Assembly (NCBI GenBank): GCA_965657915.1
Contig: CBFHPN010000006.1
Span: forward strand, 3,057-67,056
Length of the DNA stretch: 64,000 bases
Direction: 5' to 3'
DNA from: Acholeplasmataceae bacterium
Lineage (GTDB): Bacteria > Bacillota_I > Bacilli_A > Acholeplasmatales > Acholeplasmataceae
Every line of letters begins with the position of its first letter. Position 1 is the first letter of the stretch. The position numbers and the translations under genes were made by a program. This document shows positions 1 through 64,000 of this stretch, in pieces. Below the pieces are notes generated by a model that did no database searches, was not told the DNA's origin, and worked only from the letters and a program-made list of their open reading frames with translations.

Positions 1-792
1 ACAGTGTGTAATGCCTTGAGACCCTTCAACAATGTTTGCAGCATCTTGACCAGTTGCTAAGTAAAAGGCAAGAAGCATATTTGCATAATGTGCGTTCGCT
101 GTAAGAAGACCACCTGAGGCAATAGAACCAATTAAATTCTTTTTAATGTTTAAGTCCACAATTTTTTCAGGTGTTGTTCGTAATGATTGTTCAACAATTT
201 CTCTTGGAATCGTAATCTCAGCAATCACATGTTTACCACGTCCCAAAATTGAATTAACTGCAGATACTTTTTTATCGGTACAGTAATTTCCAGAAACGCT
301 AATATAGTTGAGTTCAGGATATAACGTTAAAATAGCTTCAGCTAATTGATCTGAAGCAAATGTTGTCATATTATGACCCGATGCATTGCCGGTCTCATAT
401 CCGAAACGTAAATATAATAAATTACCGACAATTTTCGCATCGATTTGTTTTAAAAAAGCATATTTAGATTGCTTAGAAATAATCGTTTCTTGAAAATAGT
501 CTTTTTTGGATTGAACATCATCTAACACACGCTTCGCAACACGCGCATTAGGTGCTTCTAACAAAATAGAACGTGTCATCATATCTGATAACACGGTCGT
601 GGTTAAGGTTTTTGCAAGCCTAGTAATTTTCGCACCACGTCCTACAGAATGAAACAACGTTGTTTCGTAAGTAGTAATCGGTGGCGCAAGCTCGATATGC
701 GATTGAGATTGAGTTAAATAATGCATGTCTGCAAAATAAATAGGACCAACAACTTGTGTTGGGATGCCTGTAAAATACAATTGGTTTTTCAT
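1..792 (-). CDS. HMG-CoA reductase, class I-type catalytic core, N-terminal ~264 codons (3' end lies outside the window)
   Basis: Not in the ORF track because no stop falls in the window. The minus-strand frame opens at ATG 792..790 and stays open to base 1. My translation reads MKNQLYFTGIP..TTYETTLFHSVGRGAK..GNASGHNM..SGNYCTDKKVSAVNSILGRGKHV..ATGQDAANIVEGS, matching class I HMGR core motifs (NYCTDKK, GQDAA). Confidence 0.75.
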   Translation of the reverse strand, partial: MKNQLYFTGIPTQVVGPIYFADMHYLTQSQSHIELAPPITTYETTLFHSVGRGAKITRLAKTLTTTVLSDMMTRSILLEAPNARVAKRVLDDVQSKKDYFQETIISKQSKYAFLKQIDAKIVGNLLYLRFGYETGNASGHNMTTFASDQLAEAILTLYPELNYISVSGNYCTDKKVSAVNSILGRGKHVIAEITIPREIVEQSLRTTPEKIVDLNIKKNLIGSIASGGLLTANAHYANMLLAFYLATGQDAANIVEGSQGITHC

Positions 793-901
793 AAAAGACC
801 TACCTAAAGTGGACTTACTTATATTTTACACTATTTAAGGGATATTTATTTATATTTTGCGATATTAAATAGAAAAAGCATATTTTCACATGAATGTAAT
901 G

Positions 902-937
902 CACAGTATTGTGTAATACACAACACTGTGTTATAAT
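902..937 (+). promoter_or_regulatory. padR promoter (extended -10 TGTTATAAT at 929..937) overlapped by a 29-bp near-perfect palindrome; candidate PadR operator
   Basis: cacagtATTGTGTAaTACACAAcactgtg (902..930) is its own reverse complement apart from 2 symmetric mismatches. The inner TGTGTA-n-TACACA is perfect. TGnTATAAT follows directly. Confidence 0.5.
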
Positions 938-953
938 CATGGTAGGAGAATTT

Positions 954-1304
954 ATGGAAGCTCAATTTAAAAAAGGAATCATTGAATTATGCATTTTAAC
1001 ACTTATTGCACATGAAGACATGTATGGTTATCAAATCATAAAGTCATTTGAAAATGTGATCGATGTGAGTGATAATACGGTTTATCCCATTCTTAGAAGA
1101 CTCACACTAGAACAATATTTTGAAACATATTTAGTGCCATCCAATGAAGGCGCACCTAGAAAAATGTATCAAATCAGTCATAAAGGACTTAATCATCTTA
1201 CAGCATTAAGACAAACCTGGGATCAGTTTATTGGTGGTGTCTATCACATATTAAATTTAAAGGAGTTGGATTATGAACACATTCTTAAACGCATTAAAAA
1301 ATGA
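954..1304 (+). CDS. PadR family transcriptional regulator
   Basis: ORF track 909..1304. I prefer ATG 954, preceded by GGTAGGAGA. Winged-helix PadR signature: ELCILTLIAHEDMYGYQIIK...VSDNTVYPILRRL...RKMYQISHKG. Confidence 0.85.
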   Translation: MEAQFKKGIIELCILTLIAHEDMYGYQIIKSFENVIDVSDNTVYPILRRLTLEQYFETYLVPSNEGAPRKMYQISHKGLNHLTALRQTWDQFIGGVYHILNLKELDYEHILKRIKK

Positions 1305-2208
1305 ATTATTAGTTTCAGGATTTTCATCAAAAGAAGTAGAAGAAATTTTAAAAGACTATGAAGAAATGATTTCTCAAGCGATGAGACAAGGCTTAAGTGA
1401 ACATTCGATAGAAGACACGTTTGGAACCGTGAAGCAAATTGTTGATGAAATTAAATCTGACCATCATCCAAAACAGTTAGAAGATATCGGAGAAGAAGTT
1501 CAGTCATATAATATTGATGAAATTAAAGACATTGATATTGATTTAGTCAACGAAGACATTAAACTATCCACACACGATGAATCTTATTTTAAGTTAACGT
1601 ATGATGGTATATTAGATAAAAATCGAATTTTAATTGAGGTACAAAATCAAACACTCACGATAAAAAACAGAAAAAAATACCATGGCTTTAAAAAAGAAAG
1701 AAACAAATTATCGTTTTATCTATATGTTCCTAAGCAAGTACGTTTAAATACAGTGGCAGTAGGGAGTATCAACGGTGAAATCGTAGTTTCAAATATCACA
1801 GGCAATCAATTAAAAGCCTATAGTGTAAATGGGTTAACAAAACTCGCTGAAAATGAGTTTTTAGAAATTAAATTTGATGGTGTCAATGCGAAAACATGGA
1901 TTCAAAAAAACTTTTCTGACACACTTAATGCAAAAACAGTGTCTGGAAAACTAGAAATAGAACATAATGATGTCAATGAAAAAATGAGTATTACAACTGT
2001 TTCTGCGCATGTCAATCTCACTGAAACCATGCCACAAGAACTCAAAATCAATACAGTGAGTGGACATATCGAAAGCAAAGAGTGTTATCCTGAAAAACTA
2101 TCATTAAATACCATTTCAGGTAACGTAAAATTCAGCAACAAAGACAAAACAAAACACATACTTATCGCAAACAAAAACAGTATTAGCGGTAAAATCATTT
2201 TTAATTAA
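1273..2208 (+). CDS. DUF1700-like N-terminus plus DUF4097-like beta-rich C-terminal repeats (typical PadR partner protein)
   Basis: Overlaps the padR 3' end; SD AAGGAG precedes ATG 1273. The N-terminus MNTFLNALKNELLVSGFSSKEVEEILKDYEEMI resembles DUF1700. The C-terminus has repeated ..VSG.I.. / INT(V/I)SG.. units. Confidence 0.6.
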   Translation: MNTFLNALKNELLVSGFSSKEVEEILKDYEEMISQAMRQGLSEHSIEDTFGTVKQIVDEIKSDHHPKQLEDIGEEVQSYNIDEIKDIDIDLVNEDIKLSTHDESYFKLTYDGILDKNRILIEVQNQTLTIKNRKKYHGFKKERNKLSFYLYVPKQVRLNTVAVGSINGEIVVSNITGNQLKAYSVNGLTKLAENEFLEIKFDGVNAKTWIQKNFSDTLNAKTVSGKLEIEHNDVNEKMSITTVSAHVNLTETMPQELKINTVSGHIESKECYPEKLSLNTISGNVKFSNKDKTKHILIANKNSISGKIIFN

Positions 2209-2219
2209 AGGAGATTCAA

Positions 2220-2591
2220 GTGAAATATCATCTAGCACTCATTAAAATTCCTGTAAGTAATATTACGGAATCGTTAAAATTTTATGAGGAACATTTAAAT
2301 ATCAACAATATTTTTTTCGAGGAAACATATGGATGGGCTCAATTTGATCTAGACGGAATCCCTTTTGCATTATATCAAGTTAAACTTGGTGGTGGTGAAA
2401 GAACGTTAGGTGGCTCCATTGATTTTCATCTAGCATTAGATGAACGTGAATTTAAGGTACGCTCAAAAAAATGGTTAGATCTCGGCATACTCTTTGAAAA
2501 TATGATTCATCAAGGCAATGATGGTTCATCCTTTGTTGAGTTAGAAGATCCAGATCATAATACATTGAAGATAATGATGATAAAAAAATAG
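2220..2591 (+). CDS. VOC (glyoxalase/bleomycin-resistance fold) family protein
   Basis: GTG start after AAGGAGA. 123 aa with a pattern typical of small VOC proteins (IKIPVSNITESLKFYEEHL, ..FVELEDPDHNTLKI). Confidence 0.5.
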   Translation: MKYHLALIKIPVSNITESLKFYEEHLNINNIFFEETYGWAQFDLDGIPFALYQVKLGGGERTLGGSIDFHLALDEREFKVRSKKWLDLGILFENMIHQGNDGSSFVELEDPDHNTLKIMMIKK

Positions 2592-2613
2592 CCAAATTAA
2601 TTGGCTATTTTTT
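2583..2613. terminator. bidirectional intrinsic terminator
   Basis: atagccaa-attaa-ttggctat hairpin flanked by an A-run and a T-run, between convergent genes. Confidence 0.7.
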
Positions 2614-3353
2614 TATATGTTCATAAAACGGGATAAAAATGTTTTCGTTCTCTCTTTTTTTGGAGATATAAAAAGTTGATCTTGAGGTTGAATCTCAATA
2701 ATTTCACCTTGGTCCATATAGACAACACGATCTGATATTTCTTTAGCAAACGCCATCTCATGCGTGACAATTACCATCGTCATCCCTGTTTTGGCAACAT
2801 CTTTAATGACCTTTAAAACGTCACCTACCATTTCTGGATCAAGTGCACTTGTAGGCTCATCAAATAGCATAATATCTGGATGCATCATCAGGGCTCTTGC
2901 AATTGCAACACGCTGTTTTTGACCACCTGATAATGTTTGAACAGATTGATAGGCAAAGCTTTCAAGACCAACAAGTGATAATTTATCTATTGCCTCTTTA
3001 CACGTTTCTTCATGACTTTTCTGTAGTAATTTTTTTGGCGCTAAAATGAGATTATCGATCACATTTAAATGATTGAATAAATTGAAACTTTGAAACACCA
3101 TGCCCATATTCATGCGGTGTTTATTGATATCAATGGTTGGATCCATTAAATTTTGATTATGATATAAAATTGAGCCACTATTGGGGTGTTCTAATAAATT
3201 TAAACATCTTAATAATGTGGTTTTACCAGAACCAGAAGCACCAATAATCGAAACAACTTCACCTTTGTTGATATCTAAAGAAACCCGATTTAAAACAAGA
3301 TTGTCTCCAAAGGATTTTTCTAGGTTTTCAACTTTTAATAACACATCACTCAT
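2613..3353 (-). CDS. polar amino-acid ABC transporter ATP-binding protein
   Basis: Walker [10 protein letters not shown], signature [15 protein letters not shown], Walker [12 protein letters not shown]. GlnQ/ArtP-like length. Confidence 0.9.
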
Positions 3354-4093
3354 ACCATTGCTTCCTTTCTTAGAGACGTTTTTTCAAACTTGTTTACAAG
3401 TAGTGATGCAATGAGTGTCATACTTAAATATAAAATCGCTGCAATAAAAAAGCCTTCAGTTGTTCTGTAATTAGGAGAGGTTGCAAGTTGCGTTGCTCTA
3501 AATAATTCTGTGACACCAATGACAGATAAAACAGAGGTATCTTTTAAATTAATAATGAATTCATTGCCGATCGCAGGTAAAGATTGTCTGATTGCTTGTG
3601 GCAACACAATCAATTTCATCGACTGAGCGTGAGAAAACCCTAACGATCTTGAGGCTTCAAGTTGACCATGATCAACACCATTAATACCACTTCTTAATAC
3701 CTCAGTAATATAGGCAGTTGTATTTAACGTGACAACAACAAATCCAGCAACCAGTGGTGTCCAAAAACTGATTTGAAGTCTTGATAACCCATAATAAAAG
3801 ATCATTGCTTGAACCATCATCGGTGTCCCTCTAAAGATCGTAATATAAATATTGATGAATTTTTGAGAGACAATGGTAAAGAAAATAGATACTTTGGATT
3901 GTCTCAAAGTATCTATTTTTGTTGTCCTTACAATCGTGAAAAAGAAGGCGATGATAAAACCGCCAACTGTTCCAATGACCGATAACATAATGGTATAGAA
4001 AATGCCTGTAAAAAAGAATTGTTGATAGGTTGTAATTAAATACCAAACAGTCTCAAAAAAAGCATCTCTAGGAGGTAAAGAAGCAAGAATCAT
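3350..4093 (-). CDS. amino-acid ABC transporter permease (His/Glu/Gln/Arg/opine family)
   Basis: Multi-TM protein. Contains an EAS..LG-type EAA loop ([24 protein letters not shown]). Overlaps the ATPase start by 4 nt. Confidence 0.85.
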
Positions 4094-4923
4094 TATTGTG
4101 GTTGACGCGTTAACGCAGCTTCCATATAATCATTTCTAGTTTCTGTTGAAATTGCATTTAAGGCATCATTAATGGCTGATAATAACGCCGTATCTTCTTG
4201 ACGCAATGCAACCGATACTGTCACATCTTCAGGTGTGACAGTAAAGCCAGAACCATCCGTAAATGTGATAAAACTTAAATTTGAATTCGCCGCAACAATA
4301 CCCATTGCGACAGGCAATTCTGCAACAAATCCATCACTTGCATTATTTAATAACGCAGTCACAAGCGATGCATAATCATTAAGTGCTGCTTGATGATTCA
4401 CACCCGTAATTTGATCGATAAGATCATCTTGAAGTGTCCCTAATTGAGCAACAATTCTTGCACCATTAAAATCATCTAAAGATGTTGCATCTGCATAGTT
4501 ACCATCATTACGAACAACCATGACTTGTTCACTTTGGAAATATGGATCACTAAATGCAACTGTTTGTGCACGTTCTGATGTTGGTGACATCCCTGCAATG
4601 ATTAAATCAATTTCGCCAGCGAGTAATGCTGGAATTAATCCGTCCCATTCGATTGCACGAATTACAAGCGTTAACCCAAGCGCATCTGCAATTTCTTGTG
4701 CCATCACAACGTCAAACCCATCTGCATAAAATCCGGTTTGGTTTGCGATTGGAACTGTAAAACCATTTTCTGTAGGCGTTGCCCAGTTAAAAGGTGCATA
4801 AGCAGCCTCTAAACCTACAACAATCTCAGTTTCTGAGGTGATATCAAAACCACTCTCTGTACTACATGCACTAACTGTAACCACAGCAGTGAATAAAACG
4901 ATGAGTAACAATATTTTTCTCAT
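4093..4923 (-). CDS. amino-acid ABC transporter substrate-binding lipoprotein (predicted lysine-related because of the upstream L-box)
   Basis: ORF track 4093..4977. I prefer ATG 4923 (MRKILLLIVLFTAVVTVSAC, signal peptide plus lipobox Cys) with GAGGAAG upstream. Family-3 SBP-like sequence. Confidence 0.85.
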   Translation of the reverse strand: MRKILLLIVLFTAVVTVSACSTESGFDITSETEIVVGLEAAYAPFNWATPTENGFTVPIANQTGFYADGFDVVMAQEIADALGLTLVIRAIEWDGLIPALLAGEIDLIIAGMSPTSERAQTVAFSDPYFQSEQVMVVRNDGNYADATSLDDFNGARIVAQLGTLQDDLIDQITGVNHQAALNDYASLVTALLNNASDGFVAELPVAMGIVAANSNLSFITFTDGSGFTVTPEDVTVSVALRQEDTALLSAINDALNAISTETRNDYMEAALTRQPQ

Positions 4924-4955
4924 ACTCTCTTCCTCTTTTCTTTGTTTTTTTAACA

Positions 4956-5027
4956 AAAAAAGCATCCAAGAGGACACCTAACGATCAATGGGTTAAATTG
5001 ATTAGCGCCTCTACAAATGTAGGAGTA
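4956..5027 (-). terminator. expression-platform hairpin plus U-run of the lysine riboswitch
   Basis: Minus-strand RNA ..CAUUUGUAGAGGCGCUAAUCAAUUUAACCCAUUGAUCGUUAGGUGUCCUCUUGGAUGCUUUUUUU. This is a long imperfect hairpin (AUCAAU/AUUGAU, AGAGG/CCUCU, CAU/AUG) followed by U7, just upstream of the SD. Confidence 0.55.
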
Positions 5028-5160
5028 CCGTAAGTATTTCTTACAGTCCCATAATTCAACTATGCCTAATTGAATTATTCGGCGATGATTACCTTTCCAA
5101 TTTTTCTAAGAATGCCTTCTCCAAATTGTACTTATTTACACCGCAGCCTCTAATGCTCTT
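5028..5160 (-). promoter_or_regulatory. lysine riboswitch (L-box) aptamer
   Basis: The minus-strand RNA UUAGAGGCUGCGG..AAGUAC..UUUGGAGAAGG..GGAAAGGUAAUCAUCGCCGAAU..UGGGACUGUAAGAAA matches block for block the B. subtilis lysC L-box as I recall it (AGAGGUGCG, AGUA, UUGGAGA, GAAAGG..CGCCGAA, CUGUCAAGAAA). A TATAAT sits at 5181..5176 on the minus strand. Confidence 0.8.
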
Positions 5161-5315
5161 AAATTGTATGATGTAATTATAAATGATAATGTTGATATAT
5201 CAAGTAAAAAGAAATAAAAACGTTTTCAAAGTATTTTGGATTTCAATTTTATCGTAAAAATATCGCCTTTAAAGGATGTGAAGTGATATAATATTTTGTG
5301 AAAAGGAGTATTTTT

Positions 5316-5672
5316 ATGATTACTACATATTCTATAACGGGTGCATTCATTGTTTTATTTTTTTTATTAGCTTCAGTGAACGGCATAAAACAATTTGTTA
5401 AGTCTCCAATTATTGATGCAATTGCAAAGCAACATCGAATATTTGGAATATTCGCAACACTTTCCGCATTTATCCATATGGGATATTCTGTTTCTCAAGG
5501 TCAATTAAGACCGACAGGTGCAATGACGTTATTAGCATTACTGTCAACAGGTTTATTCGGTGCACTTTTTGCAACTAAAAAGAAACCTTGGATGTATGTC
5601 GCACATCGCATCATGGGACCTGTTACTGTTGTTTTAATTGTGATTCATATCATCTTCAATTCAACGATCTAA
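5316..5672 (+). CDS. small 4-TM membrane protein with two H-x13-H helices (possible di-haem cytochrome b-like / DUF4405-like protein)
   Basis: ORF track 5298..5672. I prefer ATG 5316, 7 nt after AAAGGAG. Extended -10 TGATATAAT at 5284..5292. QHRIFGIFATLSAFIH and AHRIMGPVTVVLIVIH are internal repeats. Confidence 0.6.
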   Translation: MITTYSITGAFIVLFFLLASVNGIKQFVKSPIIDAIAKQHRIFGIFATLSAFIHMGYSVSQGQLRPTGAMTLLALLSTGLFGALFATKKKPWMYVAHRIMGPVTVVLIVIHIIFNSTI

Positions 5673-5673
5673 T

Positions 5674-6564
5674 ATGAAAAATATGATCACGTATATAAAA
5701 ACTGTATTTCAAGGATTTCTCATGGGAATTGCGGCAATCATTCCTGGTGTATCCTCAGGTACGGTTGCTGTTTTACTGAAGTTTTATGACAAACTTGTTG
5801 AAGCAGTCGATACCATTGTGAGTTTAAAAAAAGGGTTTATTGCTGCTGGTATATTTATCGTATTAATTTATGGTGGTAACTTCATCGCGTTATTTACATT
5901 AGCTGGCCCTATGAATGATTTACTTGAGAATTTCCCTAATGAAATGAGACTCTTTTTTATTGGACTTATTATTGGGAGTATGCCACTTATCATTAATAAA
6001 ATTCAAGCTCAAGGCAAAACGAATATATTTACTTGGAAACTCATCATTCCTTTTATGTTAAGTGCTGGGTTTTTAATTTTACTCAATATATTTACAGGTG
6101 AAAATACCAATGCTGAACCAATACGAACACTTACGCTTGGTAATAGTTTTTTAATTTTCTTTACAGGGGTGATCGCTTCAGCAACCGCCATCATTCCGGG
6201 TGTGAGTGGCTCTATGGTGCAACTTGCCATTGGCATGTATCCAACATTTACCTATGCGTTAGAAGAGTTTAATATACCGATTTTAATTGTTTTATTTTTT
6301 GGAATGGCGTTAGGGCTTGTTTTTGCAGCAAAACTCATTAGTTTTTTATTAAAACATGCCTATCATGTCACGTATGCAACGATTGTCGGACTACTTGTAG
6401 GATCGGTATTTCAAATATTACCTACATTTTCAGGATCAGAAACAATTCTAAATTATGTTGTTTTTGTTTGTGTATTAAGTTTTGGGTTTTTACTAGCTTA
6501 TGCATCCAATGCATTTGATAGAAAAAAGAAAGTAATTAAAGAAAAGATAACGTCAGAGGTTTAA
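5674..6564 (+). CDS. DUF368 family membrane protein (family linked to polyprenyl-phosphate recycling)
   Basis: Duplicated signature IIPGVSSGTVAVLL and IIPGVSGSMVQLAIG in a ~10-TM protein. Starts 1 nt after the previous stop. Confidence 0.75.
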   Translation: MKNMITYIKTVFQGFLMGIAAIIPGVSSGTVAVLLKFYDKLVEAVDTIVSLKKGFIAAGIFIVLIYGGNFIALFTLAGPMNDLLENFPNEMRLFFIGLIIGSMPLIINKIQAQGKTNIFTWKLIIPFMLSAGFLILLNIFTGENTNAEPIRTLTLGNSFLIFFTGVIASATAIIPGVSGSMVQLAIGMYPTFTYALEEFNIPILIVLFFGMALGLVFAAKLISFLLKHAYHVTYATIVGLLVGSVFQILPTFSGSETILNYVVFVCVLSFGFLLAYASNAFDRKKKVIKEKITSEV

Positions 6565-6565
6565 G

Positions 6566-7219
6566 ATGAAACTCCCATTATTGATGAGAAAAAGTTTAGC
6601 AGAATTTTTTGGTACATTCATGATTGTTTTTATCGGTTTAGGAACAGTTTACTTTGCAAGCGATGCGAATACATTAACAGTTGCGCTCGCATTTGGTTTG
6701 GCAGTTGCTGCTGGGATATTTACATTAGGTCATATTTCTGGAGGACAATTTAATCCAGCGGTTTCAACGGCGATGCTGATTGATAAAAGATTAACACTTA
6801 AAGAGTTTGCAGTTTATGTCGTCTCTCAGTTTGCAGGTGCATTATTTGGACTCGCCTTATTACTTGTGGCATCTCCTGAAGTCGATGCATTTGTTGCGCC
6901 AAACACAAATATCGTCATCATTTTATTTGAAATGTTTGTGACGTATGTGTTTGTGTATGTGATTCTTGCAGTTTCTCAAAGAAAACACTTCGCGCCACAC
7001 GTTGCATTTATTATTGGATTGACGTTAGTCGGTTTGATTTTAGTAAGTGCCAGTGTGACTGGCGCAGCACTTAATCCAGCGGTTATTTTTGCAGCGCTTT
7101 TAATGAGTCAAGGATTACATGTATACTTTGCTTATTTGATAGGGACCTTATCTGGCGCAGTTCTTGCAGCTTTAACATATAACGTTTTAAAATTCAAAGA
7201 TGATCAAACAGTTGAATAA
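6566..7219 (+). CDS. MIP/aquaporin family channel
   Basis: Two NPA boxes (GGQFNPAVS and GAALNPAVI) in a 6-TM protein of 217 aa. Confidence 0.85.
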   Translation: MKLPLLMRKSLAEFFGTFMIVFIGLGTVYFASDANTLTVALAFGLAVAAGIFTLGHISGGQFNPAVSTAMLIDKRLTLKEFAVYVVSQFAGALFGLALLLVASPEVDAFVAPNTNIVIILFEMFVTYVFVYVILAVSQRKHFAPHVAFIIGLTLVGLILVSASVTGAALNPAVIFAALLMSQGLHVYFAYLIGTLSGAVLAALTYNVLKFKDDQTVE

Positions 7220-7251
7220 AAAAAAGCGATGTCTAAGACATCGTTTTTTTT
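7220..7251. terminator. bidirectional intrinsic terminator
   Basis: aaaaaa-gcgatgtc-taa-gacatcgt-tttttttt between convergent genes. The MATE stop codon lies inside the hairpin. Confidence 0.75.
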
Positions 7252-8585
7252 AACTTTTTAAAGATTGCAAGTGTAATAAAATAGAGTAAGAAGGTAGCGA
7301 GCCAGTTAATCACAACAATCCCGTACCATACACCGTCAATTCCCAAATTAAAAGTTGTACCTAAAAGTGGAAAAATAAGTAGTGGTAATAGTTGTCTAAA
7401 TATCCCAATGATAAGTGCAAATAGAGGTTTTTTAATTCCTTGTAAAGCGGATGTATTGACATTGATGATCAAGTACGTGACAAACCCTATCGTATCAATT
7501 CTTAAATACCGAGCACCAATTCTAATAACATCAGGATTAGAATTGAAGATGGACATGAGTAGTGGTGCAAAAATAAAGACGATGACACCACCCGTGATCA
7601 CCAACAGCAGCCCCATTTTCATGGCTGTTTTTTTAGTTTCAGCCATTCGATCAAACTGTTTAGCGCCTAAGTTTTGTCCAATAATCGTAATAATGGCAAC
7701 GTTGAGTCCAATCGAAGGGAGAAGCGCGACTTGTTGGATTCTTAAAGCTGCACCATAAGATGCAACTGAAATATCGCCTCCATATAATAAAACATAGTAA
7801 TTAATAATAAAAACACCAATTGCAATCGCTGCTAAGTTTAATGAAGAAGGGATACCTTGAACAAAGATATCTAACATAACTTTTGGAGATGAATCTTTAA
7901 TAGACATCTTTTTAATGTCAAATAGTTCTGATTTTAATACGTGAGACCCCATATAAATTGTGCCGAAAGATTGAACAAGAATGGTTGCTAACGCAACACC
8001 TTGGGTTCCAAGTTCAGGAAGTCCAAACCATCCAAATATAAAAAGAGGATCCAAAATTAGATTTAAGAAAAACCCGATGACTAAGTAATTTCTAAAAGGT
8101 TTTGTATTACCTTGAGACGAAAGTATCGCATTAAAGACAAAATTCAATAAAAAGAAAATGGCTCCAATAAAAATCGTATTTGTATAGTCTAGTCCGTATT
8201 GAAGTGCTTGACCTGAAGCACCAGCAAGTTCAAACAGAGGTGTGATGATATTAGGTAACACAAAAATAAATAGCAATCCAAAGAATAAACTGATGAGGAG
8301 CGCATTTAAAATGAGTTTATGAAAATCATGAATTTCTTTTTTACCAAGTGCAACAGAAATTAAAGCAGTAAGACCATTTCCAAACCCCGATGCTATGGCA
8401 ATGATAATAAAGAATATAGGAAATGATAACGTTAATCCAGATAAAGCATCGGTTGAGATTTGGCCTGCGAAAATAGTATCGACAACATTAAAAAAAGTAT
8501 TAAACAAAAAACCAATCGATGTAGGGATTGCGATACGTTTAATGTGTTTTGAGATGGATCCCTGAGTTAAATTTGATTGTTGCAT
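7233..8585 (-). CDS. MATE family efflux transporter
   Basis: ORF track 7233..8681. I prefer ATG 8585 (MQQSNLTQGSISKHIKRIAIPT), the typical MATE N-terminus. 12 TM segments. Confidence 0.85.
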   Translation of the reverse strand: MQQSNLTQGSISKHIKRIAIPTSIGFLFNTFFNVVDTIFAGQISTDALSGLTLSFPIFFIIIAIASGFGNGLTALISVALGKKEIHDFHKLILNALLISLFFGLLFIFVLPNIITPLFELAGASGQALQYGLDYTNTIFIGAIFFLLNFVFNAILSSQGNTKPFRNYLVIGFFLNLILDPLFIFGWFGLPELGTQGVALATILVQSFGTIYMGSHVLKSELFDIKKMSIKDSSPKVMLDIFVQGIPSSLNLAAIAIGVFIINYYVLLYGGDISVASYGAALRIQQVALLPSIGLNVAIITIIGQNLGAKQFDRMAETKKTAMKMGLLLVITGGVIVFIFAPLLMSIFNSNPDVIRIGARYLRIDTIGFVTYLIINVNTSALQGIKKPLFALIIGIFRQLLPLLIFPLLGTTFNLGIDGVWYGIVVINWLATFLLYFITLAIFKKLKKTMS

Positions 8586-8691
8586 GATGACCTCACTAAA
8601 TTCATCATATATAAAAAAATCAGATAAGTCTATTTGAATGACTTTACAAGATTTATTTTTTATAACTTTACAAGACAACAAAAAGGCGATG

Positions 8692-8700
8692 TGTTATAAT
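8692..8700 (+). promoter_or_regulatory. extended -10 (TGTTATAAT) of the nqr-like operon
   Basis: Exact TGnTATAAT about 48 nt upstream of ATG 8748. Confidence 0.5.
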
Positions 8701-8747
8701 ATTTTCGTGAAAGTTACGTATGTTTTTATAATTACATGGAGGCATTT

Positions 8748-9668
8748 ATGCAAAATCAAGAACACCGTCATTTAGGACACATCCTAAATAACAAAAACAT
8801 GTACATTCTTACAGCGTTTTTAGTAACTTTACTTATTATTTCAGCATTTATTTATAGTTTTTATGTTGTGATATTAGGTCTTGTTGCCGTGGTTGTTGCT
8901 GTAGTAGTAGAGTACTTGTTTTCTTACTTTAGAAAAAAGCCATTTGAAATGACAGGCATTTTTGTAACACCACTTATTTTGACGTTACTGATGCCACCAG
9001 AACTGCCTATATTTATGGTCGCTGTCGGATCATTTTTCTCAGTATTTTTCGGAAAAATGATTTTTGGAGGATTAGGAAAAAATTTATTTAATCCAGCAAT
9101 TGTTGGCTATTTATTCTTAATTATTACATTTCCTGTAGAACTTACGACGCAGTATATTGTTCCTGGAACAGATTTGTTTACATCAGCGACGTTACTTCGT
9201 GATAGAAGTTTTGGTTTATCACTCACCAACATTAGCGATGTTTTACTTGGGGGATATGCCGGAACCATTGGTAATACATTTAAGTTAGGCGTTATCATTT
9301 TAGGATTAGGGTTAGTCGTATTAAAAATCAGTGATTGGCGTATACCATTATCGATATTAGTATCACTTGTTGTGTTCACATTTTTATTCGATGCGATTTA
9401 TCCTGAAAAATTCCATGAAGGGCTCATGTCTATTTTTGTCGGTGGATCATTATTTGCAGCATTCTTTGTCGCAACTGACCCTGTGTCTGCACCGTTTACA
9501 AATTGGGGCAAAGTGATTTATGGTGTTGGAATTGCATTCATTACAGTGATTATTCGAGGACTTGCTGCATTTCCAGAAGGGTTTATTTTTGCAATCATCA
9601 TTATGAATTCAATCGCACCAATGATTGATTCTATGAAATGGGTTCAACCTAAGGAGGTTACAGCATGA
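8748..9668 (+). CDS. nqrB: NqrB/RnfD family membrane subunit (RnfD-like size)
   Basis: ORF track 8736..9668. The second ATG (8748) has better spacing from GGAGG. Polytopic protein. TSATLL aligns with the S/T-x-AT flavin-attachment motif of RnfD/NqrB. Confidence 0.75.
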   Translation: MQNQEHRHLGHILNNKNMYILTAFLVTLLIISAFIYSFYVVILGLVAVVVAVVVEYLFSYFRKKPFEMTGIFVTPLILTLLMPPELPIFMVAVGSFFSVFFGKMIFGGLGKNLFNPAIVGYLFLIITFPVELTTQYIVPGTDLFTSATLLRDRSFGLSLTNISDVLLGGYAGTIGNTFKLGVIILGLGLVVLKISDWRIPLSILVSLVVFTFLFDAIYPEKFHEGLMSIFVGGSLFAAFFVATDPVSAPFTNWGKVIYGVGIAFITVIIRGLAAFPEGFIFAIIIMNSIAPMIDSMKWVQPKEVTA

Positions 9669-10288
9669 AACAATACATTAAAATGTTATCGTTTGTTTTC
9701 ATTATGGGTTTTCTAACCTCAATTGTATTTGTAGGCATGGACGCTTTAACTGCAGAAAGAATTGAAATGAACAAAGATGCAGCGATTTATTCTGCAGTCC
9801 TTACACACAATGACATCACGTATAATTCAGGGAATTTAGCAGAAGTATTTAATGACAATATTACTGTAGAAGAAGTAACTTACAACGGTCAATTGCTCTC
9901 TTTTTACATCAATGAAGTGAATGGGAACGTTTCATTTCTTTATGGTGTATTTTCATTGGGTGGATTATGGGGACCAGTTCGTGGTGTGATCACCTTAGAA
10001 AGTGATTTTCAAACCATTGTAAATGTTACCGTATTAGAAGAGCAAGAAACACCAGGTCTTGGTGGAAAAGTTAAAAATAGAGAATTTTTAGATCAATTCA
10101 TAGGGTTACAACTACTTCCAGAACTTGAAAGACCTGTTGAAGTGAATAAAGACGCAGCAGCAAATAAAGCAAATGAAGTTGATGAAATTTCTGGTGCTAC
10201 TGGAACTTCAACTGCATTTGAAAGATTACTGAATGATAGTTATCAAATTTACCGTGATTTATGGCTTAATCGTGGAGGAGCATCATGA
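9665..10288 (+). CDS. nqrC: NqrC/RnfG family FMN-binding subunit
   Basis: ATGA overlap with the upstream gene. N-terminal anchor helix. DEISGATGTSTAF contains the SGAT covalent-FMN motif. Confidence 0.75.
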   Translation: MKQYIKMLSFVFIMGFLTSIVFVGMDALTAERIEMNKDAAIYSAVLTHNDITYNSGNLAEVFNDNITVEEVTYNGQLLSFYINEVNGNVSFLYGVFSLGGLWGPVRGVITLESDFQTIVNVTVLEEQETPGLGGKVKNREFLDQFIGLQLLPELERPVEVNKDAAANKANEVDEISGATGTSTAFERLLNDSYQIYRDLWLNRGGAS

Positions 10289-10902
10289 AACTGATACGTT
10301 TAAGATATAAAAAATGGTTTAATGTTTTAAGAGATGGATTTAAATCAAATAACCCAGTATTTGTTGCAGTACTTGGGATTTGTAGTTCACTTGCCATTAC
10401 GAATACAGTTGCAAATGCAATCGCGATGGGACTTGGTGTTACATTTGTTGTCATGTTAAGTTCGGCAACAGTGTCACTTTTAAGAAGTTTTATTCCGTCT
10501 AAAGTGAGAATGGTGACATACATGGTCATCATCTCAACCTATACGATTGCCGTTCAAATGTTTTTACAAGCATATTTCCCTGACATATATTCAGCACTTG
10601 GTGCTTATGTAGGATTAATCATTACCAATTGTATTGTCATGGGACGTGCAGAAGCGTTTGCAGTAAAAAACCCGGTAAGATATACACTTGTTGATGGATT
10701 TGCAAGTGGTATGGGATATATGTTTGTGTTAATTTTAGTATCAATTATTAGGGAGCCGCTTGCTTTTGGTACATTGCTAGGATATCAAGTAATGCCTGAA
10801 GGATTTACGCCTTGGGTAACCATGGCAATTGCGCCAGGTGGATTTTTCATTCTTGGTGTCTTCATTTGGATACTTAGAGACTGGGCTAAAACATATGAAT
10901 AA
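10285..10902 (+). CDS. nqrD: NqrD/RnfE family membrane subunit
   Basis: ATGA overlap. Conserved Cys pair (LGICSSLAITN, IITNCIVMGRAEAF) as in NqrD/RnfE. Confidence 0.8.
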   Translation: MKLIRLRYKKWFNVLRDGFKSNNPVFVAVLGICSSLAITNTVANAIAMGLGVTFVVMLSSATVSLLRSFIPSKVRMVTYMVIISTYTIAVQMFLQAYFPDIYSALGAYVGLIITNCIVMGRAEAFAVKNPVRYTLVDGFASGMGYMFVLILVSIIREPLAFGTLLGYQVMPEGFTPWVTMAIAPGGFFILGVFIWILRDWAKTYE

Positions 10903-10913
10903 AGGAGAAAGAC

Positions 10914-11483
10914 ATGTTTGATTTATTATTAGATTCAATACTAAGTAGTAATATTGCACTAACCTTTATTTTGGGGATGTGTCCACTCATTGCGATTTCT
11001 ACAAATGTCAAAAATGCTAGAGGGATGGGAATTGCAGTTGTCTTAGTTGTGACATTAACAGCGATGATCAATTGGCCAATCTTCCAGTTATTAAAAACAA
11101 CAAATACAGAACAAGTAATGTTACTTGCATTCATTATTACAATTGCAGCAACCGTTCAAATCTTAGAAATATTAATGGAAAAATTCTTACCACAACTATA
11201 TAACGCATTTGGTATTTACTTACCACTCATTACTGTGAACTGTGTCGTTCTTGCAGTGTCACAATTCTTTGTGAATAGAGATTATAATTTTGTTGAGACA
11301 ACAACATTTGCGTTTGGTAGTGGTGTTGGTTGGTTACTTGCGATTGTATTAGTTGCTTCACTTAGAGAAAAATTAGCAGTATATGGTGATTTACCTAAAG
11401 GGTTACGAGGAAAAGCAATTGTATTTTTAATTTTAGGAATTTTATCACTCGCATTTATTGGATTTAGAGGATTATCATTCTAA
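10914..11483 (+). CDS. nqrE: NqrE/RnfA family membrane subunit
   Basis: Conserved Cys pair (ILGMCPLIAIS, ITVNCVVLAVS). 189 aa with 6 TM segments. Confidence 0.8.
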   Translation: MFDLLLDSILSSNIALTFILGMCPLIAISTNVKNARGMGIAVVLVVTLTAMINWPIFQLLKTTNTEQVMLLAFIITIAATVQILEILMEKFLPQLYNAFGIYLPLITVNCVVLAVSQFFVNRDYNFVETTTFAFGSGVGWLLAIVLVASLREKLAVYGDLPKGLRGKAIVFLILGILSLAFIGFRGLSF

Positions 11484-11505
11484 TGCTTAAGGAGGAAAAC
11501 AACAT

Positions 11506-12588
11506 ATGAATTTATTTTTCCCGGTTGTCATTATTGGTGTACTGACTGTCATTACTTTAATCTTAATCGTCTTAGACAAAGTGATGGGCGGAAGTAGCGA
11601 GAAAATGATCACCATTAATAACGATACTCAAATCGCTGTGTATGGAGATGATACTGTTCTTTCCACACTTGCGAGCAATAAAATATTCATTCCATCTGCA
11701 TGTGGTGGTAAAGCGACATGTGGCTTTTGTAAGTTTAGACTCATTGATAATGCTCCAGACGTAAAACCAACTGAAGAACCATTTTTATCTAAAGAAGAAA
11801 GAGATCATGGTGTTCGTTTATCTTGTCAAGTCAAAGTTAAAGAATCACTTAACATCGAACTTCCATCATCACTTTTAACTGCAAAAGAATATCAAACAGT
11901 TGTTTCTCACGTTGAAGATTTAACCTATGATATTAAGCTTGTTCGTTTTGAAATGATAGAGCCTAAAACTGTTGATTTTAAACCAGGTCAATATATGCAA
12001 ATTAAAGTACCTGGTATTGATATCATCCGTGCGTATTCACTAGCATCTAATGCGAGTGAAAAAAACTATGTTGAGATGCTTATTCGCTATGTGCCAAATG
12101 GTGCAGCAACAACATTTGTTCATAAAGCTTTAGAAGAGCAAGATAAAATCATTTTAACCGGACCTTATGGAGACTTCTTCTTACAAGAAAAATCAGAACG
12201 TCCAATTGTATGTATCGCAGGTGGCTCAGGAAAAGCGCCAATTCGTTCGATCTTATTTAGATTAAAAGAACTCGGTATGACAAGAAAAGTCAAATATTTC
12301 TTTGGCGCACGTGCTGTAAGAGACTTGTATTATACTGAAGAACTCATGCAACTTCAAAAAGAATTCCCAAACTTTGAATACATTCCAGCGTTATCAGAAC
12401 CACTTGAAGAAGATAACTGGCAAGGTGCAACAGGTCTTATTACAGATGTATTAGACCGTATGACAGGTGATTTAAAAGATCACGAAGCGTATTTATGTGG
12501 ATCACCAGGAATGATTGATGCATGTATTAAAGTCTTAAATAAGCATGACATTCAAAAAGAAAATGTCTACTACGACAAATTCTCATAA
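11506..12588 (+). CDS. nqrF: NqrF-type subunit: TM anchor, 2Fe-2S ferredoxin domain and FAD/NADH-binding reductase
   Basis: N-terminal helix; SACGGKATCGFCKF..LSCQV (Cx4CxxC...C); RAYSLAS (RxYS FAD motif); IAGGSGKAP; ALSEPLEEDNWQGATGLI, close to the V. cholerae NqrF ALSDPQPEDNWTGYTGFI as I recall it. Confidence 0.8.
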   Translation: MNLFFPVVIIGVLTVITLILIVLDKVMGGSSEKMITINNDTQIAVYGDDTVLSTLASNKIFIPSACGGKATCGFCKFRLIDNAPDVKPTEEPFLSKEERDHGVRLSCQVKVKESLNIELPSSLLTAKEYQTVVSHVEDLTYDIKLVRFEMIEPKTVDFKPGQYMQIKVPGIDIIRAYSLASNASEKNYVEMLIRYVPNGAATTFVHKALEEQDKIILTGPYGDFFLQEKSERPIVCIAGGSGKAPIRSILFRLKELGMTRKVKYFFGARAVRDLYYTEELMQLQKEFPNFEYIPALSEPLEEDNWQGATGLITDVLDRMTGDLKDHEAYLCGSPGMIDACIKVLNKHDIQKENVYYDKFS

Positions 12589-12615
12589 TATTTACTAAAA
12601 ACATATAAAAACACA

Positions 12616-12624
12616 TGTTATAAT
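12616..12624 (+). promoter_or_regulatory. extended -10 (TGTTATAAT) for the ABC-2/ALDH operon, placed just upstream of the nqrF terminator hairpin
   Basis: Exact TGnTATAAT. The predicted start site falls in or after the left arm of the 12626..12648 hairpin. Confidence 0.4.
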
Positions 12625-12625
12625 G

Positions 12626-12648
12626 AAACCGGGGAACCGGTTTTTTTA
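12626..12648 (+). terminator. intrinsic terminator after nqrF
   Basis: aaccgg-ggaa-ccggtt followed by T7. Confidence 0.65.
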
Positions 12649-12662
12649 TTTGGGAAGGTTAT

Positions 12663-13568
12663 ATGATTGTAATAGAAAAATTAAAAAAATCTTATGGACT
12701 GATTGATGCAGTTAAAAACATCTCTTTTCAAGTAGAAAAAGGTAGTTTTTTTGCATTTTTAGGACCCAATGGTGCAGGGAAGTCAACAACCATCAATATA
12801 CTATGTACCTTACTTGAAAAAAACAGTGGGAATATTCAAATAGGAAAGTATGAATTAGGTAAAGAAGATGATCACATTCGAAAGCTTATTGGTGTTGTCT
12901 TTCAACAGTATATGTTAGATAGAAAATTAACGATTAGACAAAACTTGATGATTAGAGGATCTTTTTATCATTTAAGTAAGGACGAGATACAAAAAAGAAT
13001 TCATAATCTTCAACTATTACTAAATATTGATTATCTTGATCAGGCATATGGAACATTATCGGGTGGCCAAAAAAGACGTGCTGATATTGCTCGAGCACTC
13101 ATTCATGAACCACAAATTTTAATTTTAGATGAACCCACAACTGGATTAGATCCTAAAACAAGAAAAGATGTGTGGGAAGTGATTGACACATTAAGAAAAA
13201 AGAAGATGACGATTTTTTTAACAACGCATTATATGGAAGAAGCTGCAAACGCGGATAAAATTGTGATTATCAACAAAGGAGAAATTGTTGCTGAAGGATC
13301 TCCTGATCAACTAAAGAAAGCGTATGCTAAAGATACACTTAGACTTGCAGGTAACATAGAGGCAATGATCAATTATTGTGTTGAAAACGGCCTTATATTT
13401 GAACAAAAAAATGATGTTATTTATATTGAAACATCAAGTTTACATGCGATAAACATCATTCAAGATTTAAAAGAACTGATGACCGGATTTGAAATGATTC
13501 AAGCAACATTAGATGATGTCTTTTTAGATATCATCAATAAAGGTGATGAAGATGAACGTCATCTATAA
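12663..13568 (+). CDS. ABC transporter ATP-binding protein (ABC-2/DrrA-like exporter type)
   Basis: GPNGAGKST, LSGGQKRRADIARAL, ILILDEPTTGLD. Confidence 0.9.
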   Translation: MIVIEKLKKSYGLIDAVKNISFQVEKGSFFAFLGPNGAGKSTTINILCTLLEKNSGNIQIGKYELGKEDDHIRKLIGVVFQQYMLDRKLTIRQNLMIRGSFYHLSKDEIQKRIHNLQLLLNIDYLDQAYGTLSGGQKRRADIARALIHEPQILILDEPTTGLDPKTRKDVWEVIDTLRKKKMTIFLTTHYMEEAANADKIVIINKGEIVAEGSPDQLKKAYAKDTLRLAGNIEAMINYCVENGLIFEQKNDVIYIETSSLHAINIIQDLKELMTGFEMIQATLDDVFLDIINKGDEDERHL

Positions 13569-14433
13569 TTTAGTAAAAAGAAATATGATCAATTACTTCT
13601 ATGATAAAACATCAATCTTTTTTAGTATGTTAAGTGTCTTTCTACTTATTCTTGTTTATGTCTTATTTTTAGGTCAACTTCAAGTGAATACTGTCATTGA
13701 AGAAGTCGGTGATATTGATGGAATCAGTGGACTTATTAATAGTTGGTTGGTTGCTGGTCTAATCGTTACCTCTTCAGTCACGGTTCCTATGGCGACCATG
13801 AGTGACATTGTTACAGATAGAGAAAACAAGGTCTTCCAAGATTTTTATATTGCACCAATCAAACGATCAGCGATCGTCTTTGCATATCTTATCTCGTCAG
13901 TAATTATTGGTGTGATGATGGCAACACTTACTTTCTTATTAGGTATGATTTACGTTGGGATCAGCTCAGGTATTTGGATTTCTGTATTTTCTATATTTCA
14001 GATGTTTATCGTCATTATCTTATCATCAACGTTATTTGCAAGTTTAAGTTTTGTTGTCTTATCTTTTGTTAAAACAACATCAGCTGCAGGCACGATTAAT
14101 ACATTAATCGGAACGATGATTGGTTTTTTTGCAGGGATTTATGTTCCATTTGGTGCTTTTAATAGTGCGTTATTACGTCAAATATTGGAAGTCAATCCAG
14201 CAGCTCAAGTGGTCACATTATTACGATCCATTATGATGACACCTTATTTAGAGATTGTATTTGAAGGTGCACCAGTATCAAGTTTAGAGGGATATAAAGA
14301 AGCGTATGGTGTCACAACCACATTTTTCGGTAATTCTATTTCAGGAGTTACCATTGGACTTTTCATCATTGGATGGATTATAATTTTCATAACGATAGGA
14401 ATTACTAGACTTAAAGCATATAAGGAGATTTAA
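13552..14433 (+). CDS. ABC-2 type transporter permease
   Basis: ORF track 13543..14433. GTG 13543, ATG 13546 and ATG 13552 are all possible starts; 13552 has the best spacing from AAAGGTGA. 6-TM permease overlapping the ATPase gene. Confidence 0.75.
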   Translation: MNVIYNLVKRNMINYFYDKTSIFFSMLSVFLLILVYVLFLGQLQVNTVIEEVGDIDGISGLINSWLVAGLIVTSSVTVPMATMSDIVTDRENKVFQDFYIAPIKRSAIVFAYLISSVIIGVMMATLTFLLGMIYVGISSGIWISVFSIFQMFIVIILSSTLFASLSFVVLSFVKTTSAAGTINTLIGTMIGFFAGIYVPFGAFNSALLRQILEVNPAAQVVTLLRSIMMTPYLEIVFEGAPVSSLEGYKEAYGVTTTFFGNSISGVTIGLFIIGWIIIFITIGITRLKAYKEI

Positions 14434-15779
14434 TGGACGTAATATTTAAAGCTCAGCGCTCTTTTTATCTGACGCAAGTAACAAAATCTTTTGAATTTAG
14501 ATATCAACAACTCGATAAATTAAAAAGTGCTGTCAAACAAAATCAAGATGATATTATTAAAGCACTTTATAAAGACTTACATAAATCAACGTTTGAGGCA
14601 TATGTAACTGAAATTGGATATATTTTAAAATCGATTACTTTTTTTCAAAAACATTTAAAGTCATGGATGAAAATAAAGAAGGTTAAAACACCTTCTTTTC
14701 AACTATTCACAACATCATACATACAGCCAGAACCCAAAGGACAAGTCTTAATTATTGGCCCATATAATTATCCATTTCAACTTGTTATTGAACCATTAAT
14801 AGGTGCAATCGCTGCAGGTAATACCGTGATGATCAAGCCAAGTGAATTTACACCAAATGTCGCAAATATCATTGAGAAAATCATCAAGGAAACATTTGAT
14901 GAAAATTATATTAAAGTCATTCAAGGTGGCATTGAAGTCAATCAAGCACTTCTAGAATTACCGTTTAATCATATCTTTTTTACAGGATCAACCAACGTTG
15001 GCCAAATCATCTATGAAAAAGCTGCAAAAAAACTAATCCCTGTGACATTAGAACTTGGAGGAAAAAGTCCTACGATTGTCGATGAAACAGCGCATCTTAA
15101 AGTAACAGCGCGACGCATTATTTATGGTAAGTTTTTAAATGCTGGTCAAACGTGTATCGCACCAGATTATATCTATGTTCAAAAGTCCATTCAAAAAGCA
15201 TTTGAAAATGTCTTACTCGAGACATTATCAGAATTTTATCCTGATTATGAATCAATGACACATGTTGTATCTGATCAACATGTGGAAAGATTAAAAAAAT
15301 TAATCGATAAGAAAAAAGTGATTCATGGAGGAAACATTACAGATAGACATATTGAACCAATCATCATGAGCAATGTTACGTGGGAAGATAACGTGATGCA
15401 AAATGAGATTTTCGGTCCTATTTTACCAATTTTAACATTTGAAACATTAGAAGAAGTGATCCAAATATTACATGAAAAAGATCAACCACTCGCCTTGTAT
15501 ATGTTTTCTACCAATAAGAAAAACATCAAACGTATCTTCAGTGAAATCTCTTTTGGAAATGGCGCGATAAACGATACCATTATGCAAGTCGTTAATCCAC
15601 ATATTCCATTTGGAGGTATTGGCTCAAGTGGTATTGGTCAATACCATGGAAAAGCTTCATTCGAAGTGTTTTCACACATGAAATCATATGTCAATCATTC
15701 AGTAAAAATTGATCCACCGATTGCGTATCCACCCTATACAAAGAAAAAAGAGAAACTCATTAAAAAAATACTAAAATAA
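14433..15779 (+). CDS. aldehyde dehydrogenase, class 3-like (NAD(P)+)
   Basis: TAATG overlap with the permease gene. ELGGKSP (catalytic Glu) and NAGQTCIAPDY (catalytic Cys). 448 aa. Confidence 0.85.
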   Translation: MDVIFKAQRSFYLTQVTKSFEFRYQQLDKLKSAVKQNQDDIIKALYKDLHKSTFEAYVTEIGYILKSITFFQKHLKSWMKIKKVKTPSFQLFTTSYIQPEPKGQVLIIGPYNYPFQLVIEPLIGAIAAGNTVMIKPSEFTPNVANIIEKIIKETFDENYIKVIQGGIEVNQALLELPFNHIFFTGSTNVGQIIYEKAAKKLIPVTLELGGKSPTIVDETAHLKVTARRIIYGKFLNAGQTCIAPDYIYVQKSIQKAFENVLLETLSEFYPDYESMTHVVSDQHVERLKKLIDKKKVIHGGNITDRHIEPIIMSNVTWEDNVMQNEIFGPILPILTFETLEEVIQILHEKDQPLALYMFSTNKKNIKRIFSEISFGNGAINDTIMQVVNPHIPFGGIGSSGIGQYHGKASFEVFSHMKSYVNHSVKIDPPIAYPPYTKKKEKLIKKILK

Positions 15780-15811
15780 AAGATGCACATCGTAATGTGC
15801 ATCTTTTTTTA
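15775..15811. terminator. bidirectional intrinsic terminator
   Basis: agatgcacat-cgta-atgtgcatct flanked by A- and T-runs, between the convergent ALDH and ldh genes. Confidence 0.8.
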
Positions 15812-16741
15812 TGTTAGATGAATATGTGCTTCTTTTAATATTGTCGCAGATTTTTTAAGTAATACTTTTTCTTCATCATTGAGCTTAAGTTTAACAATAT
15901 GATGGATACCGTCTTTGTTGACGACTGCTGGAAGTCCGATAAAAACTTTGTCACAATCATATTCGTCTTCATTGAGTACAGATAGTGGGAGAATCGCATT
16001 TTCATTATTAAGTATTGCAACAACAATTCTATTGAGTGCCATGCCAATACCATAATAGGTAGCTTGTTTCCTTGAAATGATTTCATAAGCTGCATGTCTC
16101 ACATCATCTTCAATAATCTTTAAATCTTCAAATTTCAAAGTATCGATGGTTTCAATGACATCGCCAATTGGTTTTGATCCAACATTCGCATTTGACCAGC
16201 TTACAAATTCACTATCACCGTGTTCACCTAAAATGTACGCATGAACATTTCTTACGTCAATATGAATCCGTTTGGCGATTTCATAACGAAGTCTTGCGGT
16301 ATCAAGAGAAGTTCCACTACCGATGACTTTTGATTTAGGTAAACCAGATGCTTCATAAACCACATACGTTAAAATATCAACTGGATTGGTTGCAACTAAG
16401 AAAATCCCGTTAAAACCAGAGGCCATCACCTCTTTGACAACGGATTTCATAATCGCTGCATTGCGTTTTAATAAATCAAGTCTTGTTTCACCAGGTTTTT
16501 GATTGACACCTGCAGTGATGACAACGATATCTGCATCTTTACAGTCACGATATTCTCCTGCATAAATATCCATTTTTCTAGGCGCAAATACCAAACCATG
16601 ATTTAAATCCATGGCTTCTCCGACTGCCTTTTCTTTATTGACATCAATTAAGACAAGCGTTTCAAAGGTGCCTTTATTGAGTGCACTATAGGCAAAACTC
16701 ATCCCGACAAATCCTGTTCCTATTAAGACAACTTTACTCAT
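15809..16741 (-). CDS. ldh: L-lactate dehydrogenase
   Basis: VLIGTGFVGMS Rossmann motif; NQKPGETRLDL (Gln, lactate-specific position); GEHGDSE. Confidence 0.9.
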   Translation of the reverse strand: MSKVVLIGTGFVGMSFAYSALNKGTFETLVLIDVNKEKAVGEAMDLNHGLVFAPRKMDIYAGEYRDCKDADIVVITAGVNQKPGETRLDLLKRNAAIMKSVVKEVMASGFNGIFLVATNPVDILTYVVYEASGLPKSKVIGSGTSLDTARLRYEIAKRIHIDVRNVHAYILGEHGDSEFVSWSNANVGSKPIGDVIETIDTLKFEDLKIIEDDVRHAAYEIISRKQATYYGIGMALNRIVVAILNNENAILPLSVLNEDEYDCDKVFIGLPAVVNKDGIHHIVKLKLNDEEKVLLKKSATILKEAHIHLT

Positions 16742-18219
16742 TTTAAACTCCTCAAGACATGTTTTTCTACTTGCTGACCAGATAATACAACCATTGGCAT
16801 ACCACCGCCAGGATTCGTTGAGCCTCCTACAAAAAATAAGTTATTATAAAACGTAGAGGTTTTAGGAACTTTAAACCCTAAATTCATCTTACGATTCGCC
16901 TCAACACCGTATATCGAACCCTGATTCGAATAATATTTTTGTTGAATGATTTCAGGCGTCCATAATTCTTTAGAAACAATGTGCTTTCTTAAATCGGTAA
17001 GACCCATACGCTCTAATTTTGTTAGGACAGCTTCTTCAAACTGATCATATTCTTCTTTCGTGAAGGCTTGATCGCCATTCATGACAGAAATATGAGGTAA
17101 GATTTTAATAATTTCATGACCTTCAGGACCTTGAGATGGGTCTGTTTTCATTGGTGCGACTAAATAAATGGTTGGATCACCTGAAAGTTTATGTTTTTTA
17201 AAGATGTTTTCAAAGTTTTGTTTTAAATCTTCAGAAAAGAAGAAGTTGTGGTGTGCGAGTTGAGGATACTGTTTATCAACACCTAGATGTAAAGCAAATC
17301 CTGAACATGCTGGACCATATTTTTTCTTTAAAGAGGATAGTTTTTGATCGGATTCTTTCGTAATTTTTTCATAAAAAGGAATAGCTTCCATGTTGGATAC
17401 AACGGCATCTACTTTTAAGGTTGAACCATCACTTAATGTCACAGAAACAATTTTTCCTTTTTGTTTATCAACATGTAACACTTCAGTATTCGTTTTCACA
17501 GTAATGTTGAGTTCTGACATCAGTTTTTGCATGCCAATAGAGGCTTGATACATACCACCCTCTACATACCATAATCCAAATTTCCACTGGATATAAGGAA
17601 GTAAATTCATGACTGCTGGTGCGTCATAAGGGTTCGATCCAACGTATTTAATAAAATAGTTCATAATATCGACTAAATAAGGGTTCGAAATATATTTTCT
17701 TATCCCTTCATCCATAGTTCTAAAATAATCACTATCTTTAAATATTTTTAAAGGGTTATAATACTTTAAAGTTTGAAGAATCGTTTCTGCTTGGTTTTTA
17801 AATAAAATATCATTGGTAAAATCATATAATTTTTCAGTATATTTGTAAAAAGCTTGTAGTTCTTGATAATCTTTTTCAGAAATATTATCTAACTCTTTCA
17901 TGCCTTCCAAGGTATCTGTTAAATCTATAACATTCCCATCTTCAAAAAAGTTTCTCCAATGTGGAGCTACTGAAACAAGTTTAAAGTAATCCTCTCTTTT
18001 TTTACCGTGCATTTCAAATAATGCATCAAAATATTGAGGCATTGTAAAGATAGAAGGTCCTAAATCAAAAGAAAACCCGTCTTGTTCAAGCACGTTTAAT
18101 TTTCCACCTAAATGTGGATTTTTTTCAATCAATGTAATATGAAAATCTTTATGTTTTGCAAGTGTAATTGCGGCACTCATCCCGCCTAATCCACCACCAA
18201 TGATGACAATTTCTTTCAT
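16738..18219 (-). CDS. crtP: phytoene-desaturase-family oxidase, CrtP-like (4,4'-diaponeurosporene oxygenase type)
   Basis: IIGGGLGGMSAA FAD motif. YFIKYVGSNPYDAPAV, GLWYVEGG, YPQLAHHNFFF, MGLTDLRKHI and GGGMPMVVLSGQQV closely track S. aureus CrtP as I recall it. Confidence 0.7.
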   Translation of the reverse strand: MKEIVIIGGGLGGMSAAITLAKHKDFHITLIEKNPHLGGKLNVLEQDGFSFDLGPSIFTMPQYFDALFEMHGKKREDYFKLVSVAPHWRNFFEDGNVIDLTDTLEGMKELDNISEKDYQELQAFYKYTEKLYDFTNDILFKNQAETILQTLKYYNPLKIFKDSDYFRTMDEGIRKYISNPYLVDIMNYFIKYVGSNPYDAPAVMNLLPYIQWKFGLWYVEGGMYQASIGMQKLMSELNITVKTNTEVLHVDKQKGKIVSVTLSDGSTLKVDAVVSNMEAIPFYEKITKESDQKLSSLKKKYGPACSGFALHLGVDKQYPQLAHHNFFFSEDLKQNFENIFKKHKLSGDPTIYLVAPMKTDPSQGPEGHEIIKILPHISVMNGDQAFTKEEYDQFEEAVLTKLERMGLTDLRKHIVSKELWTPEIIQQKYYSNQGSIYGVEANRKMNLGFKVPKTSTFYNNLFFVGGSTNPGGGMPMVVLSGQQVEKHVLRSLK

Positions 18220-18227
18220 GCTTCCTC

Positions 18228-18815
18228 CTAATAAATGAATGGTATAAATTTGTATCTAGACTTTTTCCAATGTTTATAAGTCTGACCTAATGATGACTCT
18301 AAAATGTGTTCTTCAAGGGTCATTCTGTGATTTAATATATAACCCATCAGTAAATATGCGATAGGCGTTAATATGATATTACTAAAAAATAAAGGGACAC
18401 TTGTTGATAAAAGAAATAAACCTAAATATAACGGATGTCTTAACATTTTATAAGGTCCACTTGAAATGAGTTCATGGGTCTCTGATACGGCAACATTTCT
18501 CGTGAAAAAACGTCCTAAATGAATGATTGAAACATATCGTAACAATAAACCAAGGATATATAATGTGATGCCGATATAGTTGAAGATGTTTTGTGTGAAT
18601 TGATTGTCAAGTGTCCCAATTTGAAGCCAACCGAGAAAAAAGTTAAGTAGAATAATAAGTAAAATAAATTGTAAGATAAAGAAAAAACTTTTTTTCTCTT
18701 GTTTGGATTGTTTTTTTAGATGAGATGGAAAAATGACAAACTCAGCAATCCATAATATGGTCACAACATAAAAAAGATAATATGGCCATGCATTGACGAA
18801 AAAAAATGATAACAT
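18228..18815 (-). CDS. ICMT/PEMT-fold membrane methyltransferase family protein
   Basis: 5-TM protein of 195 aa. The C-terminal GPYKMLRHPLYLG is typical of isoprenylcysteine carboxyl methyltransferase-like proteins. Confidence 0.6.
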   Translation of the reverse strand: MLSFFFVNAWPYYLFYVVTILWIAEFVIFPSHLKKQSKQEKKSFFFILQFILLIILLNFFLGWLQIGTLDNQFTQNIFNYIGITLYILGLLLRYVSIIHLGRFFTRNVAVSETHELISSGPYKMLRHPLYLGLFLLSTSVPLFFSNIILTPIAYLLMGYILNHRMTLEEHILESSLGQTYKHWKKSRYKFIPFIY

Positions 18816-18834
18816 AAAGACCTCAGTTAAACAT

Positions 18835-18843
18835 ATTATAACA
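18835..18843 (-). promoter_or_regulatory. extended -10 (TGTTATAAT on the minus strand) for the ICMT-like/crtP/ldh operon
   Basis: The reverse complement of attataaca is exactly TGnTATAAT, about 20 nt upstream of the gene start. Confidence 0.45.
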
Positions 18844-18912
18844 TGTGAATGGATGAAAACGGTATCGCATTAGAAGGATTTATATTTTATGATAATTTAT
18901 GGATTTAATCTA

Positions 18913-18921
18913 TGCTATAAT
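18913..18921 (+). promoter_or_regulatory. extended -10 (TGCTATAAT) for the M48 protease gene
   Basis: Exact TGnTATAAT 20 nt upstream of ATG 18941. Confidence 0.45.
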
Positions 18922-18940
18922 ATTAAAAATTAGGAGATTT

Positions 18941-20179
18941 ATGATGAATACATACTTTTATTTAGTCATTGGACTTATTTTAGCAATGTTTGCTTTTGAA
19001 CTCATTGTTTCAATCTTAAACTATCGTTACAAGAATCAACCAATTCCCGAAAATGTTCAAGGCTTGTATGATGATGAAAAATATTCAAAATGGCTATCGT
19101 ATTCGATGGCAAATTTTAAGTTTGGACTTGTTTCTAATACTGTCTCTACGTTATTGATGGTTTTACTTTTAGCACTAGGTGTTTTTGGTGCAATCGAAAC
19201 ATTGATGGTTGAGATGACATCGAGTTTATTATTACAAAATCTTTTGTTTCTGTTTGCCTATTTTTTAATCACATTTTTAATAGGGATTCCATTTAGTTAT
19301 TACCGTATTTTTAAAATTGAAGAAGCATTTGGTTTTAATAAGGTTACCAAAAAACTATTTGTCTCTGATAAAATCAAAAGTTTGATCCTCACAATTGTTT
19401 TTGGTGGTGGGATCATTAGTTTACTTTTTGTGATCTATGATGCACTAAAAGAAAATATTTGGAACTTTGTCATAGGTGCGTATGTCATCATATTTGTGGT
19501 CATGTTAGGTTTATTCTTATTTAATGGTCTATTTGTGAGATTATTTAATAAGCTCACGTTACTAGAAGAAGGACCTTTAAAAACAAACATAGATGGACTC
19601 GCTTCAAAACTAGGATTTGAAGTGAAACGTATTTATGTGATGGACGGGTCTAAGAGATCAACCAAACTCAATGCGTTTTTTAGTGGACTTGGTAAAACTA
19701 AAGAAGTTGTTTTATTTGATACACTCATTGAAAAATCATCAGAAGATCAAATATTAGCAGTTTTAGCACACGAACTTGGACATGCAACGCACAAAGATAC
19801 ATTTAAACTATTATTTCAGCAATTATTTGTGATTGGTATCTATGTTTCTATTTTAGGATTGATTTTAACAACAGTTGAGTTACATACTGCATTTAATCTT
19901 TCTAGCATTCACTTTGGATTTGCAATCATATTAATGGCCATCTTATTATCGCCAGTCGATACACTCATCGGACTTATTTCTAATTATATTTCAAGACAAT
20001 TTGAATATAAAGCAGATGCATTTGCAGCAAAACATACTTCTAAAGAAGCAATGATTAGCGCGCTTAAAGTATTAGCTGTTGAAAATTTTTCAAATCTTAC
20101 GCCACATCCACTATATGTGAAACTCTATTATAATCATCCAACCATTTCAGAAAGAATTGCTTCTGTATTAGCATCCTAA
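18941..20179 (+). CDS. M48 family zinc metalloprotease, Ste24/CAAX-prenyl-protease-like
   Basis: ORF track 18899..20179. I prefer ATG 18941 after TAGGAGA. Multi-TM N-domain, HELGHATHKD (HExxH), C-terminal NHPTISERI. Confidence 0.8.
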   Translation: MMNTYFYLVIGLILAMFAFELIVSILNYRYKNQPIPENVQGLYDDEKYSKWLSYSMANFKFGLVSNTVSTLLMVLLLALGVFGAIETLMVEMTSSLLLQNLLFLFAYFLITFLIGIPFSYYRIFKIEEAFGFNKVTKKLFVSDKIKSLILTIVFGGGIISLLFVIYDALKENIWNFVIGAYVIIFVVMLGLFLFNGLFVRLFNKLTLLEEGPLKTNIDGLASKLGFEVKRIYVMDGSKRSTKLNAFFSGLGKTKEVVLFDTLIEKSSEDQILAVLAHELGHATHKDTFKLLFQQLFVIGIYVSILGLILTTVELHTAFNLSSIHFGFAIILMAILLSPVDTLIGLISNYISRQFEYKADAFAAKHTSKEAMISALKVLAVENFSNLTPHPLYVKLYYNHPTISERIASVLAS

Positions 20180-20194
20180 TATTTAACATATTTA

Positions 20195-20227
20195 AAAAGC
20201 GATAGATAAGTTATCGCTTTTTTTTTA
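20195..20227 (+). terminator. intrinsic terminator
   Basis: aagcgata-gataagt-tatcgctt followed by T9. Confidence 0.75.
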
Positions 20228-20257
20228 TGTGTTATGTTATACTACACATGTAATACA

Positions 20258-20365
20258 ATCTTCAGGGCAGGGTGCAATTCCCGATCGGCGGTAAAGTCCG
20301 CGAGCCTACGGGCAGGATTTGGTGAAATTCCAAAACCGACAGTATAGTCTGGATGGGAGAAGATA
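20258..20365 (+). promoter_or_regulatory. FMN riboswitch (RFN element)
   Basis: CUUCAGGGCAGGGUGCAAUUCCCGAUCGGCGGUAAAGUCCGCGAGC...GGAUUUGGUGAAAUUCCAAAACCGACAGUAUAGUCUGGAUGGGAGAAG matches the RFN consensus. TATACT -10 at 20238..20243. Confidence 0.9.
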
Positions 20366-20395
20366 TGGTTTTTTAACCTTATTTTTTACTTTACT

Positions 20396-20425
20396 ATGCC
20401 CTGAAAATGGGCATTTTTATTTTTA
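20396..20425 (+). terminator. FMN-riboswitch attenuator terminator
   Basis: atgccc-tgaaaa(t)-gggcat followed by a T-rich run, immediately before the ribD SD. Confidence 0.7.
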
Positions 20426-20438
20426 TTAGGAGTGAATC

Positions 20439-21509
20439 ATGAATGAAATTTACATGAATAAAGCACTAGAACTTGCAAAAAAAGGAGGACTTCATGTTAA
20501 ACCTAATCCTCTTGTTGGCGCAATCATTGTAAAAAATAATGAGATCATTGGTGAAGGATATCATCAACAATACGGACACGCTCATGCTGAAATTAATGCT
20601 TTTTTAAACGCTAAAGAAGATGTTACAGGTGCAACGATGTATGTGACATTAGAACCTTGCAGTCATGAAGGAAAAACAGGATCATGTGCTAAAAAAATCA
20701 TTGAAAAAGGGATCAAAGAAATTTATATTGCGTCATCAGATCCAAATCCATTAGTCTCTGGTAAAGGCATTCAAATGTTAACAGATGCCGGTATTCAAGT
20801 TCATCTGGGCTTATGTCAAGATGAAAGTGATCATATCAACAAACACTTTTATCATTACATTACAAAAGATAGACCATATGTCTTATTAAAGATGGCACTG
20901 ACGCTAGATGGAAAATATGCAACCGATCATTTTGATAGTGCATGGATTACGAACGAAAGTTCTAGAAATGATGTACATGTCACAAGATCACATTATCAAG
21001 CCATGATGGTTGGACTCAATACTGTGATTCAAGATGATCCGAAGCTCAATATAAGATTAGAACACTATACAGGAAAACAACCGATTAGAATCATTTTAGA
21101 TCCAAAAGGGGATATACCTATGAATCGCCACGTCATTCAAGATGAATTAGAAACTTGGATCATCACCTCATTGATGTCAAAAGATAAGCAAAAAAAGATT
21201 GAACATTTTGGTAACCGGGTTATTTATGTTGATCTTAAAGACGAGGCCCTCGACTTAAAAGATGTATTAAACAAAGTGCACAAACTAGGGATTCAAAATA
21301 TGATGGTTGAAGGTGGTAAAACACTTCATGAAAGTTTTATAAGAGATCAATTATTTGATGAAGTACAAGCATATATAGCACCAAAGTTTATTGGTGGCAC
21401 TCAAACACTTCAACATTTAAACATTTCAAAGATGAGTGAAGCACTTGAATTAAATGATGTTTCATTTCAAATTTTTGATGACAATATAAAAATTACTGGG
21501 AGAAAATAA
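20439..21509 (+). CDS. ribD: bifunctional riboflavin biosynthesis deaminase/reductase RibD
   Basis: HAEINA...PCSHEGKTGSC deaminase zinc motif plus a C-terminal reductase domain. First gene after the RFN element. Confidence 0.9.
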   Translation: MNEIYMNKALELAKKGGLHVKPNPLVGAIIVKNNEIIGEGYHQQYGHAHAEINAFLNAKEDVTGATMYVTLEPCSHEGKTGSCAKKIIEKGIKEIYIASSDPNPLVSGKGIQMLTDAGIQVHLGLCQDESDHINKHFYHYITKDRPYVLLKMALTLDGKYATDHFDSAWITNESSRNDVHVTRSHYQAMMVGLNTVIQDDPKLNIRLEHYTGKQPIRIILDPKGDIPMNRHVIQDELETWIITSLMSKDKQKKIEHFGNRVIYVDLKDEALDLKDVLNKVHKLGIQNMMVEGGKTLHESFIRDQLFDEVQAYIAPKFIGGTQTLQHLNISKMSEALELNDVSFQIFDDNIKITGRK

Positions 21510-21511
21510 TT

Positions 21512-22123
21512 ATGTTTACAGGAATTATTCAAGATGTCGGAACAATCACATCGATAAAAAAAGGATCTAACTCTCAACAAATCACCATCGAAACATCCAT
21601 TTTAGAAGATGTTCACATTGGGGATTCGATTGCAGCCAATGGGCTATGCCTTACAGTCACGACGTTAAAAGATACCACCTATACAGTCGATGTAATGGCA
21701 GAATCACTAAGAAGATCTAATTTAGGAAGTTTAGACGTCGGATCAAAGGTAAATCTAGAAAAAGCGATGGCAATGGGAGATCGCTTTGGAGGTCATATGG
21801 TTTCTGGTCATATCGATGATGTCGGTACCATTTCAAAAACGTTTGTTGAAGATAATGCGACATGGGTGGACATTGATGTACCGGATCATTTAAGAAAATA
21901 TTGTATTTTAAAGGGATCCATCGCGATTGATGGGATTAGTTTAACAATTTCAAGATTAACTGATAAAGGCGTTTCTGTTTCTATTATCCCGCATACAAAA
22001 GACCAAACAACGCTACTATCTAAAAAAATAGGCGATCATGTCAATTTAGAAATGGACATGATGATTAAATACGTTGAAAAGTTATTACAACCGACTAAAG
22101 AAAATTTAACAAAGGAGAAATGA
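21512..22123 (+). CDS. ribE: riboflavin synthase (alpha chain)
   Basis: [11 protein letters not shown]-terminus and an internal duplicated barrel (NGLCLTV / DGISLTI). Confidence 0.9.
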
Positions 22124-22127
22124 GAAG

Positions 22128-23339
22128 ATGATGGCGATTAAACTTAATACCATTGAAGACGCAATCTTAGATATTCAATTAGGTAAGATGGTCATTGTCG
22201 TTGATGATGAAGATCGAGAAAATGAAGGTGATCTTGTCATGGCAGCAGAAAAAGTGAGACCTGAAGATGTCAATTTTATGGCGACTTATGGTAAAGGACT
22301 CATTTGTGTTCCACTCAAAGAATCAAACGCTCAAAAACTAGGTTTAGATGAAATGGTTAAAAAAAATACCGATGTGTTTAGAACGAATTTTACAATATCA
22401 GTTGATGCAATCGATACAACAACAGGTATATCTGCAAAAGAACGCGCACATACAATTCAAATGTTGGTTCATGATAAAGCGACTGATCGAGACTTTAGAA
22501 AGCCTGGACATATCTTTCCCCTCATTGCTCAAGAAGGTGGTGTATTAAAACGTGCTGGCCATACTGAAGCAAGTATTGATCTTGCATTACTTGCTGGATT
22601 AAAACCTGTTGGTGTCATTTGTGAAATTATGAATGATGATGGATCCATGGCAAGACTTGACGATTTAATGATGTATAAAGAAAAACATCAATTGAAAATC
22701 ATTTCAATTCAAGATTTAATCGAATATAAAAGAAAAAAAGAAACCTATATTACACGTTCAGCAAGTGCAGTGATGCCAACCATTTCGGGTGAATTTGAAA
22801 TGGTTGGGTATGAAAATATATTAAATAAAGAACATCACGTTGCACTTGTAAAAGGTGATGTTAAAGGTAAAGAAGATGTTTTAGTAAGAGTACACTCTGA
22901 GTGTTTAACGGGAGATGCATTTGGATCTTTACGTTGTGATTGTGGAGATCAACTTCATGCAGCGATGCATACGATTGAAGAAGAGGGATTAGGCATTGTT
23001 TTATACATGAGACAAGAAGGCAGAGGGATTGGGTTAATTAATAAAATTAAAGCATACCATCTTCAAGATCAAGGGTATGATACCGTTGAAGCTAATTTAA
23101 AATTAGGCTTTAAAGATGATTTAAGAGATTATGGTATTGGTGCACAGATTTTAGCGGATTTAGGCGTGAAATCGATAAGATTAATGACGAACAATCCAAG
23201 AAAAATCGTTGGACTAGAAGGCTATGGCATTAAAATTTCTGACCGAGTATCCATTCAAATGAATCATAATGAAAGAAATGAATTTTATTTAAAAACAAAA
23301 AAACAAAAACTTGGGCATATGCTCGACATAAAGGAGTAG
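22128..23339 (+). CDS. ribBA: bifunctional 3,4-dihydroxy-2-butanone-4-phosphate synthase / GTP cyclohydrolase II
   Basis: [12 protein letters not shown] (DHBP synthase) and [19 protein letters not shown] (GCH II zinc site). Confidence 0.9.
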
Positions 23340-23341
23340 AG

Positions 23342-23803
23342 ATGAAAACAATTGAAGGAAATTACATGGGTAAAGGTTTAAAAGTTGCGATCGTGATGAG
23401 TCGTTTTAATGAGATGATTGTTAAACAACTTGTTGAAGGTGCAAAAGATGGTTTAATCAGACACGGTGTTGATGAAAAAGACATCACAGTTGTTGCAGTA
23501 CCTGGTGCATATGAAATTCCACTGGCAGTTAAAAAAGTGGCAGAATTACAATCATATGATGCGATTATTGCATGCGGTGCAGTCATCCGTGGTGCAACCC
23601 CACACTTTGATATGGTTGCTAACGAAGTAACGGGTGGTATTGCGAAAGTTTCTCTTGAAAGTGGTGTCCCAGTCATTAACGCAGTTCTCACAACTGATTC
23701 TATTGAACAAGCAATTGAACGCGCTGGAACAAAAGCAGGAAACAAAGGATTCGATGCAGCTTTATCAGCCATAGAAATGGTAAATGTCATAAATAATCTA
23801 TAA
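23342..23803 (+). CDS. ribH: 6,7-dimethyl-8-ribityllumazine synthase
   Basis: [10 protein letters not shown]...VPGAYEIP...[12 protein letters not shown]. Confidence 0.9.
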
Positions 23804-23831
23804 AAAAACGTTGCTTAGGCAACGTTTTTCT
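23804..23831. terminator. bidirectional intrinsic terminator
   Basis: aaaaaa-acgttgc-ttag-gcaacgt-ttttt between convergent genes. Confidence 0.75.
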
Positions 23832-24567
23832 TTTGAAATTTATAAAGTAACACATACATTAAACTCATCACAAATGCTCCTAGAAGCGTTGTTAAAGATA
23901 AATAAACAAAATTAAATTTAAAAAAATCAAATAAAATAAGTTCATGTCCCCATTCAAAAAATAATTCAAGAGGGGTTCCATTTTCAGGCTTTAAGCTATA
24001 AAAATAATTTGCATATTGACCCGATATGAGATATAAAATATTATTCATTATTATTGATAATATAAATAATATAAAGACAACAATAAACGTTTTTTTAAGA
24101 TAATGAAAATCAAGTTTGATAAAGCCTTTAAAATAAGCCCATAGTGGTAATGTCACTAAAATCATGTGTCCGAAAATATATGCAAAACCTCTAAAGGTTA
24201 GTATAGTGTCATAGTGACTTAAGCTATTTGCGAAAATAATAGAAACAAATGCAGCTGGCAAATTCAAAATAAGTGCAAAATTAAACCAAATTTGTTGTTT
24301 TTTTAAGAAAGCAATCAATAATACAAAATTCGCAAAATGACATATTTGTAAAGGTAATAACTCGATATCAAAATTAAGACCATTAGTAATAAATATTTCT
24401 AAATTTCTTGAAAACAAAATGACAATTGCAACAATACTTAACCAAATGCCAATTTTAGTATTGGTTTCATCATTAGTGTTTTTTGTAAAATATAATAAAA
24501 TAAATAGTGAGATAAACGGAGACACTACAAATAGTAAATGACCGATAGAATACATTTCAAATGTCAT
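23815..24567 (-). CDS. polytopic membrane protein, possibly YwaF/TIGR02206-like (function unknown)
   Basis: 250 aa with about 7 TM segments and an LPLQICHFANF motif. Family assignment is from memory only. Confidence 0.35.
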   Translation of the reverse strand: MTFEMYSIGHLLFVVSPFISLFILLYFTKNTNDETNTKIGIWLSIVAIVILFSRNLEIFITNGLNFDIELLPLQICHFANFVLLIAFLKKQQIWFNFALILNLPAAFVSIIFANSLSHYDTILTFRGFAYIFGHMILVTLPLWAYFKGFIKLDFHYLKKTFIVVFILFILSIIMNNILYLISGQYANYFYSLKPENGTPLELFFEWGHELILFDFFKFNFVYLSLTTLLGAFVMSLMYVLLYKFQKKNVA

Positions 24568-24597
24568 AACTACTCCCTTTGATTTGGCTTAAATAAA

Positions 24598-24626
24598 ATT
24601 ATAACAACAAAGATGTAAATTTTCAA
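24598..24626 (-). promoter_or_regulatory. near-consensus sigma-A promoter (TTGAAA - 17 nt - TGTTATAAT) for 23815..24567
   Basis: Minus strand reads ttgaaaatttacatctttgttgttataat. An ATGTAA..TTACAT inverted repeat overlaps the -35. Confidence 0.6.
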
Positions 24627-24647
24627 TTACATTTGACATAAAATTCA

Positions 24648-26108
24648 CTAAGATATTTTTTCAATGTGTAGTTTTGAGTTAATTAAGTGGCTTTCTTTAG
24701 TATCTTCATCCATTTTATTTAATAAGTTAACCATCATGGACATTCTAGGGTTAGATTTTAAAGTATCTTTATGTTTGTCTATGAAATTCCAATACAAACC
24801 GTTAAACGGACAAGCCTTTTCACCAGTTTTTATGGTTGGATCGTATTTACAACCCTCACAATAGTTACTCATTTTCTTTATATAAGACGCACCAGATATA
24901 TATGGTTTTGTTGACATTAAGCCACCATCAGCATATAACCCCATTCCCATAACATTAGGTGTGACAACCCAATCAAATGAATCAATATATAGGCTATTAA
25001 ACCAATCATTGACTTCAATCGGGTTGACACCTATAAGATTCGCATAATTGGATAAAATCATAAGTCTTTGAATATGATGGTTATATCCATTTTCTAAAGT
25101 TTCTTCAATGGTATGTGATAAACAGGATAAATCTGTATTTGCACTCCAATAAAAAGCAGGTAAAGAGTGGTGATGTTTTAAAGCGTTTTTGTCATGATAA
25201 TCCGGTGTATTTAAATACACGCCACGGATATATTCCCGCCAACCAAGAACTTGTCTGATGAAGCCTTCAGCAGGTTGAATTTCACAGACGCCATCATGAT
25301 ACGCTTGTTCGACTGCTTTAATCACATCCATGGGACTAAGTAGACCTAAATTCAAAGAAGAAGAAATAAGCGCATGCGACATGAAAGGCTCATGTTTAAT
25401 CATGACATCTTGATGATCACCAAACGTTGAAAGTCTGTAGTCAATAAAATGTTTGAGTGCTTGATTTGCTTGAGCGTGAGAAACAGGATAAATAAACGTA
25501 TCCAAATTACCTGGATGATCACTAAATAAAGCGTTTGTCCAATCAATTGATTGTTGCGTTAAAACATCGATTTCAAAGGTTAAAGGTTCATGAAAACGCA
25601 ATCCCTTTTTAAAGGGTTTCCTATTATCCCCGTCAAAGGAAAATTTACCGCCAATAGGTAAATCATGATGCATTAAAATTTGATGTTTGTGTCGAAGCTT
25701 TCTGTATATTGTATCCATTTTCCATGGTTGTTTAGAAAGTAAAACTTTCCATTCATCTCTCGATACGATAAATAATGGATCATCAACATATGTAACATTC
25801 GTTAATGGTTTTATAAAGTTAAAATCAGCGTAATCATTAGGTAAAAATACATACGTTTGTGCGTGATTGTATGTCTCATAGAATGTATTTAAATCTTCAA
25901 TCAAAAGGTAACTCAAAGGATATGTTTTTTGATATGTGTCAATAAAATGTAGTATTGCACTATGATGAAGTGCAATTCTTTTTTTATGATATAGATGTCT
26001 CTTATAAAAAGATAGATGCTCAAATACAATAATTTCATCAAATTCAATATTGAGATGATTAATATAGGTTTGATTCAGTTGAAATGGAAACAATAATAAA
26101 GTTTTCAT
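24648..26108 (-). CDS. FeS-cluster cryptochrome/photolyase family protein (FeS-BCP; CryB/PhrB (6-4)-photolyase-like)
   Basis: HHIQRLMILSNYANL..VNDWF..YIDSFDWVVTPNVMGM..ADGG..KPYISGASYIKKMSNYCEGCKYD...KACPFNGLYWNF parallels R. sphaeroides CryB as I recall it. Four Cys (SCLSH, CEGC, ACPF) fit the 4Fe-4S ligands. Confidence 0.8.
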   Translation of the reverse strand: MKTLLLFPFQLNQTYINHLNIEFDEIIVFEHLSFYKRHLYHKKRIALHHSAILHFIDTYQKTYPLSYLLIEDLNTFYETYNHAQTYVFLPNDYADFNFIKPLTNVTYVDDPLFIVSRDEWKVLLSKQPWKMDTIYRKLRHKHQILMHHDLPIGGKFSFDGDNRKPFKKGLRFHEPLTFEIDVLTQQSIDWTNALFSDHPGNLDTFIYPVSHAQANQALKHFIDYRLSTFGDHQDVMIKHEPFMSHALISSSLNLGLLSPMDVIKAVEQAYHDGVCEIQPAEGFIRQVLGWREYIRGVYLNTPDYHDKNALKHHHSLPAFYWSANTDLSCLSHTIEETLENGYNHHIQRLMILSNYANLIGVNPIEVNDWFNSLYIDSFDWVVTPNVMGMGLYADGGLMSTKPYISGASYIKKMSNYCEGCKYDPTIKTGEKACPFNGLYWNFIDKHKDTLKSNPRMSMMVNLLNKMDEDTKESHLINSKLHIEKIS

Positions 26109-27463
26109 GAGCGGCTCACTTTTTTTACAGGTTTAGGATAGTTTTGAATACCATATAAAATACGTTCTTTTTCTGAGAATTCACTTATTTTATATTTTAA
26201 TGGATTCGGAACATCTTTTATTTCGGGTAAAAAAACATCTAAAAATTGACAGTTTGTATCATAACGTTCTCCTTGCGTGATGTAGTTAAACATTCTATTT
26301 TCTCGAGGATCATTTCCTAGCCCTGCGTTATAGAGCCAATTGAGGGTATTAGAAGAAACGTCATAATCAATCAAATAAGATTCAAAAAATGCAGCACCGA
26401 TACGCCAATCTTGATTTAAAAATTTCGTTAAAAAATTAGCAACATTTTGTCTTCCTCTATTCGACATATATCCAGTTTGAACAAGTTGCCTCATATTTGC
26501 ATCAATGAGTGGATACCCTGTTTTTCCCTCTTTCCATGCTGTAATAAAGTATTGATTAGGAGAAATATGATGTGATTGTGACAACCCTGCTTGATTGAAA
26601 ATACGATTGTGATATTTTTTGTGAGTAAAATAAAAGTAATCACGCCATAGTAACTCAAAATAAATCCAATAAGTCGAATCATTTTTAACATAAGTTGCTT
26701 CATACTTTTTAACCTCATTCATAATACGATTAACAGATAATGCACCCATTGAGAGATAAGCTGAAAATTTCGTGGAATCATTAAAATTCAACATACCATT
26801 ACGAGTTTCTTTGTATGTTTTTGCAAGTTGATCATTAAATAAATAATTTGTTAAATGGTTTAATGCTGCAGTTTCACCAGGTTGGATGTAGTGATTGATT
26901 TGTAAAATATTCAGATCATCTAAATTCGGAATATCGCTTTCTATAGATATTTTTGGTTGTTGAACTAAAGTGTCACACTCTTTAAAATTAACAGGAAATC
27001 GTTCGATTTTATGTCTAAATTGTGTAAAAACAAATGGCAAATCTTCTATTGAAAAAGGCAGCATATGTGTTTTGTAAAGTGGTTTCATTTCCTCATGATA
27101 GGTCGGTATGTTTAAGGTGGAAATGAAATCATATCTTTTTCTTTCCTCCTCACCAGGTAGTTTTTCAAAATATATAGATTCTATATTAAGTTCTCTAATC
27201 AATTCTTTTAATATAAAAGCAAAGTCCCCTTTTTTTACAAGAAGCGGAATATTCAATGTATTCAGTTGCTGATTTAAATCGAGCAATGTATCATATAAAA
27301 AAGACAACCAAGGATCACTTTTCTTTTTGAACCCAAAATTATTGAGATTAAACCAAGCTTCATCAAATACAAAAAGTCCCACTACTGAACCACTTTCCAG
27401 TGCTTTTTTCAGCAAAGGTTGATCATGGATTCGCAAATCATTTTGAAAGAGGTAAAGGTTCAT
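26105..27463 (-). CDS. DASH-type cryptochrome
   Basis: MNLYLFQNDLRIHDQPLL N-terminus; TGYPLIDANMRQL; GYMSNRGRQNVANFL; DYDVSSNTLNW. ATGA-coupled to the downstream FeS-BCP gene. Confidence 0.8.
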   Translation of the reverse strand: MNLYLFQNDLRIHDQPLLKKALESGSVVGLFVFDEAWFNLNNFGFKKKSDPWLSFLYDTLLDLNQQLNTLNIPLLVKKGDFAFILKELIRELNIESIYFEKLPGEEERKRYDFISTLNIPTYHEEMKPLYKTHMLPFSIEDLPFVFTQFRHKIERFPVNFKECDTLVQQPKISIESDIPNLDDLNILQINHYIQPGETAALNHLTNYLFNDQLAKTYKETRNGMLNFNDSTKFSAYLSMGALSVNRIMNEVKKYEATYVKNDSTYWIYFELLWRDYFYFTHKKYHNRIFNQAGLSQSHHISPNQYFITAWKEGKTGYPLIDANMRQLVQTGYMSNRGRQNVANFLTKFLNQDWRIGAAFFESYLIDYDVSSNTLNWLYNAGLGNDPRENRMFNYITQGERYDTNCQFLDVFLPEIKDVPNPLKYKISEFSEKERILYGIQNYPKPVKKVSRS

Positions 27464-27474
27464 ATAAACTCCTA

Positions 27475-27483
27475 TGTTATAAT
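27475..27483 (+). promoter_or_regulatory. extended -10 (TGTTATAAT) placed 7 nt before the arcA ATG (leaderless mRNA predicted)
   Basis: TGnTATAAT ends at 27483 and the ATG is at 27490. There is no SD in between. Confidence 0.5.
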
Positions 27484-27489
27484 CATACT

Positions 27490-28641
27490 ATGATAGTAAA
27501 ACACGATACAGATCCATTACAAGTTGTATTGGTTCATCAACCAGGTAAAGAAATTGAACAACTCATGCCAGGTAATCTTACAAGATTACTTTTTGATGAT
27601 GTTCCTTTTTTAGATCAAGCCATTCAAGAACATCAAACCATGACGGATTACCTAATACAACATCATGTTCAAGTTCATGATATTACCGAACTTGCTATTG
27701 AAGTCATACAAGATGATCGTCTTAAAGATGAACTTATTAATATCATCATACACGATTTAAAGCAACAATCACAATCTGTGGTAGAACGTGTGAGAAAAAA
27801 ACTTAAAGCATCTTCTTTAGAATCGATTGTGAATACGTATGTTGGGGGACTGACGTATATGGAATTAGATTTAGATAATAAAAAGACGCTTTTTATTTTA
27901 GATCCGCTTCCCAATTTATTATTTCAAAGAGATCCAATGTTTATGATTCATGACATATGCGTGATTAGTCATATGAACATGGAAGCAAGAAGAAGAGAAG
28001 CAATGCTATCAAAGTTTATCATTAAACATCACCCACTATTTATGCATCAACGCATGATTGACATGTCTGATCAAAAACATTCTATTGAAGGTGGGGATAT
28101 CATACTATTGGATGATTATATCTTGATTGGTATTTCAGAACGGACAACAAAAGAAGCTGCAATAGAATTAATCAAACGATTAAAAGCATTTGATTTATCA
28201 TATCAAACGATACTCATAGAATTACCAAATCATCGCAGTTATATGCATTTAGATACTGTCATCACCCCCATTAAAAAAGATGTATTTGTCTATGATAAAC
28301 ATGCATTTGAAAATAGCCTCTTGTATCAATTAGTCAACGATGAGATGGAAATCATTCATACGTCATTTGAGGTATTGATGAAGCAACAATTTGGTGATAT
28401 TTCATTTATTGAAGTAGGGGATGGTGATCAAATTTATGCAAAGAGAGAACAGTGGAATGATGCTGCAAATACATTAGCCATCGCGCCTAATCATATTATT
28501 TGTTACGATAGAAATGTGATTACAAATGAACTATTTAAATCACATGGAGTAACGTACTTTTCTATGCCGTCTTCTGAGTTATCTAGAGGACGTGGTGGTC
28601 CGCATTGTATGACCATGCCACTTTATAGAAAAAGCCTCTAA
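27490..28641 (+). CDS. arcA: arginine deiminase
   Basis: ORF track 27400..28641, but its first 30 codons are antisense to cry-DASH. From ATG 27490: VVLVHQPGKEIEQLMPGNLTRLLFDDVPFLDQAIQEH (ArcA N-terminus). C-terminal GGPHCMTMPL holds the catalytic Cys. Confidence 0.85.
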   Translation: MIVKHDTDPLQVVLVHQPGKEIEQLMPGNLTRLLFDDVPFLDQAIQEHQTMTDYLIQHHVQVHDITELAIEVIQDDRLKDELINIIIHDLKQQSQSVVERVRKKLKASSLESIVNTYVGGLTYMELDLDNKKTLFILDPLPNLLFQRDPMFMIHDICVISHMNMEARRREAMLSKFIIKHHPLFMHQRMIDMSDQKHSIEGGDIILLDDYILIGISERTTKEAAIELIKRLKAFDLSYQTILIELPNHRSYMHLDTVITPIKKDVFVYDKHAFENSLLYQLVNDEMEIIHTSFEVLMKQQFGDISFIEVGDGDQIYAKREQWNDAANTLAIAPNHIICYDRNVITNELFKSHGVTYFSMPSSELSRGRGGPHCMTMPLYRKSL

Positions 28642-29606
28642 CGAGGCTTTAGCATGATTTCAATCCCAGAAGCAACGCCTTCATCTTCATAGATGAGGGT
28701 GTTTTTTTTATATAGTTTTAAATGAATGTTTCCAGATAGACCTTCTTTGATGGTTTCATTCATTTGACCTAATCGAGGAGAAGGTAAATCTTTATAGTCT
28801 GATGTTGTCGCGGTCACAACTAATTTTAAAGTGCGTTTTTTGAGTGTTATTGAAACTGAAGTATCATCATAAGTAATATGTTTAACAGCACTTAAATTAT
28901 AAGTCGCAAAACGGTACTCTCTGCCTTCTATTACTAAAACACAGATTAATCCTTTAAATTTAAAAAATAAAAAAGGGATGGTTGCATAAGATAACATAAA
29001 TGATGTTTTAGGATCTTTAAAATGATTCGATTGCATCCAAGTATAACTACTAGGAAAAGATGTACCCCAGTCTTTTTCGATATAACCCTTTCCATGATTA
29101 AAGGAAATGGCTTCTTTCTCAAGTAAAATTGAACCTTTTACTTGATGAGACATCGAGACGATGCCGTGATAGGTTTCCATAAAACCTAAATATCCAAACG
29201 GTCCCATAATGGATGGAAAAATTAAGCTTTTTTTAATTGGCGTAAGGTGCTGATTTTCTAAATGAACTTGCAAATCTAATTCTTCATTATCGATTGAAAA
29301 AAACATGGATTCACTAGAAAATATGTTGTGTGCAATTTGAATCTTAAATATCTTTGGATGGAAAGAGAAGTCTTTAATATCATATTTGAAATAATATGTT
29401 TTCAATGTTTCATTCTCTTTTGTTCGATCAGAAATAAAAACTTGAATAAAGGCATGTGTATCATGTTTATTTAAACTAATTCCTGGTATAAAGGCAAAGG
29501 TATGAGACAAATTTTTTGTTACATACTTAAAATACCAACCTTCAAAGTAGTTTTTTTTCTTTAAATGTCCTTGAAATATTTCGGGGTGAAATGTCTTATA
29601 AAACAT
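28638..29606 (-). CDS. tocopherol-cyclase family (PF14249-like) protein
   Basis: YFEGWYFKYV and GYIEKDWGTSFPSSYTWMQSN parallel the plant VTE1 motifs FFEGWYFRV and SEKNWGGGFPRKWFWVQCN (recalled). 322 aa, apparently soluble. Confidence 0.65.
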   Translation of the reverse strand: MFYKTFHPEIFQGHLKKKNYFEGWYFKYVTKNLSHTFAFIPGISLNKHDTHAFIQVFISDRTKENETLKTYYFKYDIKDFSFHPKIFKIQIAHNIFSSESMFFSIDNEELDLQVHLENQHLTPIKKSLIFPSIMGPFGYLGFMETYHGIVSMSHQVKGSILLEKEAISFNHGKGYIEKDWGTSFPSSYTWMQSNHFKDPKTSFMLSYATIPFLFFKFKGLICVLVIEGREYRFATYNLSAVKHITYDDTSVSITLKKRTLKLVVTATTSDYKDLPSPRLGQMNETIKEGLSGNIHLKLYKKNTLIYEDEGVASGIEIMLKPR

Positions 29607-29615
29607 GATTTTCTC

Positions 29616-29645
29616 CTAAAAAAAAGACTAAGTTTCCTTAGTCTT
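29616..29645 (-). terminator. intrinsic terminator immediately after the heliorhodopsin gene
   Basis: Minus-strand RNA agacuaag-gaaa-cuuagucu followed by U8. Confidence 0.75.
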
Positions 29646-29654
29646 TAGTATAGC
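29646..29654 (-). promoter_or_regulatory. extended -10 (TGCTATACT, minus strand) for the tocopherol-cyclase-like gene, abutting the terminator
   Basis: The reverse complement of agtatagca is TGCTATACT. The predicted start site lies inside the first hairpin arm. Confidence 0.4.
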
Positions 29655-29659
29655 ATATC

Positions 29660-30487
29660 TTATGAAGGTTGGAATGCTCCAAATAGAACTAGCCATGTAA
29701 GTAATGTTTTAGCGACAAGAGATAAGATGACATAACCTCTTTCTCCATATAAGTAATCTTTAAATTTACCTATTCCAGCATATTGTAAGTACATGTTTAC
29801 TGGGAATGTATTAAATGCAATAAAGTAAGTTGCTAAGATTGCCCAAACGAATCCAGGAACATTTTCTAAATTAGGGTTCACACCAATATAGAATGCGATG
29901 GCAACCCATGGTGCAAGACCTACGATTGAACCAAAGATAAATGGTAGCCAATTGACTTTTTTACCAACTTTAGACTCACCTTGGTTAAGTAATTCCATAT
30001 CTAAACCAAAGAAGTTCATCGCTGCATTTGCAAGTGCGATTAGTGCGAATACAGCAACATCTCTCACACCAAATAATGATGAAATTAAGATAATCATGAG
30101 TGATGAAGATAATGCATATTCATACCATCTAAATTTGTTAATACCAACTTTTAAACCTGCACGGTATTCATCTTTCCAAACAAATGCAATTAAAAAGTGG
30201 AAGATACCAGAAATAAGTAAGAAACTCGCTGTCATTTGTAAGAACGGTAATTCAAATAAGGTATCAGTGTTCGTTAAGATTAATCCTTCTCCTTGAACAA
30301 ATTCTAAGTAATTCCCAATCACTGGGATGGTAAATGCACCTTGACTTGTCATACTTGGGTAAATGAAGAATGCAAAAATCATCATAAATAACCCTTGAAC
30401 TAAATGGACAACACCCATTTTTTTATTAAATGAGATGAGTTTATCAATTTTCACATCAACATTTAATGTTTGAACTTCTGTAGACAT
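29660..30487 (-). CDS. heliorhodopsin
   Basis: ORF track 29660..30541. I prefer ATG 30487 after AAAGGAGA. Motifs VVHLVQG, IFHFLIAF, FRWYEYALSSSLMIILIS and LYGERGYVILSLVAKTLLTW match heliorhodopsin 48C12 (VFHLLQM, LFHFIVS, FRWVEYSLSSSVMIVLIA, LRGERAYIVLSLVAKSALAW). This includes the Schiff-base Lys, the Glu counterion and both His positions. Confidence 0.85.
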   Translation of the reverse strand: MSTEVQTLNVDVKIDKLISFNKKMGVVHLVQGLFMMIFAFFIYPSMTSQGAFTIPVIGNYLEFVQGEGLILTNTDTLFELPFLQMTASFLLISGIFHFLIAFVWKDEYRAGLKVGINKFRWYEYALSSSLMIILISSLFGVRDVAVFALIALANAAMNFFGLDMELLNQGESKVGKKVNWLPFIFGSIVGLAPWVAIAFYIGVNPNLENVPGFVWAILATYFIAFNTFPVNMYLQYAGIGKFKDYLYGERGYVILSLVAKTLLTWLVLFGAFQPS

Positions 30488-30519
30488 AATAATCTCCTTT
30501 ATATTATGATTATGCCTTG

Positions 30520-30528
30520 AGTATATCA
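30520..30528 (-). promoter_or_regulatory. extended -10 (TGATATACT, minus strand) for the heliorhodopsin gene
   Basis: The reverse complement of agtatatca is TGATATACT, about 33 nt upstream of ATG 30487. Confidence 0.4.
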
Positions 30529-30564
30529 CACAATCTATCACGATGTTAGAGAATCTTTTTGTTA

Positions 30565-30573
30565 TGGTAAAAT
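30565..30573 (+). promoter_or_regulatory. extended -10 (TGGTAAAAT) for crtN-crtM-phr
   Basis: TGnTAAAAT 22 nt upstream of ATG 30595. Confidence 0.4.
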
Positions 30574-30594
30574 ATGGAAGAAAATAAGGTGAAT

Positions 30595-32085
30595 ATGAAA
30601 AAAGTCATTATCATAGGTGCTGGCACAGCTGGGCTATCTTCAGCAATTAGACTTCAATCAAAAGGATTCCAAGTTGAAATCTATGAAAAAAACGACCGTG
30701 TTGGCGGTCGTATGTTTCAACTTAAAGACAAAGGGTTTACCTTTGATTATGGTCCGACCATTACGATGTTACCTGATGAATATAAAGATGTATTTATCGC
30801 TTCAGGTGTGAATCCAGATGATTATTTACAGATGACAGCACTTGATCCACTTTATAAATTATACTTTAGAGATGGAACATCATTTCAAGTATCTTCAAAT
30901 TTAAATCAATTGATGAAAGAACTGGAAAAATTCGGTGAAGATGAAGCATATGGATATTTATCATATTTATCTGATGTATACGGACGCTATATCATTGCAA
31001 AAAAACATTTTTTAGATGTTTCATATCGAAGAAAAAGAGATTTTTTTAATTTAAAAACACCTTATCATGGGTACCGTTTAAAAACACTTAACAATGCATA
31101 TGATTCTATTTCAAGATTTGTTAAAAATGAAAAACTAAGACAAGCATTATCGTTTCAAACGTTATATATTGGTGTTTCTCCATTTCAAGGTCCATCCATT
31201 TATACCATCATCCCGATGATAGAATTACTTTATGGGATTCATTACATTAAGGGTGGGATGTATCAAATGGCTACTGCCATGGAAAAACGTTTTTTAGAGC
31301 TTGGTGGAAAAATTCATTTGAATCAATCTGTTGATGAAATCATGATTAAAGATCAAATTGCACAAGGGATAAGAATTAATGATGATATCAAAGAAGCAGA
31401 TATCATTTTAACGAATGCAGATTTTCCTTGGGCTGTTGAAAACTTAATTAAAGAACCTAAAAATAGAGGGAAATTTAAAGATAAAAAAGTTAAAAAAATG
31501 ACATATTCATCTTCAGTATTCATTATGTATATGGGACTTGATAAAAAGTATCCCACGGATATCCATTCATTAAGATTTGCTGCAGATTTCAAGAAAAATA
31601 TTCATGATTTATTTGAGTCAAAAATACCTGAAGACCCATCATTTTATTTATATTCACCCTCTCAAATTGATGAAAGTGTTGCACCTAAAGGAAAAGAAAT
31701 TTTATATGTTTTAGTACCTGTTCCTAATACACAAGATAAACATGTCAACTGGGATGAAGCACAGGTGACGTATTATCAATCTAAAATTTTATCAATGATC
31801 GAACAAATCCCAACGTTTCATGATATTAGAGAACATATTGAAGTCATGCATGTCTCAACGCCAAATACATGGGAAGAAAAATTTAATTTAAATCACGGTG
31901 CAACGTTTGGACTTCGTCCTACCTTGAGCCAAAGTTTATACTTTAGACCGCAAGCAACATTAAAACCTTTAAAAAATGTTTACTTCACAGGATCATCAAC
32001 GCATCCTGGTCCTGGCGTTCCAATTGTTTTAAAATCAGCAAAACTTGCTGTCAATGAAATACTAAAGGATCATCCGCATGAATGA
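30595..32085 (+). CDS. crtN: 4,4'-diapophytoene desaturase-like (CrtN type) phytoene desaturase family protein
   Basis: ORF track 30574..32085. I prefer ATG 30595 (MKKVIIIGAGTAGL). GGRMFQLKDKGFTFDYGPTITMLPDEYKDVF, FQTLYIGVSPFQGPSIYTIIPMIE and GSSTHPGPGVPIVLKSAKL track S. aureus CrtN as recalled. Confidence 0.8.
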   Translation: MKKVIIIGAGTAGLSSAIRLQSKGFQVEIYEKNDRVGGRMFQLKDKGFTFDYGPTITMLPDEYKDVFIASGVNPDDYLQMTALDPLYKLYFRDGTSFQVSSNLNQLMKELEKFGEDEAYGYLSYLSDVYGRYIIAKKHFLDVSYRRKRDFFNLKTPYHGYRLKTLNNAYDSISRFVKNEKLRQALSFQTLYIGVSPFQGPSIYTIIPMIELLYGIHYIKGGMYQMATAMEKRFLELGGKIHLNQSVDEIMIKDQIAQGIRINDDIKEADIILTNADFPWAVENLIKEPKNRGKFKDKKVKKMTYSSSVFIMYMGLDKKYPTDIHSLRFAADFKKNIHDLFESKIPEDPSFYLYSPSQIDESVAPKGKEILYVLVPVPNTQDKHVNWDEAQVTYYQSKILSMIEQIPTFHDIREHIEVMHVSTPNTWEEKFNLNHGATFGLRPTLSQSLYFRPQATLKPLKNVYFTGSSTHPGPGVPIVLKSAKLAVNEILKDHPHE

Positions 32086-32995
32086 TTGGTTTACGTTCAG
32101 TTTATTGATATTTGCGGGTGTCGTCGTTTTCTTACTTACGTTGATTTACTTAAGAGAGAGACGTCTTATTAAGTACTGCGAACAGATCATTAAAAAAAAT
32201 TCACTCACCTTTTATAAAGCTTTTTCAAAAATTGAAAACAAAAAGCAGAGACAAGCCATTTACGTTGTTTATGCTTTTTGTCGTTATGCAGATGATTTAA
32301 TTGATGAACACCAAGATATTGAGGGTCTAAACCAATTAGAACTAGAACTAGAAGCATTTAAAAATCATAAAAAGACCTCACTAAAAGTATTTAAAGCTTT
32401 GAGTCTCATCAAAGATCAGTTTTATGGTGAAAATTATGACTATCAACCATACTTTGAAATGATCCAAGGTCAAAGGATGGATATCACCATCGCTTCGTAT
32501 GAAACCATGGATGATGTTTTAGCGTATTGTTATTATGTAGCGTCTTCAGTAGGTCTGATGTTACTTCCGATTTTAGCACCGAGTAAACATCAGGAATTAA
32601 AAGAATTCGCAATACAACTTGGATATGCGATGCAAATCACTAATTTCTTACGGGATGTTGGAGAAGATTATCTCAAAGGAAGAATTTATATTCCTCAAGC
32701 CGATTTGAAAAAGTTTCAAGTCGATCTTGACCATGAGTTCAAGATGGGTCCAACAGACTCATTTAAAACACTATTTAATCATTTAGCAACGCAAGCAAGA
32801 CAATACTATCAATACGCATATGATCATATGGAAGCATTTAGTCAAGATGTAAGAACACCATTACTTTATGCAGCTAAATTATATGAAGCCATCCTTGATG
32901 AGTGTATGACAGATTATGATGTATTTACGAAAAAGCATTTTGTTTCTCATGCTAAAAAAATAGATATCATTAAAGGACTTCAAAAAAATCTTTAA
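32078..32995 (+). CDS. crtM: squalene/phytoene synthase family, CrtM-like (4,4'-diapophytoene synthase type)
   Basis: 8-nt overlap with crtN. YAFCRYADDLID and NFLRDVGEDY are the two Asp-rich motifs. Has an N-terminal TM helix. Confidence 0.8.
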   Translation: MNDWFTFSLLIFAGVVVFLLTLIYLRERRLIKYCEQIIKKNSLTFYKAFSKIENKKQRQAIYVVYAFCRYADDLIDEHQDIEGLNQLELELEAFKNHKKTSLKVFKALSLIKDQFYGENYDYQPYFEMIQGQRMDITIASYETMDDVLAYCYYVASSVGLMLLPILAPSKHQELKEFAIQLGYAMQITNFLRDVGEDYLKGRIYIPQADLKKFQVDLDHEFKMGPTDSFKTLFNHLATQARQYYQYAYDHMEAFSQDVRTPLLYAAKLYEAILDECMTDYDVFTKKHFVSHAKKIDIIKGLQKNL

Positions 32996-33015
32996 ACACA
33001 TACGTTGGAGTGTAT

Positions 33016-34386
33016 ATGAATACAAATAGAATCAAAGTTATTCAAGAAGTCACCAATCACAATCAGCATAAAATCTTATATTGGATGCAAAGTGCGCAAC
33101 GCATCCATTATAATCATGCACTTAATCATGCGATTGAACTTGCTAACAAACACAAAAAAGAACTGCACGTGATGTTTAATATTATACCTTCTTATAAAGA
33201 TGCAAATCGTAGACACTATATGTTTATGTTAGAGGGAATCAAAGAGTTAGAACGAACATTTTTAGAACTTAAAATACCGTTTAAAGTAACCTTTGGACTC
33301 CCTGATGAAAACATTTCAAAACACTTAAATGATGATGATATATTAATCCTTGATAAAGCATACTTAAAACAACCACGACAATGGAGAAACGCTTTATATC
33401 AACGTATTAAAGGTAAAAATACCATTATTGAAATTGATACCGAACTGATTGTTCCTGTGGAACATGCATCTAGTAAAATGGAATACGGGGCATATACCAT
33501 ACGTCCTAAACTTCATAAACTTTTTGATGTCTTTAATGATCATGACGTGTTGCCGGCATATAAAGGTCCATATCAAAAACTTACTTCAGATGTAGAACTA
33601 AATGATTTAGATGCTTTTATAGAAACACTTCCTATTGATCAATCCGTGATTGAGACATCTTTATTTAAAGGTGGATATGGCGAAGCAGTTCAAAGACTTC
33701 AAACATTTATTCAATTTAAAGCAAAAGATTATTTAGAAAGAAATGCACCGGGTGAACAAGTGACGTCTACACTTTCGCCTTATTTGCATTTTGGTCAAAT
33801 ATCGTCACTTGAAATCGTTCACGCCATTCAACACGCTAAAGATGAAGGGATGATCAATCAAGAGACCTTTGATGGTATTTTTGAACAAGTGTTTGTGAGA
33901 AGAGAACTTGCCTTTAATTTTGTCTATTATAATCAAAACTACGATCAATTTGACTATATAACAGAACCTTGGGCATACAAAACGATGCAAGAACATCAAG
34001 ATGACTTTAGACCTTTCATTTATTCAAAAGAAACGTTAGAATCTTCCCAGACTCACGATCCATATTTCAATGCTGCCATGGATGAAATGAAAGTGAGTGG
34101 CTATATGCATAATTATATGCGCATGTATTGGGCTAAAAAAATTATTGAATGGTCAAATTCATATCAAGAAGCATATGAAACGACCTTATATTTAAATAAT
34201 AAATACTTCTTAGATGGTAGAGATCCAAATTCATATACGAGTGTTGCATGGAATTATGGTCGTCATGATCGTGCATGGAATGAAAGAACCATCTTAGGTA
34301 AATTGCGTTACATGAATGATAAAGGATTAGAAAGAAAGTTTGACATGAAGAAATACATCAACTATGTTGAAAGTATAAAAAAATAA
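33016..34386 (+). CDS. class II CPD photolyase
   Basis: ORF track 33010..34386; ATG 33016 lies 5 nt after GGAG. ILYWMQSAQRIHYNHAL, SPYLHFGQIS, GYMHNYMRMYWAKKIIEW, DGRDPNSYTSVAWNYGRHDRAW, LRYMN..GLERKFD. Confidence 0.85.
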   Translation: MNTNRIKVIQEVTNHNQHKILYWMQSAQRIHYNHALNHAIELANKHKKELHVMFNIIPSYKDANRRHYMFMLEGIKELERTFLELKIPFKVTFGLPDENISKHLNDDDILILDKAYLKQPRQWRNALYQRIKGKNTIIEIDTELIVPVEHASSKMEYGAYTIRPKLHKLFDVFNDHDVLPAYKGPYQKLTSDVELNDLDAFIETLPIDQSVIETSLFKGGYGEAVQRLQTFIQFKAKDYLERNAPGEQVTSTLSPYLHFGQISSLEIVHAIQHAKDEGMINQETFDGIFEQVFVRRELAFNFVYYNQNYDQFDYITEPWAYKTMQEHQDDFRPFIYSKETLESSQTHDPYFNAAMDEMKVSGYMHNYMRMYWAKKIIEWSNSYQEAYETTLYLNNKYFLDGRDPNSYTSVAWNYGRHDRAWNERTILGKLRYMNDKGLERKFDMKKYINYVESIKK

Positions 34387-34409
34387 GACCTCAAGGTCTT
34401 ATTTTTTTA
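34378..34409. terminator. bidirectional intrinsic terminator
   Basis: aaaaaa-taagacc-tcaa-ggtctta-ttttttt between convergent genes. Confidence 0.75.
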
Positions 34410-35178
34410 ATTTTGGGAAGAAAATGGGTGTATGCTTAGCATATTCTTGATACAGTGCGTTATCTTGATATCTTTTTTCAAGTAAGGGTACACCAGATAC
34501 ATATCTAAGAAGATATCCCATTATCAGTGTGCCAATAATTGCAAAAGCATAATGTAAATCAAAACTATAAAACATAATGACAAAATAACTCATCCAAATC
34601 ATAAAGTCACCAAAGTAGTTCGGATGTCTGGTGTAAGCCCATAACCCTTTATCCATGATTTTCCCCTTATTATTTGGGTTCGACTTAAAGCGCTTAAGTT
34701 GAGCATCTGATACACTTTCAAAGATAAAGCCAATGATAAATAAGACAATCCCTAACCCTAACACCACATAATGAAACCATTCTAAACCTTCTTTGACATA
34801 AAAGACACTTTGAAGGGGCAATGAAATTACAAATGCAAGTAATATCTGGAGATAAAAGACTTTAAAGTAAGCATGAACATAAGGAATATTTCCCCATTTT
34901 TTTCTCATGTTGACATAACGGTAATCTTCAGGTTTAGACCAGTTACGTAACAATAAATAGTAAGTGAGTCTTAATCCCCATAAAGTAACAAAACTTAGTA
35001 TCGAAATAGAAGCGAGGGTAACTACGTCTGTATATAGAAAGACGGTCCAAGTGATCACAACAAAGCTTAGTCCCCAAGCAATGTCAATCAGTCCTAGATT
35101 TTTCTTGATGACACTGATTAAAAACCAAACATGTAAATAAATAAAAAGAACACTTGCTAAAACAATCAAATGTGTCAT
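34399..35178 (-). CDS. DUF1295 family membrane protein (steroid-reductase/ICMT-like fold)
   Basis: ORF track 34399..35238. ATG 35178 forms an ATGA overlap with the upstream gene. GLWAYTRHPNYFGDFMIW motif. Confidence 0.65.
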   Translation of the reverse strand: MTHLIVLASVLFIYLHVWFLISVIKKNLGLIDIAWGLSFVVITWTVFLYTDVVTLASISILSFVTLWGLRLTYYLLLRNWSKPEDYRYVNMRKKWGNIPYVHAYFKVFYLQILLAFVISLPLQSVFYVKEGLEWFHYVVLGLGIVLFIIGFIFESVSDAQLKRFKSNPNNKGKIMDKGLWAYTRHPNYFGDFMIWMSYFVIMFYSFDLHYAFAIIGTLIMGYLLRYVSGVPLLEKRYQDNALYQEYAKHTPIFFPKLKK

Positions 35179-35567
35179 AAAAGATGACCAATTAAATAGG
35201 TGAGTGTGGAGACAGAAAATCCTAAAAATGTTCCCCATGTGATATCTATGAGTGTGACTTTAATCGGCCACTTATCAAGGGTTGCTAAGTTTGTTAAGTC
35301 GTATGTTGCATACGTAATGAAACCATAAAGTCCACCATAAAGCATGGCATGATTCAGTGACATAGCATCTAAGGCTGGAACAATTGCAAAAATCATTAAA
35401 AAGATAATATACAAAACATAAAAAACAAGCGCAGCATACCAATTTGGTTTTTTCGCTAAAATATAACCAATTTGTGTTTGGTACATCTTTTTAGCAAATA
35501 GACCTAACCATAAAATGTCAATGATAAAAAAGATGATAAATGCAATGAGAAAAATTAATATGTTCAT
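35175..35567 (-). CDS. DUF2177 family membrane protein
   Basis: FIIDILWLGLFAKKMY...YATYDLTNLATLDKWP, the characteristic DUF2177 pattern as recalled. 130 aa with 4 TM segments. Confidence 0.6.
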   Translation of the reverse strand: MNILIFLIAFIIFFIIDILWLGLFAKKMYQTQIGYILAKKPNWYAALVFYVLYIIFLMIFAIVPALDAMSLNHAMLYGGLYGFITYATYDLTNLATLDKWPIKVTLIDITWGTFLGFSVSTLTYLIGHLL

Positions 35568-36400
35568 GATGTCTCCTTTGTTGAAACTACAATGTGATCA
35601 AATGGAATTTCTATGTGTAAAGCTTTTAACTGATCTAAAATAAATTGTCTCAAGTCTCGTTCAACACTAAATTGTGTATTCGGTTTTGTTTGACATGTTA
35701 ATGTCATTTCAATCCCAGAAGCTAAAAATTGAGTCACACCTAAAACTAAAGCATTAGAAATGACATCATCATGGTTAGATTTAAAGTTGACTAAGGCTTC
35801 ATTTAAACTTGATGACATGGTTTTAATATCCGTTTCATATGGCACTGAAAATGTAATAATTGCTTGCGAGTAAAATCTAGAGAAGTTAATGACTGGACTC
35901 ATTTGACTATTAGAAAAAATTTGGATGTGACCTGTCCAATGTTGTAATGTTGTTGATTTTAAACCGAGTTCTAAAACAGTGCCTCTAAAACCCTTCACTT
36001 CGACAACATCTCCAATATCATAGTGGTTTTCAAACACAATAAAAAATCCTGCAATCATATCTTGAATCATACGCTGTGCACCAAGACCAATCACAAGGCC
36101 TACAATGCCAAGACCAGCAATGGCTGGAATCACATCGACGCCCCAAATGGATAAAATCACTAAAATAGCGATGATAAAAACAGTATATCTGAGTAAACTA
36201 AAAAGAAGTTTGGATAGTGTTTTAAAGCGCGTCACTTGTTTTTGTTTTGATTCAGCATGTCTTAAATATCGTTTAATCAAAGATTGAACTAAAAGAAGTC
36301 CTAAAAAAGAGACAATGACAATTAAAACTGTAAAAAAGATATTAGCAAAAATAGGATCATTTATGAGATCTTCATATAATTCTGAAAAGAAAGTAAGCAT
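35564..36400 (-). CDS. small-conductance mechanosensitive channel (MscS family)
   Basis: 3 TM segments followed by IQDMIAGFFIVFENHYDIGDVVEVKGFRGTVLELGLKSTTLQ. Confidence 0.85.
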   Translation of the reverse strand: MLTFFSELYEDLINDPIFANIFFTVLIVIVSFLGLLLVQSLIKRYLRHAESKQKQVTRFKTLSKLLFSLLRYTVFIIAILVILSIWGVDVIPAIAGLGIVGLVIGLGAQRMIQDMIAGFFIVFENHYDIGDVVEVKGFRGTVLELGLKSTTLQHWTGHIQIFSNSQMSPVINFSRFYSQAIITFSVPYETDIKTMSSSLNEALVNFKSNHDDVISNALVLGVTQFLASGIEMTLTCQTKPNTQFSVERDLRQFILDQLKALHIEIPFDHIVVSTKETS

Positions 36401-36496
36401 CGTATCACCTCGATGTAATTATACCATATTTTACGTGAATAAAACGTGCGTTAAAGGACACTTCATGATACAATATGTTTGCACAAAGGAGGCCTT

Positions 36497-37981
36497 ATGA
36501 ATCATCAATTAACACCATATTTCACCAAACTTGTTGAATATATAAAAAAAGACAGAGTTCCTTTTGATGTTCCAGGTCACAAAATGGGTATTTTTGAAAA
36601 TGATATGATCGCTTTTTTAGGTAAAGATGTTTTTAGAATGGATGTCAATGCACCAGACGGCTTAGATAATTTAAATGTTCCTAAAGGTGTTATTAAAGAT
36701 TCACAAGCTTTATTTGCAGATGCTTTTAAAGCAGAACATGCATTTTTTCTTACCGGTGGAACAACATTAGGTATTTTAGCGTTGATTATGTCTACTGCAA
36801 AAGCAAAAGAAAAAATCATTATGCCACGTAATGTACATAAATCAATCATCTCAGCGCTTATCATGAGTGGTGCTATGCCTATTTTTGTAGAACCTGTGAT
36901 TGATGAAGATCTTGGAATCGCAAACCATATGCCGCTCGAATCATTAAAAAAACAAATTGCCAATCACCCAGATGCTAAAGCTGTTCTCATCATTAATCCA
37001 ACATATTTTGGCGTTGCAAGTAACATTGAAGAGATTGTAGATATTGTGCATCAACACAACATGCTTGTGCTTGCTGATGAAGCACACGGGTCTCACATGG
37101 TCTTTAGTGATGAACTTCCAATGACTGCCATGCAAGCGGGGGCTGATTTATCCGCAACATCGATTCATAAAACAAGTGGATCACTTACCCAAAGTTCAGC
37201 GATTTTAGCACAAGGCTCACGATTTGATTACACAAGATTAGTTGCAACCATTCACATGGTTCAATCCACGTCACCTTCGGCTTTGTTACTTGCAAGCTTA
37301 GATGTTGCTAGAAAAGCCATGTATTTTCAGGCAAAAGATAAGATTGAAAACTTAATTCCAAAAGTTAGAGAAATGATTGTAAAAATCAATACATTAAAAG
37401 GTATCAAAGCATACACAAAAGAAGATTTTTTAAAGCAAGGTGCAACGCATTTTGATGAAACCAAACTGATTATCAAAGTCACAGGATTAGGACTTACAGG
37501 ATTTGATATGTATCATCTTTTATCTGAAAAATATGACATTCAAGTTGAGCTTGCAGAAACCAAACTGGTCTTGTGTGTATTATCAGTGGGAACGACGCAA
37601 TCACATTTGGATAGAGTGTATGAAGCGCTCCTTGAGTTATCAAATACCTATGGTCATCAAGATTTAAAAGTTGAAACATATAAACCTAAGGGAAGTTTCC
37701 CCGAAGCATATGTACGTCCTAGAAGTGCATATCATGCCCCAACAAGAAATGTAAAATATGAAGAAGCGGTTGGAGAAATTGCTGCGGAATCTGTGATGAT
37801 TTATCCACCAGGCATTCCAATCTTAATTCCAGGAGAAATCATTGATCAAGCACTTGTTGATGAACTGGTGTTTTACACATCTCAAGGATCAACCATATTA
37901 AGTGAATCAGAAGATGGTTATTTTAAAGTTGTAGATAAATTAACTTGGCCCAAGTGGGAGGAGATAGACGATGAGCTTTAA
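36497..37981 (+). CDS. Orn/Lys/Arg decarboxylase family PLP enzyme (probable arginine decarboxylase, given the agmatinase partner)
   Basis: ORF track 36479..37981. I prefer ATG 36497 after AAAGGAGG. SIHKTSGSLTQSS contains the PLP Lys. Overlaps speB by 11 nt. Confidence 0.75.
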   Translation: MNHQLTPYFTKLVEYIKKDRVPFDVPGHKMGIFENDMIAFLGKDVFRMDVNAPDGLDNLNVPKGVIKDSQALFADAFKAEHAFFLTGGTTLGILALIMSTAKAKEKIIMPRNVHKSIISALIMSGAMPIFVEPVIDEDLGIANHMPLESLKKQIANHPDAKAVLIINPTYFGVASNIEEIVDIVHQHNMLVLADEAHGSHMVFSDELPMTAMQAGADLSATSIHKTSGSLTQSSAILAQGSRFDYTRLVATIHMVQSTSPSALLLASLDVARKAMYFQAKDKIENLIPKVREMIVKINTLKGIKAYTKEDFLKQGATHFDETKLIIKVTGLGLTGFDMYHLLSEKYDIQVELAETKLVLCVLSVGTTQSHLDRVYEALLELSNTYGHQDLKVETYKPKGSFPEAYVRPRSAYHAPTRNVKYEEAVGEIAAESVMIYPPGIPILIPGEIIDQALVDELVFYTSQGSTILSESEDGYFKVVDKLTWPKWEEIDDEL

Positions 37982-38852
37982 GAAAGTCGACTTAAGTTTT
38001 CAAAGTTGTAAAAGTGAATATGACGAAAGTGATGTTGTGATATTCAGCGTTCCTATGGACTGGACAACGAGTTTTAGACCAGGAACAAGATTTGCAGGGA
38101 ATCAAGTAAGGGTTGATTCTTTTGGCATTGAGTGGTATTCACCTCATCGTGAAGCCAATTTAAGAGATTATAAAACATCTGATATTGGTGATTTAGACTT
38201 ACCAATCGGTGATGTTGAAAATAGCTTAAAAGTTATATATGAGACCTCAAAAAAAATTTATGACGATCATAAATTTCCAATGATGATTGGTGGTGAGCAC
38301 TTAGTGACGTTGCCAGTCCTACAAGCTGCTAAAGAAAAATATGAGAATTTGCATGTCATTCATTTAGATGCACATACCGATTTACGTGCATCATTTTTTG
38401 GTCGTGAACTCTCTCATGCAACGTTTATGTATCATGCACACAAGTTTTTAGGCGATCATACCATATATCAATTTGGGATTAGAAGTGGTGATCAACATGA
38501 ATTTGATTGGGCAAAAAAACATATCCATCAACGACTATTCGATTTTGAAGGATTAGAAAAAGCAGTTGAAACACTAAAAGATGTCCCTGTTTATATCACC
38601 ATTGATATTGATGTCTTAGATCCTTCAGTCGTTCCGGGTACAGGGACACCTGAACCAGGTGGCATGCAATATAAAGATGTATTGTGGGCATTTGAACAAT
38701 TTGAAAAACTAGGACACATTGTCGGATGTGATTTAGTAGAACTTAATCCATATTTAGACCCATCTGGTGCATCTACAGCAGTAGCTGTGAAAACAATTCG
38801 AGAACTCACATTAATTTTACAAAAAAACATTTCAAAAAATAAAACAATATAA
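37971..38852 (+). CDS. speB: agmatinase
   Basis: Arginase-fold Mn ligands: GGEHLVT, HLDAHTDL, ITIDIDVLDPSVVPGTGTPEPGG. Confidence 0.85.
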   Translation: MSFKKVDLSFQSCKSEYDESDVVIFSVPMDWTTSFRPGTRFAGNQVRVDSFGIEWYSPHREANLRDYKTSDIGDLDLPIGDVENSLKVIYETSKKIYDDHKFPMMIGGEHLVTLPVLQAAKEKYENLHVIHLDAHTDLRASFFGRELSHATFMYHAHKFLGDHTIYQFGIRSGDQHEFDWAKKHIHQRLFDFEGLEKAVETLKDVPVYITIDIDVLDPSVVPGTGTPEPGGMQYKDVLWAFEQFEKLGHIVGCDLVELNPYLDPSGASTAVAVKTIRELTLILQKNISKNKTI

Positions 38853-38944
38853 AAACGTTATCAACAAACAAAAATAACCGAATGTGTTGATAAAAAACCT
38901 TAAAAACACTATAATAAGTAATGTAAATTCGATAGGAGGCTTAT

Positions 38945-40033
38945 ATGCTATTCAAAGATTTTGATCCACAAAAAGGAAAGCGCCTTGAAATTTTAGATGC
39001 CCAAGGAAACGTAACAAACGCAAAACTTGAGCCTAAAATTGATAAAGAGACGCTTTTAAAAATGTATAAAACCATGACATTAGGTCGTGTTGCAGACATT
39101 AAAGCATTACAATATCAACGTCAGGGACGTATGCTTACATATGCACCAAACATGGGACAGGAAGCTGCTCAAGTAGGTTCTATGGCTGCACTTGATAAAA
39201 AAGACTGGTTATCACCAGGATTCCGTGATTTAAACTTAATGTTATACCGCGGTGTACCATTAAAACAAGTCTATTTATATTGGTACGGTAACGAATGGGG
39301 TAACCATTTCGAAGAAGATATGAGAATTTTACCAATCAACATCATCATTGGTTCTCAAGTTGCACATGCTGCAGGTGTCGCATATGCCTCTAAAATTCAA
39401 AACAAAGGTGAAGTAGCTCTTGCTGTCATCGGTGATGGTGGTACCTCACACGGTGAATTTTATGAAGGATTAAACTTCGCTGCAAGTTATGATGCACCCC
39501 TTGTTGTATTAATTCAAAATAATCAATACGCAATCTCAACACCACGTCGTAAAGCAACAAAAGCAGAAACGCTTGCTCAAAAAGCAGTTGCATTTGGAGC
39601 AGAAGGCATTCAAGTGGATGGAAACGATGTCCTTGCGATGTATGTTGCAATGCAAACAGCTGCTGAACATGCACGTTCAGGTAAAGGTGTTGTTTTAGTT
39701 GAAGCTGTTACATACCGTATGGGACCACACACGACATCTGATGACCCATCAATCTATCGTACAAAAGAAGAAGAGCAAGAATGGGCGAAAAAAGATCCAA
39801 TCGCACGCTTCAAGAAATACTTAATGGACAAAGGATTATGGTCTGAAGAAGAAGAAGCAAAACTAGATGAAGAAAATAATGCATTTGTTAAAGAAACATT
39901 TGAGTGGGTTGAAGCGAACGGTGCGGCAACACTTGAAGATATCTTCAAATATACGTATGCAGAAATGACACCACAACTTACTGAACAATATGAAACTCAC
40001 AAAAAATTCCTTGAAGAAAGCGAGGGTAAATAA
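38945..40033 (+). CDS. pdhA: pyruvate dehydrogenase E1 alpha subunit
   Basis: GDGGTSHGEFYEGLNFA is the TPP motif. Gene order is E1a-E1b-E2-E3. Confidence 0.9.
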   Translation: MLFKDFDPQKGKRLEILDAQGNVTNAKLEPKIDKETLLKMYKTMTLGRVADIKALQYQRQGRMLTYAPNMGQEAAQVGSMAALDKKDWLSPGFRDLNLMLYRGVPLKQVYLYWYGNEWGNHFEEDMRILPINIIIGSQVAHAAGVAYASKIQNKGEVALAVIGDGGTSHGEFYEGLNFAASYDAPLVVLIQNNQYAISTPRRKATKAETLAQKAVAFGAEGIQVDGNDVLAMYVAMQTAAEHARSGKGVVLVEAVTYRMGPHTTSDDPSIYRTKEEEQEWAKKDPIARFKKYLMDKGLWSEEEEAKLDEENNAFVKETFEWVEANGAATLEDIFKYTYAEMTPQLTEQYETHKKFLEESEGK

Positions 40034-40035
40034 TC

Positions 40036-41019
40036 ATGGCTGTTTTAAATTTAGTTCAAGCAATTAATCAAGCACTCGATCAAAAAATGGAAGATGATGG
40101 CCGTGTTGTTATCTTCGGTGAAGACTCAGGTTACGAAGGTGGCGTATTCCGTGTCACTGCAGGACTTCAAAAGAAATATGGTGAAGACCGTGTATTTGAT
40201 ACACCAATTGCAGAAGCTGCAATTACTGGTTCAGCAATCGGTATGGCTGTGAATGGACTTGTTCCAGTTGCAGAAATCCAATTTGATGGATTCGTTTTCC
40301 CAGGAATCACTGAAATCGTAACACACATGGCAAGATACCGTAACCGTTCACGTGGACGTTATGGATTACCCATCGTTGTTCGTTTCCCTGTTGGTGGTGG
40401 GATTCGTGCCCTTGAACACCATAGTGAATCTTTAGAAGCTTTATTTGGACAAATTCCTGGATTAAAAGTCGTGATGCCATCGACACCATATGATGCAAAG
40501 GGATTATTAATTTCAGCTATTGAAGATCCAGATCCAGTCATTTTCATGGAACCAAAACGTATTTACCGTTCTGGTAAACAAGAAGTGCCTGAAGAAATGT
40601 ATCGTATACCAATTGGTAAAGCGAAAGTTGTCAAAGAAGGAAGCGATGTCACCGTTGTTGCATGGGGACCATTTGTTCGTGAAGTAGAAAAAGCAATGGA
40701 GTTATTAAAAGCTCAAGGCGAAAATATTGACATTGAACTTATTGACTTAAGAACCATTAATCCAATTGATGAAGACACCATTATCAATTCCGTTAAAAAA
40801 ACTGGACGCTTTGTTGTTGTTCAAGAAGCTGTAAAAACATATGGACCTGGTGCAGAACTGATTGCACTCGTCAATGAAAAAGCATTCTTACACTTAGAAG
40901 CACAACCTACACGTGTGACAGGATTTGATGTTACTGTACCACTTCCACGTGGAGAACATTTCTTTTTTATTCAACCAGAAAGAATTGCAGCTGAAATTAA
41001 AAAAGTTGCGAAATTTTAA
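40036..41019 (+). CDS. pdhB: pyruvate dehydrogenase E1 beta subunit
   Basis: FGEDSGYEGGVFRVT...DTPIAEAAITG. 327 aa. Confidence 0.9.
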   Translation: MAVLNLVQAINQALDQKMEDDGRVVIFGEDSGYEGGVFRVTAGLQKKYGEDRVFDTPIAEAAITGSAIGMAVNGLVPVAEIQFDGFVFPGITEIVTHMARYRNRSRGRYGLPIVVRFPVGGGIRALEHHSESLEALFGQIPGLKVVMPSTPYDAKGLLISAIEDPDPVIFMEPKRIYRSGKQEVPEEMYRIPIGKAKVVKEGSDVTVVAWGPFVREVEKAMELLKAQGENIDIELIDLRTINPIDEDTIINSVKKTGRFVVVQEAVKTYGPGAELIALVNEKAFLHLEAQPTRVTGFDVTVPLPRGEHFFFIQPERIAAEIKKVAKF

Positions 41020-41030
41020 GGAGGCCTTAC

Positions 41031-42320
41031 ATGTTTGATTTTAAATTCTCAGATGTTGGTGAAGGCTTACACGAAGGTGTCATTTTAGAATGGCATTTCA
41101 AAGAAGGCGATGCTGTTAAAGAAGGACAACTTTTGGTTGTTATTGAAACAGACAAAGTCAATGCTGAACTTACAGCACCAGTGTCTGGTGTCATTAAAAA
41201 ATTAGGTGCCCAAGTTGGACAATTGATTCACGTTGGTGAAACGTTGGTTGTCATTGATGATGGTACAGGCGGAGAAGCACCTCAAGAAGCTGAACCAAAA
41301 GCGACTGAAGAAGTAAAAAAAGAAGCTGCTGGTGAAGGCGAAGAAAATGAACAAGGTGTGATCGGTGAAATTGAAGTTTCATCTGCTGTGATGGCGTCTT
41401 CTAATGAAGGTGTGACGGCAACGCCAGCGAAAGCTCAAGCTTCTCAAAGAGCACTCGCAACACCTGCTGCTAGAAAGTTAGCACGTGATTTGGGTGTTGA
41501 TATTAATCAAGTCAAAGGATCTGGCGCACATGGTCGTGTCATGAAAGAAGATATTTTAGCATCTTCTGGTACAACGTCGACACAAACAGTTGCTGCTCCA
41601 AAAGTGACCATTTCTACACAAGGTAATGTTGAAGTTGTTCCAATTACGAAATTAAGAAAAGCCATCGTTTCAGCGATGACACGTTCTAAACAAATCATTC
41701 CACATACTGTCTTAATTCAAGAATTAGAAGTGGATCAACTTGTCGAACTTCGTCAATCTGTTAAAAATCAAGAATTGTATGCAGATGTTAAAATCACATA
41801 CATGCCATTCATTATGAAAGCTGTTGTGAAAGCACTTCAAGCATTCCCAATTTTCAATAGTTCATTTGATCAAGAAAATGATCAAGTGGTATTAAAGAAA
41901 TTTTATAATTTAGGAATGGCTGTTGATACTCCAGATGGATTAATTGTTCCTGTTATTAAAGATGCCGATCACCTATCTGTTGTTGGTCTTGCAAGAGAAA
42001 CTCGTCGACTTGCAGATTTAACAAGAGATCGTAAAGTTCAACTTGCAGATTTAAAAGATGCGACATTCTCAATCACAAACTTTGGATCCATTGGTGTACC
42101 ATTTGGAACACCAATCATCAATCACCCTGAAGTTGCCATTTTAGGAGTCGGTAATATTTCAAGAAAACCAGTTGTTCGTGGCGATCAAGTTGTCCCTGGA
42201 TATGTGATGCCTTTATCACTTGCTGTTGACCATAGAATTATTGATGGTGCAGATGCAGGTCGTTTCTTAAACTTAGTGAAACAACTTCTTGAAAATCCAA
42301 GTCTGTTACTCATTGATTAA
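41031..42320 (+). CDS. pdhC: dihydrolipoamide acetyltransferase E2 (single lipoyl domain)
   Basis: IETDKVNAEL lipoyl-Lys motif, an Ala/Glu/Pro-rich linker, an ATPAARKLA subunit-binding domain, and the C-terminal catalytic motif DHRIIDGA. Confidence 0.9.
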   Translation: MFDFKFSDVGEGLHEGVILEWHFKEGDAVKEGQLLVVIETDKVNAELTAPVSGVIKKLGAQVGQLIHVGETLVVIDDGTGGEAPQEAEPKATEEVKKEAAGEGEENEQGVIGEIEVSSAVMASSNEGVTATPAKAQASQRALATPAARKLARDLGVDINQVKGSGAHGRVMKEDILASSGTTSTQTVAAPKVTISTQGNVEVVPITKLRKAIVSAMTRSKQIIPHTVLIQELEVDQLVELRQSVKNQELYADVKITYMPFIMKAVVKALQAFPIFNSSFDQENDQVVLKKFYNLGMAVDTPDGLIVPVIKDADHLSVVGLARETRRLADLTRDRKVQLADLKDATFSITNFGSIGVPFGTPIINHPEVAILGVGNISRKPVVRGDQVVPGYVMPLSLAVDHRIIDGADAGRFLNLVKQLLENPSLLLID

Positions 42321-42329
42321 GGTGATATC

Positions 42330-43700
42330 ATGAAATCATACGATATCGTTGTATTAGGTAGTGGACCAGGTGGTTACGTTGCTGCAATTAAAGGCGCACA
42401 ATTAGGCAAAAAAGTAGCCATTATTGAAAAAGAATCTATTGGTGGCGTTTGTTTAAATTGGGGTTGTATCCCAACAAAAACCTTATTAAAAAATGCAAAA
42501 GTCTATAAATATGTTCAACATGCACTTGATTATGGAGTGGTTGTGGATGGAAAAGTATCTGTAGATTGGTCAAAAATGCTCGCACGCAAAAATAAAGTTG
42601 TTAAACAACTTACGGGTGGTGTATCAGGTTTATTAAAGAAAAACAAAGTTGACGTCTATATGGGTGTTGGTAAAGTTTTATCTAAAAATAAAGTTGAAGT
42701 TAACGGTGAAACGCTAGACACTAAAAACTTAATTTTAGCAACAGGTGCATCGCCATTAACACCTCCAATTCCAGGATTAAAAGAAGGACTTCAATCTGGA
42801 TTTGTTAAAACATCAAAAGAAATGTTAGATACAGAATCGATTCCAGAAGAACTTGTGATTATTGGTGGCGGGGTCATCGGTGTAGAATTTGCAACGATTT
42901 TCTCATCAATGTCTAAAAAAGTGACGATTATTGAAAAACTAGAAGGTATTTTACCAACAGTTGATGATGATATTCGCAGTAAATACACACCGATTTTAGC
43001 AAAAGATGGAATTGAGATATTGACTTCTGCTGAAGTGAAAACCATCGGTAAAGACAGTGTAACATACTTAAAAGATGGGAAAGAAACAACAATCAAAGCT
43101 TCTGTTGTCTTACTATCGATTGGTATGAAACCAAATTCTGAAGGTTTAGAAGTTTTAAATCTTAAATTAGACAGAGCATCTGTCGTTACGAATGAGAAAT
43201 TAGAAACTTCAGTCTCAGGTGTCTATGCCATCGGTGATTTAAATGGCAAATACATGCTCGCGCATGTTGCATCGACTGAAGGACTTGTTGCTGTTGAAAA
43301 CATTTGTGGACACAAAACAACGATGGATTATACACAAATCCCAAGTGCCATTTATGGATCTCCAGAAATCGGGATGATTGGATTAACAGAAAAAGAAGCA
43401 AAAGCTCAAGGGAAAGATTATAAAGTTTCAACATTTCCTCTTGCAGCGAATGGTCGCAGTTTAGGAGAAAACGAACCAAACGGTTTTATCAAAATTATTT
43501 TTGATAAAAAATACGGTGAAGTCTTAGGTGCCCATTTACTTGCATATAATGCATCAGAACTTCTTGGTGAAATTGGTGTCACCATGAAACTAGAAGGTAC
43601 TGCAGAAGAAATTGCACAAACCATTCATGCGCATCCTACGCTTTCTGAAATTATTTTAGAAGCTGCACATGGTTTTGATGGAAAACCAATTCATATATAA
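42330..43700 (+). CDS. pdhD: dihydrolipoyl dehydrogenase E3
   Basis: GSGPGGYVAAI, redox disulfide GGVCLNWGCIPTK, C-terminal HAHPTLSE. Confidence 0.9.
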   Translation: MKSYDIVVLGSGPGGYVAAIKGAQLGKKVAIIEKESIGGVCLNWGCIPTKTLLKNAKVYKYVQHALDYGVVVDGKVSVDWSKMLARKNKVVKQLTGGVSGLLKKNKVDVYMGVGKVLSKNKVEVNGETLDTKNLILATGASPLTPPIPGLKEGLQSGFVKTSKEMLDTESIPEELVIIGGGVIGVEFATIFSSMSKKVTIIEKLEGILPTVDDDIRSKYTPILAKDGIEILTSAEVKTIGKDSVTYLKDGKETTIKASVVLLSIGMKPNSEGLEVLNLKLDRASVVTNEKLETSVSGVYAIGDLNGKYMLAHVASTEGLVAVENICGHKTTMDYTQIPSAIYGSPEIGMIGLTEKEAKAQGKDYKVSTFPLAANGRSLGENEPNGFIKIIFDKKYGEVLGAHLLAYNASELLGEIGVTMKLEGTAEEIAQTIHAHPTLSEIILEAAHGFDGKPIHI

Positions 43701-43702
43701 TC

Positions 43703-43730
43703 AAAAAAGTGGTGAGATACCACTTTTTTT
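43703..43730 (+). terminator. intrinsic terminator after the pdh operon
   Basis: agtggt-gagat-accact followed by T7. Confidence 0.7.
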
Positions 43731-43756
43731 ATGCTAAAATATCATCAGGGGAACAC

Positions 43757-44677
43757 ATGACATATTTACTTATTTTTAATCCAAAATCAGGCAAAGGAAA
43801 AATTCAAAAAGATTTACCAAAAATTCAATCTTTTTTTAAAGAGAAAAAAATGTCTTTAGATATTCATGAAACAGTATCTCAAGATGATGCACGAAACTAT
43901 TTATTACACGCAAAGAAAAGTTATGATTGCGTGATGGTTGCTGGCGGTGATGGTACCATATCTACGGTTTTAAATGGCTTATTAAAACTGGATAAAAAAC
44001 CGATATTGGGCGTCTTACCTTACGGATCTGCAAATGATGTGAGTCATATTTTAGGCATTAAAAAAAATATTTTAAAAACGTTAGAACTATATACCACAAC
44101 ACAACCATCTTATATTGATGCATATCAAATGAATGATCATTTCTTTATGTATACTGCAGCTGCTGGTTTATTCACAAGAATTAGTTATGACATTTCAAGG
44201 CAGTCGCTGAATCAATTTGGACAAATCGCGTATTATATTGAAGGTATTAAAGATTTAACGTCTGAATATAATTTCCAAATGGAATTCCAAACACATCAAA
44301 AGACATTTCAAAAAAATGTAACCCTACTATTAGGATTATCCGCAAATAGAGTTGGAGGCATTCCTTTATTATTCAAAACAAAATCGAAATTAGATGATGG
44401 ATTATTTGAAATTAATTTGTTTGAAAGCAAAGGCTTTTTATCCAAACTTCGCGTCTTAAGTTTTTTTATAAGATTTGGTAGAAAAGTTCGAAGCGATATT
44501 GTGTTAAAAAGTGATTATTTTAAAATCAACACATCAAAAGATGTCAGATGGAATGCTGATGGTGAACATGTTTGTAATGGTGACATTGAAATTAAAGTTT
44601 TACCTAAAATACTACCTGTCTTTATGTCTCAACGTGCAAAAAGAAAATTATTAGTAAAAAATGAATTTCAAAAATAA
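43757..44677 (+). CDS. diacylglycerol/lipid kinase family protein (YegS/DagK type)
   Basis: ORF track 43709..44677. I prefer ATG 43757 (YLLIFNPKSGKGK). VAGGDGTISTVLNGL; LPYGSANDV. Confidence 0.8.
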   Translation: MTYLLIFNPKSGKGKIQKDLPKIQSFFKEKKMSLDIHETVSQDDARNYLLHAKKSYDCVMVAGGDGTISTVLNGLLKLDKKPILGVLPYGSANDVSHILGIKKNILKTLELYTTTQPSYIDAYQMNDHFFMYTAAAGLFTRISYDISRQSLNQFGQIAYYIEGIKDLTSEYNFQMEFQTHQKTFQKNVTLLLGLSANRVGGIPLLFKTKSKLDDGLFEINLFESKGFLSKLRVLSFFIRFGRKVRSDIVLKSDYFKINTSKDVRWNADGEHVCNGDIEIKVLPKILPVFMSQRAKRKLLVKNEFQK

Positions 44678-44750
44678 CGCAAATAAATCGCGATTGAAAG
44701 TGTCCTCATATAGAAGATTTTCATGATCAAACATCATATAACAATACATA

Positions 44751-44776
44751 AAAAAAGACGTTAACGTCTTTTTTTA
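44751..44776 (+). terminator. intrinsic terminator
   Basis: aagacg-ttaa-cgtctt followed by a T-run. Confidence 0.7.
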
Positions 44777-44898
44777 TTACCTTTAAAGGCTTGAATACGT
44801 TTTCATAAAACAAAGCATTGCATTTTCATTTCATGAGCGTATAATCGTGATGGAAACGGACGATAAAAGGTATTTTTTGCTTTTATGAAGGAGTTATA

Positions 44899-46161
44899 AT
44901 GGATATCTATATATTTTTACTGTTAAGTGGAATCGCGTTACTCACTGGATATTTTTTTGGAAGAATCGCTGAAAAATTAAACTTACCAGCAATCACAGGG
45001 TATGTCATTGCAGGTGTATGCTTAGGGCCATCTATATTTGGTGTCATCTCAAATGAAACACTTGAAGGGTTTAACATTATAAACAATGTTGTATTGGGTA
45101 TTATCGCATACCAAATAGGAACTGAATTATGGTTACCAAAACTTAAAAAAAGTGGTAAGTCTATCCTCATGATCACAACTGTTCAAGCACTACTAACCGC
45201 AATCTTTGTTTTTGGGTTTGTATATTTGATTGATGGTCGTCTATGGTTAGCATTGACTTTATCAGCCATTGCAACCGCAACTGCTCCTGCGCCAATTATG
45301 GTGATGATTAAAAAATATAAGGCAAAAGGCCCTATTGTTGATACAGTCGTTCCTGTTGTTGGGATTGATGATATGTTTGGGGTAGTTATTTTTGGACTTT
45401 TTACATCCATTGCAGTTTCTACACTTGGTGCAACGGTATTAAATATTGAATCTGCATTGATTGAACCAATGACTGAAGTTGTATTATCTGTATTGGTTGG
45501 ATCTGTTTTTGGACTCTTTTTAGGTGTGATGTCTAAAATATTTGTTGTGAAATTAGAAAAGAAAGACAAATATATCGCATACCTCATCATCTCACTCTCT
45601 TCAGTTCTCATTAGTGTCTATTTAACACATACGTTTCACTTATCAAATATCTTAACACCAATGATGATTGGGATGGTCTTTACGAATTTTATTAAAAAAG
45701 AACCTTTTGAAATTCAAGAAGCGGCAATTTCTAACTTTTCTGGTCCATTCATTATTTTATTTTTTACATTAGCAGGCGCACAACTTTCCCTTAATGTTTT
45801 AGTAGATGCTGGCTTCATTGCATTGCTATATATTATTTTTAGATCCATCGGTAAAATTGGTGGCGCGTATTTAGGTGGTGTCCTTACCAAGGCACCTAGA
45901 AATGTAAAAATAGGTACAGGATTATCGATTTTACCTCAAGGTGGGGTGGAAATAGGCATGTTGGTTGCAGTGTCTTCGGTATTTCCAACAAGTGAAGCAC
46001 TACTTATTAAAACGGTTGTATTAACAGGTATTTTATTCTTTGAAATTGTTGGACCGATTTTATTTAAGAAAACTTTAGAGCACTTTGGGGAAATAAAAAT
46101 TTCTAAAAAACTACTAAAACAAAAAGAACGAAACGCAAGTGAACTTGTTGTTGAAGCGTAA
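44899..46161 (+). CDS. cation:proton antiporter (CPA/Na_H_exchanger family)
   Basis: About 12 TM segments. The N-terminus LPAITGYVIAGVCLGPSIFG is typical of CPA2-type exchangers. Confidence 0.75.
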   Translation: MDIYIFLLLSGIALLTGYFFGRIAEKLNLPAITGYVIAGVCLGPSIFGVISNETLEGFNIINNVVLGIIAYQIGTELWLPKLKKSGKSILMITTVQALLTAIFVFGFVYLIDGRLWLALTLSAIATATAPAPIMVMIKKYKAKGPIVDTVVPVVGIDDMFGVVIFGLFTSIAVSTLGATVLNIESALIEPMTEVVLSVLVGSVFGLFLGVMSKIFVVKLEKKDKYIAYLIISLSSVLISVYLTHTFHLSNILTPMMIGMVFTNFIKKEPFEIQEAAISNFSGPFIILFFTLAGAQLSLNVLVDAGFIALLYIIFRSIGKIGGAYLGGVLTKAPRNVKIGTGLSILPQGGVEIGMLVAVSSVFPTSEALLIKTVVLTGILFFEIVGPILFKKTLEHFGEIKISKKLLKQKERNASELVVEA

Positions 46162-46242
46162 GTGATAGTTAATAAATAGTGTTTCATTTAAGTTAGAAGC
46201 ATATGATAACTCATAAATTGAATATATATAAATTAAAAAAAT

Positions 46243-46270
46243 AAAAGGATGAATTTTTCGTCCTTTTATT
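46243..46270 (+). terminator. probable intrinsic terminator
   Basis: aaaaggatg-aattttt-cgtcctttt (one G-U pair) with a short T-run. Confidence 0.5.
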
Positions 46271-46353
46271 GTATTTCAAAGAACATTAGAGTATTCTAAT
46301 ATTAGAAATCACTATTACTTGGCAACTTTATAGAATATTATTGTGAGGGAAAT

Positions 46354-47859
46354 ATGTCTTTAATACTTGTGATTGACCAAGGGACAACATCAACGAGAAC
46401 CATTATTTTTAACAAGCAATCAGAAATCATTTCAATGGCTCAAAAAGAAATTACACAATACTATCCAAATCCAGGATGGGTTTATCATGATGCCAATGAA
46501 ATTTGGTTATCGGTTTTAACAACCATGACGCAAGCGATTTATCAAAAAAATATTGATCCTAAAGAAATTCTTGTCATCGGGATTACCAATCAACGAGAAA
46601 CTGTTGTTGCTTGGGATAAAAAAACTGAACAACCACTTCATCATGCAATTGTATGGCAATCAAGACAAACTCAAGAACATTGTGAAAGACTTAAAAAAGA
46701 AGGATATGAATCAATGATTCAAGATAAAACTGGACTAGTGATTGATCCATATTTTTCAGCAACCAAATTTGCTTGGCTCATGAACAATATTCCAAATATC
46801 GATACATTCATTAAAGAAGATAGACTCGCTTTTGGAACCATCGATAGTTTCATTACATATAAACTTACTGGTAATCATGTGACCGACGTATCCAACGCAT
46901 CAAGAACGATGCTGTTTAATATTCATACATTATCTTGGGATGTAGACTTACTTTCATTATTTGAGATTCCTTTTAAAACGTTACCAGACGTCAAACCATC
47001 CTCATGTATATTTGGAAATACTAAGCCACATCACTTTTTTGGAAAAGAAATTCCAATCGGTGGGATTTTAGGAGATCAACAAGCGGCTTTATTTGGTCAA
47101 CGTGCTTTTCAACAAGGTGATGTTAAAAATACATACGGCACAGGTTGTTTTTTACTCATGAATACCGGAAATGACATCTCAAAATCTAAACTAGGATTAT
47201 TATCAACAGTTGCTTGGCAAATAGGTGAACATGTGACGTATGCGCTAGAAGGATCCGTTTTTGTGGCAGGTTCTGCTGTACAGTGGTTAAGAGATGGATT
47301 AAAAATCATTGGTGATGCAAAAGAAACAGAACCACACGCATATGCGTTACCACACAATGAGGGCGTATACATGGTTCCAGCATTTGTTGGTCTAGGCACA
47401 CCTTATTGGTCAAGTGAGGCAAGAGGTGCGATATTTGGCATTACCCGAGGCACAACAGAAAAGCATTTTTCTCGTGCTGCACTCGAATCGATTGCGTATC
47501 AAAGCTATGATGTGATTGAAGCGATGAAAAAAGATAGTCATCTTCCAATCACGAAGATCCATGTTGATGGTGGTGCAACAAGTAATCCATTTTTAATGCA
47601 GTTTCAAGCAGATATCATGGGTCTTGATGTCATTAAACCTGATCAATTAGAATCCACGGCACGCGGTGTTGCTTGGATGGCAGGATTAACTGTGGGGATG
47701 TATAAAGATTTAGAGACGATTTTAAGGATTGATATCCCGTCTAAAACGTATCATCCCTTGATGTCAAATGATCTAAGAGAAAAGTTATTAGAAGGTTGGC
47801 AAGAAGCAGTGAAAGCAACCATACAATATAAAAGACCATCCTTAGATGATCTTAAGTGA
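46354..47859 (+). CDS. glpK: glycerol kinase
   Basis: LVIDQGTTSTR, GITNQRETVVAWD, GDQQAALFGQ, TYGTGCF, VDGGAT. Confidence 0.92.
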   Translation: MSLILVIDQGTTSTRTIIFNKQSEIISMAQKEITQYYPNPGWVYHDANEIWLSVLTTMTQAIYQKNIDPKEILVIGITNQRETVVAWDKKTEQPLHHAIVWQSRQTQEHCERLKKEGYESMIQDKTGLVIDPYFSATKFAWLMNNIPNIDTFIKEDRLAFGTIDSFITYKLTGNHVTDVSNASRTMLFNIHTLSWDVDLLSLFEIPFKTLPDVKPSSCIFGNTKPHHFFGKEIPIGGILGDQQAALFGQRAFQQGDVKNTYGTGCFLLMNTGNDISKSKLGLLSTVAWQIGEHVTYALEGSVFVAGSAVQWLRDGLKIIGDAKETEPHAYALPHNEGVYMVPAFVGLGTPYWSSEARGAIFGITRGTTEKHFSRAALESIAYQSYDVIEAMKKDSHLPITKIHVDGGATSNPFLMQFQADIMGLDVIKPDQLESTARGVAWMAGLTVGMYKDLETILRIDIPSKTYHPLMSNDLREKLLEGWQEAVKATIQYKRPSLDDLK

Positions 47860-48466
47860 CAAATATTTCTGGATGTAAATCAACATATTTATTAAGAGAT
47901 CGTTGAAGTAAAACTTTATCAAACATGACGTCAACGTATTCATAGTGGTGACCCCTTAAATGAATGCATTTCAAATATGAGATTGGTGTTTTATACGTTT
48001 GTTCATAACCTAATTTATATAAATTGAGTTGTAAGGTTAAATGTGTTTGATGAAGATGTGCCATACGCTTCACATCAACAATACCTTGACCTTTTATAAA
48101 AGGAGAAGTCACAATCATATCAAATCTTCCTGCAGCAATGACAACACCTAAATGTGAAATGACAACAATTTGTTCATTTTTAACAACATCAATTTGATGT
48201 TGTTTTTTTAATTTTAAATAATTTTTAAATTCCATTAAATGACTAACTTCACCCGTGAGTTCAAAATGTTCGATGGCATCATGCAGTTCAGTGCCTCTTT
48301 CAGCAGCACGCGCTAAAATCGTTGGGTCTACCCGTTTATAAGGTGAAGGTAATAGTTCTTTGATGAGTTGAGTCACAGATATGACGGGCACATGATCGAC
48401 CCAATATTGATGTGTATCGGAATCAAATTCGATGTAATAGTCTTCTACTTGTAAAGATGTTTTCAT
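47852..48466 (-). CDS. PD-(D/E)XK (RecB/Cas4-like) nuclease superfamily protein
   Basis: Motif series RGTELHDAIE ... GRFDMIV ... IVDVKR ... LQLNLY (GxxxH, D, D/ExK, QxxxY). Its 3' end overlaps the glpK 3' end by 8 bp (convergent). Confidence 0.55.
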   Translation of the reverse strand: MKTSLQVEDYYIEFDSDTHQYWVDHVPVISVTQLIKELLPSPYKRVDPTILARAAERGTELHDAIEHFELTGEVSHLMEFKNYLKLKKQHQIDVVKNEQIVVISHLGVVIAAGRFDMIVTSPFIKGQGIVDVKRMAHLHQTHLTLQLNLYKLGYEQTYKTPISYLKCIHLRGHHYEYVDVMFDKVLLQRSLNKYVDLHPEIFVT

Positions 48467-49368
48467 GAGAGTGCCTCTAATAAATCATTTTTGATGATGT
48501 CATCTTTTAAAAGATGTGTCATGGATGCGATGATATTGTTATACATGGATGAAGGTTTTGAAAGGAGCATATGTTCATAAAATAAATGGTTTTTTAAATC
48601 ATTCATATAGGTCTCATCTGCTTGTAAATATTTTTGATACGCCATGTGAATGTGTGAACTATAAATAAAATATGCATCGTGCCACATATGTGCCACTTGA
48701 AAGAAAAAAGCAGCAAGCTTTATATAATCTTTTTGCTCATTTGTTTGTTTAGATAAAACAATCAAATATTGATCCATGACAATATCAAAAAGTAAGATTT
48801 GAGACATATAGAAGTTTTTCTCAAGTAAACTAGAGGTGATAACATCGTGATGCGAGATATCATCAAATAAATAGGCATATAAAACGAAATAACTTAAGGA
48901 TTCAATATTTGGAATTGAAGCATCAAAGACATCTTTATTCGTTTCAAAGATATGTTTGAGTTGATCAATAGACATTAAATTCAATTGAAATTCATAATAG
49001 GATACGTATAGCGAAACGAGTGTGTTCAGAGGTTTTGAATCTTTATCATAATTTTTCAAAGCGTCATAATAAGGTTTGGCAAGTTCAAGTTCTTGATAAT
49101 GCGTATACGTGAAAAACTCGATGATTCCTGAAGGTTTTTGTTTGATTTTTAAAACATACATTAAGATATCAGGTAAATCAACACCAAGCTTAAAGATAAG
49201 TTTTTCAAGTGTATCTAATGGAATTGGTAAGTCTTGATTAAGATAACGTCGATAACTCCTCTCAGAAGTTATATTCTCAATAAGATCTTCAATCGAGAGT
49301 TTCTTTTCTTTTCTTAACGTTTCTACAGCTTCCAAATACAAGGTGAGTTCATGATTAGAGTAGGGCAT
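48463..49368 (-). CDS. HTH (XRE-like) regulator with long helical C-terminal domain, Rgg/RRNPP-like
   Basis: The N-terminus LRKEKKLSIEDLIENITSERSYRRYLNQDLPIPLDTLEKLIFKLG fits an HTH. About 300 aa. Paralog of the upstream gene; ATGA overlap with the nuclease gene. Confidence 0.5.
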   Translation of the reverse strand: MPYSNHELTLYLEAVETLRKEKKLSIEDLIENITSERSYRRYLNQDLPIPLDTLEKLIFKLGVDLPDILMYVLKIKQKPSGIIEFFTYTHYQELELAKPYYDALKNYDKDSKPLNTLVSLYVSYYEFQLNLMSIDQLKHIFETNKDVFDASIPNIESLSYFVLYAYLFDDISHHDVITSSLLEKNFYMSQILLFDIVMDQYLIVLSKQTNEQKDYIKLAAFFFQVAHMWHDAYFIYSSHIHMAYQKYLQADETYMNDLKNHLFYEHMLLSKPSSMYNNIIASMTHLLKDDIIKNDLLEALS

Positions 49369-50318
49369 TAAAACGCACCTTCTTTCATAAAATACACATG
49401 ATCTAAAGATGTATGAGAGATGATCATGTTTAATTCATCTAATGACAATTTGTTTAAAATGAATGGATCATCTTTCAATGTATAGGTTTTATTTTGAAGT
49501 CGTTTTATCATGATGTATTGAATCAGGTATAAAGGGAATCGTTTGTCATCTTTAGATATGTAATCAAGTGCATCATTAAAAAATGACATAAAACTATCAT
49601 CTAAATGATGTTTTTTAACATTGTTCAATGCAAATTCAAAGATGTGATCGATAAAAGATGTGAATTTTATTTTTAATGCAGAATCTGAAAATAAAACGCG
49701 AGCAAGCGACTGTATCATGGCATTCATATCAAGATCATACTGTTGTGTGATGAGTTGTTTATGACCTAACATAAGATCAATTAAAATTGGAACAACTTGA
49801 ATTTGATCGTCATACGGTCCATCTTTAAGAAGTAAAAGCAATATTTTAAGTGCATTTCTATCAATGATGCTTCTGGATTTAAGTTGCTCAATATTGATTT
49901 GATTTTTTAAAAAGTGAATATATTCAAAGCTATTAATTTGATGATTAAGAAATGCATAACGTTTTAATAAAGAAGGTAAAATAACATCGCCTACATGTGT
50001 ATAAAAAGGAGGTTTGACCTTTTCAATCAAAGGTTTTGCTTCATCAAACATCTCATGATCTAAATAATGAGATAAATAGATTTCCTCTTGATGCTTGATC
50101 GAAATATGATTTAAAGAGAAAATAATAAAGTCGCGCATTCTCATTTGTAGCCGTTCAACGAGTAATACTAAGACTTCAAAATTAAAAGGTTTTCCTTCAT
50201 TCACATAGCGTCGATATGAACGTTCAGAAACAATCCCGTCTAAAAAGATTTGATAGGTAAGTTTTTTCTGAATACGAAGATGTTCAATGACTTCAGTGAA
50301 TTGATTTTGACCAATCAT
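49368..50318 (-). CDS. HTH (XRE-like) regulator, Rgg/RRNPP-like paralog
   Basis: LRIQKKLTYQIFLDGIVSERSYRRYVNEGKPFNFEVLVLLVERL shares SERSYRRY with the neighbouring gene. SD AAGGAG precedes ATG 50318. Confidence 0.5.
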   Translation of the reverse strand: MIGQNQFTEVIEHLRIQKKLTYQIFLDGIVSERSYRRYVNEGKPFNFEVLVLLVERLQMRMRDFIIFSLNHISIKHQEEIYLSHYLDHEMFDEAKPLIEKVKPPFYTHVGDVILPSLLKRYAFLNHQINSFEYIHFLKNQINIEQLKSRSIIDRNALKILLLLLKDGPYDDQIQVVPILIDLMLGHKQLITQQYDLDMNAMIQSLARVLFSDSALKIKFTSFIDHIFEFALNNVKKHHLDDSFMSFFNDALDYISKDDKRFPLYLIQYIMIKRLQNKTYTLKDDPFILNKLSLDELNMIISHTSLDHVYFMKEGAF

Positions 50319-50574
50319 ATAGACTCCTTAGACATAGTGTATCACAAAATTTTATATAAATTTCTTATAGAACACAGTTGAAATCTTAAAAAAAAATTAA
50401 TTTCGGACAGATTTGCCGTTTTTTTATCAAATGATTTATGTTTTAATACATATGTAGTTGGACATCCATCGTATTGGGGGATATATGGATGTTAGGGGGG
50501 ACTACCTACAAACACGTTATTTTTACGTGTTTTTTTAATGGTTCTTTGATATGATTAAATAGAGGTCTTAAAAG

Positions 50575-50649
50575 ATGAAACGTACACTTGAAAGAAAAAT
50601 GAGTAATACGATGAAAGAACATCAATATTTTGAGTTGATCGCACTGTGA
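50575..50649 (+). CDS. candidate 24-aa micro-ORF (MKRTLERKMSNTMKEHQYFELIAL), GTGA-coupled to the next gene
   Basis: AGAGG lies 9 nt upstream of the ATG. Its TGA stop overlaps the SD-less GTG start of 50646..51281. No homology evidence is available. Confidence 0.3.
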   Translation: MKRTLERKMSNTMKEHQYFELIAL

Positions 50650-51281
50650 TAAAAGAAACAGAATTATTTCAACCCGTGAAACAATTATTTGAATCACTTG
50701 GATTTGAAGTAGAAGCAGAAATTGAACATATTGATATCATTGCAAAAAAAGATGATCGATATATTGCGATTGAACTTAAAAAAGAACTTAATATTCATGT
50801 CATTGCTCAAATTTTAAAGCGACAAACATTAACAGATGAAGCTTATATTGCAATTTTAAAACCAACAAAAAAAGTGATGGCTTCTGTAACATTTAAAGAT
50901 AAAATACTGATCTTAAAACGATTAGGCATTGGGTTAATTTTTGTAGATAAGCAAACTGTAATTTATAAAGAATCTGAAGTGATTTTACCAAAGAAAAAAT
51001 ATAAGAAGAAAAAGAGACTCATTGATACATTTCAAGCATTAAACAATGAGAATATTGGTGGTTCAAGTCAAACAAAACGGATGACATTATATAAGAAACA
51101 GGCAATGTCGATTGCGCAGTGTTTAGGACAAGATATTAAAAAACCTTCTCAAATCAAAAACGAAACAAAGATAGAAAAAACATATTCGATCTTATATAAA
51201 AATTATTATCATTGGTTTGAATCTCTAGGAAATGGACAGTACCAACTTACTGCTTTAGGTAAAAAAGACAACAACATTTAA
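50646..51281 (+). CDS. hypothetical protein with PD-(D/E)XK-like core (possibly DUF2161-like)
   Basis: GTG start with an in-frame stop 15 nt upstream. EIEHIDIIAKKDDRYIAIELKKE fits a D..(D/E)xK nuclease-fold core. The C-terminal half is lysine-rich. Confidence 0.4.
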   Translation: MIKETELFQPVKQLFESLGFEVEAEIEHIDIIAKKDDRYIAIELKKELNIHVIAQILKRQTLTDEAYIAILKPTKKVMASVTFKDKILILKRLGIGLIFVDKQTVIYKESEVILPKKKYKKKKRLIDTFQALNNENIGGSSQTKRMTLYKKQAMSIAQCLGQDIKKPSQIKNETKIEKTYSILYKNYYHWFESLGNGQYQLTALGKKDNNI

Positions 51282-51325
51282 CTTTATTCATGTAAAGTGA
51301 TATAATGAAATCAAAGGGGAGAATG

Positions 51326-51613
51326 ATGGCAAAATCAAAATTTCAAAATCCACTTCTTGATGAACTTTTTGAATCATTTTTAGAAATTAATTCAAGAAAA
51401 GAATGGTATAAAGTATTTGAAGATTTATGTACCATTCAAGAAATCAAAGATATGACATTACGCTTTGAAGTCGCTAAAAAATTAAATGAGGGATTAAGTT
51501 ATCAAATCATTAGTGAACAAACCGGTGCATCCTCAACGACGATATCAAGAGTTGCCAAAGCTTTAGGATATGGTGAAGGTGGATATCAATTGTTATTAAG
51601 AAAAAAAGATTAG
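51326..51613 (+). CDS. YerC/YecD family TrpR-like protein
   Basis: ORF track 51305..51613, but ATG 51305 sits inside an extended -10 (TGATATAAT, 51298..51306). I prefer ATG 51326 after AAGGGGAG. DLCTIQEIKDMTLRFEVAKKL..GLSYQIISEQTGASSTTISRV. Confidence 0.75.
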   Translation: MAKSKFQNPLLDELFESFLEINSRKEWYKVFEDLCTIQEIKDMTLRFEVAKKLNEGLSYQIISEQTGASSTTISRVAKALGYGEGGYQLLLRKKD

Positions 51614-51634
51614 ATCATTATCTAATCTTTTTTA
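51601..51634. terminator. bidirectional intrinsic terminator
   Basis: agattagat-catt-atctaatct flanked by A- and T-runs. Confidence 0.75.
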
Positions 51635-52435
51635 TTTCACTAATCGTTTTCTAATTTTCCCTGAAATAAAATCAATAATTGTGACAGTAATAACAAGTAA
51701 AATAACAATTGTAAATGTTCTATCCCATGCTCGACTTCTAATTGCAAAAAGTAATGGAGCACCGATACCTCCTGCACCAACAAGTCCTAGTGTTGATGCT
51801 GCACGCATGTTGATTTCAAACCTGAATAAAGTATAACTCATAAACTCTGGCGCAATTTGAGGTAGTATGGCACGAAATAATACTTCAAGTTTATTTCCAC
51901 CAACAGATTCTATCGCCTCTTTAACTCCAATATCCATAGATTCTATCGCTTCTGAATATAATTTCCCTAACATACCGATTGAATGGATTCCTAATGCTAA
52001 AATACCAGCTGGTGCACCAGGTCCAACAATTGCAATAAAAATTAATGCGAGTATGAGTTCTGGAAATGTACGAATCATTGTAATGATAAATTTACCGACT
52101 CGAGCTGTCTTAATACCTACGATATTTTGTGCTGCAAAAATCGAAAATGGTATGGCAAGTATCCCAGATATAAAAGTCCCAGCTATTGCAATCGCAAGTG
52201 TTTCTAAAATTGCATAGGGTAGACCATCTATGGTCATATTTGTTAAATAATCAAAATCAGGATTTAAAAGTCCTTCAATCATCCCATTAATTGTTCCTTG
52301 AGCCGTAATTGCGATGCCACGATAATTAAGGGATTGAATGCTCCAAATTAATAAAGAAATAAATAAAATATATCCAAGAATTCTTGTTAGACGACCTTTA
52401 TTTTCTTTTTGAGGAGGTATAATAGCTGTATGCAT
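51632..52435 (-). CDS. phnE: phosphonate-type ABC transporter permease (PhnE family)
   Basis: PhnE-like EAA region EAIESVGGNKLEVLFRAILPQIAPEF. 6 TM segments. Confidence 0.8.
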   Translation of the reverse strand: MHTAIIPPQKENKGRLTRILGYILFISLLIWSIQSLNYRGIAITAQGTINGMIEGLLNPDFDYLTNMTIDGLPYAILETLAIAIAGTFISGILAIPFSIFAAQNIVGIKTARVGKFIITMIRTFPELILALIFIAIVGPGAPAGILALGIHSIGMLGKLYSEAIESMDIGVKEAIESVGGNKLEVLFRAILPQIAPEFMSYTLFRFEINMRAASTLGLVGAGGIGAPLLFAIRSRAWDRTFTIVILLVITVTIIDFISGKIRKRLVK

Positions 52436-53229
52436 TATTTCACCAACCTCCTTCTTAAATATGAAGAAATATAGTCAATGATTAGAACAGTAACAAAAGA
52501 CATAATGACGATCATCCCAACCCGATCGAATTGTCTCCATGCAAGTACACGTTCATAGACTTGTCCAATACCCCCTGCACCAACATAACCTAAGACAGCT
52601 GCAGCACGAACATTCACTTCAAAAGCATATAAAGTATATGATAAATATTGCGGTAATATTTGAGGTAATATCGCAAACCTTAAAATTTCCAACTTGTTGC
52701 CACCTGAAGAAACAAGAGCTTCAATGGGTCCTAAATCAATACTTTCAATAGATTCATAGAGCATTTTAGATACTAAACCAAATGAAAAGATACTTAATGC
52801 AAGCACACCAGCGAAGTTACCAATTCCAAATATTGCAACAAACAGTGAAGCCATCACAAGTGCTGGAATTGTTCTTACGACATTAAGGATAAATCTTGAA
52901 GGTACCCTTAAATAAACTGTTGGTGTAAATATAGAAGAAGCTAGTAATGCTATAGGAAATGCAAAAAATGCACCAACAGTCGATCCTAATATCGCCATTT
53001 GGATCGTTTCGATTAATCCTCTTATTGCATTATCTGTAAAACTCCAATCTGGTGGAAAAAACATTCTAGATAATAAACGTCCAGAATAAATTAAATTTTG
53101 AAAAATTTCGATAAAACTAAATCCAGCAAACCAAAAACTTATTAAAATTATTAGTGCAAAAGAGCAAGCTTGAATGAAAAATTTATAATGAGATGGTTTA
53201 GAAAGATTCTTAGGATCGATATAATTCAT
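52435..53229 (-). CDS. phnE: phosphonate-type ABC transporter permease (PhnE family)
   Basis: EALVSSGGNKLEILRFAILPQILPQY. Paralog of the neighbouring permease. Confidence 0.8.
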   Translation of the reverse strand: MNYIDPKNLSKPSHYKFFIQACSFALIILISFWFAGFSFIEIFQNLIYSGRLLSRMFFPPDWSFTDNAIRGLIETIQMAILGSTVGAFFAFPIALLASSIFTPTVYLRVPSRFILNVVRTIPALVMASLFVAIFGIGNFAGVLALSIFSFGLVSKMLYESIESIDLGPIEALVSSGGNKLEILRFAILPQILPQYLSYTLYAFEVNVRAAAVLGYVGAGGIGQVYERVLAWRQFDRVGMIVIMSFVTVLIIDYISSYLRRRLVK

Positions 53230-54059
53230 TAGACGTTCTCTCCATCACCAACGAAATCATCATGTGATATTGGACGACCATACACTCTCTCTAAATCATT
53301 TATTATTTGTTTTTGATTTCCTTTTGTAACTGGAACATCATACACAATTTCTCCAGCTCTTACACCAACAATACGTGTTGCATAATTAAGTGCCAAGTCA
53401 ACATGATGTAAATTAGCGATGACAGTCATACCATCCTCAGTATTCAGTTTTTTTATATAAGCCATGACTTCAAAAGTTGTAATAGGATCAAGTGAAGCAA
53501 CAGGTTCATCTGCTAATAAAATTTTTGCTTGTTGAGCAATACTTCTAGCAATCGCAACACGTTGCATTTGTCCACCTGATAATTGAGATGCACGCGAATA
53601 AGTTTTATCTAAAATATCTACTTTAGATAATGCTTGGTATGCAATTTGTTTATCTTCTTCAGGAAATATGCCTAAAATTGTTTTCCAAGTTGGATGATAG
53701 GCTACACGTCCAGATAAAACATTTTGTAAGACACTCATGCGTTTTACAATATTAAAAGATTGAAAAATCATACCTATTTGAGTTCTTAATTGTCTTAACT
53801 TTTTTCCTTTTAATGAAGTGATATCAACAAAATGATCTGAATCATCAAAACTTAAAGTATCCGGGTTGACACCATCAAAAAACACATGTCCATCAGTAGG
53901 ATCAATGATTGTATTAATGCATCTTAATAATGTGGATTTACCCGCACCACTTAGACCTAATATAGCAACGTATTCACCTTTTTTTATCGTGAGATTAATG
54001 TTTTTTAATGCTTTTACACCATTATCATAAGTTTTAGAAACATTTTCAATACGAATCAT
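53229..54059 (-). CDS. phnC: phosphonate-type ABC transporter ATP-binding protein (PhnC family)
   Basis: [46 protein letters not shown]. Confidence 0.85.
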
Positions 54060-54079
54060 AGATTTTCTCCTTTAAAGTA

Positions 54080-54112
54080 AATAAATAGCCACCAATGGTG
54101 GCTATTTTTATT
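54080..54112 (-). terminator. intra-operon hairpin/attenuator between phnD and phnC
   Basis: atagccac-caatg-gtggctat, with T-rich sequence on both sides. Confidence 0.55.
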
Positions 54113-54137
54113 ATATCATTATGATTAAATTTTTAGA

Positions 54138-55043
54138 TTAAGAGAAATCCCAATCTTCTTGTCTTTGTAAGTAAGTTCTTACGATATCGTATTCTGAGTC
54201 AACTGCAGTTGCATAACCTTTGTGAGAATAAATTGCATCCATTACAGCAATCTTGTCAGCATCCGCAGCAATTGCTAAGAAAGCTTCTTGAATTTTAACT
54301 TTTAAATCTGGATCTAACGTAGGAATTACGGCAATGGTATCATTAGGTATATTTTCAGTGTCTTGTAAGAAGACGACTAATTCATTTACATTTGGATAAT
54401 CACCTGCGACAAGTGTACGCGCATCTTTGAATGTAAACGCAGCATCTGCATCACCATTGATAACTGCTAATACAGCATTATCATGTCCACCTGCATTTAC
54501 CCAAGTAACATCAGTTTGAGGATCAATGTTATTGTCAGCAAGTAAGTTTGCAGGCCATACAAATCCTGAAGTAGATGTGAAAGATGAAATAGCTATTTTC
54601 TTACCAGCCAAATCAGCAACACTTGTAATGCCTGAATCTTTGCCAACAATAAGTTGTGACTTATAACCATCTACAAGCGTAGTTAAAGGTGAACCATCAT
54701 CAGCAACATCATAACGTAATGCTTTTAAGATAACCTCAGCAGCACCTTCATCTGCAGCTAAAACATATGAAGCTGGCGCTAATAAACCAACATGTACTTG
54801 GTTTGATGCCATTGCTTCAATTAAACCATTGTAGTCTGTTGCAACAGTAACGTTGACTTCCATACCAAGTTCAGCCTCTAATAAAGCTTCGAGTGGTCCA
54901 CGTTGTGCATCTAAGACAGCAGTATCTCTTGATGGAATTAATTGTACTTCTAATACATCAGGTAGCACATAGTCAACAGCTTGACAAGAAGCTAAAGCAA
55001 ATGTAGCTACTAAAGTTAAAGCAACTAAAAATAATTTTTTCAT
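54138..55043 (-). CDS. phnD: phosphate/phosphite/phosphonate ABC substrate-binding lipoprotein (PhnD family)
   Basis: MKKLFLVALTLVATFALASC lipobox. PhnD-like body (LIPSRD.., SSFTSTSGFVWP). Confidence 0.8.
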   Translation of the reverse strand: MKKLFLVALTLVATFALASCQAVDYVLPDVLEVQLIPSRDTAVLDAQRGPLEALLEAELGMEVNVTVATDYNGLIEAMASNQVHVGLLAPASYVLAADEGAAEVILKALRYDVADDGSPLTTLVDGYKSQLIVGKDSGITSVADLAGKKIAISSFTSTSGFVWPANLLADNNIDPQTDVTWVNAGGHDNAVLAVINGDADAAFTFKDARTLVAGDYPNVNELVVFLQDTENIPNDTIAVIPTLDPDLKVKIQEAFLAIAADADKIAVMDAIYSHKGYATAVDSEYDIVRTYLQRQEDWDFS

Positions 55044-55103
55044 TTCTTTCTCCCTTTTTTTTATAATATAATTATAGCATTAAATAAAAAGTACCTTTTA
55101 ACT

Positions 55104-55132
55104 TTTACATGAAATTTTACAATATTTTTACA
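55104..55132 (+). promoter_or_regulatory. three phased TTTACA direct repeats (Pho-box-like), spacing 12 and 11 nt
   Basis: TTTACA at 55104, 55116 and 55127, in the divergent phnD / DUF975 control region. Minus-strand extended -10 TGCTATAAT at 55071..55079; plus-strand TGTTAAAAT at 55167..55175. Confidence 0.5.
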
Positions 55133-55202
55133 CTTTAAAATAGGTGTTTCATGGATTATCTATATGTGTTAAAATAGAAACAAACACATCAAGAGGTCTA
55201 TT

Positions 55203-56018
55203 ATGATATTTGAATCTAAACATCAAGCTCGTGCAGACATTAAAGGTAAAGTACTTCAAGGATTTTTTGCAATTATTTTAGTAAGTATTTTTACATTTTT
55301 CGCTACGTATTTAGTTGATCTTGTCAACCCTTTTCCAACGCCGGTTCCAGTATTAGGGGAGAACTTTTGGGAACAGGCAGATGCCTATTCACCTGAATTT
55401 TTACCAGGAACTATTTTCAGTTTGATTACAAGCATTGGCTTGAGTTTTTTCTTTGCAAGTGTATTAACAATTGGATTAAATAATTTTTTTATTAGAAATC
55501 ACCAAGGTAAAGAACTTGATATTATGACATCATTGTTTATTGGATTTAAAACAAAATATCCATTGATTTTGAAAACATTCTTCGCAGTATTTCTTGCACT
55601 TGTAGGATACCTTGTTATTGTTTATGGACTCGTTGTTGCGGGTCTAATTTTAGCTTTCACTGAACCGATATTAAGTGCAGTCATTTCAGTTCTTGTCTTT
55701 GTAGGTTTTATATTTTTAATTGTCAAAGTATTAGACTATGTATTTGTTTCATTTTTATTAGCCGATGAAGATATCTCATTCGATACACCTAAAGAATACT
55801 TAGAAGCTTCCAAAAATATGATTAAAGGATACAAACTTGAAGCTGTATTATTAGGATTTACATTTATCTTGTGGTTTTTTGCATCTGTATTTACTTTTTT
55901 CTTACTATTCATTTGGTTATTCCCATATGTCTATCAGTCATATGCAAACTTTTATTTAAATTTAAAGCCTAAACCTCATATAGAGGCTGAACCATTAGAT
56001 CATGAATTTGATCAATAA
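55203..56018 (+). CDS. DUF975-like integral membrane protein
   Basis: N-terminus ..HQARADIKGKVLQGFFAIILVSIF followed by about 6 TM segments. Family assignment is from memory. Confidence 0.45.
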   Translation: MIFESKHQARADIKGKVLQGFFAIILVSIFTFFATYLVDLVNPFPTPVPVLGENFWEQADAYSPEFLPGTIFSLITSIGLSFFFASVLTIGLNNFFIRNHQGKELDIMTSLFIGFKTKYPLILKTFFAVFLALVGYLVIVYGLVVAGLILAFTEPILSAVISVLVFVGFIFLIVKVLDYVFVSFLLADEDISFDTPKEYLEASKNMIKGYKLEAVLLGFTFILWFFASVFTFFLLFIWLFPYVYQSYANFYLNLKPKPHIEAEPLDHEFDQ

Positions 56019-56051
56019 AAAAAGAAGCTTATTAATAAGCTTCTTTTTTTA
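56017..56051. terminator. bidirectional intrinsic terminator
   Basis: agaagcttat-ta-ataagcttct palindrome flanked by A- and T-runs. Confidence 0.75.
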
Positions 56052-56685
56052 TTTTGTTTACAAGTTTAATAAAGTAATCAATCATTGGTCCAATGGTGAT
56101 TGCCAATATGACCGTACCTATAGAAACTGAACCTAAACCAATACCAATAAATAAACCTTGAGTGATCGCGATGAGTACGGCTAATAATTCAACACCGACA
56201 CGCACTTTTAAGAAGTTATTGATTTTAAATATTTCCATAAATGCAAATGTCATCTCATCGTACACCATCGAAGGAAACTTTGTTGTGATCATGAGAGATA
56301 AACCAAACGGTAATAAAGTCGAACCAAAGATAAACCATAACATTTGTTCAATAAAACCCGAAGGGTTCAACGCATTTAAGATGATGATATCCCATATGTC
56401 CATCATTGTGGCAATTCCAAAGATCGGAATAATGACAATTAAGTACTTTAAATTTTTTCGATAAATTAAAATAAAACCTAGAATTGTAAAATTAGTAATT
56501 AAGGATGCAGTCCCTAATGTAATATCAAATAATAATCGAGAATGGTCATTGACCGCATCCCATGAACCAGCACCAATCGTTGATCTTAAGATAAGATTGA
56601 CGCCACCACCTGCGATAAACATTCCTAATATATACATGACGACTCTAAAGTAAAACCATTTATTTTTAAATATTGCTAAGTTCAT
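56032..56685 (-). CDS. YczE/YitT-like membrane protein
   Basis: ORF track 56032..56700. I prefer ATG 56685 after AGGAGAAC. GMFIAGGGVNLILRSTIGAGSWDAV is typical of the family as recalled. Confidence 0.45.
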   Translation of the reverse strand: MNLAIFKNKWFYFRVVMYILGMFIAGGGVNLILRSTIGAGSWDAVNDHSRLLFDITLGTASLITNFTILGFILIYRKNLKYLIVIIPIFGIATMMDIWDIIILNALNPSGFIEQMLWFIFGSTLLPFGLSLMITTKFPSMVYDEMTFAFMEIFKINNFLKVRVGVELLAVLIAITQGLFIGIGLGSVSIGTVILAITIGPMIDYFIKLVNKIKKEAY

Positions 56686-56719
56686 ATGTTCTCCTAACAC
56701 GCCATATGATTATATAGGA

Positions 56720-58558
56720 TTATGATGTATAATTCAATCCATATTGATAAGGAAATAAAAATGTAGTAGGATCATAGGTATCTTGCCACGATGTGCGTCC
56801 CCAAGTAGAAGTGTCTTTTGGCCATGAGTAGCTGAGTTTTCCTGTGAAATTTGCTTCTCCATAAAGAAGTTCAGCAAGACCATAACCACCTTCAGTTCCA
56901 GGTAAAAATGCAGCAATGAAAGTATCAAAAGCATTTAAATGGTTGTCTAAAAGTAAAGGTCTTCCACTAAATAAAATACCAATGACAATTTTACCATCTG
57001 ATTTTGCTTGTACTGCAAGTTCTAACGCTTGCATGTTTTCTGGATGTGCATTTCCACTTGTGAGTGAAGGATAGCCTTGGTCTCCATAGCCTTCAGCATA
57101 AGGCATCTCGGTCAGAGCAATCACAACAACATCACTTTCAGCATAACTTACAAGACTTGTTTTTTGACTAAGTCCATCTTTTAAAGAAGTTCCAACATTA
57201 AATTCGTTATCAAGATTTCCTTGCCAATTTGTTGTCCATCCACCTGACATAAACCCAATATGATCAGCTGCTGGTCCTGTTAAATGTACTTTATGAGTTG
57301 AATTAAGTGGCAATGACGATTCATTTTTAAGTAACACTGCACTTTTCGTTGCAAGCTCACGCGCGAGTAACACGTGATCAAGTTTCATATCATTTGTGTA
57401 TGGAAGTTGAAAGGTAGGGTGGTGAATAAGATTGGATTGAACTTTCACACGTAAAATTCTAAAAACAGCATCATTGATACGTTCTATTGTAATATCATTA
57501 TTTCCAACGGCAAATAACAATTCTTGATACGCTGATTTCCAATCATAAGGTTCCATGAGCATATCCACACCTGCATTAACAGAAGTGACGATTTGTTGGT
57601 AAAAACTGCCTTCAAGTTGATGAATCGCATTCCAGTCACTAATGATAAAACCTTCAAAACCTAACTCATCTTTAAGAAGTTCTTGAAGATAGATTTGACT
57701 ACCATGCATTTTAATGCCATTAATACTACTGTAAGATGCCATGACAGTCGGCACTTTTGCTTCAATTGCTTCTAAATAAGGCGTTAAATGTACATCGATA
57801 TTGATCTCATTGATCATGGCATTTCCTTGATCAACACCCATGGTGCCACCATCCGCCAAAAAGTGTTTCGCAGTTGGAACAATTCCGTTTTCTATGTAAC
57901 CTAAAATTGCCGGTTTTGTTAAATTTTCAAATAACTCAGGATGTTCTCCATAACTTTCATAAGAACGTCCCCAGCCAATATGTTGATTCACAGATAAACT
58001 TGGTGCAAAATTCCAAGTAATTCCAGTTGTAAGAAGTTGTTCAGCGGTTGCTTTAGATAATGCGTATGTTAACTCAGGATCGTTAATCACGCCCATATTA
58101 ATTTGATGCGGGAAAATCGTCATATCATAGACATTGTTATGTCCATGGACAGCATCTACACCGTACAAGAGTGGAATACCCGAAGAAGAAGATAATGCCG
58201 CTTCTTGAAAGTCTACAACCATGTCATACCACGCTTGATAATCATCAAACATATCATTAGGGTGACTTCCACCGCCAGATAAAATAGAACCAATATTATA
58301 AGATTTTACTTCATCTAATGAAATATAGCCTCGTTCTGCTTGTATCATTTGGCCGACTTTCTCTTCAAGCGTTAACGCATCAAGTAATGTTTGAGCAAGT
58401 TCATCGCATGTACCGTCATAAATATCACAAGGCGGCTCTAAATAACAAGAATAACTCTCTGGGTCATCACAAGGTAAGATTGGATCAATTTCTGGGACTT
58501 GCTCGACACAACCCGCAAGTAAAATGAGTATTAAAAATGTTGTTAATAGTTTTTTCAT
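56720..58558 (-). CDS. glycoside hydrolase family 3 lipoprotein (beta-glucosidase/BglX-like)
   Basis: MKKLLTTFLILILLAGC lipobox. GH3 motifs KHFLADGGT and GFIISDWNAI (nucleophile Asp), plus the C-terminal alpha/beta sandwich domain. Confidence 0.85.
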   Translation of the reverse strand: MKKLLTTFLILILLAGCVEQVPEIDPILPCDDPESYSCYLEPPCDIYDGTCDELAQTLLDALTLEEKVGQMIQAERGYISLDEVKSYNIGSILSGGGSHPNDMFDDYQAWYDMVVDFQEAALSSSSGIPLLYGVDAVHGHNNVYDMTIFPHQINMGVINDPELTYALSKATAEQLLTTGITWNFAPSLSVNQHIGWGRSYESYGEHPELFENLTKPAILGYIENGIVPTAKHFLADGGTMGVDQGNAMINEINIDVHLTPYLEAIEAKVPTVMASYSSINGIKMHGSQIYLQELLKDELGFEGFIISDWNAIHQLEGSFYQQIVTSVNAGVDMLMEPYDWKSAYQELLFAVGNNDITIERINDAVFRILRVKVQSNLIHHPTFQLPYTNDMKLDHVLLARELATKSAVLLKNESSLPLNSTHKVHLTGPAADHIGFMSGGWTTNWQGNLDNEFNVGTSLKDGLSQKTSLVSYAESDVVVIALTEMPYAEGYGDQGYPSLTSGNAHPENMQALELAVQAKSDGKIVIGILFSGRPLLLDNHLNAFDTFIAAFLPGTEGGYGLAELLYGEANFTGKLSYSWPKDTSTWGRTSWQDTYDPTTFLFPYQYGLNYTS

Positions 58559-58570
58559 GAAACCCCTTTT

Positions 58571-58600
58571 TAAATAAATAAAGAGACATTGTCTCTTTAT
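58571..58600 (-). terminator. probable terminator after the second phn-type operon
   Basis: aaagagac-att-gtctcttt, with T-rich sequence downstream on the minus strand. Confidence 0.5.
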
Positions 58601-59418
58601 TCACCTGAAATTAATTTTTTTCTAATTTTAGTTGAGAAAAATTCAACAAAAAGTACGACAATGACGATTCCCCATAATGCAGCAGCAGCATCTTGCCATC
58701 TAAATGCACTCATCGCTGTTAATAAGGTAAAACCTATACCTCCAGCCCCTACAATCCCTAAGACGGTTGCGTTTTTGACATTAATTTCAAATCGATAGAT
58801 CATAACAGATACGAAATTTGCAGTAAGTTGAGGTATGATACCAAATCTAATCTTTTGAAAGAGTGATGCTCCTGAGGCATCTAAAGCTTGTAATATACCA
58901 GGATCGATATCTTCAATAACTTCAACATACATTTTAGAAATCATTCCGATCGATAATACACCAATGGTCAATACACCTGTTAGTGGTCCTGGACCAGAAA
59001 CTCTTACAAACATAAGCGCAAGTAAGAAAAACGGAAACGATCTTATAATTGTGATCACTGTTGATCCCAAATATGCAAATTTACCAACGATATTTTTTGA
59101 AGACAAAAATGCAAAAGGTAATGATAAGATTGACCCTAGAAGCGTACCTAAAAAAGCTATACCAAGAGTTTCAAACATTAAAAAAGGTATACTGTCTACA
59201 TCAAAAGAAAATATAAGATCCCATGTTGGATTGATAAGTGCTCTTAAAATATTCCTTGAGATTTGAATACTACTTTCTGTAATACCTGGATAATTAATAA
59301 CACTTAACGACCAAGTTAATAATAATGTTATGACTGTTATGATGATCACATTTCTAACAGTCGTTTTTGGTCTAGAATCATAGACCTCTAAGATAAGATT
59401 TTGAGAAGTTATTTTCAT
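58597..59418 (-). CDS. phnE: phosphonate-type ABC transporter permease (PhnE family)
   Basis: QALDASGASLFQKIRFGIIPQLTANF EAA region. 6 TM segments. Confidence 0.8.
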   Translation of the reverse strand: MKITSQNLILEVYDSRPKTTVRNVIIITVITLLLTWSLSVINYPGITESSIQISRNILRALINPTWDLIFSFDVDSIPFLMFETLGIAFLGTLLGSILSLPFAFLSSKNIVGKFAYLGSTVITIIRSFPFFLLALMFVRVSGPGPLTGVLTIGVLSIGMISKMYVEVIEDIDPGILQALDASGASLFQKIRFGIIPQLTANFVSVMIYRFEINVKNATVLGIVGAGGIGFTLLTAMSAFRWQDAAAALWGIVIVVLFVEFFSTKIRKKLISGE

Positions 59419-60293
59419 GTTAATTTACCTCTCACATATCTTGAAATATTTTCAACAATAATAACAACAAAAAGAAGTGATAGTACAATCATAGAAACAT
59501 TTCCATATTCTTTAAGAGACATTTGATCATTAAGAATAAGTCCAATACCGCCAGCACCAACAAAACCTAAAATCGCACTCGCTCTTAAATTGATTTCAAA
59601 GTTATACAGTATTATTGAATAAAACCGACCACTTACTTGTGGAATAATTGATGTTCTAAATGCAGTAAATTTATCAGCACCTGTTGATTCTATTGCAACA
59701 AAAGGTCCTAAATCAATTGTTTCTATGACTTCATACATCATCTTAGTAATGATTCCAAACGTAAAGATAATAGTAGCTAATAGTCCTATAAAAGTACCAA
59801 AACCAAAAATAAAAGAAAAAATTAGTGCATATACTAATGTAGGAAAAGTTCTTATAATTGATAAAACAAACTTTATTACAATTGGAATCTTGGAATTTTT
59901 CATTAAATTTTGAGAGGCTAAAAATGCGATTGGAAGTGCCAATAGTGTTCCGATAAAAGTCCCGAGTAAAGAAATTTGAATTGTCACTAATAAAGGATCG
60001 ATGACACGTTCAAAATAAGAAAAATTAATATCCGAAATCATTAAATTTAAGATCGTAAAAAAATTCGGAATTCTGCTAATGAAAAATTGAAATCCAAATC
60101 GTTGAAAAAAAGCACTCACAATTAGGTTCCAAAAATACAAAAATATAATCAGAATGATAATGGAATACAGAAGTGTATAACTTTTGGGTTTAGTAATAAC
60201 CGTTCCATCTGATAAAGTGAGCATTCTTTTTTGAAGAGACTTGGTTTTGAGAGATTTTAAAAGATTACTTATCTTTGAACATAATATCTTCAT
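59415..60293 (-). CDS. phnE: phosphonate-type ABC transporter permease (PhnE family)
   Basis: VAIESTGADKFTAFRTSIIPQVSGRF. The start is uncertain: ATG 60293 (GGAGAG upstream, 29-nt overlap with phnC) or ATG 60224. Confidence 0.75.
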   Translation of the reverse strand: MKILCSKISNLLKSLKTKSLQKRMLTLSDGTVITKPKSYTLLYSIIILIIFLYFWNLIVSAFFQRFGFQFFISRIPNFFTILNLMISDINFSYFERVIDPLLVTIQISLLGTFIGTLLALPIAFLASQNLMKNSKIPIVIKFVLSIIRTFPTLVYALIFSFIFGFGTFIGLLATIIFTFGIITKMMYEVIETIDLGPFVAIESTGADKFTAFRTSIIPQVSGRFYSIILYNFEINLRASAILGFVGAGGIGLILNDQMSLKEYGNVSMIVLSLLFVVIIVENISRYVRGKLT

Positions 60294-61035
60294 CAGTCAA
60301 CTCTCTCCCATAAATTTTCTTTAATAAATCTTCAGAAATTTCGTTTGACGGACCATCATAAATAATTTCACCATTATTGATTCCAATGACACGATGTGCA
60401 TATTTAAGCGCTAAGTCAACATGGTGCATATTTACTAAAATTGTAATATTTTCATCAGAATTGATTTTTTTAAAATCACTCATGATTTGATTAGCAGTGA
60501 TTGGATCTAATGATGCTACAGGTTCATCTGCCAAAATGATGCTTGGATTTTGAGAAAGCGTTCTGGCCAATGCAACACGTTGTTGTTGGCCACCACTAAG
60601 CTGATCTGCACGAATAAAAGCTTTTTCAAGAATACCCACTTTATGTAAGGATTCTAATGCCTTCAATTTATCATCTTTCGTATACAGGCCAAAAAGAGTT
60701 CTAAAAAACCCCATATCAGCTGCTCTAGCTGATAAGACATTATTAATAACAGACGTTCTATTAATTAAGTTGAATGATTGAAAAACCATTCCGATTTCTC
60801 TTCGAAAAGTTCTTAAACTTTTCCCTTTTAAATCTTTAACTTTTTTGTCATTAACAATTAAGGTACCATCTGTTAGTTCAATCATTTTGTTAACTAATTT
60901 AATCAAAGTTGATTTTCCTGCACCAGATAACCCGATAATAGCTACAAATTCGCCTTGTTTAATTTTAAGAGATACATCTTTTAATGCTTTTACACCATTA
61001 TTGTAGGTTTTACTTACATTTTCAAATACTATCAT
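60265..61035 (-). CDS. phnC: phosphonate-type ABC transporter ATP-binding protein (PhnC family)
   Basis: [45 protein letters not shown]. Confidence 0.85.
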   Translation of the reverse strand: MIVFENVSKTYNNGVKALKDVSLKIKQGEFVAIIGLSGAGKSTLIKLVNKMIELTDGTLIVNDKKVKDLKGKSLRTFRREIGMVFQSFNLINRTSVINNVLSARAADMGFFRTLFGLYTKDDKLKALESLHKVGILEKAFIRADQLSGGQQQRVALARTLSQNPSIILADEPVASLDPITANQIMSDFKKINSDENITILVNMHHVDLALKYAHRVIGINNGEIIYDGPSNEISEDLLKKIYGRELTDEDIMFKDK

Positions 61036-61046
61036 GGATTCTCCTT

Positions 61047-61082
61047 AAAAAAAGTAGACTTAGATGTCTAAGTCTACTTTAT
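61047..61082 (-). terminator. intra-operon hairpin/attenuator between phnD and phnC (second operon)
   Basis: aagtagactta-gatgtc-taagtctactt flanked by A- and T-runs. Confidence 0.55.
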
Positions 61083-61109
61083 CATAATATTAACGAAATT
61101 AATAACTAA

Positions 61110-62168
61110 TTAGCCATTAATAAAATCATTTGCTGCACGTGCACCATCATAATCAGAATCTTGTGCTCTTGTGTAACCTTCATGGCTATACACTTTGAAA
61201 ATATCAGCAACAACATTAAACATTCCAGCAGGACTTGGTAAAGCTGTTTGATCAGTTACTAAATTAATGAAAGCTTGTTCAATTGCTTCTTGTAAAGCAT
61301 CACTTACTGTTGCTTTAGAAACCGTTATTGTATCATTATAAATTCCATCAGTAACGAATAGTACATCAGTCTCAGCCCAAATTGTAGCATTTCTTCCATA
61401 TCCACCTTCGCCTGAAGAATTCCATTCATCAGCATAGTCTCTACGGAAATCAGCATATCCAAATGCAACATCTACTTGTCCTGAAGCAAGTGCAGCTGCA
61501 GCTCCACCATAACCAGGTACTTGAATAACGTTTTCAGCAGGTAAATCAGCTAACGTATATCCGAATAATTCTTTTAATAATAGTGATGGATATACTCTAC
61601 CAGCTGAAGAAGTTGGAGATTGTACACCAATTTTAACATCTTGTAGATCATCCCAAGTTAAAGCTGTACCAGCATTAACTTTTGCTGCTAATGCACGTGC
61701 TTTATCAGTAATTCCGGCAATACCTAGTGAACGGTAGTATGTAACTTGGTATTCAGGATCAGACTCAGTCGCTAAACCATCATTCCAATCTTTTGCATTA
61801 GCAGAATCTTTTGATAAACCACCACGAGTTGCAGTTAAAGCTACATCCATATTAGAACCATCTGCATACACTGCATATGTTCCGCCTGGTATGAAACCAA
61901 TATCTGCTGTACCAGCATCTAATGCCTCACCAACAGCTTCATAAGAAGTCCCAACATAAACGCTAACCGTTTCAAAATCAAATCCTAGTTCTGAAAGTTC
62001 AGCTTTTAAATATGTAGGTAAATATGAAATACCTTGAACAAGTGTTGCATTGTCTCTTGAAGGAACAAAGAACACACTTAAATTTGTTTTTTCTGGAGTT
62101 GCTTCACAAGATGCTAAACTTACAGTACCAACTAAAACAATGAAAAGTAAGACAACTTTCTTTAACAT
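61110..62168 (-). CDS. phnD: PhnD-family ABC substrate-binding lipoprotein (second copy, longer)
   Basis: MLKKVVLLFIVLVGTVSLASC lipobox. FVPSRD.., SPTSSAGRVYP. Confidence 0.75.
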   Translation of the reverse strand: MLKKVVLLFIVLVGTVSLASCEATPEKTNLSVFFVPSRDNATLVQGISYLPTYLKAELSELGFDFETVSVYVGTSYEAVGEALDAGTADIGFIPGGTYAVYADGSNMDVALTATRGGLSKDSANAKDWNDGLATESDPEYQVTYYRSLGIAGITDKARALAAKVNAGTALTWDDLQDVKIGVQSPTSSAGRVYPSLLLKELFGYTLADLPAENVIQVPGYGGAAAALASGQVDVAFGYADFRRDYADEWNSSGEGGYGRNATIWAETDVLFVTDGIYNDTITVSKATVSDALQEAIEQAFINLVTDQTALPSPAGMFNVVADIFKVYSHEGYTRAQDSDYDGARAANDFING

Positions 62169-62237
62169 TTTAATTCTCCTTTTTGTAAATTTATAATTTT
62201 ATTGTATCATGAATGTATCTTTAAATAATTCTTTTTT

Positions 62238-62266
62238 AGTAAAAATAAATGTAAAAAAAGTGTAAA
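62238..62266 (-). promoter_or_regulatory. three phased TTTAC(A/T) direct repeats (Pho-box-like) on the phnD coding strand, spacing 11 and 12 nt
   Basis: Plus strand has AGTAAA 62238, TGTAAA 62250 and TGTAAA 62261. Minus strand reads aTTTTACActtTTTTTACAtttaTTTTTACT. Minus-strand extended -10 TGATACAAT at 62201..62209. Confidence 0.5.
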
Positions 62267-62283
62267 ATTTATTGGGTGATAGA

Positions 62284-63771
62284 ATGAAACTTAAAATAGT
62301 ACAAACTTCTGATGTTCATGGGTCTTTAGTAGGATACAAGAATGTCTTGAATTATGTCTCAAAACTAGAGGGACATGTCATAAAAATTGACTCTGGAGAT
62401 GCCATTCAGGGTAGTTCAGAAATGATTTTTTATAAAAAAAATCAAAATCAATTTGACAATCCTATCATAAATGTATTCAATGAAATCGCTTATGATTATT
62501 ATATTCCAGGTAATCATGACTTTAATTATGGGTTAGAATATTTGCATAATTTTACAAAAAAAATTCATTCAAAGACACTCTGTCATAATGTAATTCAAGG
62601 CGAATCAAACTATTTTGGATCTAGCTATGATCTAAAAATCATTGAGGGAGTGACAATATTAATAATTGGATTTACTAATCATTATGTACCAAAATGGGAA
62701 AAAGAAGAAACTATTCCGGGTTTAACTTTCATTAACCCAACAAAGAATTATCACACATTTATTTCAAATTTAAAAGAAAAATATACACCTGATTTAATCA
62801 TCGTTGCGTATCACGGAGGATTTAATTGTGATGAAAACTTCCAGACTCTTAAAAATGGTTCTAATGAAAATGTTGGATGTGAATTATTAAATGATGATAT
62901 CGATTTACTATTAACATCTCATGAACATCGTTTATTCGTAAAAAAGTTTAACAATCTGTGGATTTCTCAACCAGGTTACAAAGGTGTAAATCTCATTCAG
63001 TTTGATATAGAATTCAAAAATGGGAAAAAAGAAATTAATGGTTCTGTCATTGATCTTGAAAATGTAGCTGCAATCAAAGAATTTTCTGGACTTGATAACT
63101 TTAAAAAAGAGAACGAAAAGTTTTTAAATCAAAAAATAGCGCGTAACATTGGGCAATCATTAAAGTTTAAAGACCCTTTTAAAGATAGGTTAAATAAGCC
63201 TGCGATCGCTCAACTTTTTAATGAAATTCAAATGGAAACAGCTGGTGCAAATTTAAGTATTTGTTCATTCCCCAATGATGTTTCAGGCTTAAATGATGAC
63301 ATCACGATAAGAGATGTCTTAGAAACATATGTTTTTTCAAACACCTTATATCTTTGTAAAATCAATGGCAAGACGTTGAAAAAAGCATTACTAGAAAACG
63401 CAAACTTCTTTAAAGTATATGATCATGAAATTGAAATTAACAAAGCATTCGAAAATCCAAAGAAAATGTATTTTCAATATGATTACTATGAAGGTATAGA
63501 ATACACAATCATTGTGAATAAGTATGTAAGTAATGAGATAGTAGATTTAAAATTCAATGGTTTTGAAGTGAATGATAATATGTCATTTTTAATCGCGATG
63601 AATTCATATCGCTATTTAGGGGGTGGATATCAAACTTGGCAGAGAGATCTCGAAGTGATCAAAGAATATCCTATTGATGTTGCTGAAATGATAATTGATT
63701 ATATAACTCGAGAACAACGCATTAAGGTTAATTTTAAGGATAATATAAAAGTACTTAAAGGAATGAACTAA
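62284..63771 (+). CDS. metallophosphoesterase / 5'-nucleotidase family protein (no signal peptide)
   Basis: ORF track 62272..63771. I prefer ATG 62284 (MKLKIVQTSDVHGS). GDAIQGS, GNHDFNYG and YHGG motifs, plus a C-terminal 5'-nucleotidase-like domain. Confidence 0.75.
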   Translation: MKLKIVQTSDVHGSLVGYKNVLNYVSKLEGHVIKIDSGDAIQGSSEMIFYKKNQNQFDNPIINVFNEIAYDYYIPGNHDFNYGLEYLHNFTKKIHSKTLCHNVIQGESNYFGSSYDLKIIEGVTILIIGFTNHYVPKWEKEETIPGLTFINPTKNYHTFISNLKEKYTPDLIIVAYHGGFNCDENFQTLKNGSNENVGCELLNDDIDLLLTSHEHRLFVKKFNNLWISQPGYKGVNLIQFDIEFKNGKKEINGSVIDLENVAAIKEFSGLDNFKKENEKFLNQKIARNIGQSLKFKDPFKDRLNKPAIAQLFNEIQMETAGANLSICSFPNDVSGLNDDITIRDVLETYVFSNTLYLCKINGKTLKKALLENANFFKVYDHEIEINKAFENPKKMYFQYDYYEGIEYTIIVNKYVSNEIVDLKFNGFEVNDNMSFLIAMNSYRYLGGGYQTWQRDLEVIKEYPIDVAEMIIDYITREQRIKVNFKDNIKVLKGMN

Positions 63772-63781
63772 AAAGTTAAAG

Positions 63782-63819
63782 ACTTTTGTGAAAATATCAA
63801 TCACAAAAGTTTTTTTTTA
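63782..63819 (+). terminator. intrinsic terminator
   Basis: acttttgtg-aaaatatcaat-cacaaaagt followed by T9. Confidence 0.75.
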
Positions 63820-63823
63820 ATAT

Positions 63824-63868
63824 AAATGTGATATATTTATAACATTAAGATATATAAATATCACATTT
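63824..63868. promoter_or_regulatory. 11-bp perfect inverted repeat (AAATGTGATAT ... ATATCACATTT) directly upstream of the SD of the last gene; candidate operator
   Basis: The arms lie at 63824..63834 and 63858..63868. GGAGG follows at 63869. Confidence 0.4.
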
Positions 63869-63877
63869 GGAGGATGT

Positions 63878-64000
63878 ATGAACTTAAAATTAAACTATTT
63901 AGGTTTTATCGGATTTTTATTTCTAATTGGATTTGTTGGAATATTTGATTCAGAAGCACGATTTACTCTTTCATTTTTTGCTTCTATTGGTTATTTTAGT
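63878..64000 (+). CDS. hypothetical membrane protein, 5' fragment (continues beyond the window)
   Basis: GGAGG then ATG 63878. The frame is open to the window end: MNLKLNYLGFIGFLFLIGFVGIFDSEARFTLSFFASIGYFS. Confidence 0.5.
   Translation, partial: MNLKLNYLGFIGFLFLIGFVGIFDSEARFTLSFFASIGYFS

Follow-up and report, generated by a model that had tools for sequence, protein, structure and literature searches.

One superfamily of redox pumps has two textbook members, RNF and NQR, and an operon from an Acholeplasmataceae bacterium raises the question of what becomes of the electrons in a complex that has the membrane core of this superfamily and no NqrA, RnfC or RnfB. The operon lies in a stretch of 64,000 nucleotides that is referred to here, at its full length, as the window (Table 1). 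The original prediction described a real operon in which an Rnf-sized membrane core is joined to an NqrF-type NADH module, with ATGA couplings along B-C-D-E-F, a divergent MATE gene and an extended -10 upstream and a terminator downstream; all of these elements are found in the window, and the open reading frames (ORFs) bear out the Rnf-like sizes of the four membrane subunits. The ATGA overlaps, which join B to C and C to D, and the ribosome binding motif ahead of each of the five genes can be read directly from the sequence. The start of B could alternatively be placed at an ATG at 8736, giving 310 aa, but the motif GGAGG stands 5 nt before 8748. The promoter-like site is a consensus match only, and shuffles of the region hold more such sites. 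At the end of the operon F takes the place that RnfB has in RNF, and Pfam searches of all ORFs of at least 100 aa in the 64 kb found no NqrA, RnfC, RnfB or ApbE domain (NQRA_N, NQRA_SLBB, RnfC_N, Complex1_51K and Fer4 among those sought), in line with the predicted absence of NqrA, RnfC and RnfB.

Table 1. Positions of the operon and its flanking features in the window.
Feature	Position	Strand	Description
Divergent MatE gene	7233-8681		Upstream of operon
Promoter-like site	8672..8700	+	AAGACA, 17-nt spacer, TG-extended TATAAT; 10/12 consensus matches, TG present
Whole operon, B-C-D-E-F	8748-12588	+	Five co-directional ORFs
B, NqrB/RnfD homologue, 306 aa	8748..9668	+	Pfam NQR2_RnfD_RnfE (PF03116)
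C, NqrC/RnfG homologue, 207 aa	9665..10288	+	Pfam FMN_bind
D, NqrD/RnfE homologue, 205 aa	10285..10902	+	Pfam Rnf-Nqr
E, NqrE/RnfA homologue, 189 aa	10914..11483	+	Pfam Rnf-Nqr
F, short NqrF type, 360 aa	11506..12588	+	Pfam Fer2+FAD_binding_6+NAD_binding_1
Terminator-like hairpin, GAAACCGG-GGAA-CCGGTTTT, then T-run	12625..12654	+	

By its family scores the operon belongs to a lineage of the RNF/NQR superfamily distinct from both canonical NQR and canonical RNF. All five subunits fall under the NCBIfam equivalog cut-offs that served as the test for NQR (B 181.6 vs 414; C 86.7 vs 352, and 77.9 vs 144 for TIGR01938; D 214.8 vs 235; E 191.9 vs 247.55; F 270.2 vs 295 for TIGR01941), and B, C, D and E also fall under the TIGR subfamily cut-offs used for RNF (RnfD 200 vs 207; RnfG 56.7 vs 102; RnfE 180 vs 213; RnfA 172.5 vs 229). 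Subunits B to F are homologous to those of the Na+-NQR of Vibrio cholerae (NqrABCDEF; PDB 7XK3, 8A1U), with which they have the FMN motifs, Fe-S cysteines, NqrF module and the acidic residues associated with Na+ transport in common; the window differs in having no NqrA, in an F without the 31-residue insertion at residues 176-206 of NqrF, and in a B that is shorter by about 100 residues at its N-terminus. The alignment of B to V. cholerae NqrB begins at about residue 129, and NqrB of canonical six-gene loci measures 387-451 aa as against 306 aa here. The core subunits are Rnf-sized, as in the RNF of Clostridium tetanomorphum and Acetobacterium woodii (RnfCDGEAB; PDB 7ZC6, 9ERK), and B and D score slightly better with RnfD and RnfE as references than with NqrB and NqrD (for B, 142 bits against the RnfD and 124 against the NqrB chains in the PDB). 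In contrast to RNF, there is neither RnfC nor RnfB, and NADH enters by an NqrF-type module rather than ferredoxin by RnfB.

Comparison with solved structures, V. cholerae NQR among them, locates the full canonical set of NQR cofactor sites in the five proteins: the covalent-FMN motifs of B and C, four cysteines in D and E, and the 2Fe-2S, FAD and NADH sites of F. The motif DLFTSAT of B aligns with DGYSGAT of NqrB (T236), and DEISGAT of C, a subunit made of an N-terminal transmembrane anchor and an extracytoplasmic FMN_bind domain, aligns with DGLSGAT of NqrC (T225). The cysteines of GICSS and ITNCIV in D correspond to C29 and C112 of NqrD, and those of GMCPL and TVNCVV in E to C26 and C120 of NqrE. 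Among acidic residues, the aspartates equivalent to V. cholerae D346 and D397 are retained in B, that equivalent to D133 in D and the glutamate equivalent to E95 in E; the intramembrane Fe-S cysteines and the acidic residues are invariant over about 150 loci. The identification of the last subunit as NqrF is confirmed by a transmembrane helix, the ferredoxin domain CGGKATCGFC...C, RAYS for FAD and the EDNWQG block, together with its Pfam domains.

Operons of the order B-C-D-E-F without nqrA, with NqrF as the point of NADH entry and the acceptor unknown, were reported in 2014 and 2018, Tenericutes included, from Thermotoga (Pseudothermotoga) thermarum and lettingae, Clostridium ultunense, 'Ca. 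Izimaplasma' ZiA1 and Acholeplasma palmae (PMC4148951, PMC5924567, PMC6256511). The window operon is a further member of this already reported, uncharacterised type and not a new type. Loci of Izimaplasma and Acholeplasmataceae with the same architecture were recovered in a genome scan with a profile built from a 9-sequence NqrF alignment. They are part of a large NqrF-anchored lineage spread over many anaerobic phyla, for which a protein search returned at least 7,900 clusters at an E-value of 1e-30 or better. Among 80 loci inspected, the order is B-C-D-E-F in all 72 whose contig spans the operon, the other 8 running off the end of their contig. Since many independent contigs share the architecture, it cannot be an assembly artefact. 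The window has the traits of this lineage, namely a B that measures about 300-350 aa and a membrane-anchored F of some 360 aa that has no counterpart of the NqrF insertion. In the majority sub-lineage (54 of the 80 loci) a soluble protein of about 150 aa, here called X, which has no family in Pfam or NCBIfam, directly follows F, and a few members carry an RnfC-like Fe-S subunit ahead of B. The window belongs to a bare Mollicutes sub-clade, in which all 15 loci have the five genes intact and in the same order between differing flanks; the published operons were compared by description. A further relative, the two-subunit NQR/RNF-like type, resembles some of these loci in having a B-like protein without a flavinylation site (Meheust et al., 2021; PMC8238504, PMC10979944). 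In that type, which has neither D nor E nor a separate F, the B-like domain forms a single protein with an NAD-binding domain, and membership of it is ruled out for the five separate subunits of the window, whose B contains PF03116 only.

Neighbour-joining trees of D+E and of D+E+B place the window outside both the RNF clade and the NQR clade, each with bootstrap support of 1.00, the latter consisting of 14 six-gene loci, V. cholerae and a few truncated contigs. The subunits are thus not members of ordinary six-subunit NQR clades from which nqrA has simply been relocated. They fall inside a Mollicutes-only clade nested among operons that bear an RnfC-like gene (0.90-0.98): the group of these hybrids with the Mollicutes is supported at 0.90 (D+E) and 0.93 (D+E+B), and the subclade without locus L031 at 0.98 in both. 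The hybrids (L026 from Tissierellales, L028, L031 from Anammoxibacter, L033 and L052 from Omnitrophota) stand closest to the window in their D, E and B subunits and likewise have a short F and B, but they keep a subunit of about 500 aa with RnfC_N, Complex1_51K, two 4Fe-4S motifs and a degenerate FMN loop; the window has no such subunit. Outside Mollicutes, the nearest relatives have an RnfC-like gene that overlaps B at its start. Because the Mollicutes clade is nested among operons that retain this subunit, the five-gene form is, on these trees, a secondary reduction, derived rather than an ancestral intermediate, and the earlier suggestion of an evolutionary intermediate has to be given up; the same nesting indicates that the RnfC-like Fe-S subunit was probably lost in the Mollicutes ancestor. 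With paralogue rooting, in which locus L128, whose B ORF is over-long, was counted as RNF, every NqrF-bearing type joins one clade against RNF (0.84 and 0.79). Deep nodes are weak (0.4-0.6), and at that support the order of NQR, the BCDEF+X type and the group of hybrids and Mollicutes differs between the D+E+B tree and the trees of single proteins.

Within the Mollicutes clade D, E and F are 66-73% identical and keep all ligands, and B evolves fast, with a B/F identity ratio of 0.63 where the sister groups have 0.87 and 1.03. The flavinylation position of B holds T or S in 93 of 93 B subunits of the BCDEF+X, RnfC-like hybrid, NQR and RNF types and in 16 of 17 other five-gene loci, yet the motif is lost in 8 of the 15 Mollicutes loci. 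The contention that the functional residues are kept is therefore correct for the window, where all ligands are intact, and fails for the B motif of these eight relatives. Since so many sister loci have dispensed with the motif, it seems doubtful that it is necessary; where it is lost, B may hold its flavin non-covalently.

The operon as a whole would be best explained by a five-subunit, membrane-bound flavin/Fe-S NADH dehydrogenase that has no A-type output module and delivers its electrons from a flavin, a reading that is probable, if far from certain. By homology with the solved NQR and RNF structures, F would take hydride from NADH onto FAD and pass single electrons through its 2Fe-2S centre to an intramembrane Fe-S centre held by the four D/E cysteines, from which they would cross the membrane to the covalent FMN of C at the outer face. 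With the motif intact, as in the window, electrons could go on to a covalent FMN in B, and the full C-to-B path may still run here because the motif is kept; its loss in the sister loci and the fast evolution of B hint that electrons may leave straight from the outer FMN of C. Export of Na+ or H+ is suggested by conserved acidic residues in three of the subunits, B, D and E. As the complex would have no cytoplasmic module of the A or RnfC type, such a module would not be the terminal acceptor, and our best guess is that a flavin at the membrane surface would hand the electrons on to O2 or to an external or lipophilic acceptor; an acceptor on the cytoplasmic side, or a quinone, is possible. A more specific version, put forward tentatively and rather doubtful, is that the Mollicutes complex is an outward-directed pump in which the FMN of C reduces O2, free flavins or host or environmental acceptors, the return branch through B being vestigial. 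Acholeplasmas have a classical membrane-bound NADH oxidase, with which the original prediction connected the operon provided that the host was an acholeplasma. The host is indeed an Acholeplasmataceae bacterium, and an outward-directed pump, if real, would be that oxidase. Full-text literature searches found no paper for Acholeplasma with NqrF and nothing useful on the NADH oxidase of A. laidlawii and quinone.

One alternative explanation is that a plain Na+-translocating NADH:quinone (menaquinone) oxidoreductase here dispenses with NqrA, the riboflavin of B reducing membrane quinone as in NQR. In NQR it is the riboflavin of NqrB that gives electrons directly to quinone, and NqrA holds no cofactor and has been assigned no direct function (PMC12174285); the window keeps the B motif and every cofactor ligand upstream of it, and mevalonate and isoprenoid genes adjoin the operon in one relative. 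Nevertheless, B is without the N-terminal extension of NqrB, its flavin site is eroding in the Mollicutes clade, and no quinone biosynthesis gene occurs within the 64-kb window. Acholeplasmas are described as lacking respiratory quinones, which also counts against this explanation. Earlier authors took the acceptor to be unknown or possibly of lower potential than quinone (PMC4148951, PMC5924567), and quinone reduction of this kind appears unlikely here.

It is also conceivable that the complex has six subunits after all, with a relocated RnfC-like, NqrA-like or X-like gene supplying the cytoplasmic output module. The window covers 64 kb of a genome of roughly 1.5 Mb, which leaves room beyond it for a partner subunit, for ApbE or for genes of quinone biosynthesis; the nearest non-Mollicutes relatives have the RnfC-like subunit and most of the wider family has X, and some organisms carry a separate full rnf operon beside NqrBCDEF (PMC5924567, PMC4148951). 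Against this, no A-like ORF was found in the first 24 kb of the window or in the 15 Mollicutes loci (each with flanks of at most 10 kb per side, as far as the contig allowed, several contigs being far shorter), X is absent from a six-frame translation of the whole window and from every Mollicutes locus, and a profile search for the RnfC-like subunit, which returned 313 proteins, gave no named match from Mollicutes among the best 120. The rapid change of B and the disappearance of its flavin motif, moreover, fit a real loss of the docking partner, and relocation is judged quite improbable. That the operon is a decaying remnant without redox function would agree with the loss of one subunit and the erosion of the B site in relatives, but is hardly credible given five intact, translationally coupled ORFs between a promoter-like site and a terminator, the conservation of D, E and F and the constancy of the architecture in the clade; a pseudogenised remnant is ruled out by the intact, conserved ORFs.

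The lineage that has an NqrF anchor and lacks NqrA is very common among anaerobic and wall-less bacteria. Databases label its proteins 'NQR', and metabolic reconstructions that take NADH:quinone activity from that label may be wrong. Mollicutes may rely on the complex as their main membrane route for NADH re-oxidation and Na+ export, and the clade offers a natural experiment on the function of the core without its output module. The sub-lineages seen in the scan, namely hybrids of an RnfC-like subunit with NqrF, NqrA proteins that still have Fe-S motifs, and BCDEF+X, provide a concrete series on which the origin of NQR from RNF can be put to the test; were the outward-directed pump real, the hybrids and BCDEF+X would record a stepwise RNF-to-NQR transition.

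Some smaller observations may be added. The C subunit of A. oculi holds five FMN motifs, which favours an exit of electrons from C. No conserved apbE or quinone gene adjoins the operon in the Mollicutes loci, where an aldehyde dehydrogenase gene is the sole recurrent neighbour, occurring at 5 of the 15. In a context that agrees with the proposed dehydrogenase, the window itself also encodes a PDH complex as a source of NADH, a riboflavin operon controlled by an FMN riboswitch, and a Na+/H+ exchanger.

The operon at window positions 8748-12588 is real: five co-directional open reading frames are read there, homologous to NqrB/RnfD, NqrC/RnfG, NqrD/RnfE, NqrE/RnfA and NqrF (B to F), with ATGA overlaps at B/C and C/D, a GGAGG-type ribosome-binding site before each of the five genes, a promoter-like site and a hairpin with a T-run. 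For B, an alternative ATG is in frame at 8736, but 8748 is preceded at 5 nt by GGAGG, and the 306-aa form starting there is also the one used in public gene calls. A divergent MatE gene lies upstream. The original prediction had also held that NqrA, RnfC and RnfB are missing from the window, and this was borne out by Pfam (run or precomputed), in which NqrA, RnfC, RnfB/Fer4 and ApbE domains were found in none of the window's ORFs of at least 100 aa.

The functional residues claimed for these subunits match the solved structures. In alignments to these structures, DLFTSAT of B is the counterpart of V. cholerae NqrB DGYSGAT (T236) and DEISGAT of C that of NqrC DGLSGAT (T225), the two Cys of D and the two of E correspond to NqrD C29/C112 and NqrE C26/C120, and F has its TM helix, Cys4 2Fe-2S motif, RxYS and NADH domain. 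The acidic residues with a role in Na+ transport in V. cholerae, NqrB D346 and D397, NqrD D133 and NqrE E95 (numbers counted off the alignments), all have their counterparts in the window. Compared with NQR, window B is shorter by about 100 N-terminal residues of NqrB, and F is without a 31-residue insertion (V. cholerae 176-206). All five subunits score under the curated cut-offs of the Nqr equivalogs and of the Rnf subfamilies, and scores against the solved structures are mixed between RNF and NQR chains (B: RnfD 142 versus NqrB 124 bits; C: RnfG 39 versus NqrC 46; D: RnfE 160 versus NqrD 155; E: RnfA 133 versus NqrE 169). Judged by sequence, the window operon is neither NQR nor RNF.

Operons of NqrBCDEF lacking A were seen in 2018 in Clostridium ultunense (PMC5924567) and in 'Ca. 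Izimaplasma' ZiA1, with Acholeplasma palmae pointed to as well (PMC6256511). A large survey of flavinylation took NqrF alone as the mark of NQR and so counted such operons as NQR (PMC8238504), and they were not treated in a 2014 evolutionary study (PMC4014512) or in a 2025 review of RNF and NQR (PMC12174285), which assigns NqrA no cofactor and no direct function. The 190-aa 'NqrC' of Treponema denticola, flavinylated in E. coli by an ApbE-type enzyme (PMC4436053), may belong to the A-less lineage. The window operon is a well-conserved member of this already reported, uncharacterised type.

The type is widespread. The nearest homologues of window F are in Acholeplasmataceae MAGs, and a search of 1.84 billion representatives returned a large number of F proteins that are 350-375 aa long and have a TM anchor, a set apart from soluble oxygenase reductases as well as from canonical NqrF (405-430 aa). 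Scanning the genomes of GTDB species confirmed at least 599 loci, the best 80 of which are hosted by Acholeplasmataceae, Izimaplasma, Tissierellales, Clostridia, Spirochaetota, Planctomycetota (anammox bacteria included), Omnitrophota, Kiritimatiellia, Cloacimonadota, WOR-3, Syntrophales and others. Among these 80 the order B-C-D-E-F is found in all 72 loci with an operon-spanning contig, the operon being interrupted by a contig end in the remaining 8, and three architectures occur. In 54 of the 80, F is followed after 10-25 bp by a gene for X, a conserved soluble protein of ~150 aa with the motif ...HxxxxHGFxEGxGSxFR... and no match in Pfam or NCBIfam; X could serve this majority sub-lineage as a sixth subunit or as an assembly factor, and six-frame translation of the whole window did not find it there. 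In 5 of the 80, a ~500-aa RnfC-like gene touches B or overlaps its start; besides RnfC_N and Complex1_51K, this gene has two CxxCxxCxxxC (4Fe-4S) motifs, its FMN loop has decayed from GxGGAxFPT to S-L-D-x-x-G-I-P-T, and these operons, ending in an NqrF-type gene, look like RNF/NQR hybrids. Bare BCDEF is the architecture of every Mollicutes locus and a few others.

Features of the window and of comparison loci (L plus number: loci from the genome and metagenome scans)
Feature	Position	Strand	Remarks
Promoter-like AAGACA-17-TG-TATAAT	8672-8700	+	sequence match
B	8748-9668	+	306 aa; Pfam NQR2_RnfD_RnfE
C	9665-10288	+	207 aa; Pfam FMN_bind
D	10285-10902	+	205 aa; Pfam Rnf-Nqr
E	10914-11483	+	189 aa; Pfam Rnf-Nqr
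F	11506-12588	+	360 aa; Pfam Fer2 + FAD_binding_6 + NAD_binding_1
Terminator-like hairpin + T-run	12625-12654	+	sequence reading
X, examples	L010:11120-11590; L011:11121-11597; L012:6451-6912		also 51 other loci
RnfC-like genes	L026:5494-6984; L028:279-1790; L031:4708-6240; L033:5571-7070; L052:4616-6118		directly 5' of B
C of A. oculi ATCC 27350	L025:6204-8669		821 aa; five tandem FMN_bind-type units
Amino-acid ABC transporter	2613-4977	-	binding protein, permease, ATPase
Lysine riboswitch	4995-5160	-	88 bits; upstream of the amino-acid ABC transporter
Aldehyde dehydrogenase	14433-15779; L005:5740-7086; L006:11177-12511		also L018, L030
FMN riboswitch + ribD-ribE-ribBA-ribH operon	20254-23803		riboswitch 113.6 bits, 5' of operon
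Three photolyase or photolyase-related genes	24648-27463 and 33010-34386		
Arginine deiminase	27400-28641		
Tocopherol-cyclase-like gene	28638-29606		
Heliorhodopsin	29660-30541	-	
Phytoene-desaturase-like gene + SQS_PSY gene	30574-32995		
Orn/Lys/Arg decarboxylase, agmatinase-type arginase, pyruvate dehydrogenase complex, Na+/H+ exchanger	36479-46161		

Neighbour-joining trees (200 bootstraps) were built from D+E (148 taxa) and D+E+B (122 taxa), with canonical NQR, RNF and extra BCDEF operons found by scanning metagenomes with an alignment of D subunits, and with V. cholerae NQR and C. tetanomorphum and A. woodii RNF, transcribed out of PDB alignments, as references. Both trees resolve four groups: RNF, canonical NQR and the X-bearing loci with some bare ones (each 1.00), and the RnfC-like hybrids together with Mollicutes (D+E 0.90; D+E+B 0.93; subclade without L031, one of the hybrids, 0.98 in both). 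The window and the other 14 Mollicutes loci form one clade nested among the five hybrids, with the Tissierellales hybrid as sister (support 0.70). When D and E root each other as paralogues, all NqrF-bearing types form one clade against RNF (0.84, 0.79) in which NQR is monophyletic (0.93, 0.68) and support for uniting the three BCDEF groups is weak (0.39-0.53). From these trees we infer that the NqrF module would have been gained once, in an ancestor still holding an RnfC-derived subunit, and that the X lineage and Mollicutes would then have lost this subunit separately. Such a loss would make the window operon a reduction and not an intermediate. It had been proposed as a minimal or intermediate form; minimal describes it well, and intermediate does not, given its nesting among the RnfC-like hybrids. 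It is the hybrids themselves that look like RNF-to-NQR intermediates, with the deep branch order not settled.

No A-like or X-like ORF was found in the window or at any of the 15 Mollicutes loci. In a weak test for a partner elsewhere, an RnfC-like profile matched only 313 proteins (E-value cut-off 1e-20); among the best 120, most of which are nameless, the named matches come from Omnitrophota, Elusimicrobia, Endomicrobiia, Planctomycetota and similar hosts, and none from Mollicutes. Two metagenomic loci with canonical six-gene NQR (L122 and L160, long B and long F) encode an NqrA with two CxxCxxCxxxC motifs, which are absent from the other 13 NqrA examined.

The Fe-S Cys and the acidic residues are invariant in every group compared. 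The flavinylation motif of B varies within the Mollicutes clade: the window, L013, L014, L016 and L023 have it intact, in L019 and L020 it is degenerate, and it is absent from L005, L006, L017, L018, L022, L024, L025 and L030. T or S occupies this position in 93 of 93 non-Mollicutes B proteins (X-bearing, hybrid, NQR and RNF) and in 16 of 17 other non-Mollicutes five-gene loci. B is also fast-evolving in the clade, with a mean pairwise identity of 0.42 against 0.67 for F (B/F ratio 0.63), the corresponding values being 0.448 and 0.509 (0.87-0.88) for X-bearing loci and 0.55 and 0.533 (1.03) for hybrids. The motif of C is present in 12-13 of the 15 Mollicutes loci, and the tandem units of A. 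oculi C carry DAITGAT, DGFGGAT (twice), DGYGSAT and DGYASAT, a series suggestive of several flavins chained together at the cell surface. Motif loss and fast evolution in B, together with the kept motif in C, suggest relaxed constraint on the B return branch after loss of the cytoplasmic partner, in which case the essential electron path may run from F through D/E to C. Even without the motif, B might bind flavin in a non-covalent way, and window B itself has its motif intact.

It is plausible that the operon is linked to the membrane-bound NADH oxidase of Acholeplasma, a putative connection. The pyruvate dehydrogenase complex is encoded in full in the window (E1 alpha, E1 beta, E2, E3) and, with the Na+/H+ exchanger and the decarboxylase, arginase and deiminase genes, forms a background to the production of NADH and the cycling of Na+. 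The sole recurrent operon neighbour in Mollicutes is an aldehyde dehydrogenase (5 of 15 loci); since it adjoins amino-oxidase/CrtN-like and ICMT/PEMT-like genes in three loci, it may serve carotenoid metabolism and not the complex. No Pfam match at E of 1e-5 or better was obtained for three consecutive minus-strand ORFs at 47852-50318 (204, 301 and 316 aa). The rib operon lies 7.7 kb 3' of the flavin-dependent complex, and the same operon is near BCDEF also in L006 and L007. A light-related gene cluster, with heliorhodopsin among its members, occupies 24648-34386.

Follow-up and report, generated by a model that had tools for sequence, protein, structure and literature searches.

In Trichococcus, the heliorhodopsin (HeR) TfHeR binds and enhances the class II CPD photolyase of the same operon (Shim 2022, PMC9769723), and surveys of HeR neighbourhoods have reported photolyase, tocopherol cyclase, DUF2177, DUF1295 and DegV genes (Chazan 2021, 10.1101/2021.02.16.431466; Cho 2024, PMC11109279), as well as Znf-HeRs that are flanked by carotenoid genes and photolyases (Bulzu 2021, PMC8612252). 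Each of the links of HeR to photolyase, carotenoid and membrane-lipid genes is already published. In the 64-kb window analysed here (the whole stretch of DNA), which comes from a wall-less low-GC host, HeR lies beside three kinds of DNA photolyase and beside carotenoid and membrane-lipid genes (Table 1). The first-pass annotation had called this co-localisation unusually dense and had invoked a published HeR-photolyase link. That link holds up and involves the enzyme class present here, class II CPD photolyase, and the clustering stands, but it is less unusual than claimed because surveys already report photolyase, tocopherol cyclase, DUF2177, DUF1295 and carotenoid genes beside HeRs. Whereas the Trichococcus HeR and class II photolyase share an operon, here they lie in divergent operons. 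New in this work are a hairpin and T-run between HeR and the adjoining tocopherol cyclase-family (TocCyc) gene in 21/21 distinct relatives, an AttH/CrtC-type fold for the TocCyc-like protein, and a regulator survey of the 64 kb. We consider it probable that the block is a maintained light-damage neighbourhood.

Gene content and operon geometry

Pfam and NCBIfam searches established the gene content and family membership of the block: all genes named in the first-pass annotation are present and intact where it had placed them, and the geometry it described (ATGA coupling, 8-nt overlap, 20-nt gap, 107-bp divergent region) was verified on the sequence. Its gene list nevertheless overlooked the ADI-family gene between Cry-DASH and TocCyc, and its island span of 24648-35567 ends too early, as MscS, which it counted in the operon, runs to 36400.

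Table 1 Features of the HeR neighbourhood, in window coordinates
Feature	Position	Strand	Evidence or remark
FMN riboswitch before rib operon	20254-20368	+	Rfam RF00050, 113.6 bits (gathering score 66.2)
Riboflavin (rib) operon	20439-23803	+	Pfam Lum_binding, DHBP_synthase+GTP_cyclohydro2, DMRL_synthase
ribD (probable)	20439-21509	+	homologous L058 gene with RibD domains
ribE	21512-22123	+	rib operon, Pfam
ribBA	22128-23339	+	rib operon, Pfam
ribH (lumazine synthase)	23342-23803	+	rib operon, Pfam
TMEM164-related membrane acyltransferase-like gene	23815-24567	-	Pfam PF14808, 67.8 bits; TIGR02206 under cut-off
FeS-BCP / prokaryotic (6-4) photolyase	24648-26108	-	Pfam DPRP
Cry-DASH	26105-27463	-	TIGR02765, 428 bits (cut-off 317); ATGA-coupled to FeS-BCP
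ADI-family (arcA-like) gene	27490-28641	+	Pfam ADI, 277.9 bits; NCBIfam arcA models under cut-offs
Tocopherol_cycl-family protein, AttH/CrtC-like fold	28638-29606	-	Pfam PF14249, 60.8 bits
Terminator-like hairpin and T-run, HeR/TocCyc	29623-29646	-	consensus scan
Heliorhodopsin, 275 aa	29660-30487	-	Pfam PF18761, 270.8 bits; NF038020, 251.6 bits (cut-off 100)
HeR-crtN divergent control region	30488-30594		two back-to-back extended -10 promoters: TGTGATATACT (HeR), TGGTAAAAT (crtN)
CrtI-family carotenoid desaturase (CrtN or CrtI)	30595-32085	+	TIGR02734, 433 bits (cut-off 238)
Squalene/phytoene-synthase-family enzyme (CrtM-like)	32078-32995	+	Pfam SQS_PSY, 188.9 bits
Class II CPD photolyase (PhrII), end gene of crt-phr operon	33016-34386	+	TIGR00591
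Hairpin between A-run and T-run, phrII/DUF1295 junction	34380-34408		read directly on sequence
DUF1295	34399-35178	-	Pfam
DUF2177	35175-35567	-	Pfam
MscS	35564-36400	-	Pfam; operon with DUF2177 and DUF1295

The FeS-BCP scores 365 bits against PhrB (4dja) and 360 bits against CryB (3zxs), with 4/4 Fe-S cysteines aligned and conserved, and the best solved structures for Cry-DASH are 1np7 and 2j4d. The third photolyase gives a full-length match to TIGR00591 (463 bits, under the cut-off of 550), and its best solved structures are the class II enzymes 8oet, 2xry and 3umv (264-285 bits), whereas class I reaches 29 bits. Its ATG at 33016 has a GGAG ribosome-binding site (RBS) and follows the SQS_PSY gene, which itself overlaps the desaturase gene by 8 nt, after a gap of 20 nt. 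In HeR, the Schiff-base Lys (SLVAKT) and the counter-ion Glu (RWYEYAL) align with their positions in 6is6. The first-pass naming of the carotenoid genes as crtN and crtM stands at the level of the desaturase and SQS_PSY families: the best solved structure for the desaturase is the CrtI 4dgk and those for the synthase are CrtM-type (8is6 and 5iys at 194 bits; S. aureus CrtM, 127 bits), NCBIfam yields crtI_fam and sub-cut-off CrtB-like matches only, and sequence does not separate CrtN/CrtM (C30) from CrtI/CrtB (C40). Carotenoids quench singlet oxygen and, in Acholeplasma, also reinforce the membrane.

The crt-phr operon converges on a second operon of MscS, DUF2177 and DUF1295 with 4-nt overlaps (ATGA at the DUF2177/DUF1295 junction), and the hairpin at the convergent junction, although absent from the terminator-scan output, is likely a bidirectional terminator. 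Genes for DUF2177, DUF1295 and DUF1365 also appear in the expression table of a study of singlet-oxygen acclimation (sak1) in Chlamydomonas (PMC4067076). The ADI-family gene, whose extent (383 aa) was taken from the gene call at locus L056 (L-numbers label the compared loci; L062 is Peloplasma aerotolerans), lies on the opposite strand and overlaps the 3' end of TocCyc by 4 nt; its counterpart in Peloplasma-type loci belongs to an arcA-OTCase-carbamate kinase operon. On the other side of the block, the rib operon supplies flavin (FAD) and lumazine cofactors and also adjoins FeS-BCP in L002, L003, L006 and L058-L060. The TMEM164-related gene in between has its own promoter-like site (TTGAAA-17-TATAAT at 24626-24598) and is a variable member, being found in L058 (62% identity) and missing from L002 and L003.

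Conservation in relatives

Deep conservation of synteny was observed across the compared loci. The block is complete in L002 and L003 (HeR 94% identical) and in L006/L081 (HeR 80%, neighbours 41-55%), and nearly so in L058 and L061 (HeR 75-76%), despite neighbour-protein identities of 41-59% across this set. In more distant lineages, with other rearrangements, a core in which PhrII is divergent from HeR-TocCyc recurs in L004, L062, L063, L065-L067, L071, L072 and L132, with HeR 51-87% identical, and the DUF2177-DUF1295 pair is again near HeR in L002, L003, L005-L007, L021, L038, L061, L081 and L085. In L002 and L061, HeR, TocCyc, Cry-DASH and FeS-BCP are encoded on a single strand, where the latter three adjoin or overlap one another; L021 and L038 differ in that a DegV/Dak2-DUF1295-PhrII-DUF2177 operon runs divergently from HeR. 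A count over 55 species-level HeR loci gave DUF1295 (8), TocCyc (7), class II photolyase (7) and DUF2177 (7) as the four most frequent neighbours within 7 kb, and neighbour counts for the TocCyc family were headed by PhrII and HeR. The co-occurrence check proposed in the first-pass annotation thus favours a non-coincidental cluster, since relatives conserve it. Conversely, because the 74-78% identical HeRs of the Izemoplasma-like L009-L016 and L053 stand with no island genes within 10 kb, HeR cannot depend on any single neighbour.

The block is not a mobile island: no tRNA genes were found, nor any integrase or transposase among the scanned ORFs, block and flanks have similar GC content, and the flanking PDH E1, arginine decarboxylase and rib genes are syntenic in relatives. 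Part of the gene order may simply be inherited: arcA, arginine decarboxylase, MscS and PDH, which are unrelated to the light genes, are conserved together with them.

An ancestral neighbourhood retained by phylogenetic inertia, with no functional coupling of HeR to the other genes, is very improbable. It would fit the conservation of unrelated arcA, speA/speB, MscS and PDH E1 in the same block, and a neighbour-joining HeR tree confines the linkage to one HeR super-clade, which it spans down to 51% identity. Yet the order is kept at ~50% protein identity amid reshuffled surroundings, the same families recur in other arrangements (L021, L038), light-related families top unbiased neighbour counts, and HeR and class II photolyase interact functionally in the independent Trichococcus system (PMC9769723).

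Junction and control regions

The TocCyc-like gene lies immediately downstream of HeR. The PF14249 match covers only the C-terminal half of its product, and an AlphaFold2 model of the protein (pLDDT 92.5) is matched by Foldseek to AttH 2ich (E 1e-10), fungal Diels-Alderases, kievitone hydratase and 25-phosphosteroid lyase, so that the protein is predicted to have a fold of the AttH/CrtC type, as is typical of enzymes that hydrate or cyclise isoprenoids. The carotenoid 1,2-hydratase CrtC and an AttH protein that hydrates archaeal lipids are both described in the literature. The terminator-like hairpin and T-run are followed directly by the TocCyc RBS (AGGAG), and occur at the same site in all 21 distinct relatives with differing stem sequences; RNAalifold finds compensatory changes in 4/6 pairs, on an imperfect alignment.

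These data bear on whether the partner of HeR is lipid machinery and not photolyase, with HeR controlling, or acting jointly with, the TocCyc-like enzyme, DUF2177-DUF1295 or both, so that light leads to remodelling of isoprenoids or fatty acids in the membrane ('membrane lipid remodelling'; Chazan et al.). TocCyc is the tightest HeR neighbour (same strand, 42-60 bp gap) and occurs at all loci in the window-like clade and at most of those in the Peloplasma-like clade; L005, L007 and L085 keep HeR-TocCyc and DUF2177-DUF1295 with no photolyase nearby; the fold is shared with a prenyl hydratase (kievitone hydratase); and DUF2177 and DegV are the most HeR-specific neighbours (Chazan et al., 10.1101/2021.02.16.431466). 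We nonetheless regard this possibility as unlikely: the conserved terminator-like hairpin separates TocCyc from HeR, L068, L075 and L076 keep PhrII and TocCyc but lack HeR, and among 54 assessable family loci HeR is directly upstream in 11, all at >=46% identity, and never nearby at <=45%.

In the HeR-crtN region, both extended -10 elements are kept in relatives. The 107 bp are counted from the second ATG of crtN at 30595, and the first ATG at 30574 is an unlikely start because the conserved crtN element TGGTAAAAT ends at 30573. That the crt operon serves HeR directly, its carotenoid being an antenna chromophore at the HeR fenestration or a polyene chromophore precursor, would explain this shared promoter region. 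The crt genes are divergent from HeR in the window and in L001-L003, L006, L058, L061, L071, L081, L084 and L132; a 2025 preprint reports that 91% of HeRs have a fenestration that binds carotenoid; and the 64-kb window holds no blh or carotenoid oxygenase for retinal synthesis, as HeR genomes generally lack blh (10.1101/2021.02.16.431466). The same preprint, however, favours exogenous, ring-bearing xanthophylls as the bound carotenoids, whereas CrtN/CrtM products are acyclic. The HeR-TocCyc-PhrII loci L004, L062, L063 and L065-L067 have no crt genes nearby, and no cleavage oxygenase lies in the island. The general role of carotenoids as quenchers and reinforcers alone suffices to explain the presence of crt. 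A direct service to HeR is quite improbable.

HeR could instead be the primary light sensor, with transcription of the whole block turned on via a transducer or regulator that is not linked to it. In favour are the slow, sensory-like photocycle of HeR, the linkage of HeRs to two-component genes in other phyla (PMC8612252) and, at six loci of the Peloplasma-like clade, a gene for a multi-pass membrane GGDEF protein after PhrII. Against this, ORF profile scans bore out the claim that the island holds no regulator, and across the 64 kb the scanned ORFs (>=100 aa) comprised only a Trp-repressor-family protein and a HAAS/DUF4097 protein as regulators, with no transducer, kinase or sigma factor. No palindrome or operator between the two -10 elements is conserved in the relatives compared, and the promoters look constitutive, making a sensor role quite improbable.

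A probable light-damage neighbourhood

We therefore favour, as the probable reading, a vertically inherited and selectively maintained light-damage neighbourhood that would work via HeR-assisted photolyase. Judged by family membership, the three photolyases would together cover all main UV lesions, with the class II enzyme acting on CPDs in duplex DNA, Cry-DASH on CPDs in single-stranded DNA and FeS-BCP on (6-4) photoproducts, and the adjacent riboswitch-controlled rib operon would provide their flavin and lumazine cofactors. Transcription would proceed from ordinary extended -10 promoters, light induction in this host being our inference, and the conserved terminator after HeR would cause HeR to be made in excess of the TocCyc-like enzyme. 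HeR would be the central light-absorbing helper: by analogy with TfHeR-TfPHR of Trichococcus, illuminated HeR most likely associates with and stimulates the class II photolyase that the divergent operon encodes, and HeR may also act on the adjacent lipid enzymes. CrtN/CrtM-type carotenoids, the AttH-fold protein, putatively an isoprenoid cyclase or hydratase ('tocopherol cyclase'), and DUF2177-DUF1295-MscS would protect the membrane of the wall-less cell. The locus is an unusually complete HeR-centred photoprotection neighbourhood in Acholeplasmataceae/Izemoplasmatales-like bacteria, a group of wall-less low-GC Bacilli in which it has probably been maintained by selection.

Genes and surroundings of the heliorhodopsin block

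We favour, with moderate confidence, the reading that the block centred on the heliorhodopsin (HeR) is a maintained photorepair and photoprotection neighbourhood of a wall-less bacterium, in which HeR would, by analogy, act as a photolyase helper. The HeR itself scores above the curated thresholds of both Pfam (PF18761, 270.8 bits against a cut-off of 26.7) and NCBIfam (HeR NF038020, 251.6 bits against 100), and its Schiff-base lysine in TM7 (SLVAKT) and counter-ion glutamate in TM3 (RWYEYAL) align with TaHeR (6is6) and 9vfc. When the window is compared with the related loci L006/L081, L058 and L061, HeR is 75-80% identical, against 41-59% for the other island proteins, CrtN being the exception at 72% in L058 and L061. 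Since this places the conservation of HeR at about the level of the pyruvate-dehydrogenase (PDH) E1 subunits and RibBA in the same comparisons, its sequence suggests strong constraint.

Every gene named in the first-pass annotation, which had described an ~11-kb light island, was recovered by ORF listing with Pfam and NCBIfam searches, and the ATGA coupling of Cry-DASH and FeS-BCP, the overlap within the crt pair and the short gap before the class II CPD photolyase gene (phrII) were all borne out in the sequence. Missing from that list was an arginine-deiminase (ADI)-family gene between Cry-DASH and the tocopherol-cyclase-family gene (TocCyc). Between the convergent ends of the phrII and DUF1295 operons lies a hairpin with an A-run on one side and a T-run on the other.

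Features of the island and its surroundings in the window
Feature	Position	Strand	Evidence or geometry
Lysine riboswitch (88 bits)	4995-5160	-	upstream of amino-acid ABC transporter operon (4977 down to 2613)
NqrB-F-like operon	8736-12588	+	NQR2_RnfD_RnfE, FMN_bind, two Rnf-Nqr subunits, Fer2-FAD-NAD subunit
Second carotenoid-type unit	14433-20179		6.5 kb upstream of island
Aldehyde dehydrogenase	14433-15779		near CrtI-family paralogue and methyltransferase
CrtI-family paralogue	16738-18219		27% identical to island desaturase
ICMT/PEMT-type membrane methyltransferase	18228-18815		after CrtI-family paralogue
Ste24-like CAAX prenyl protease	18899-20179		five-helix N-terminal domain; divergent from methyltransferase
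FeS-BCP/DPRP	24648-26108	-	ORF listing, Pfam, NCBIfam
Cry-DASH	26105-27463	-	ORF listing, Pfam, NCBIfam; ATGA common to Cry-DASH and FeS-BCP
ADI-family gene	27490-28641	+	under NCBIfam arcA cut-offs
Tocopherol_cycl-family gene	28638-29606	-	ORF listing, Pfam
HeR-TocCyc hairpin	29623-29646	-	~10 bp, then T-run, then TocCyc RBS
Heliorhodopsin	29660-30487	-	RBS GGAG, start MSTEVQ
CrtI-family desaturase	30595-32085	+	ORF listing, Pfam, NCBIfam
SQS_PSY synthase	32078-32995	+	overlaps desaturase by 8 nt
Class II photolyase	33016-34386	+	20-nt gap after synthase
MscS-DUF2177-DUF1295	36400 down to 34399	convergent on crt-phrII genes	4-nt overlaps
Three consecutive ORFs (204, 301, 316 aa)	47852-50318	-	no Pfam match

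The three photolyases fall into separate classes. The phrII product (PhrII) is nearest to the class II structures 8oet, 2xry and 3umv (264-285 bits, against 29 bits to class I structures), with a full-length TIGR00591 match of 463 bits that lies under the curated cut-off of 550; Cry-DASH exceeds its TIGR02765 cut-off (428 bits against 317) and has 1np7 and 2j4d as its best solved structures; and FeS-BCP carries the DPRP N-terminal domain PF04244 (112 bits), matches PhrB at 365 bits and, when aligned to 5kcm/4dja, conserves all four [4Fe-4S] cysteines, which we take to be C350, C438, C441 and C454 in PhrB numbering. Of the three enzymes, PhrII would act on CPDs in duplex DNA, Cry-DASH on those in single-stranded DNA and FeS-BCP on (6-4) lesions. 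Directly upstream of the island lies the riboflavin operon behind its FMN riboswitch, which would supply FAD and 6,7-dimethyl-8-ribityllumazine, the antenna of PhrB-type enzymes. Arginine decarboxylase, agmatinase and pyruvate-dehydrogenase genes follow downstream.

For the carotenoid pair, the crtN and crtM labels are plausible, as the SQS_PSY synthase is nearest to the CrtM-named structures 8is6 and 5iys. NCBIfam returns sub-threshold CrtB/HpnD matches for the synthase and only the generic crtI_fam for the desaturase, and these sequences are compatible with either a C30 product (from FPP) or a C40 product (from GGPP). The order of desaturase then synthase, with overlap, resembles that of the crtNM operons of lactic acid bacteria. 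The carotenoids, the TocCyc-like enzyme and DUF2177-DUF1295 would protect or remodel the membrane, the cell's only barrier. A second carotenoid-type unit stands upstream of the island (see table), and its pairing of a CAAX protease with an ICMT-type enzyme is reminiscent of eukaryotic prenyl-protein processing.

The ADI-family gene is most simply a passenger. We considered it as a functional member of the block because it recurs near HeR; in Peloplasma-type relatives it is part of a full arcA-arcB-arcC operon in the corresponding position, and the window has neither OTCase nor carbamate kinase. Around distant TocCyc genes (loci L102, L116 and L134), what looked like ADI neighbours are DDAH-like proteins of 253 aa, located ~4 kb off and grouped with ADI by single-linkage clustering alone. 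With just ~6 nt between an upstream TGTTATAAT box and its ATG, the ADI-family gene may have a leaderless mRNA. A horizontally acquired or mobile island was likewise considered and rejected: the window has no tRNA genes and its scanned ORFs no integrase or transposase, the GC content of the island (0.30-0.33) is slightly under that of its flanks (0.33-0.39), and in relatives the block and its flanks vary together.

Conservation and control of the block

The proposal that the clustering is not coincidental was supported by the relatives, several of which keep the block; the case that would have spoken against it, synteny in no relative, clearly does not hold. A scan for HeR with one genome per species gave 55 loci, the closest being MAGs labelled Acholeplasmataceae, Bacillota, Bacilli and Izemoplasmatales. 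A tblastn search with the window proteins shows the block complete in L002 and L003, where HeR is 94% identical, and again in L006, where HeR is 80% identical and PDH E1 81-89%, the neighbours reaching only 41-55%. De novo ORF clustering within 7 kb of the 55 HeRs placed DUF1295 at the top (8 loci), followed by TocCyc, class II photolyase and DUF2177 (7 each). Three TocCyc homologues at 50-59% identity, one of them in the cultured Peloplasma aerotolerans, all have HeR directly upstream and a divergent photolyase.

In a neighbour-joining tree of HeR, all carriers fall in one super-clade spanning HeR identities of 51-100%. The arrangement varies between lineages: in L004 and the Peloplasma-type loci PhrII is directly divergent from HeR-TocCyc; in L021 and L038 HeR is divergent from a DegV/Dak2-DUF1295-PhrII-DUF2177 operon; and in L002 and L061 HeR, TocCyc, Cry-DASH and FeS-BCP share one strand, and the junctions after TocCyc are overlaps or gaps of 0-2 nt. 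Four rival explanations were ranked against our reading. The second-ranked makes the carotenoid an antenna or precursor for HeR (cf. the fenestration preprint), and we judge the idea improbable. The last-ranked, pure phylogenetic inertia, is the least credible of the four. An Izemoplasma-like sub-clade of the tree has lost the linkage. Against any single-partner model for HeR stand HeRs 74-78% identical to that of the window that have none of the island neighbours within 10 kb.

As a separate observation, the Peloplasma-like clade carries a multi-pass membrane GGDEF (diguanylate cyclase) gene downstream of PhrII on the same strand (L062, which is P. aerotolerans, at 4267-5409; also L063, L066, L067, L068, L075 and L076), immediately adjoining PhrII in most of these loci, which hints at a c-di-GMP output near HeR.

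Turning to control, the 107-bp divergent region described between HeR and crtN is right if crtN starts at its second ATG, the likely start because a conserved TGGTAAAAT -10 box ends 1 base before the first. Both promoters in this region are of the extended -10 type, and across ~20 relatives only these two boxes are kept, with no conserved operator between them. A direct repeat in the window, TATCAC-N6-TATCAC, is not kept in relatives, and we make no claim for a regulator site. The earlier statement that the island lacks a recognisable regulator holds, and among the scanned ORFs of the whole 64 kb we found no LitR/CarH, two-component or sigma/anti-sigma domains, and neither a MerR/B12-binding regulator nor an ECF sigma with its anti-sigma factor. 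A role for HeR as transcriptional master sensor, third in rank, seems highly improbable.

The tocopherol-cyclase-like protein and its unit with heliorhodopsin

The TocCyc-like protein belongs to the Pfam family Tocopherol_cycl (60.8 bits against a cut-off of 26.6), the match covering only residues 135-317, the C-terminal half. Sequence searches of the PDB with the protein and its profile gave no match, and the fold search alone was informative: the confident structure model (pLDDT 92.5) superposes on AttH (2ich), kievitone hydratase, fungal decalin-forming Diels-Alderases and 25-phosphosteroid lyase, a fold class to which the literature also assigns the carotenoid 1,2-hydratase CrtC and an archaeal-lipid hydratase. 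Pfam family and predicted fold liken it to AttH-fold hydratases and cyclases such as CrtC, kievitone hydratase and plant and cyanobacterial VTE1; it differs in that only its C-terminal half matches the Pfam model, and the scanned ORFs of the window include no homogentisate prenyltransferase or tocopherol-pathway methyltransferase. Across a large family (more than 7,600 matches), E177, D179 and W180 in the motif EKDWG are invariant, acidic and aromatic residues of the kind that protonating a prenyl double bond would call for.

Between HeR and TocCyc lies a hairpin with a T-run, present at the same position in 21 of 21 distinct relatives with differing stem sequences (L001-L007, L058, L061-L067, L071, L072, L081, L082, L084, L085 and L132). 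The RNAalifold consensus is weak because MAFFT mis-registers stems of unequal length, and folds of the individual sequences are the better evidence. Given the hairpin and T-run in all 21 relatives, TocCyc probably relies on read-through past the hairpin, leaving HeR in excess. An internal promoter may also give a transcript starting with the hairpin, as in the closer relatives the hairpin is preceded at short distance by an extended -10-like box (TGnTAnAnT).

An alignment-based metagenome scan for the TocCyc family gave 80 loci, 54 of them assessable for an upstream HeR. HeR lies directly upstream in 11 of these 54, all at TocCyc identities of at least 46%, and in none of the more distant members; PhrII and HeR are the commonest neighbours of the family. 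In the first-ranked rival, HeR works on the lipid enzymes; we think this rather unlikely. A further reading, which we think unlikely and offer tentatively, treats HeR and the TocCyc-like protein as a dedicated two-gene module, where light-activated HeR would gate an AttH-fold isoprenoid cyclase or hydratase. With the putative C30 carotenoid from the neighbouring genes or a prenylquinol as its substrate, the enzyme would let a wall-less cell form a cyclised or hydrated lipid antioxidant only in the light. If true, HeR would gain its first partner with an action on membrane isoprenoids, and the large bacterial 'tocopherol cyclase' family a first function.

Elsewhere in the window, the NqrB-F-like operon implies a quinone-reducing Na+-NQR and thereby a membrane quinone in this wall-less lineage, which could be a substrate of a chromanol-forming cyclase. 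Some relatives have two extra genes between crtM and phrII (L058 3164-4662, L061 3101-4595, L071 2043-3510, L132 2146-3607), the first encoding a ~220-230-aa membrane protein with a weak CTP_transf_1 match (phytol/dolichol-kinase-like, VTE5-like) and the second a DUF92 protein (VTE6 phytyl-phosphate kinase family); with the VTE1-like gene, these resemble a prenol-salvage pathway that would supply the carotenoid synthase. Because of these additions a genuine tocopherol pathway was considered, and rejected: both extra genes are absent from the window, where Pfam searches of most ORFs of at least 100 aa returned no homogentisate prenyltransferase and no MPBQ or gamma-tocopherol methyltransferase.

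Relation to known systems

The closest known system is TfHeR of Trichococcus flocculiformis, which binds the class II CPD photolyase of its own operon and raises photorepair, HeR-photolyase operons being reported from 12 genera (Shim et al. 2022, PMC9769723). By analogy with TfHeR, the HeR described here would help PhrII. In both cases a HeR gene adjoins a class II CPD photolyase gene in a monoderm Bacillota; here, however, HeR and PhrII belong to divergent units rather than one co-directional transcription unit, phrII being the last gene of crtN-crtM-phrII with the crt pair in between. The window also lacks DUF2238, and adds two photolyase classes, the TocCyc-like gene, carotenoid genes and DUF2177-DUF1295.

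A survey including Firmicutes and Tenericutes has listed DNA photolyase, tocopherol cyclase, DUF2177, DegV and DUF1295 as HeR neighbours (Chazan et al. 2021, preprint 10.1101/2021.02.16.431466), and Cho et al. (2024, PMC11109279) count photolyase and DUF2177 in their ten groups of HeR neighbours. These are family-level statistics that do not describe the composite block; DegV is absent from the window and present in L021 and L038. Znf-HeRs are flanked by phytoene-desaturase and SQS_PSY carotenoid genes and DNA photolyases, read as photoprotection with UV repair (Bulzu et al. 2021, PMC8612252). In contrast to these, the HeR of the window has no zinc-finger extension, lycopene cyclase and UvdE are absent, and the host lineage is another.

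Photolyase and lipid-modifying DUF genes also occur together in bacterial regulons for light and singlet oxygen, among them sigmaE-ChrR of Rhodobacter and LitR/CarH. DUF2177, DUF1295 and DUF1365 genes also appear in the expression table of a study of singlet-oxygen acclimation in Chlamydomonas (SAK1; PMC4067076). The likeness to all three is one of content: in such responses to light or singlet oxygen, photolyase and carotenoid genes act together with DUF1295 and DUF2177; unlike the two bacterial regulons, the window has a heliorhodopsin at its centre and no sigma/anti-sigma pair or MerR/B12 regulator.

Every HeR-neighbour association of the island has thus been published, and our literature search found no paper linking HeR by name to Acholeplasma, Izemoplasma or Peloplasma. 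New, as far as we found, are the composite block, the HeR-terminator-TocCyc unit, the same-strand Cry-DASH/FeS-BCP arrangement and the adjacent riboflavin operon. The locus is an unusually complete HeR-centred neighbourhood; the lineage that carries it has tiny genomes and lacks a cell wall.

The function of heliorhodopsins has been open since 2018; in each of the few cases tested, HeR binds a protein encoded next to it and tunes that protein. While the finding is not a surprise, its value is that of a clean, compact and well-defined test system: the candidate partners at this locus and in its relatives form a deeply conserved set, made up of three photolyase classes, DUF2177/DUF1295 and an isoprenoid cyclase-like enzyme, and the core arrangement occurs in at least one cultured organism, P. 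aerotolerans. It lets one ask whether the photolyase-helper role of HeR generalises, and the HeR-TocCyc pair, linked across HeR identities of 51-100%, is a candidate for a second, lipid-directed role.

Follow-up and report, generated by a model that had tools for sequence, protein, structure and literature searches.

The heliorhodopsin (HeR) gene studied here lies at the centre of an island of light-response and photoprotection genes that is conserved in a wall-less, Acholeplasmataceae-like lineage of Bacilli. Of the features of this island, the pairing of HeR with a gene for a tocopherol-cyclase-like (TC-like) protein is the most conserved, and its three carotenoid genes are, on the evidence of sequence comparison, of the C30 type. 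We consider it probable, though well short of certain, that the island as a whole serves photoprotection, that its C30 pigments are separate from the chromophore, and that HeR receives its retinal from outside and acts as a sensor. The analysis covered a single window of 64,000 nucleotides (64 kb), and its main features are listed in Table 1.

Table 1. Features of the HeR island, with positions counted from the first nucleotide of the window.
Feature	Position	Strand	Evidence and remarks
Aldehyde dehydrogenase	14433..15779	+	PF00171, E 2.3e-88
CrtP-type diapocarotenoid oxidase homologue	16738..18219	-	44%, 421 bits to the CrtP-position gene of S. pasteuri pSNJS701
ICMT-family membrane methyltransferase	18228..18815	-	PF04140, E 3.2e-16; directly upstream of crtP
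FMN riboswitch and ribD-ribE-ribBA-ribH riboflavin/lumazine operon	20254..23803	+	RF00050, 113.6 bits; Pfam
TMEM164/YwaF-like integral membrane protein, putative acyltransferase	23815..24567	-	PF14808, E 1.3e-18
FeS-BCP-type (6-4) photolyase homologue, DPRP family	24648..26108	-	PF04244
CRY-DASH-type cryptochrome/photolyase	26105..27463	-	TIGR02765, 428 bits (cutoff 317); DNA_photolyase and FAD_binding_7
TC-like soluble protein	28638..29606	-	PF14249; 53 nt downstream of HeR, same strand
HeR, 275 aa	29660..30487	-	PF18761, NF038020
Shared divergent promoter region, 107 bp	30488..30594	.	Between HeR and crtN; alignment, inferred promoter
CrtN-type 4,4'-diapophytoene desaturase homologue	30595..32085	+	TIGR02734, 433 bits; ORF opens at 30574, likely start 30595
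CrtM-type (C30) dehydrosqualene/diapophytoene synthase homologue	32078..32995	+	PF00494, E 1.8e-55
Class II CPD photolyase	33010..34386	+	TIGR00591, 463 bits; ends the crtN-crtM-phr unit
DUF1295 and DUF2177 membrane-protein pair	34399..35567	-	Pfam

The window is dense in coding sequence, with a partial gene in its first 908 bases, and two of the larger gaps, before the rib operon and before an amino-acid ABC transporter, contain riboswitches. Class II photolyase structures score 283–287 bits against the class II gene product, and the FeS-BCP-type photolyase scores 365 bits with PhrB (4dja) and 360 bits with CryB (3zxs). DUF2177 and photolyase are both named as recurrent HeR-neighbour groups in the parts of the published surveys drawn on here.

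The HeR ORF as listed (29660..30541, minus strand) matches PF18761 with an E value of 1.2e-80 (Pfam), and scores 251.6 bits against the NCBIfam equivalog NF038020, for which the cutoff is 100. The true start is the ATG at 30487, which has an AAGGAG ribosome-binding site 5' of it and therefore gives the product length listed in Table 1; close HeR homologues are all 274–276 aa long. The Schiff-base lysine (SLVAK, in TM7) and the single counterion glutamate (RWYEY, in TM3) can be aligned with those of TaHeR (6is6) and Cv06 (9vfc), and alignment with the same chains shows that the two conserved histidines (vHlvq and ifHfli) are present. The identification of the gene as HeR is thus borne out both by the family matches and by these canonical residues. 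A Lys-rich segment ahead of TM1 is consistent with an N-terminus inside the cell, as expected for the inverted topology. The residues of the fenestration, F183, S187, G190, F225, N226 and P229, correspond to F212, C216, G219, F254, N255 and P258 of Cv06 and are identical or conservative. In this structure-based alignment the pocket, the counterion and the lateral opening are all canonical, and there is therefore no hint of fitting to another chromophore; this weakens the earlier suggestion that HeR may bind a non-canonical polyene aldehyde. The protein also has the opposing aromatic pair, the glycine and the small fenestration-lining residues by which a recent preprint (10.1101/2025.11.27.691015) predicts a carotenoid-binding site. 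That site is based on docking and structural modelling, and was proposed for ring-bearing xanthophylls of extracellular origin.

The carotenoid enzymes were compared with C30 and C40 references. The CrtN-type desaturase scores 441–519 bits (43–50% identity) against CrtN-type enzymes of Staphylococcus, Enterococcus and Niallia, and 253–274 bits (30–32%) against CrtI of Pantoea, Thermus and Roseinatronobacter. Apart from its match to the pSNJS701 gene, the CrtP-type gene scores no more than 240 bits against any reference, and 347 bits against TIGR02734; the CrtP label of the pSNJS701 reference denotes its position in a crtOPQMN-like operon, whose gene order we take to be as the name implies. The CrtM-type synthase has a hydrophobic N-terminal extension and both of the Asp-rich motifs (YADDLID and RDVGED) of the SQS_PSY fold, and its closest solved structures are CrtM (8is6) and an Enterococcus hirae enzyme (5iys). 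It scores 142–176 bits against three CrtM-type enzymes and 80–113 bits against three CrtBs, a moderate separation that keeps the same order among plasmid matches; the synthase of one relative (L008) has near-equal scores with the two groups. Its residues F49, Y62 and F254 occupy the positions of F26, W38 and F233 of S. aureus CrtM, which have a size-determining role (PMC4510654), while the three aligned CrtBs have Ser at the F26 position and Leu at the F233 position. The gap between C30 and C40 references is 1.6- to 2-fold for both desaturases and smaller for the synthase. Bit scores and the Phe/Tyr/Phe set thus uphold the view of the sequence-only reading that the genes are nearer to CrtM, CrtN and CrtP than to CrtB and CrtI. 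We conclude from the score separation and the size-determining residues of CrtM that all three enzymes are of the predicted C30 type, and their product would be a C30 carotenoid.

The set resembles the staphylococcal crtOPQMN operon (S. pasteuri pSNJS701) in the identity of CrtM (34%), CrtN (43%) and CrtP (44%) and in the retention of the size-determining aromatics of CrtM. In contrast to that operon, no match to a CrtQ glycosyltransferase or a CrtO-type acyltransferase was found in the window, crtP lies 12 kb away from crtNM and adjoins the ICMT-like methyltransferase gene, and the order crtN-crtM is that of Enterococcus and Niallia. The end product is therefore probably something other than staphyloxanthin. 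The ICMT-family protein is possibly a carotenoate methyltransferase, and the aldehyde dehydrogenase, whose closest NCBIfam model is MdlD (455 bits, under its cutoff), possibly a diapocarotenal dehydrogenase. A partial HMG-CoA reductase is found at the start of the window, and was counted with the evidence for the C30 assignment.

A Pfam scan of every ORF of at least 100 aa in the 64-kb window gave no match to the lycopene cyclase, Blh/BCD, RPE65/CCD or polyprenyl synthase families, and tblastn with Pantoea CrtY, Pantoea CrtE and a Thermus CrtYcd-type cyclase gave zero matches in the window. No member of the canonical crtE-crtB-crtI-crtY-blh set is therefore present in it, and the statement that no cyclase, Blh or CCD is recognisable in the 64 kb holds on both searches. 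Since the only carotenoid genes are of C30 type, even the precursor of retinal is absent within the window. Species-representative genomes supplied 55 further HeR loci, taken with flanks of up to 10 kb; a CrtY or CrtYcd-type cyclase was matched in none of them (0/55), and a polyprenyl synthase in one (L055). It is correct, as had been argued, that a C30 backbone cannot give retinal by central cleavage. Central cleavage of a C30 carotenoid would, however, give a ring-less C15 analogue with the polyene length of retinal, so that "no retinal" is not strictly "no retinal-like aldehyde".

The original observation of a HeR with no visible retinal pathway therefore stands within the 64-kb window, but not as an anomaly, because this is the published norm. 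A survey of GTDB genomes found a complete retinal pathway in one of 381 HeR-only genomes, a β-carotene monooxygenase homologue in 55% and a retinol dehydrogenase candidate in 63%. In the published surveys blh is seldom a neighbour of HeR and seldom present where HeR is the only rhodopsin, with blh and HeR occurring together mostly where a type-1 rhodopsin is also present, and HeR is reported to take up exogenous retinal. The recurrent HeR neighbours described there already include carotenoid genes, photolyases and tocopherol cyclase, the last being interpreted as having an oxidative-stress function. The interpretation of a HeR without a retinal pathway is thus only partly new. More specifically, the survey sections consulted (Bulzu et al. 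2021; Chazan et al. 2021/2022) describe the same situation as in the window, with a monoderm host, no complete retinal pathway and no nearby blh, and the same neighbours (photolyases, phytoene-synthase- and desaturase-family genes, tocopherol cyclase and DUF2177); those sections do not single out Acholeplasmataceae-like hosts, the C30 nature of CrtM/N/P or the near-obligate HeR/TC-like pair.

HeR is followed by the TC-like gene in all nine related loci with a HeR of at least 80% identity, and the pair was seen in every contig retrieved via a TC-like homologue or a close HeR. It spans HeRs that are approximately 51–100% identical, including that of the cultured Peloplasma aerotolerans. Where the TC-like protein is at least 45% identical, HeR lies upstream in 11 of 16 metagenome loci; below 45% it does so in none of 35, and these more distant homologues have neither HeR nor consistent neighbours. 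L001, L003–L005, L008 and L065–L067 retain the divergent crtN-crtM-phrII unit; L076 and L137 have crtN-crtM with no detected phrII, and in L086 the only phrII match is weak and partial and falls at the locus edge. By comparison, the crt unit is absent beside HeR in L002, L006, L007, L009 and L064, all of which keep HeR and the TC-like gene. It follows that the carotenoid link is not obligatory, whereas the TC-like link is near-obligate. Elsewhere in the island, the rib operon is syntenic in L001, L005, L008 and L065, the ICMT-crtP pair is kept in L001 and L004, the TMEM164/YwaF-like gene has the same location in L065, and DUF1295/DUF2177 is syntenic with HeR in L001, L002, L004, L005, L007, L008, L009 and L090, and partly in L067.

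The TC-like protein matches PF14249 with an E value of 1.5e-16 (60.8 bits, cutoff 26.6), over residues 135–317 only, which is the C-terminal 60%. It shares with VTE1 and the tocopherol cyclase-like proteins of heterotrophic bacteria (PMC4963081) this family, motifs of the types YxEK[ND]WG and FPxxWxWxQxNxF, and an all-β double-barrel fold, but differs from them in the partial extent and weakness of its match. Its own motifs, YIEKDWG and FPSSYTWMQSNHF, are invariant across 65 homologues, and there are many invariant polar residues, including E22, H51, E144, H147, E177, K178 and D179. The AlphaFold2 model (pLDDT 92.8) gave Foldseek matches to AttH, Diels–Alderases, kievitone hydratase and 25-phosphosteroid lyase. 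The predicted fold is therefore of the cofactor-free AttH/hydratase/cyclase type, unlike any known carotenoid-cleaving oxygenase. The proposal that an unrecognised cleavage enzyme might be found among the TC-like, YwaF-like and DUF1295/DUF2177 proteins thus found no support: the first has this hydratase/cyclase-type fold, and nothing connects the membrane proteins TMEM164, DUF1295 and DUF2177 with cleavage. No quinone-biosynthesis genes were found in the 64-kb window, and we know of no tocopherol or plastoquinol in the host lineage. Respiratory quinones were not detected in P. aerotolerans, which argues against a prenylquinol as the substrate. A terminator-like hairpin lies between the two genes, and makes their co-transcription uncertain.

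HeR and crtN are divergently arranged. Alignment of seven related intergenic regions identified a conserved block, CCATATTTTACCATAAC, at 30561..30577 on the minus strand, which is kept while its flanks diverge and whose motif occurs once in the whole window. We read it as a putative extended −10 element (TGgTAAAAT) of crtN, and TGATATACT in the same region as the likely extended −10 of HeR. HeR and crtN-crtM-phr are perhaps co-regulated. The tight, conserved head-to-head arrangement of HeR and crtN-crtM could also mean a link more direct than co-regulation, such as an antenna or a chromophore role.

The mechanism that we propose is as follows. HeR would be a canonical retinal-binding and non-pumping protein with the TC-like enzyme encoded downstream, and the crtN-crtM-class II photolyase unit would be transcribed in the opposite direction from the shared 107-bp region. 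Farnesyl diphosphate from the mevalonate pathway would be converted by CrtM, CrtN and CrtP to C30 4,4'-diapocarotenoids, which would act as membrane photoprotectants and not as a source of chromophore; in the most plausible reading, the C30 genes share the locus for the sake of photoprotection rather than as a chromophore supply. As C30 carotenoids cannot yield retinal, the chromophore is probably of extracellular origin, and most likely scavenged, a proposal already made for HeR hosts generally. All-trans-retinal, taken up from the surroundings or made by a route encoded elsewhere, would reach HeR via the lateral fenestration, and HeR would be a light sensor that modulates partner proteins, with the class II photolyase, the TC-like enzyme or both as candidates.

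Three other explanations were weighed against this one. An ordinary retinal route could lie outside the window, either as C40 synthesis with a cyclase and Blh or CCD, or only as a Blh, CCD or retinol dehydrogenase with scavenged carotenoids or retinol as its substrate. The window is 64 kb of a contig of approximately 73 kb, the one complete genome among the matches, from the more distantly related Tenericutes bacterium MO-XQ, measures 2.07 Mb, and the monooxygenase and retinol dehydrogenase frequencies in the GTDB survey also speak for such a route; we nevertheless regard it as unlikely, given the single full pathway in that survey, the published tendency for blh to join HeR mainly alongside a type-1 rhodopsin, the C30 type of all three carotenoid enzymes in the window, and the lack of a cyclase in the 55 loci, with a polyprenyl synthase only in L055. 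It is very unlikely, in our view, that an unrecognised island enzyme makes or processes retinal or another retinoid; the prime candidate would be the TC-like protein, the constant partner of HeR, which might be a hydratase/lyase that needs no oxygen, might be a cyclase, or might carry a retinoid. The conservation of the pair, its persistence in P. aerotolerans, where respiratory quinones were not detected, the lack of HeR and of consistent neighbours around homologues below 45% identity, and the many invariant polar residues all speak for such a role; on the other side, no oxygenase is among its structural relatives, all of which are hydratases, cyclases or lyases that need no cofactor and act on hydrophobic substrates, non-oxidative formation of retinal is without precedent, one published survey reads tocopherol cyclase near HeR as an oxidative-stress function, and the hairpin separates the two genes.

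Equally slim are the chances that the organism's own C30 carotenoids serve HeR, as an oxygenated antenna bound in the fenestration or as a C30-derived Schiff-base aldehyde (a CrtP product or a C15 cleavage product). No cleavage enzyme is recognisable in the window, the pocket has the residues found in HeRs that bind retinal and shows no sign of re-shaping, the preprint site comes from docking and modelling and is meant for ring-bearing external xanthophylls, and five related loci have HeR and the TC-like gene with no crt genes nearby. Against this must be set the shared divergent promoter, which is kept in relatives whose TC-like protein is only 50–59% identical to that of the window, and the complete residue set of the putative carotenoid-binding site. 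Judged from the structures, moreover, the C15 aldehyde expected if a diapocarotenoid were cleaved centrally would match retinal in polyene length and methyl pattern, and acyclic retinals form working bacteriorhodopsin pigments (Crouch et al. 1984, as cited in PMC6849744). The fullest version is a long shot: HeR would be fed by its own C30 pathway, with retinal replaced by the C15 compound 3,7,11-trimethyldodeca-2,4,6,8,10-pentaenal (from 15,15' scission) or by a CrtP-made C30 aldehyde threaded through the fenestration, or with a C30 xanthophyll as antenna, and the TC-like protein would be a processing enzyme, possibly oxygen-independent. If this were true, wall-less and in part anaerobic bacteria would possess a rhodopsin system that is self-contained and free of retinal.

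Parts of the island have counterparts in known systems. HeR of Trichococcus flocculiformis (TfHeR) binds and stimulates the class II CPD photolyase of its own operon (Shim et al. 2022, PMC9769723). Both it and the HeR of the window come from Bacilli-class monoderm hosts and have a class II CPD photolyase within a few kb, and by analogy both may be light-dependent helpers of a soluble enzyme. The window differs in that the photolyase lies outside the HeR operon, in a divergent unit behind crtN-crtM, that the gene directly downstream of HeR encodes the TC-like protein, and that there are two further photolyase-family genes. In Thermus thermophilus, crtB-phr on pTT27 beside carH/ldrP likewise places a photolyase gene in the same transcription unit as a carotenoid synthase gene, a known arrangement in responses to light damage; the Thermus enzyme, in contrast, is a C40 CrtB with a cyclase and CrtI nearby. 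There, carH and ldrP confer light induction, and CarH is B12-dependent. No CarH/LitR-type regulator was seen in the window, where, unlike pTT27, a rhodopsin gene stands at the promoter instead.

These results add one more case to the established pattern of HeR hosts that are unable to make retinal, with the twist that only C30 carotenoid genes are present. They describe a compact and conserved HeR island in free-living wall-less Bacilli, which contains all three photolyase classes, a flavin/lumazine supply and C30 pigment genes, and which agrees with the view that HeR regulates photoprotection and carries that view further. The partners of HeR so far are glutamine synthetase, photolyase and an ABC transporter. 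As these have been found singly to date, it is worth having a further candidate that is open to experiment. The most useful new lead is the TC-like protein, whose gene is a near-obligate companion of HeR in one group of HeRs, a cultured species included.

The genes of the conserved light-response and photoprotection island around the heliorhodopsin (HeR) are listed in the table below, together with the other features of the window that are discussed here. The closest HeR loci among species-representative genomes are in metagenome-assembled genomes labelled Acholeplasmataceae or Bacillota (94–95% identity), followed by Izemoplasmatales and 'Tenericutes' genomes (74–78%), and the G+C content of the window is about 32%. 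We therefore place the host among the free-living Bacilli that have no cell wall. A partial HMG-CoA reductase gene, lying within the first 908 bases, runs off the window start; as judged by homology it indicates a mevalonate route to the isoprenoid precursors.

Features of the photoprotection island and other parts of the window (window positions)
Feature	Position	Strand	Evidence or context
Partial class-I-like HMG-CoA reductase	1..~800	-	147 bits against human and other HMGR structures
Lysine riboswitch	4995..5160	-	88.1 bits; ahead of amino-acid ABC transporter
Rnf/Nqr-like five-gene cluster	8736..12588	+	
CrtP-type gene	16738..18219	-	ICMT-family methyltransferase gene ahead of it
ICMT/Ste14-like methyltransferase (-) and Ste24-type CAAX prenyl protease (+)	18228..20179	-/+	back to back
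FMN riboswitch	20254..20368	+	113.6 bits; ahead of ribDEBAH
ribDEBAH operon			FMN-riboswitch-controlled; near HeR/crt genes
TMEM164-like membrane protein			near HeR/crt genes
DUF1295/DUF2177 pair			near HeR/crt genes
FeS-type (6-4) photolyase homologue	24648..26108		PhrB, 365 bits
CRY-DASH	26105..27463		TIGR02765, 428 bits
Arginine deiminase	27400..28641	+	between TC-like and CRY-DASH genes
Tocopherol-cyclase-like (TC-like) protein	28638..29606	-	PF14249, E 1.5e-16
Terminator-like hairpin and T-run	29623..29646	-	between HeR stop codon and TC-like ribosome-binding site
Heliorhodopsin	ORF 29660..30541, start ATG at 30487	-	PF18761, E 1.2e-80; NCBIfam HeR equivalog 251.6 bits (cutoff 100)
Conserved 17-nt block	30561..30577	-	HeR/crtN intergenic region
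CrtI-family desaturase (crtN)	ORF 30574..32085	+	TIGR02734, 433 bits
Hydrophobic segment of synthase ORF	32078..32155	+	~25 residues
Squalene/phytoene-synthase-family enzyme (crtM)	32078..32995	+	PF00494, E 1.8e-55
Class II CPD photolyase (phrII)	33010..34386		directly after crtM
Three consecutive ORFs	47852..50318	-	no significant Pfam match

An aldehyde dehydrogenase gene lies two genes from the CrtP-type gene, and a single gene separates ribH (lumazine synthase) from the FeS-type (6-4) photolyase homologue; in the solved relatives of this photolyase, the antenna is dimethyl-ribityllumazine. The methyltransferase and the Ste24-type protease, which has the five-helix N-domain, are kept as a pair in two related loci (L001 and L004). 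They could form a CAAX-processing-like pair, or the methyltransferase, whose gene is directly upstream of the CrtP-type gene, could act on a carotenoate. The arginine deiminase gene, on the strand opposite to its TC-like neighbour, recurs next to the island in six loci (L003, L005, L008, L064, L065 and L067). Further away, a five-gene cluster encodes an RnfD/NqrB-like protein, an FMN_bind protein (RnfG/NqrC-like), two Rnf-Nqr membrane subunits and, last, an NqrF-like Fer2/FAD/NAD protein (TIGR01941, 270 bits, just below the cutoff of 295). No NqrA, RnfC or RnfB gene was found beside this cluster, which is an unusual Rnf/Nqr part hybrid for a wall-less Bacilli genome. Two of the three consecutive ORFs (301 and 316 residues) have similar N-termini (…ERSYRRY…), one of them with a faint HTH_3 match, while the third, of 204 residues, has no Pfam match at all.

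The HeR had been described, from the sequence-only reading, as lacking a visible retinal pathway, with no lycopene cyclase and no Blh/Brp or CCD enzyme in the 64 kb. A Pfam scan of every window ORF of at least 100 residues bears this out, in that no lycopene cyclase, Blh-type dioxygenase, RPE65/CCD or polyprenyl synthase family was found; tblastn searches of the window with Pantoea CrtY, Pantoea CrtE and a Thermus cyclase also gave no match. The window is densely coded; the FMN and lysine riboswitches occupy two of its larger gaps, and its first 908 bases contain the partial reductase gene. The absence is therefore real within the 64-kb window.

The same reading had identified the carotenoid genes as C30-type (CrtM/CrtN/CrtP). 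The NCBIfam models did not distinguish C30 from C40 enzymes: no CrtM, CrtN or CrtP model matched, and the equivalog matches were all far below their cutoffs. Reference sets were therefore built from annotated plasmids, using for C30 a staphylococcal crtOPQMN-like operon and the crtN-crtM pairs of Enterococcus and Niallia, and for C40 the genes of Pantoea (crtE, X, Y, I, B), Thermus pTT27 and a Roseinatronobacter photosynthesis cluster. In BLASTP comparisons, the desaturase adjacent to HeR scored 441–519 bits against CrtN-type proteins (43–50% identity) and 253–274 bits against CrtI (30–32%). The CrtP-type desaturase scored 421 bits against the staphylococcal gene in the CrtP position (44% identity) and at most 240 bits against all others, and the synthase scored 142–176 bits against CrtM-type proteins and 80–113 bits against CrtB. 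The same order of C30 over C40 was obtained in a ranking across 72,556 plasmids. The top PDB relatives of the synthase are the CrtM structure 8is6 and the Enterococcus hirae enzyme 5iys (194 bits each), followed by S. aureus CrtM. At the positions of the S. aureus CrtM residues F26, W38 and F233, which are documented as size-altering (PMC4510654), the window synthase has F49, Y62 and F254, whereas three aligned CrtBs have Ser at the position equivalent to F26 and Leu at that equivalent to F233. At the level of sequence, the score gaps, structural relatives and size-determining residues thus all support the predicted C30 identity. The synthase ORF, whose first 8 nt are shared with the end of crtN, opens with a hydrophobic segment (MNDWFTFSLLIFAGVVVFLLTLIYL) that is not present in reference CrtM or CrtB proteins; this segment may anchor the protein in the membrane, or translation may in fact start further in.

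A HeR host in which no retinal pathway is visible is not very unusual, and the classes of genes found near HeRs are also known; what differs here is the lineage, and that the carotenoid genes are of C30 rather than C40 type. In Bulzu et al., genes for phytoene synthase, desaturase, cyclase and photolyase are described as flanking HeRs, and the recurrent neighbours given by Chazan et al. include tocopherol cyclase and DNA photolyase. A 2024 study has photolyase and DUF2177 among ten recurrent neighbour groups, and the HeR of Trichococcus was shown to bind the class II CPD photolyase encoded in its operon and to stimulate it (Shim et al., PMC9769723). These published elements all occur in the window. 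On Thermus pTT27, crtB is paired with phr next to carH and ldrP, two regulator genes, which provides a known parallel for combining pigment synthesis and photorepair in a single unit. Literature searches that joined HeR to Acholeplasma or Izemoplasma, or C30 carotenoids to Acholeplasma, returned nothing relevant, and a HeR without a visible retinal pathway in this lineage is not pointed out in the literature searchable here.

We consider it probable that three things hold jointly: the HeR would be a retinal-binding sensor of the ordinary kind within an island for photoprotection and photorepair, the C30 genes would produce membrane pigments and be co-located, perhaps co-regulated, with it, and its retinal would be scavenged. 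Bulzu et al. report a complete retinal pathway in only 1 of 381 HeR-only GTDB genomes and cite the view that HeR captures exogenous retinal, and Chazan et al. describe blh as rare in genomes that have only HeR as well as in HeR neighbourhoods. It is unlikely that this genome encodes a conventional or partial route to retinal elsewhere. We regard as decidedly improbable the direct use of C30 carotenoids by HeR, either as antenna or as chromophore. The landmarks of the retinal pocket are canonical, and no reshaping that would point to another chromophore was seen. The lateral opening of HeR is the entry route for retinal. Its residues F183, S187, G190, F225, N226 and P229 correspond to F212, C216, G219, F254, N255 and P258 of the Chromera HeR Cv06, which have been proposed in a 2025 preprint (10.1101/2025.11.27.691015) as a carotenoid-binding site common to HeRs. 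The sequence-only reading was correct that a C30 backbone gives no retinal by central cleavage; its argument takes one chemical qualification. Cutting a C30 diapocarotenoid at the 15,15' bond would, judging from the structures, yield a C15 aldehyde that has the full polyene and the 9- and 13-methyl groups of retinal and lacks the ring, and acyclic retinals are reported to give functional bacteriorhodopsin (Crouch et al. 1984, as cited in PMC6849744). A rhodopsin chromophore is thus not strictly at odds with C30 chemistry; however, no enzyme for such a scission is visible in the window.

It is similarly very unlikely that the TC-like protein has a retinoid-processing role. It had been put forward as a candidate for an unrecognised enzyme supplying the chromophore, and it is a poor candidate for carotenoid cleavage. 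From 65 homologues, AlphaFold2 gave a confident model (pLDDT 92.8), and a fold search with it returned AttH, the fungal Diels-Alderases Fsa2, Phm7 and CghA, kievitone hydratase and 25-phosphosteroid lyase; a sequence search of the PDB gave no match, so that the fold search alone was informative. These relatives are cofactor-free acid/base enzymes (hydratases, cyclases or lyases) acting on hydrophobic substrates, and nothing suggests an oxygenase; carotenoid cleavage was consequently dropped as the leading idea. The protein carries the YxEK[ND]WG and following motifs of tocopherol cyclases, which have also been described for 'cyclase-like proteins of heterotrophic bacteria' (PMC4963081), and has no signal peptide or convincing transmembrane segments. 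A function as a menaquinol or prenylquinol cyclase is weakened, because Peloplasma aerotolerans has the HeR/TC-like pair and, according to its description paper, no detectable respiratory quinones, which makes a prenylquinol substrate doubtful. We would tentatively take the protein to be an isoprenoid-lipid hydratase or cyclase, with HeR coupling its activity to light.

The HeR start is the ATG that follows AAGGAG, giving 275 residues as in all close homologues. An exact look-up of the 293-residue ORF found no match, because that ORF extends 18 codons beyond the true start. For the desaturase the most likely start is at 30595 (MKKVIIIGAG), and the divergent intergenic region is thus 107 bp long. 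Within it, a 17-nt block, CCATATTTTACCATAAC (CCATA-N5-CCATA), is identical or nearly so in the HeR/crtN intergenic regions of seven loci, while the sequence around it diverges. On the crtN strand the block reads as a putative extended -10 element, and TGATATACT reads as another facing HeR. The block may also be a regulator site; when it was sought elsewhere in the window as a shared operator, only this single copy was found, no more than expected by chance. The terminator-like hairpin suggests partial termination or attenuation inside the HeR/TC-like pair.

The pairing of HeR and the TC-like gene is highly conserved. In all nine loci with a HeR of at least 80% identity, the TC-like gene follows at +880 to +900 nt, even where its own identity is down to 44–51%. 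Contigs looked up through three TC-like homologues (50–59% identical to that of the window) and one close HeR homologue contained the pair in a 449-kb JGI contig (found through HeR), in Peloplasma aerotolerans and in two further lineages. In a scan of metagenomes, HeR was present at -830 to -940 in 11 of the 16 loci that had a TC-like protein of at least 45% identity and enough upstream sequence, these HeRs being 51–82% identical to that of the window, and in none of 35 loci below 45%. The neighbours of the latter group show no consistent context (Pirin 4, nitroreductase 3 and UbiA 2 of 119 flanking proteins) and give no pointer to function. The carotenoid genes are more patchily distributed: the divergent crtN-crtM-phrII unit is kept in eight homologue loci (L001, L003–L005, L008 and L065–L067), crtN-crtM occurs with no detected phrII in L076 and L137 and with no more than a partial, weak match to phrII at the locus edge in L086, and the crt unit is missing beside HeR in L002, L006, L007, L009 and L064. 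For this group of HeRs the TC-like link is thus near-obligate, and the carotenoid link frequent but dispensable.

Three of the related loci (L065 3164..4662, L066 3164..4662 and L067 3101..4595) have two extra genes between crtM and the class II photolyase, both absent from the window. One encodes a DUF92 (PF01940) protein, and the other a small protein with a weak CTP_transf_1 match in L067 and no Pfam match in L065 or L066. Plant VTE6 and VTE5, the prenyl-phosphate and prenol kinases, belong to the DUF92 and CTP_transf_1 families. With the VTE1-like TC-like protein, three tocopherol-pathway-like families surround one HeR, which may reflect a supply of CrtM by prenol salvage.

Peloplasma aerotolerans (L064, JASCXW010000018.1) is a cultured aerotolerant anaerobe from a mud volcano, in which a photolyase gene is divergent from the HeR/TC-like pair; its description paper nowhere mentions rhodopsin or photolyase. 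It is a ready experimental system, and the presence of the HeR/TC-like pair in a cultivable organism is the part of these results worth following.
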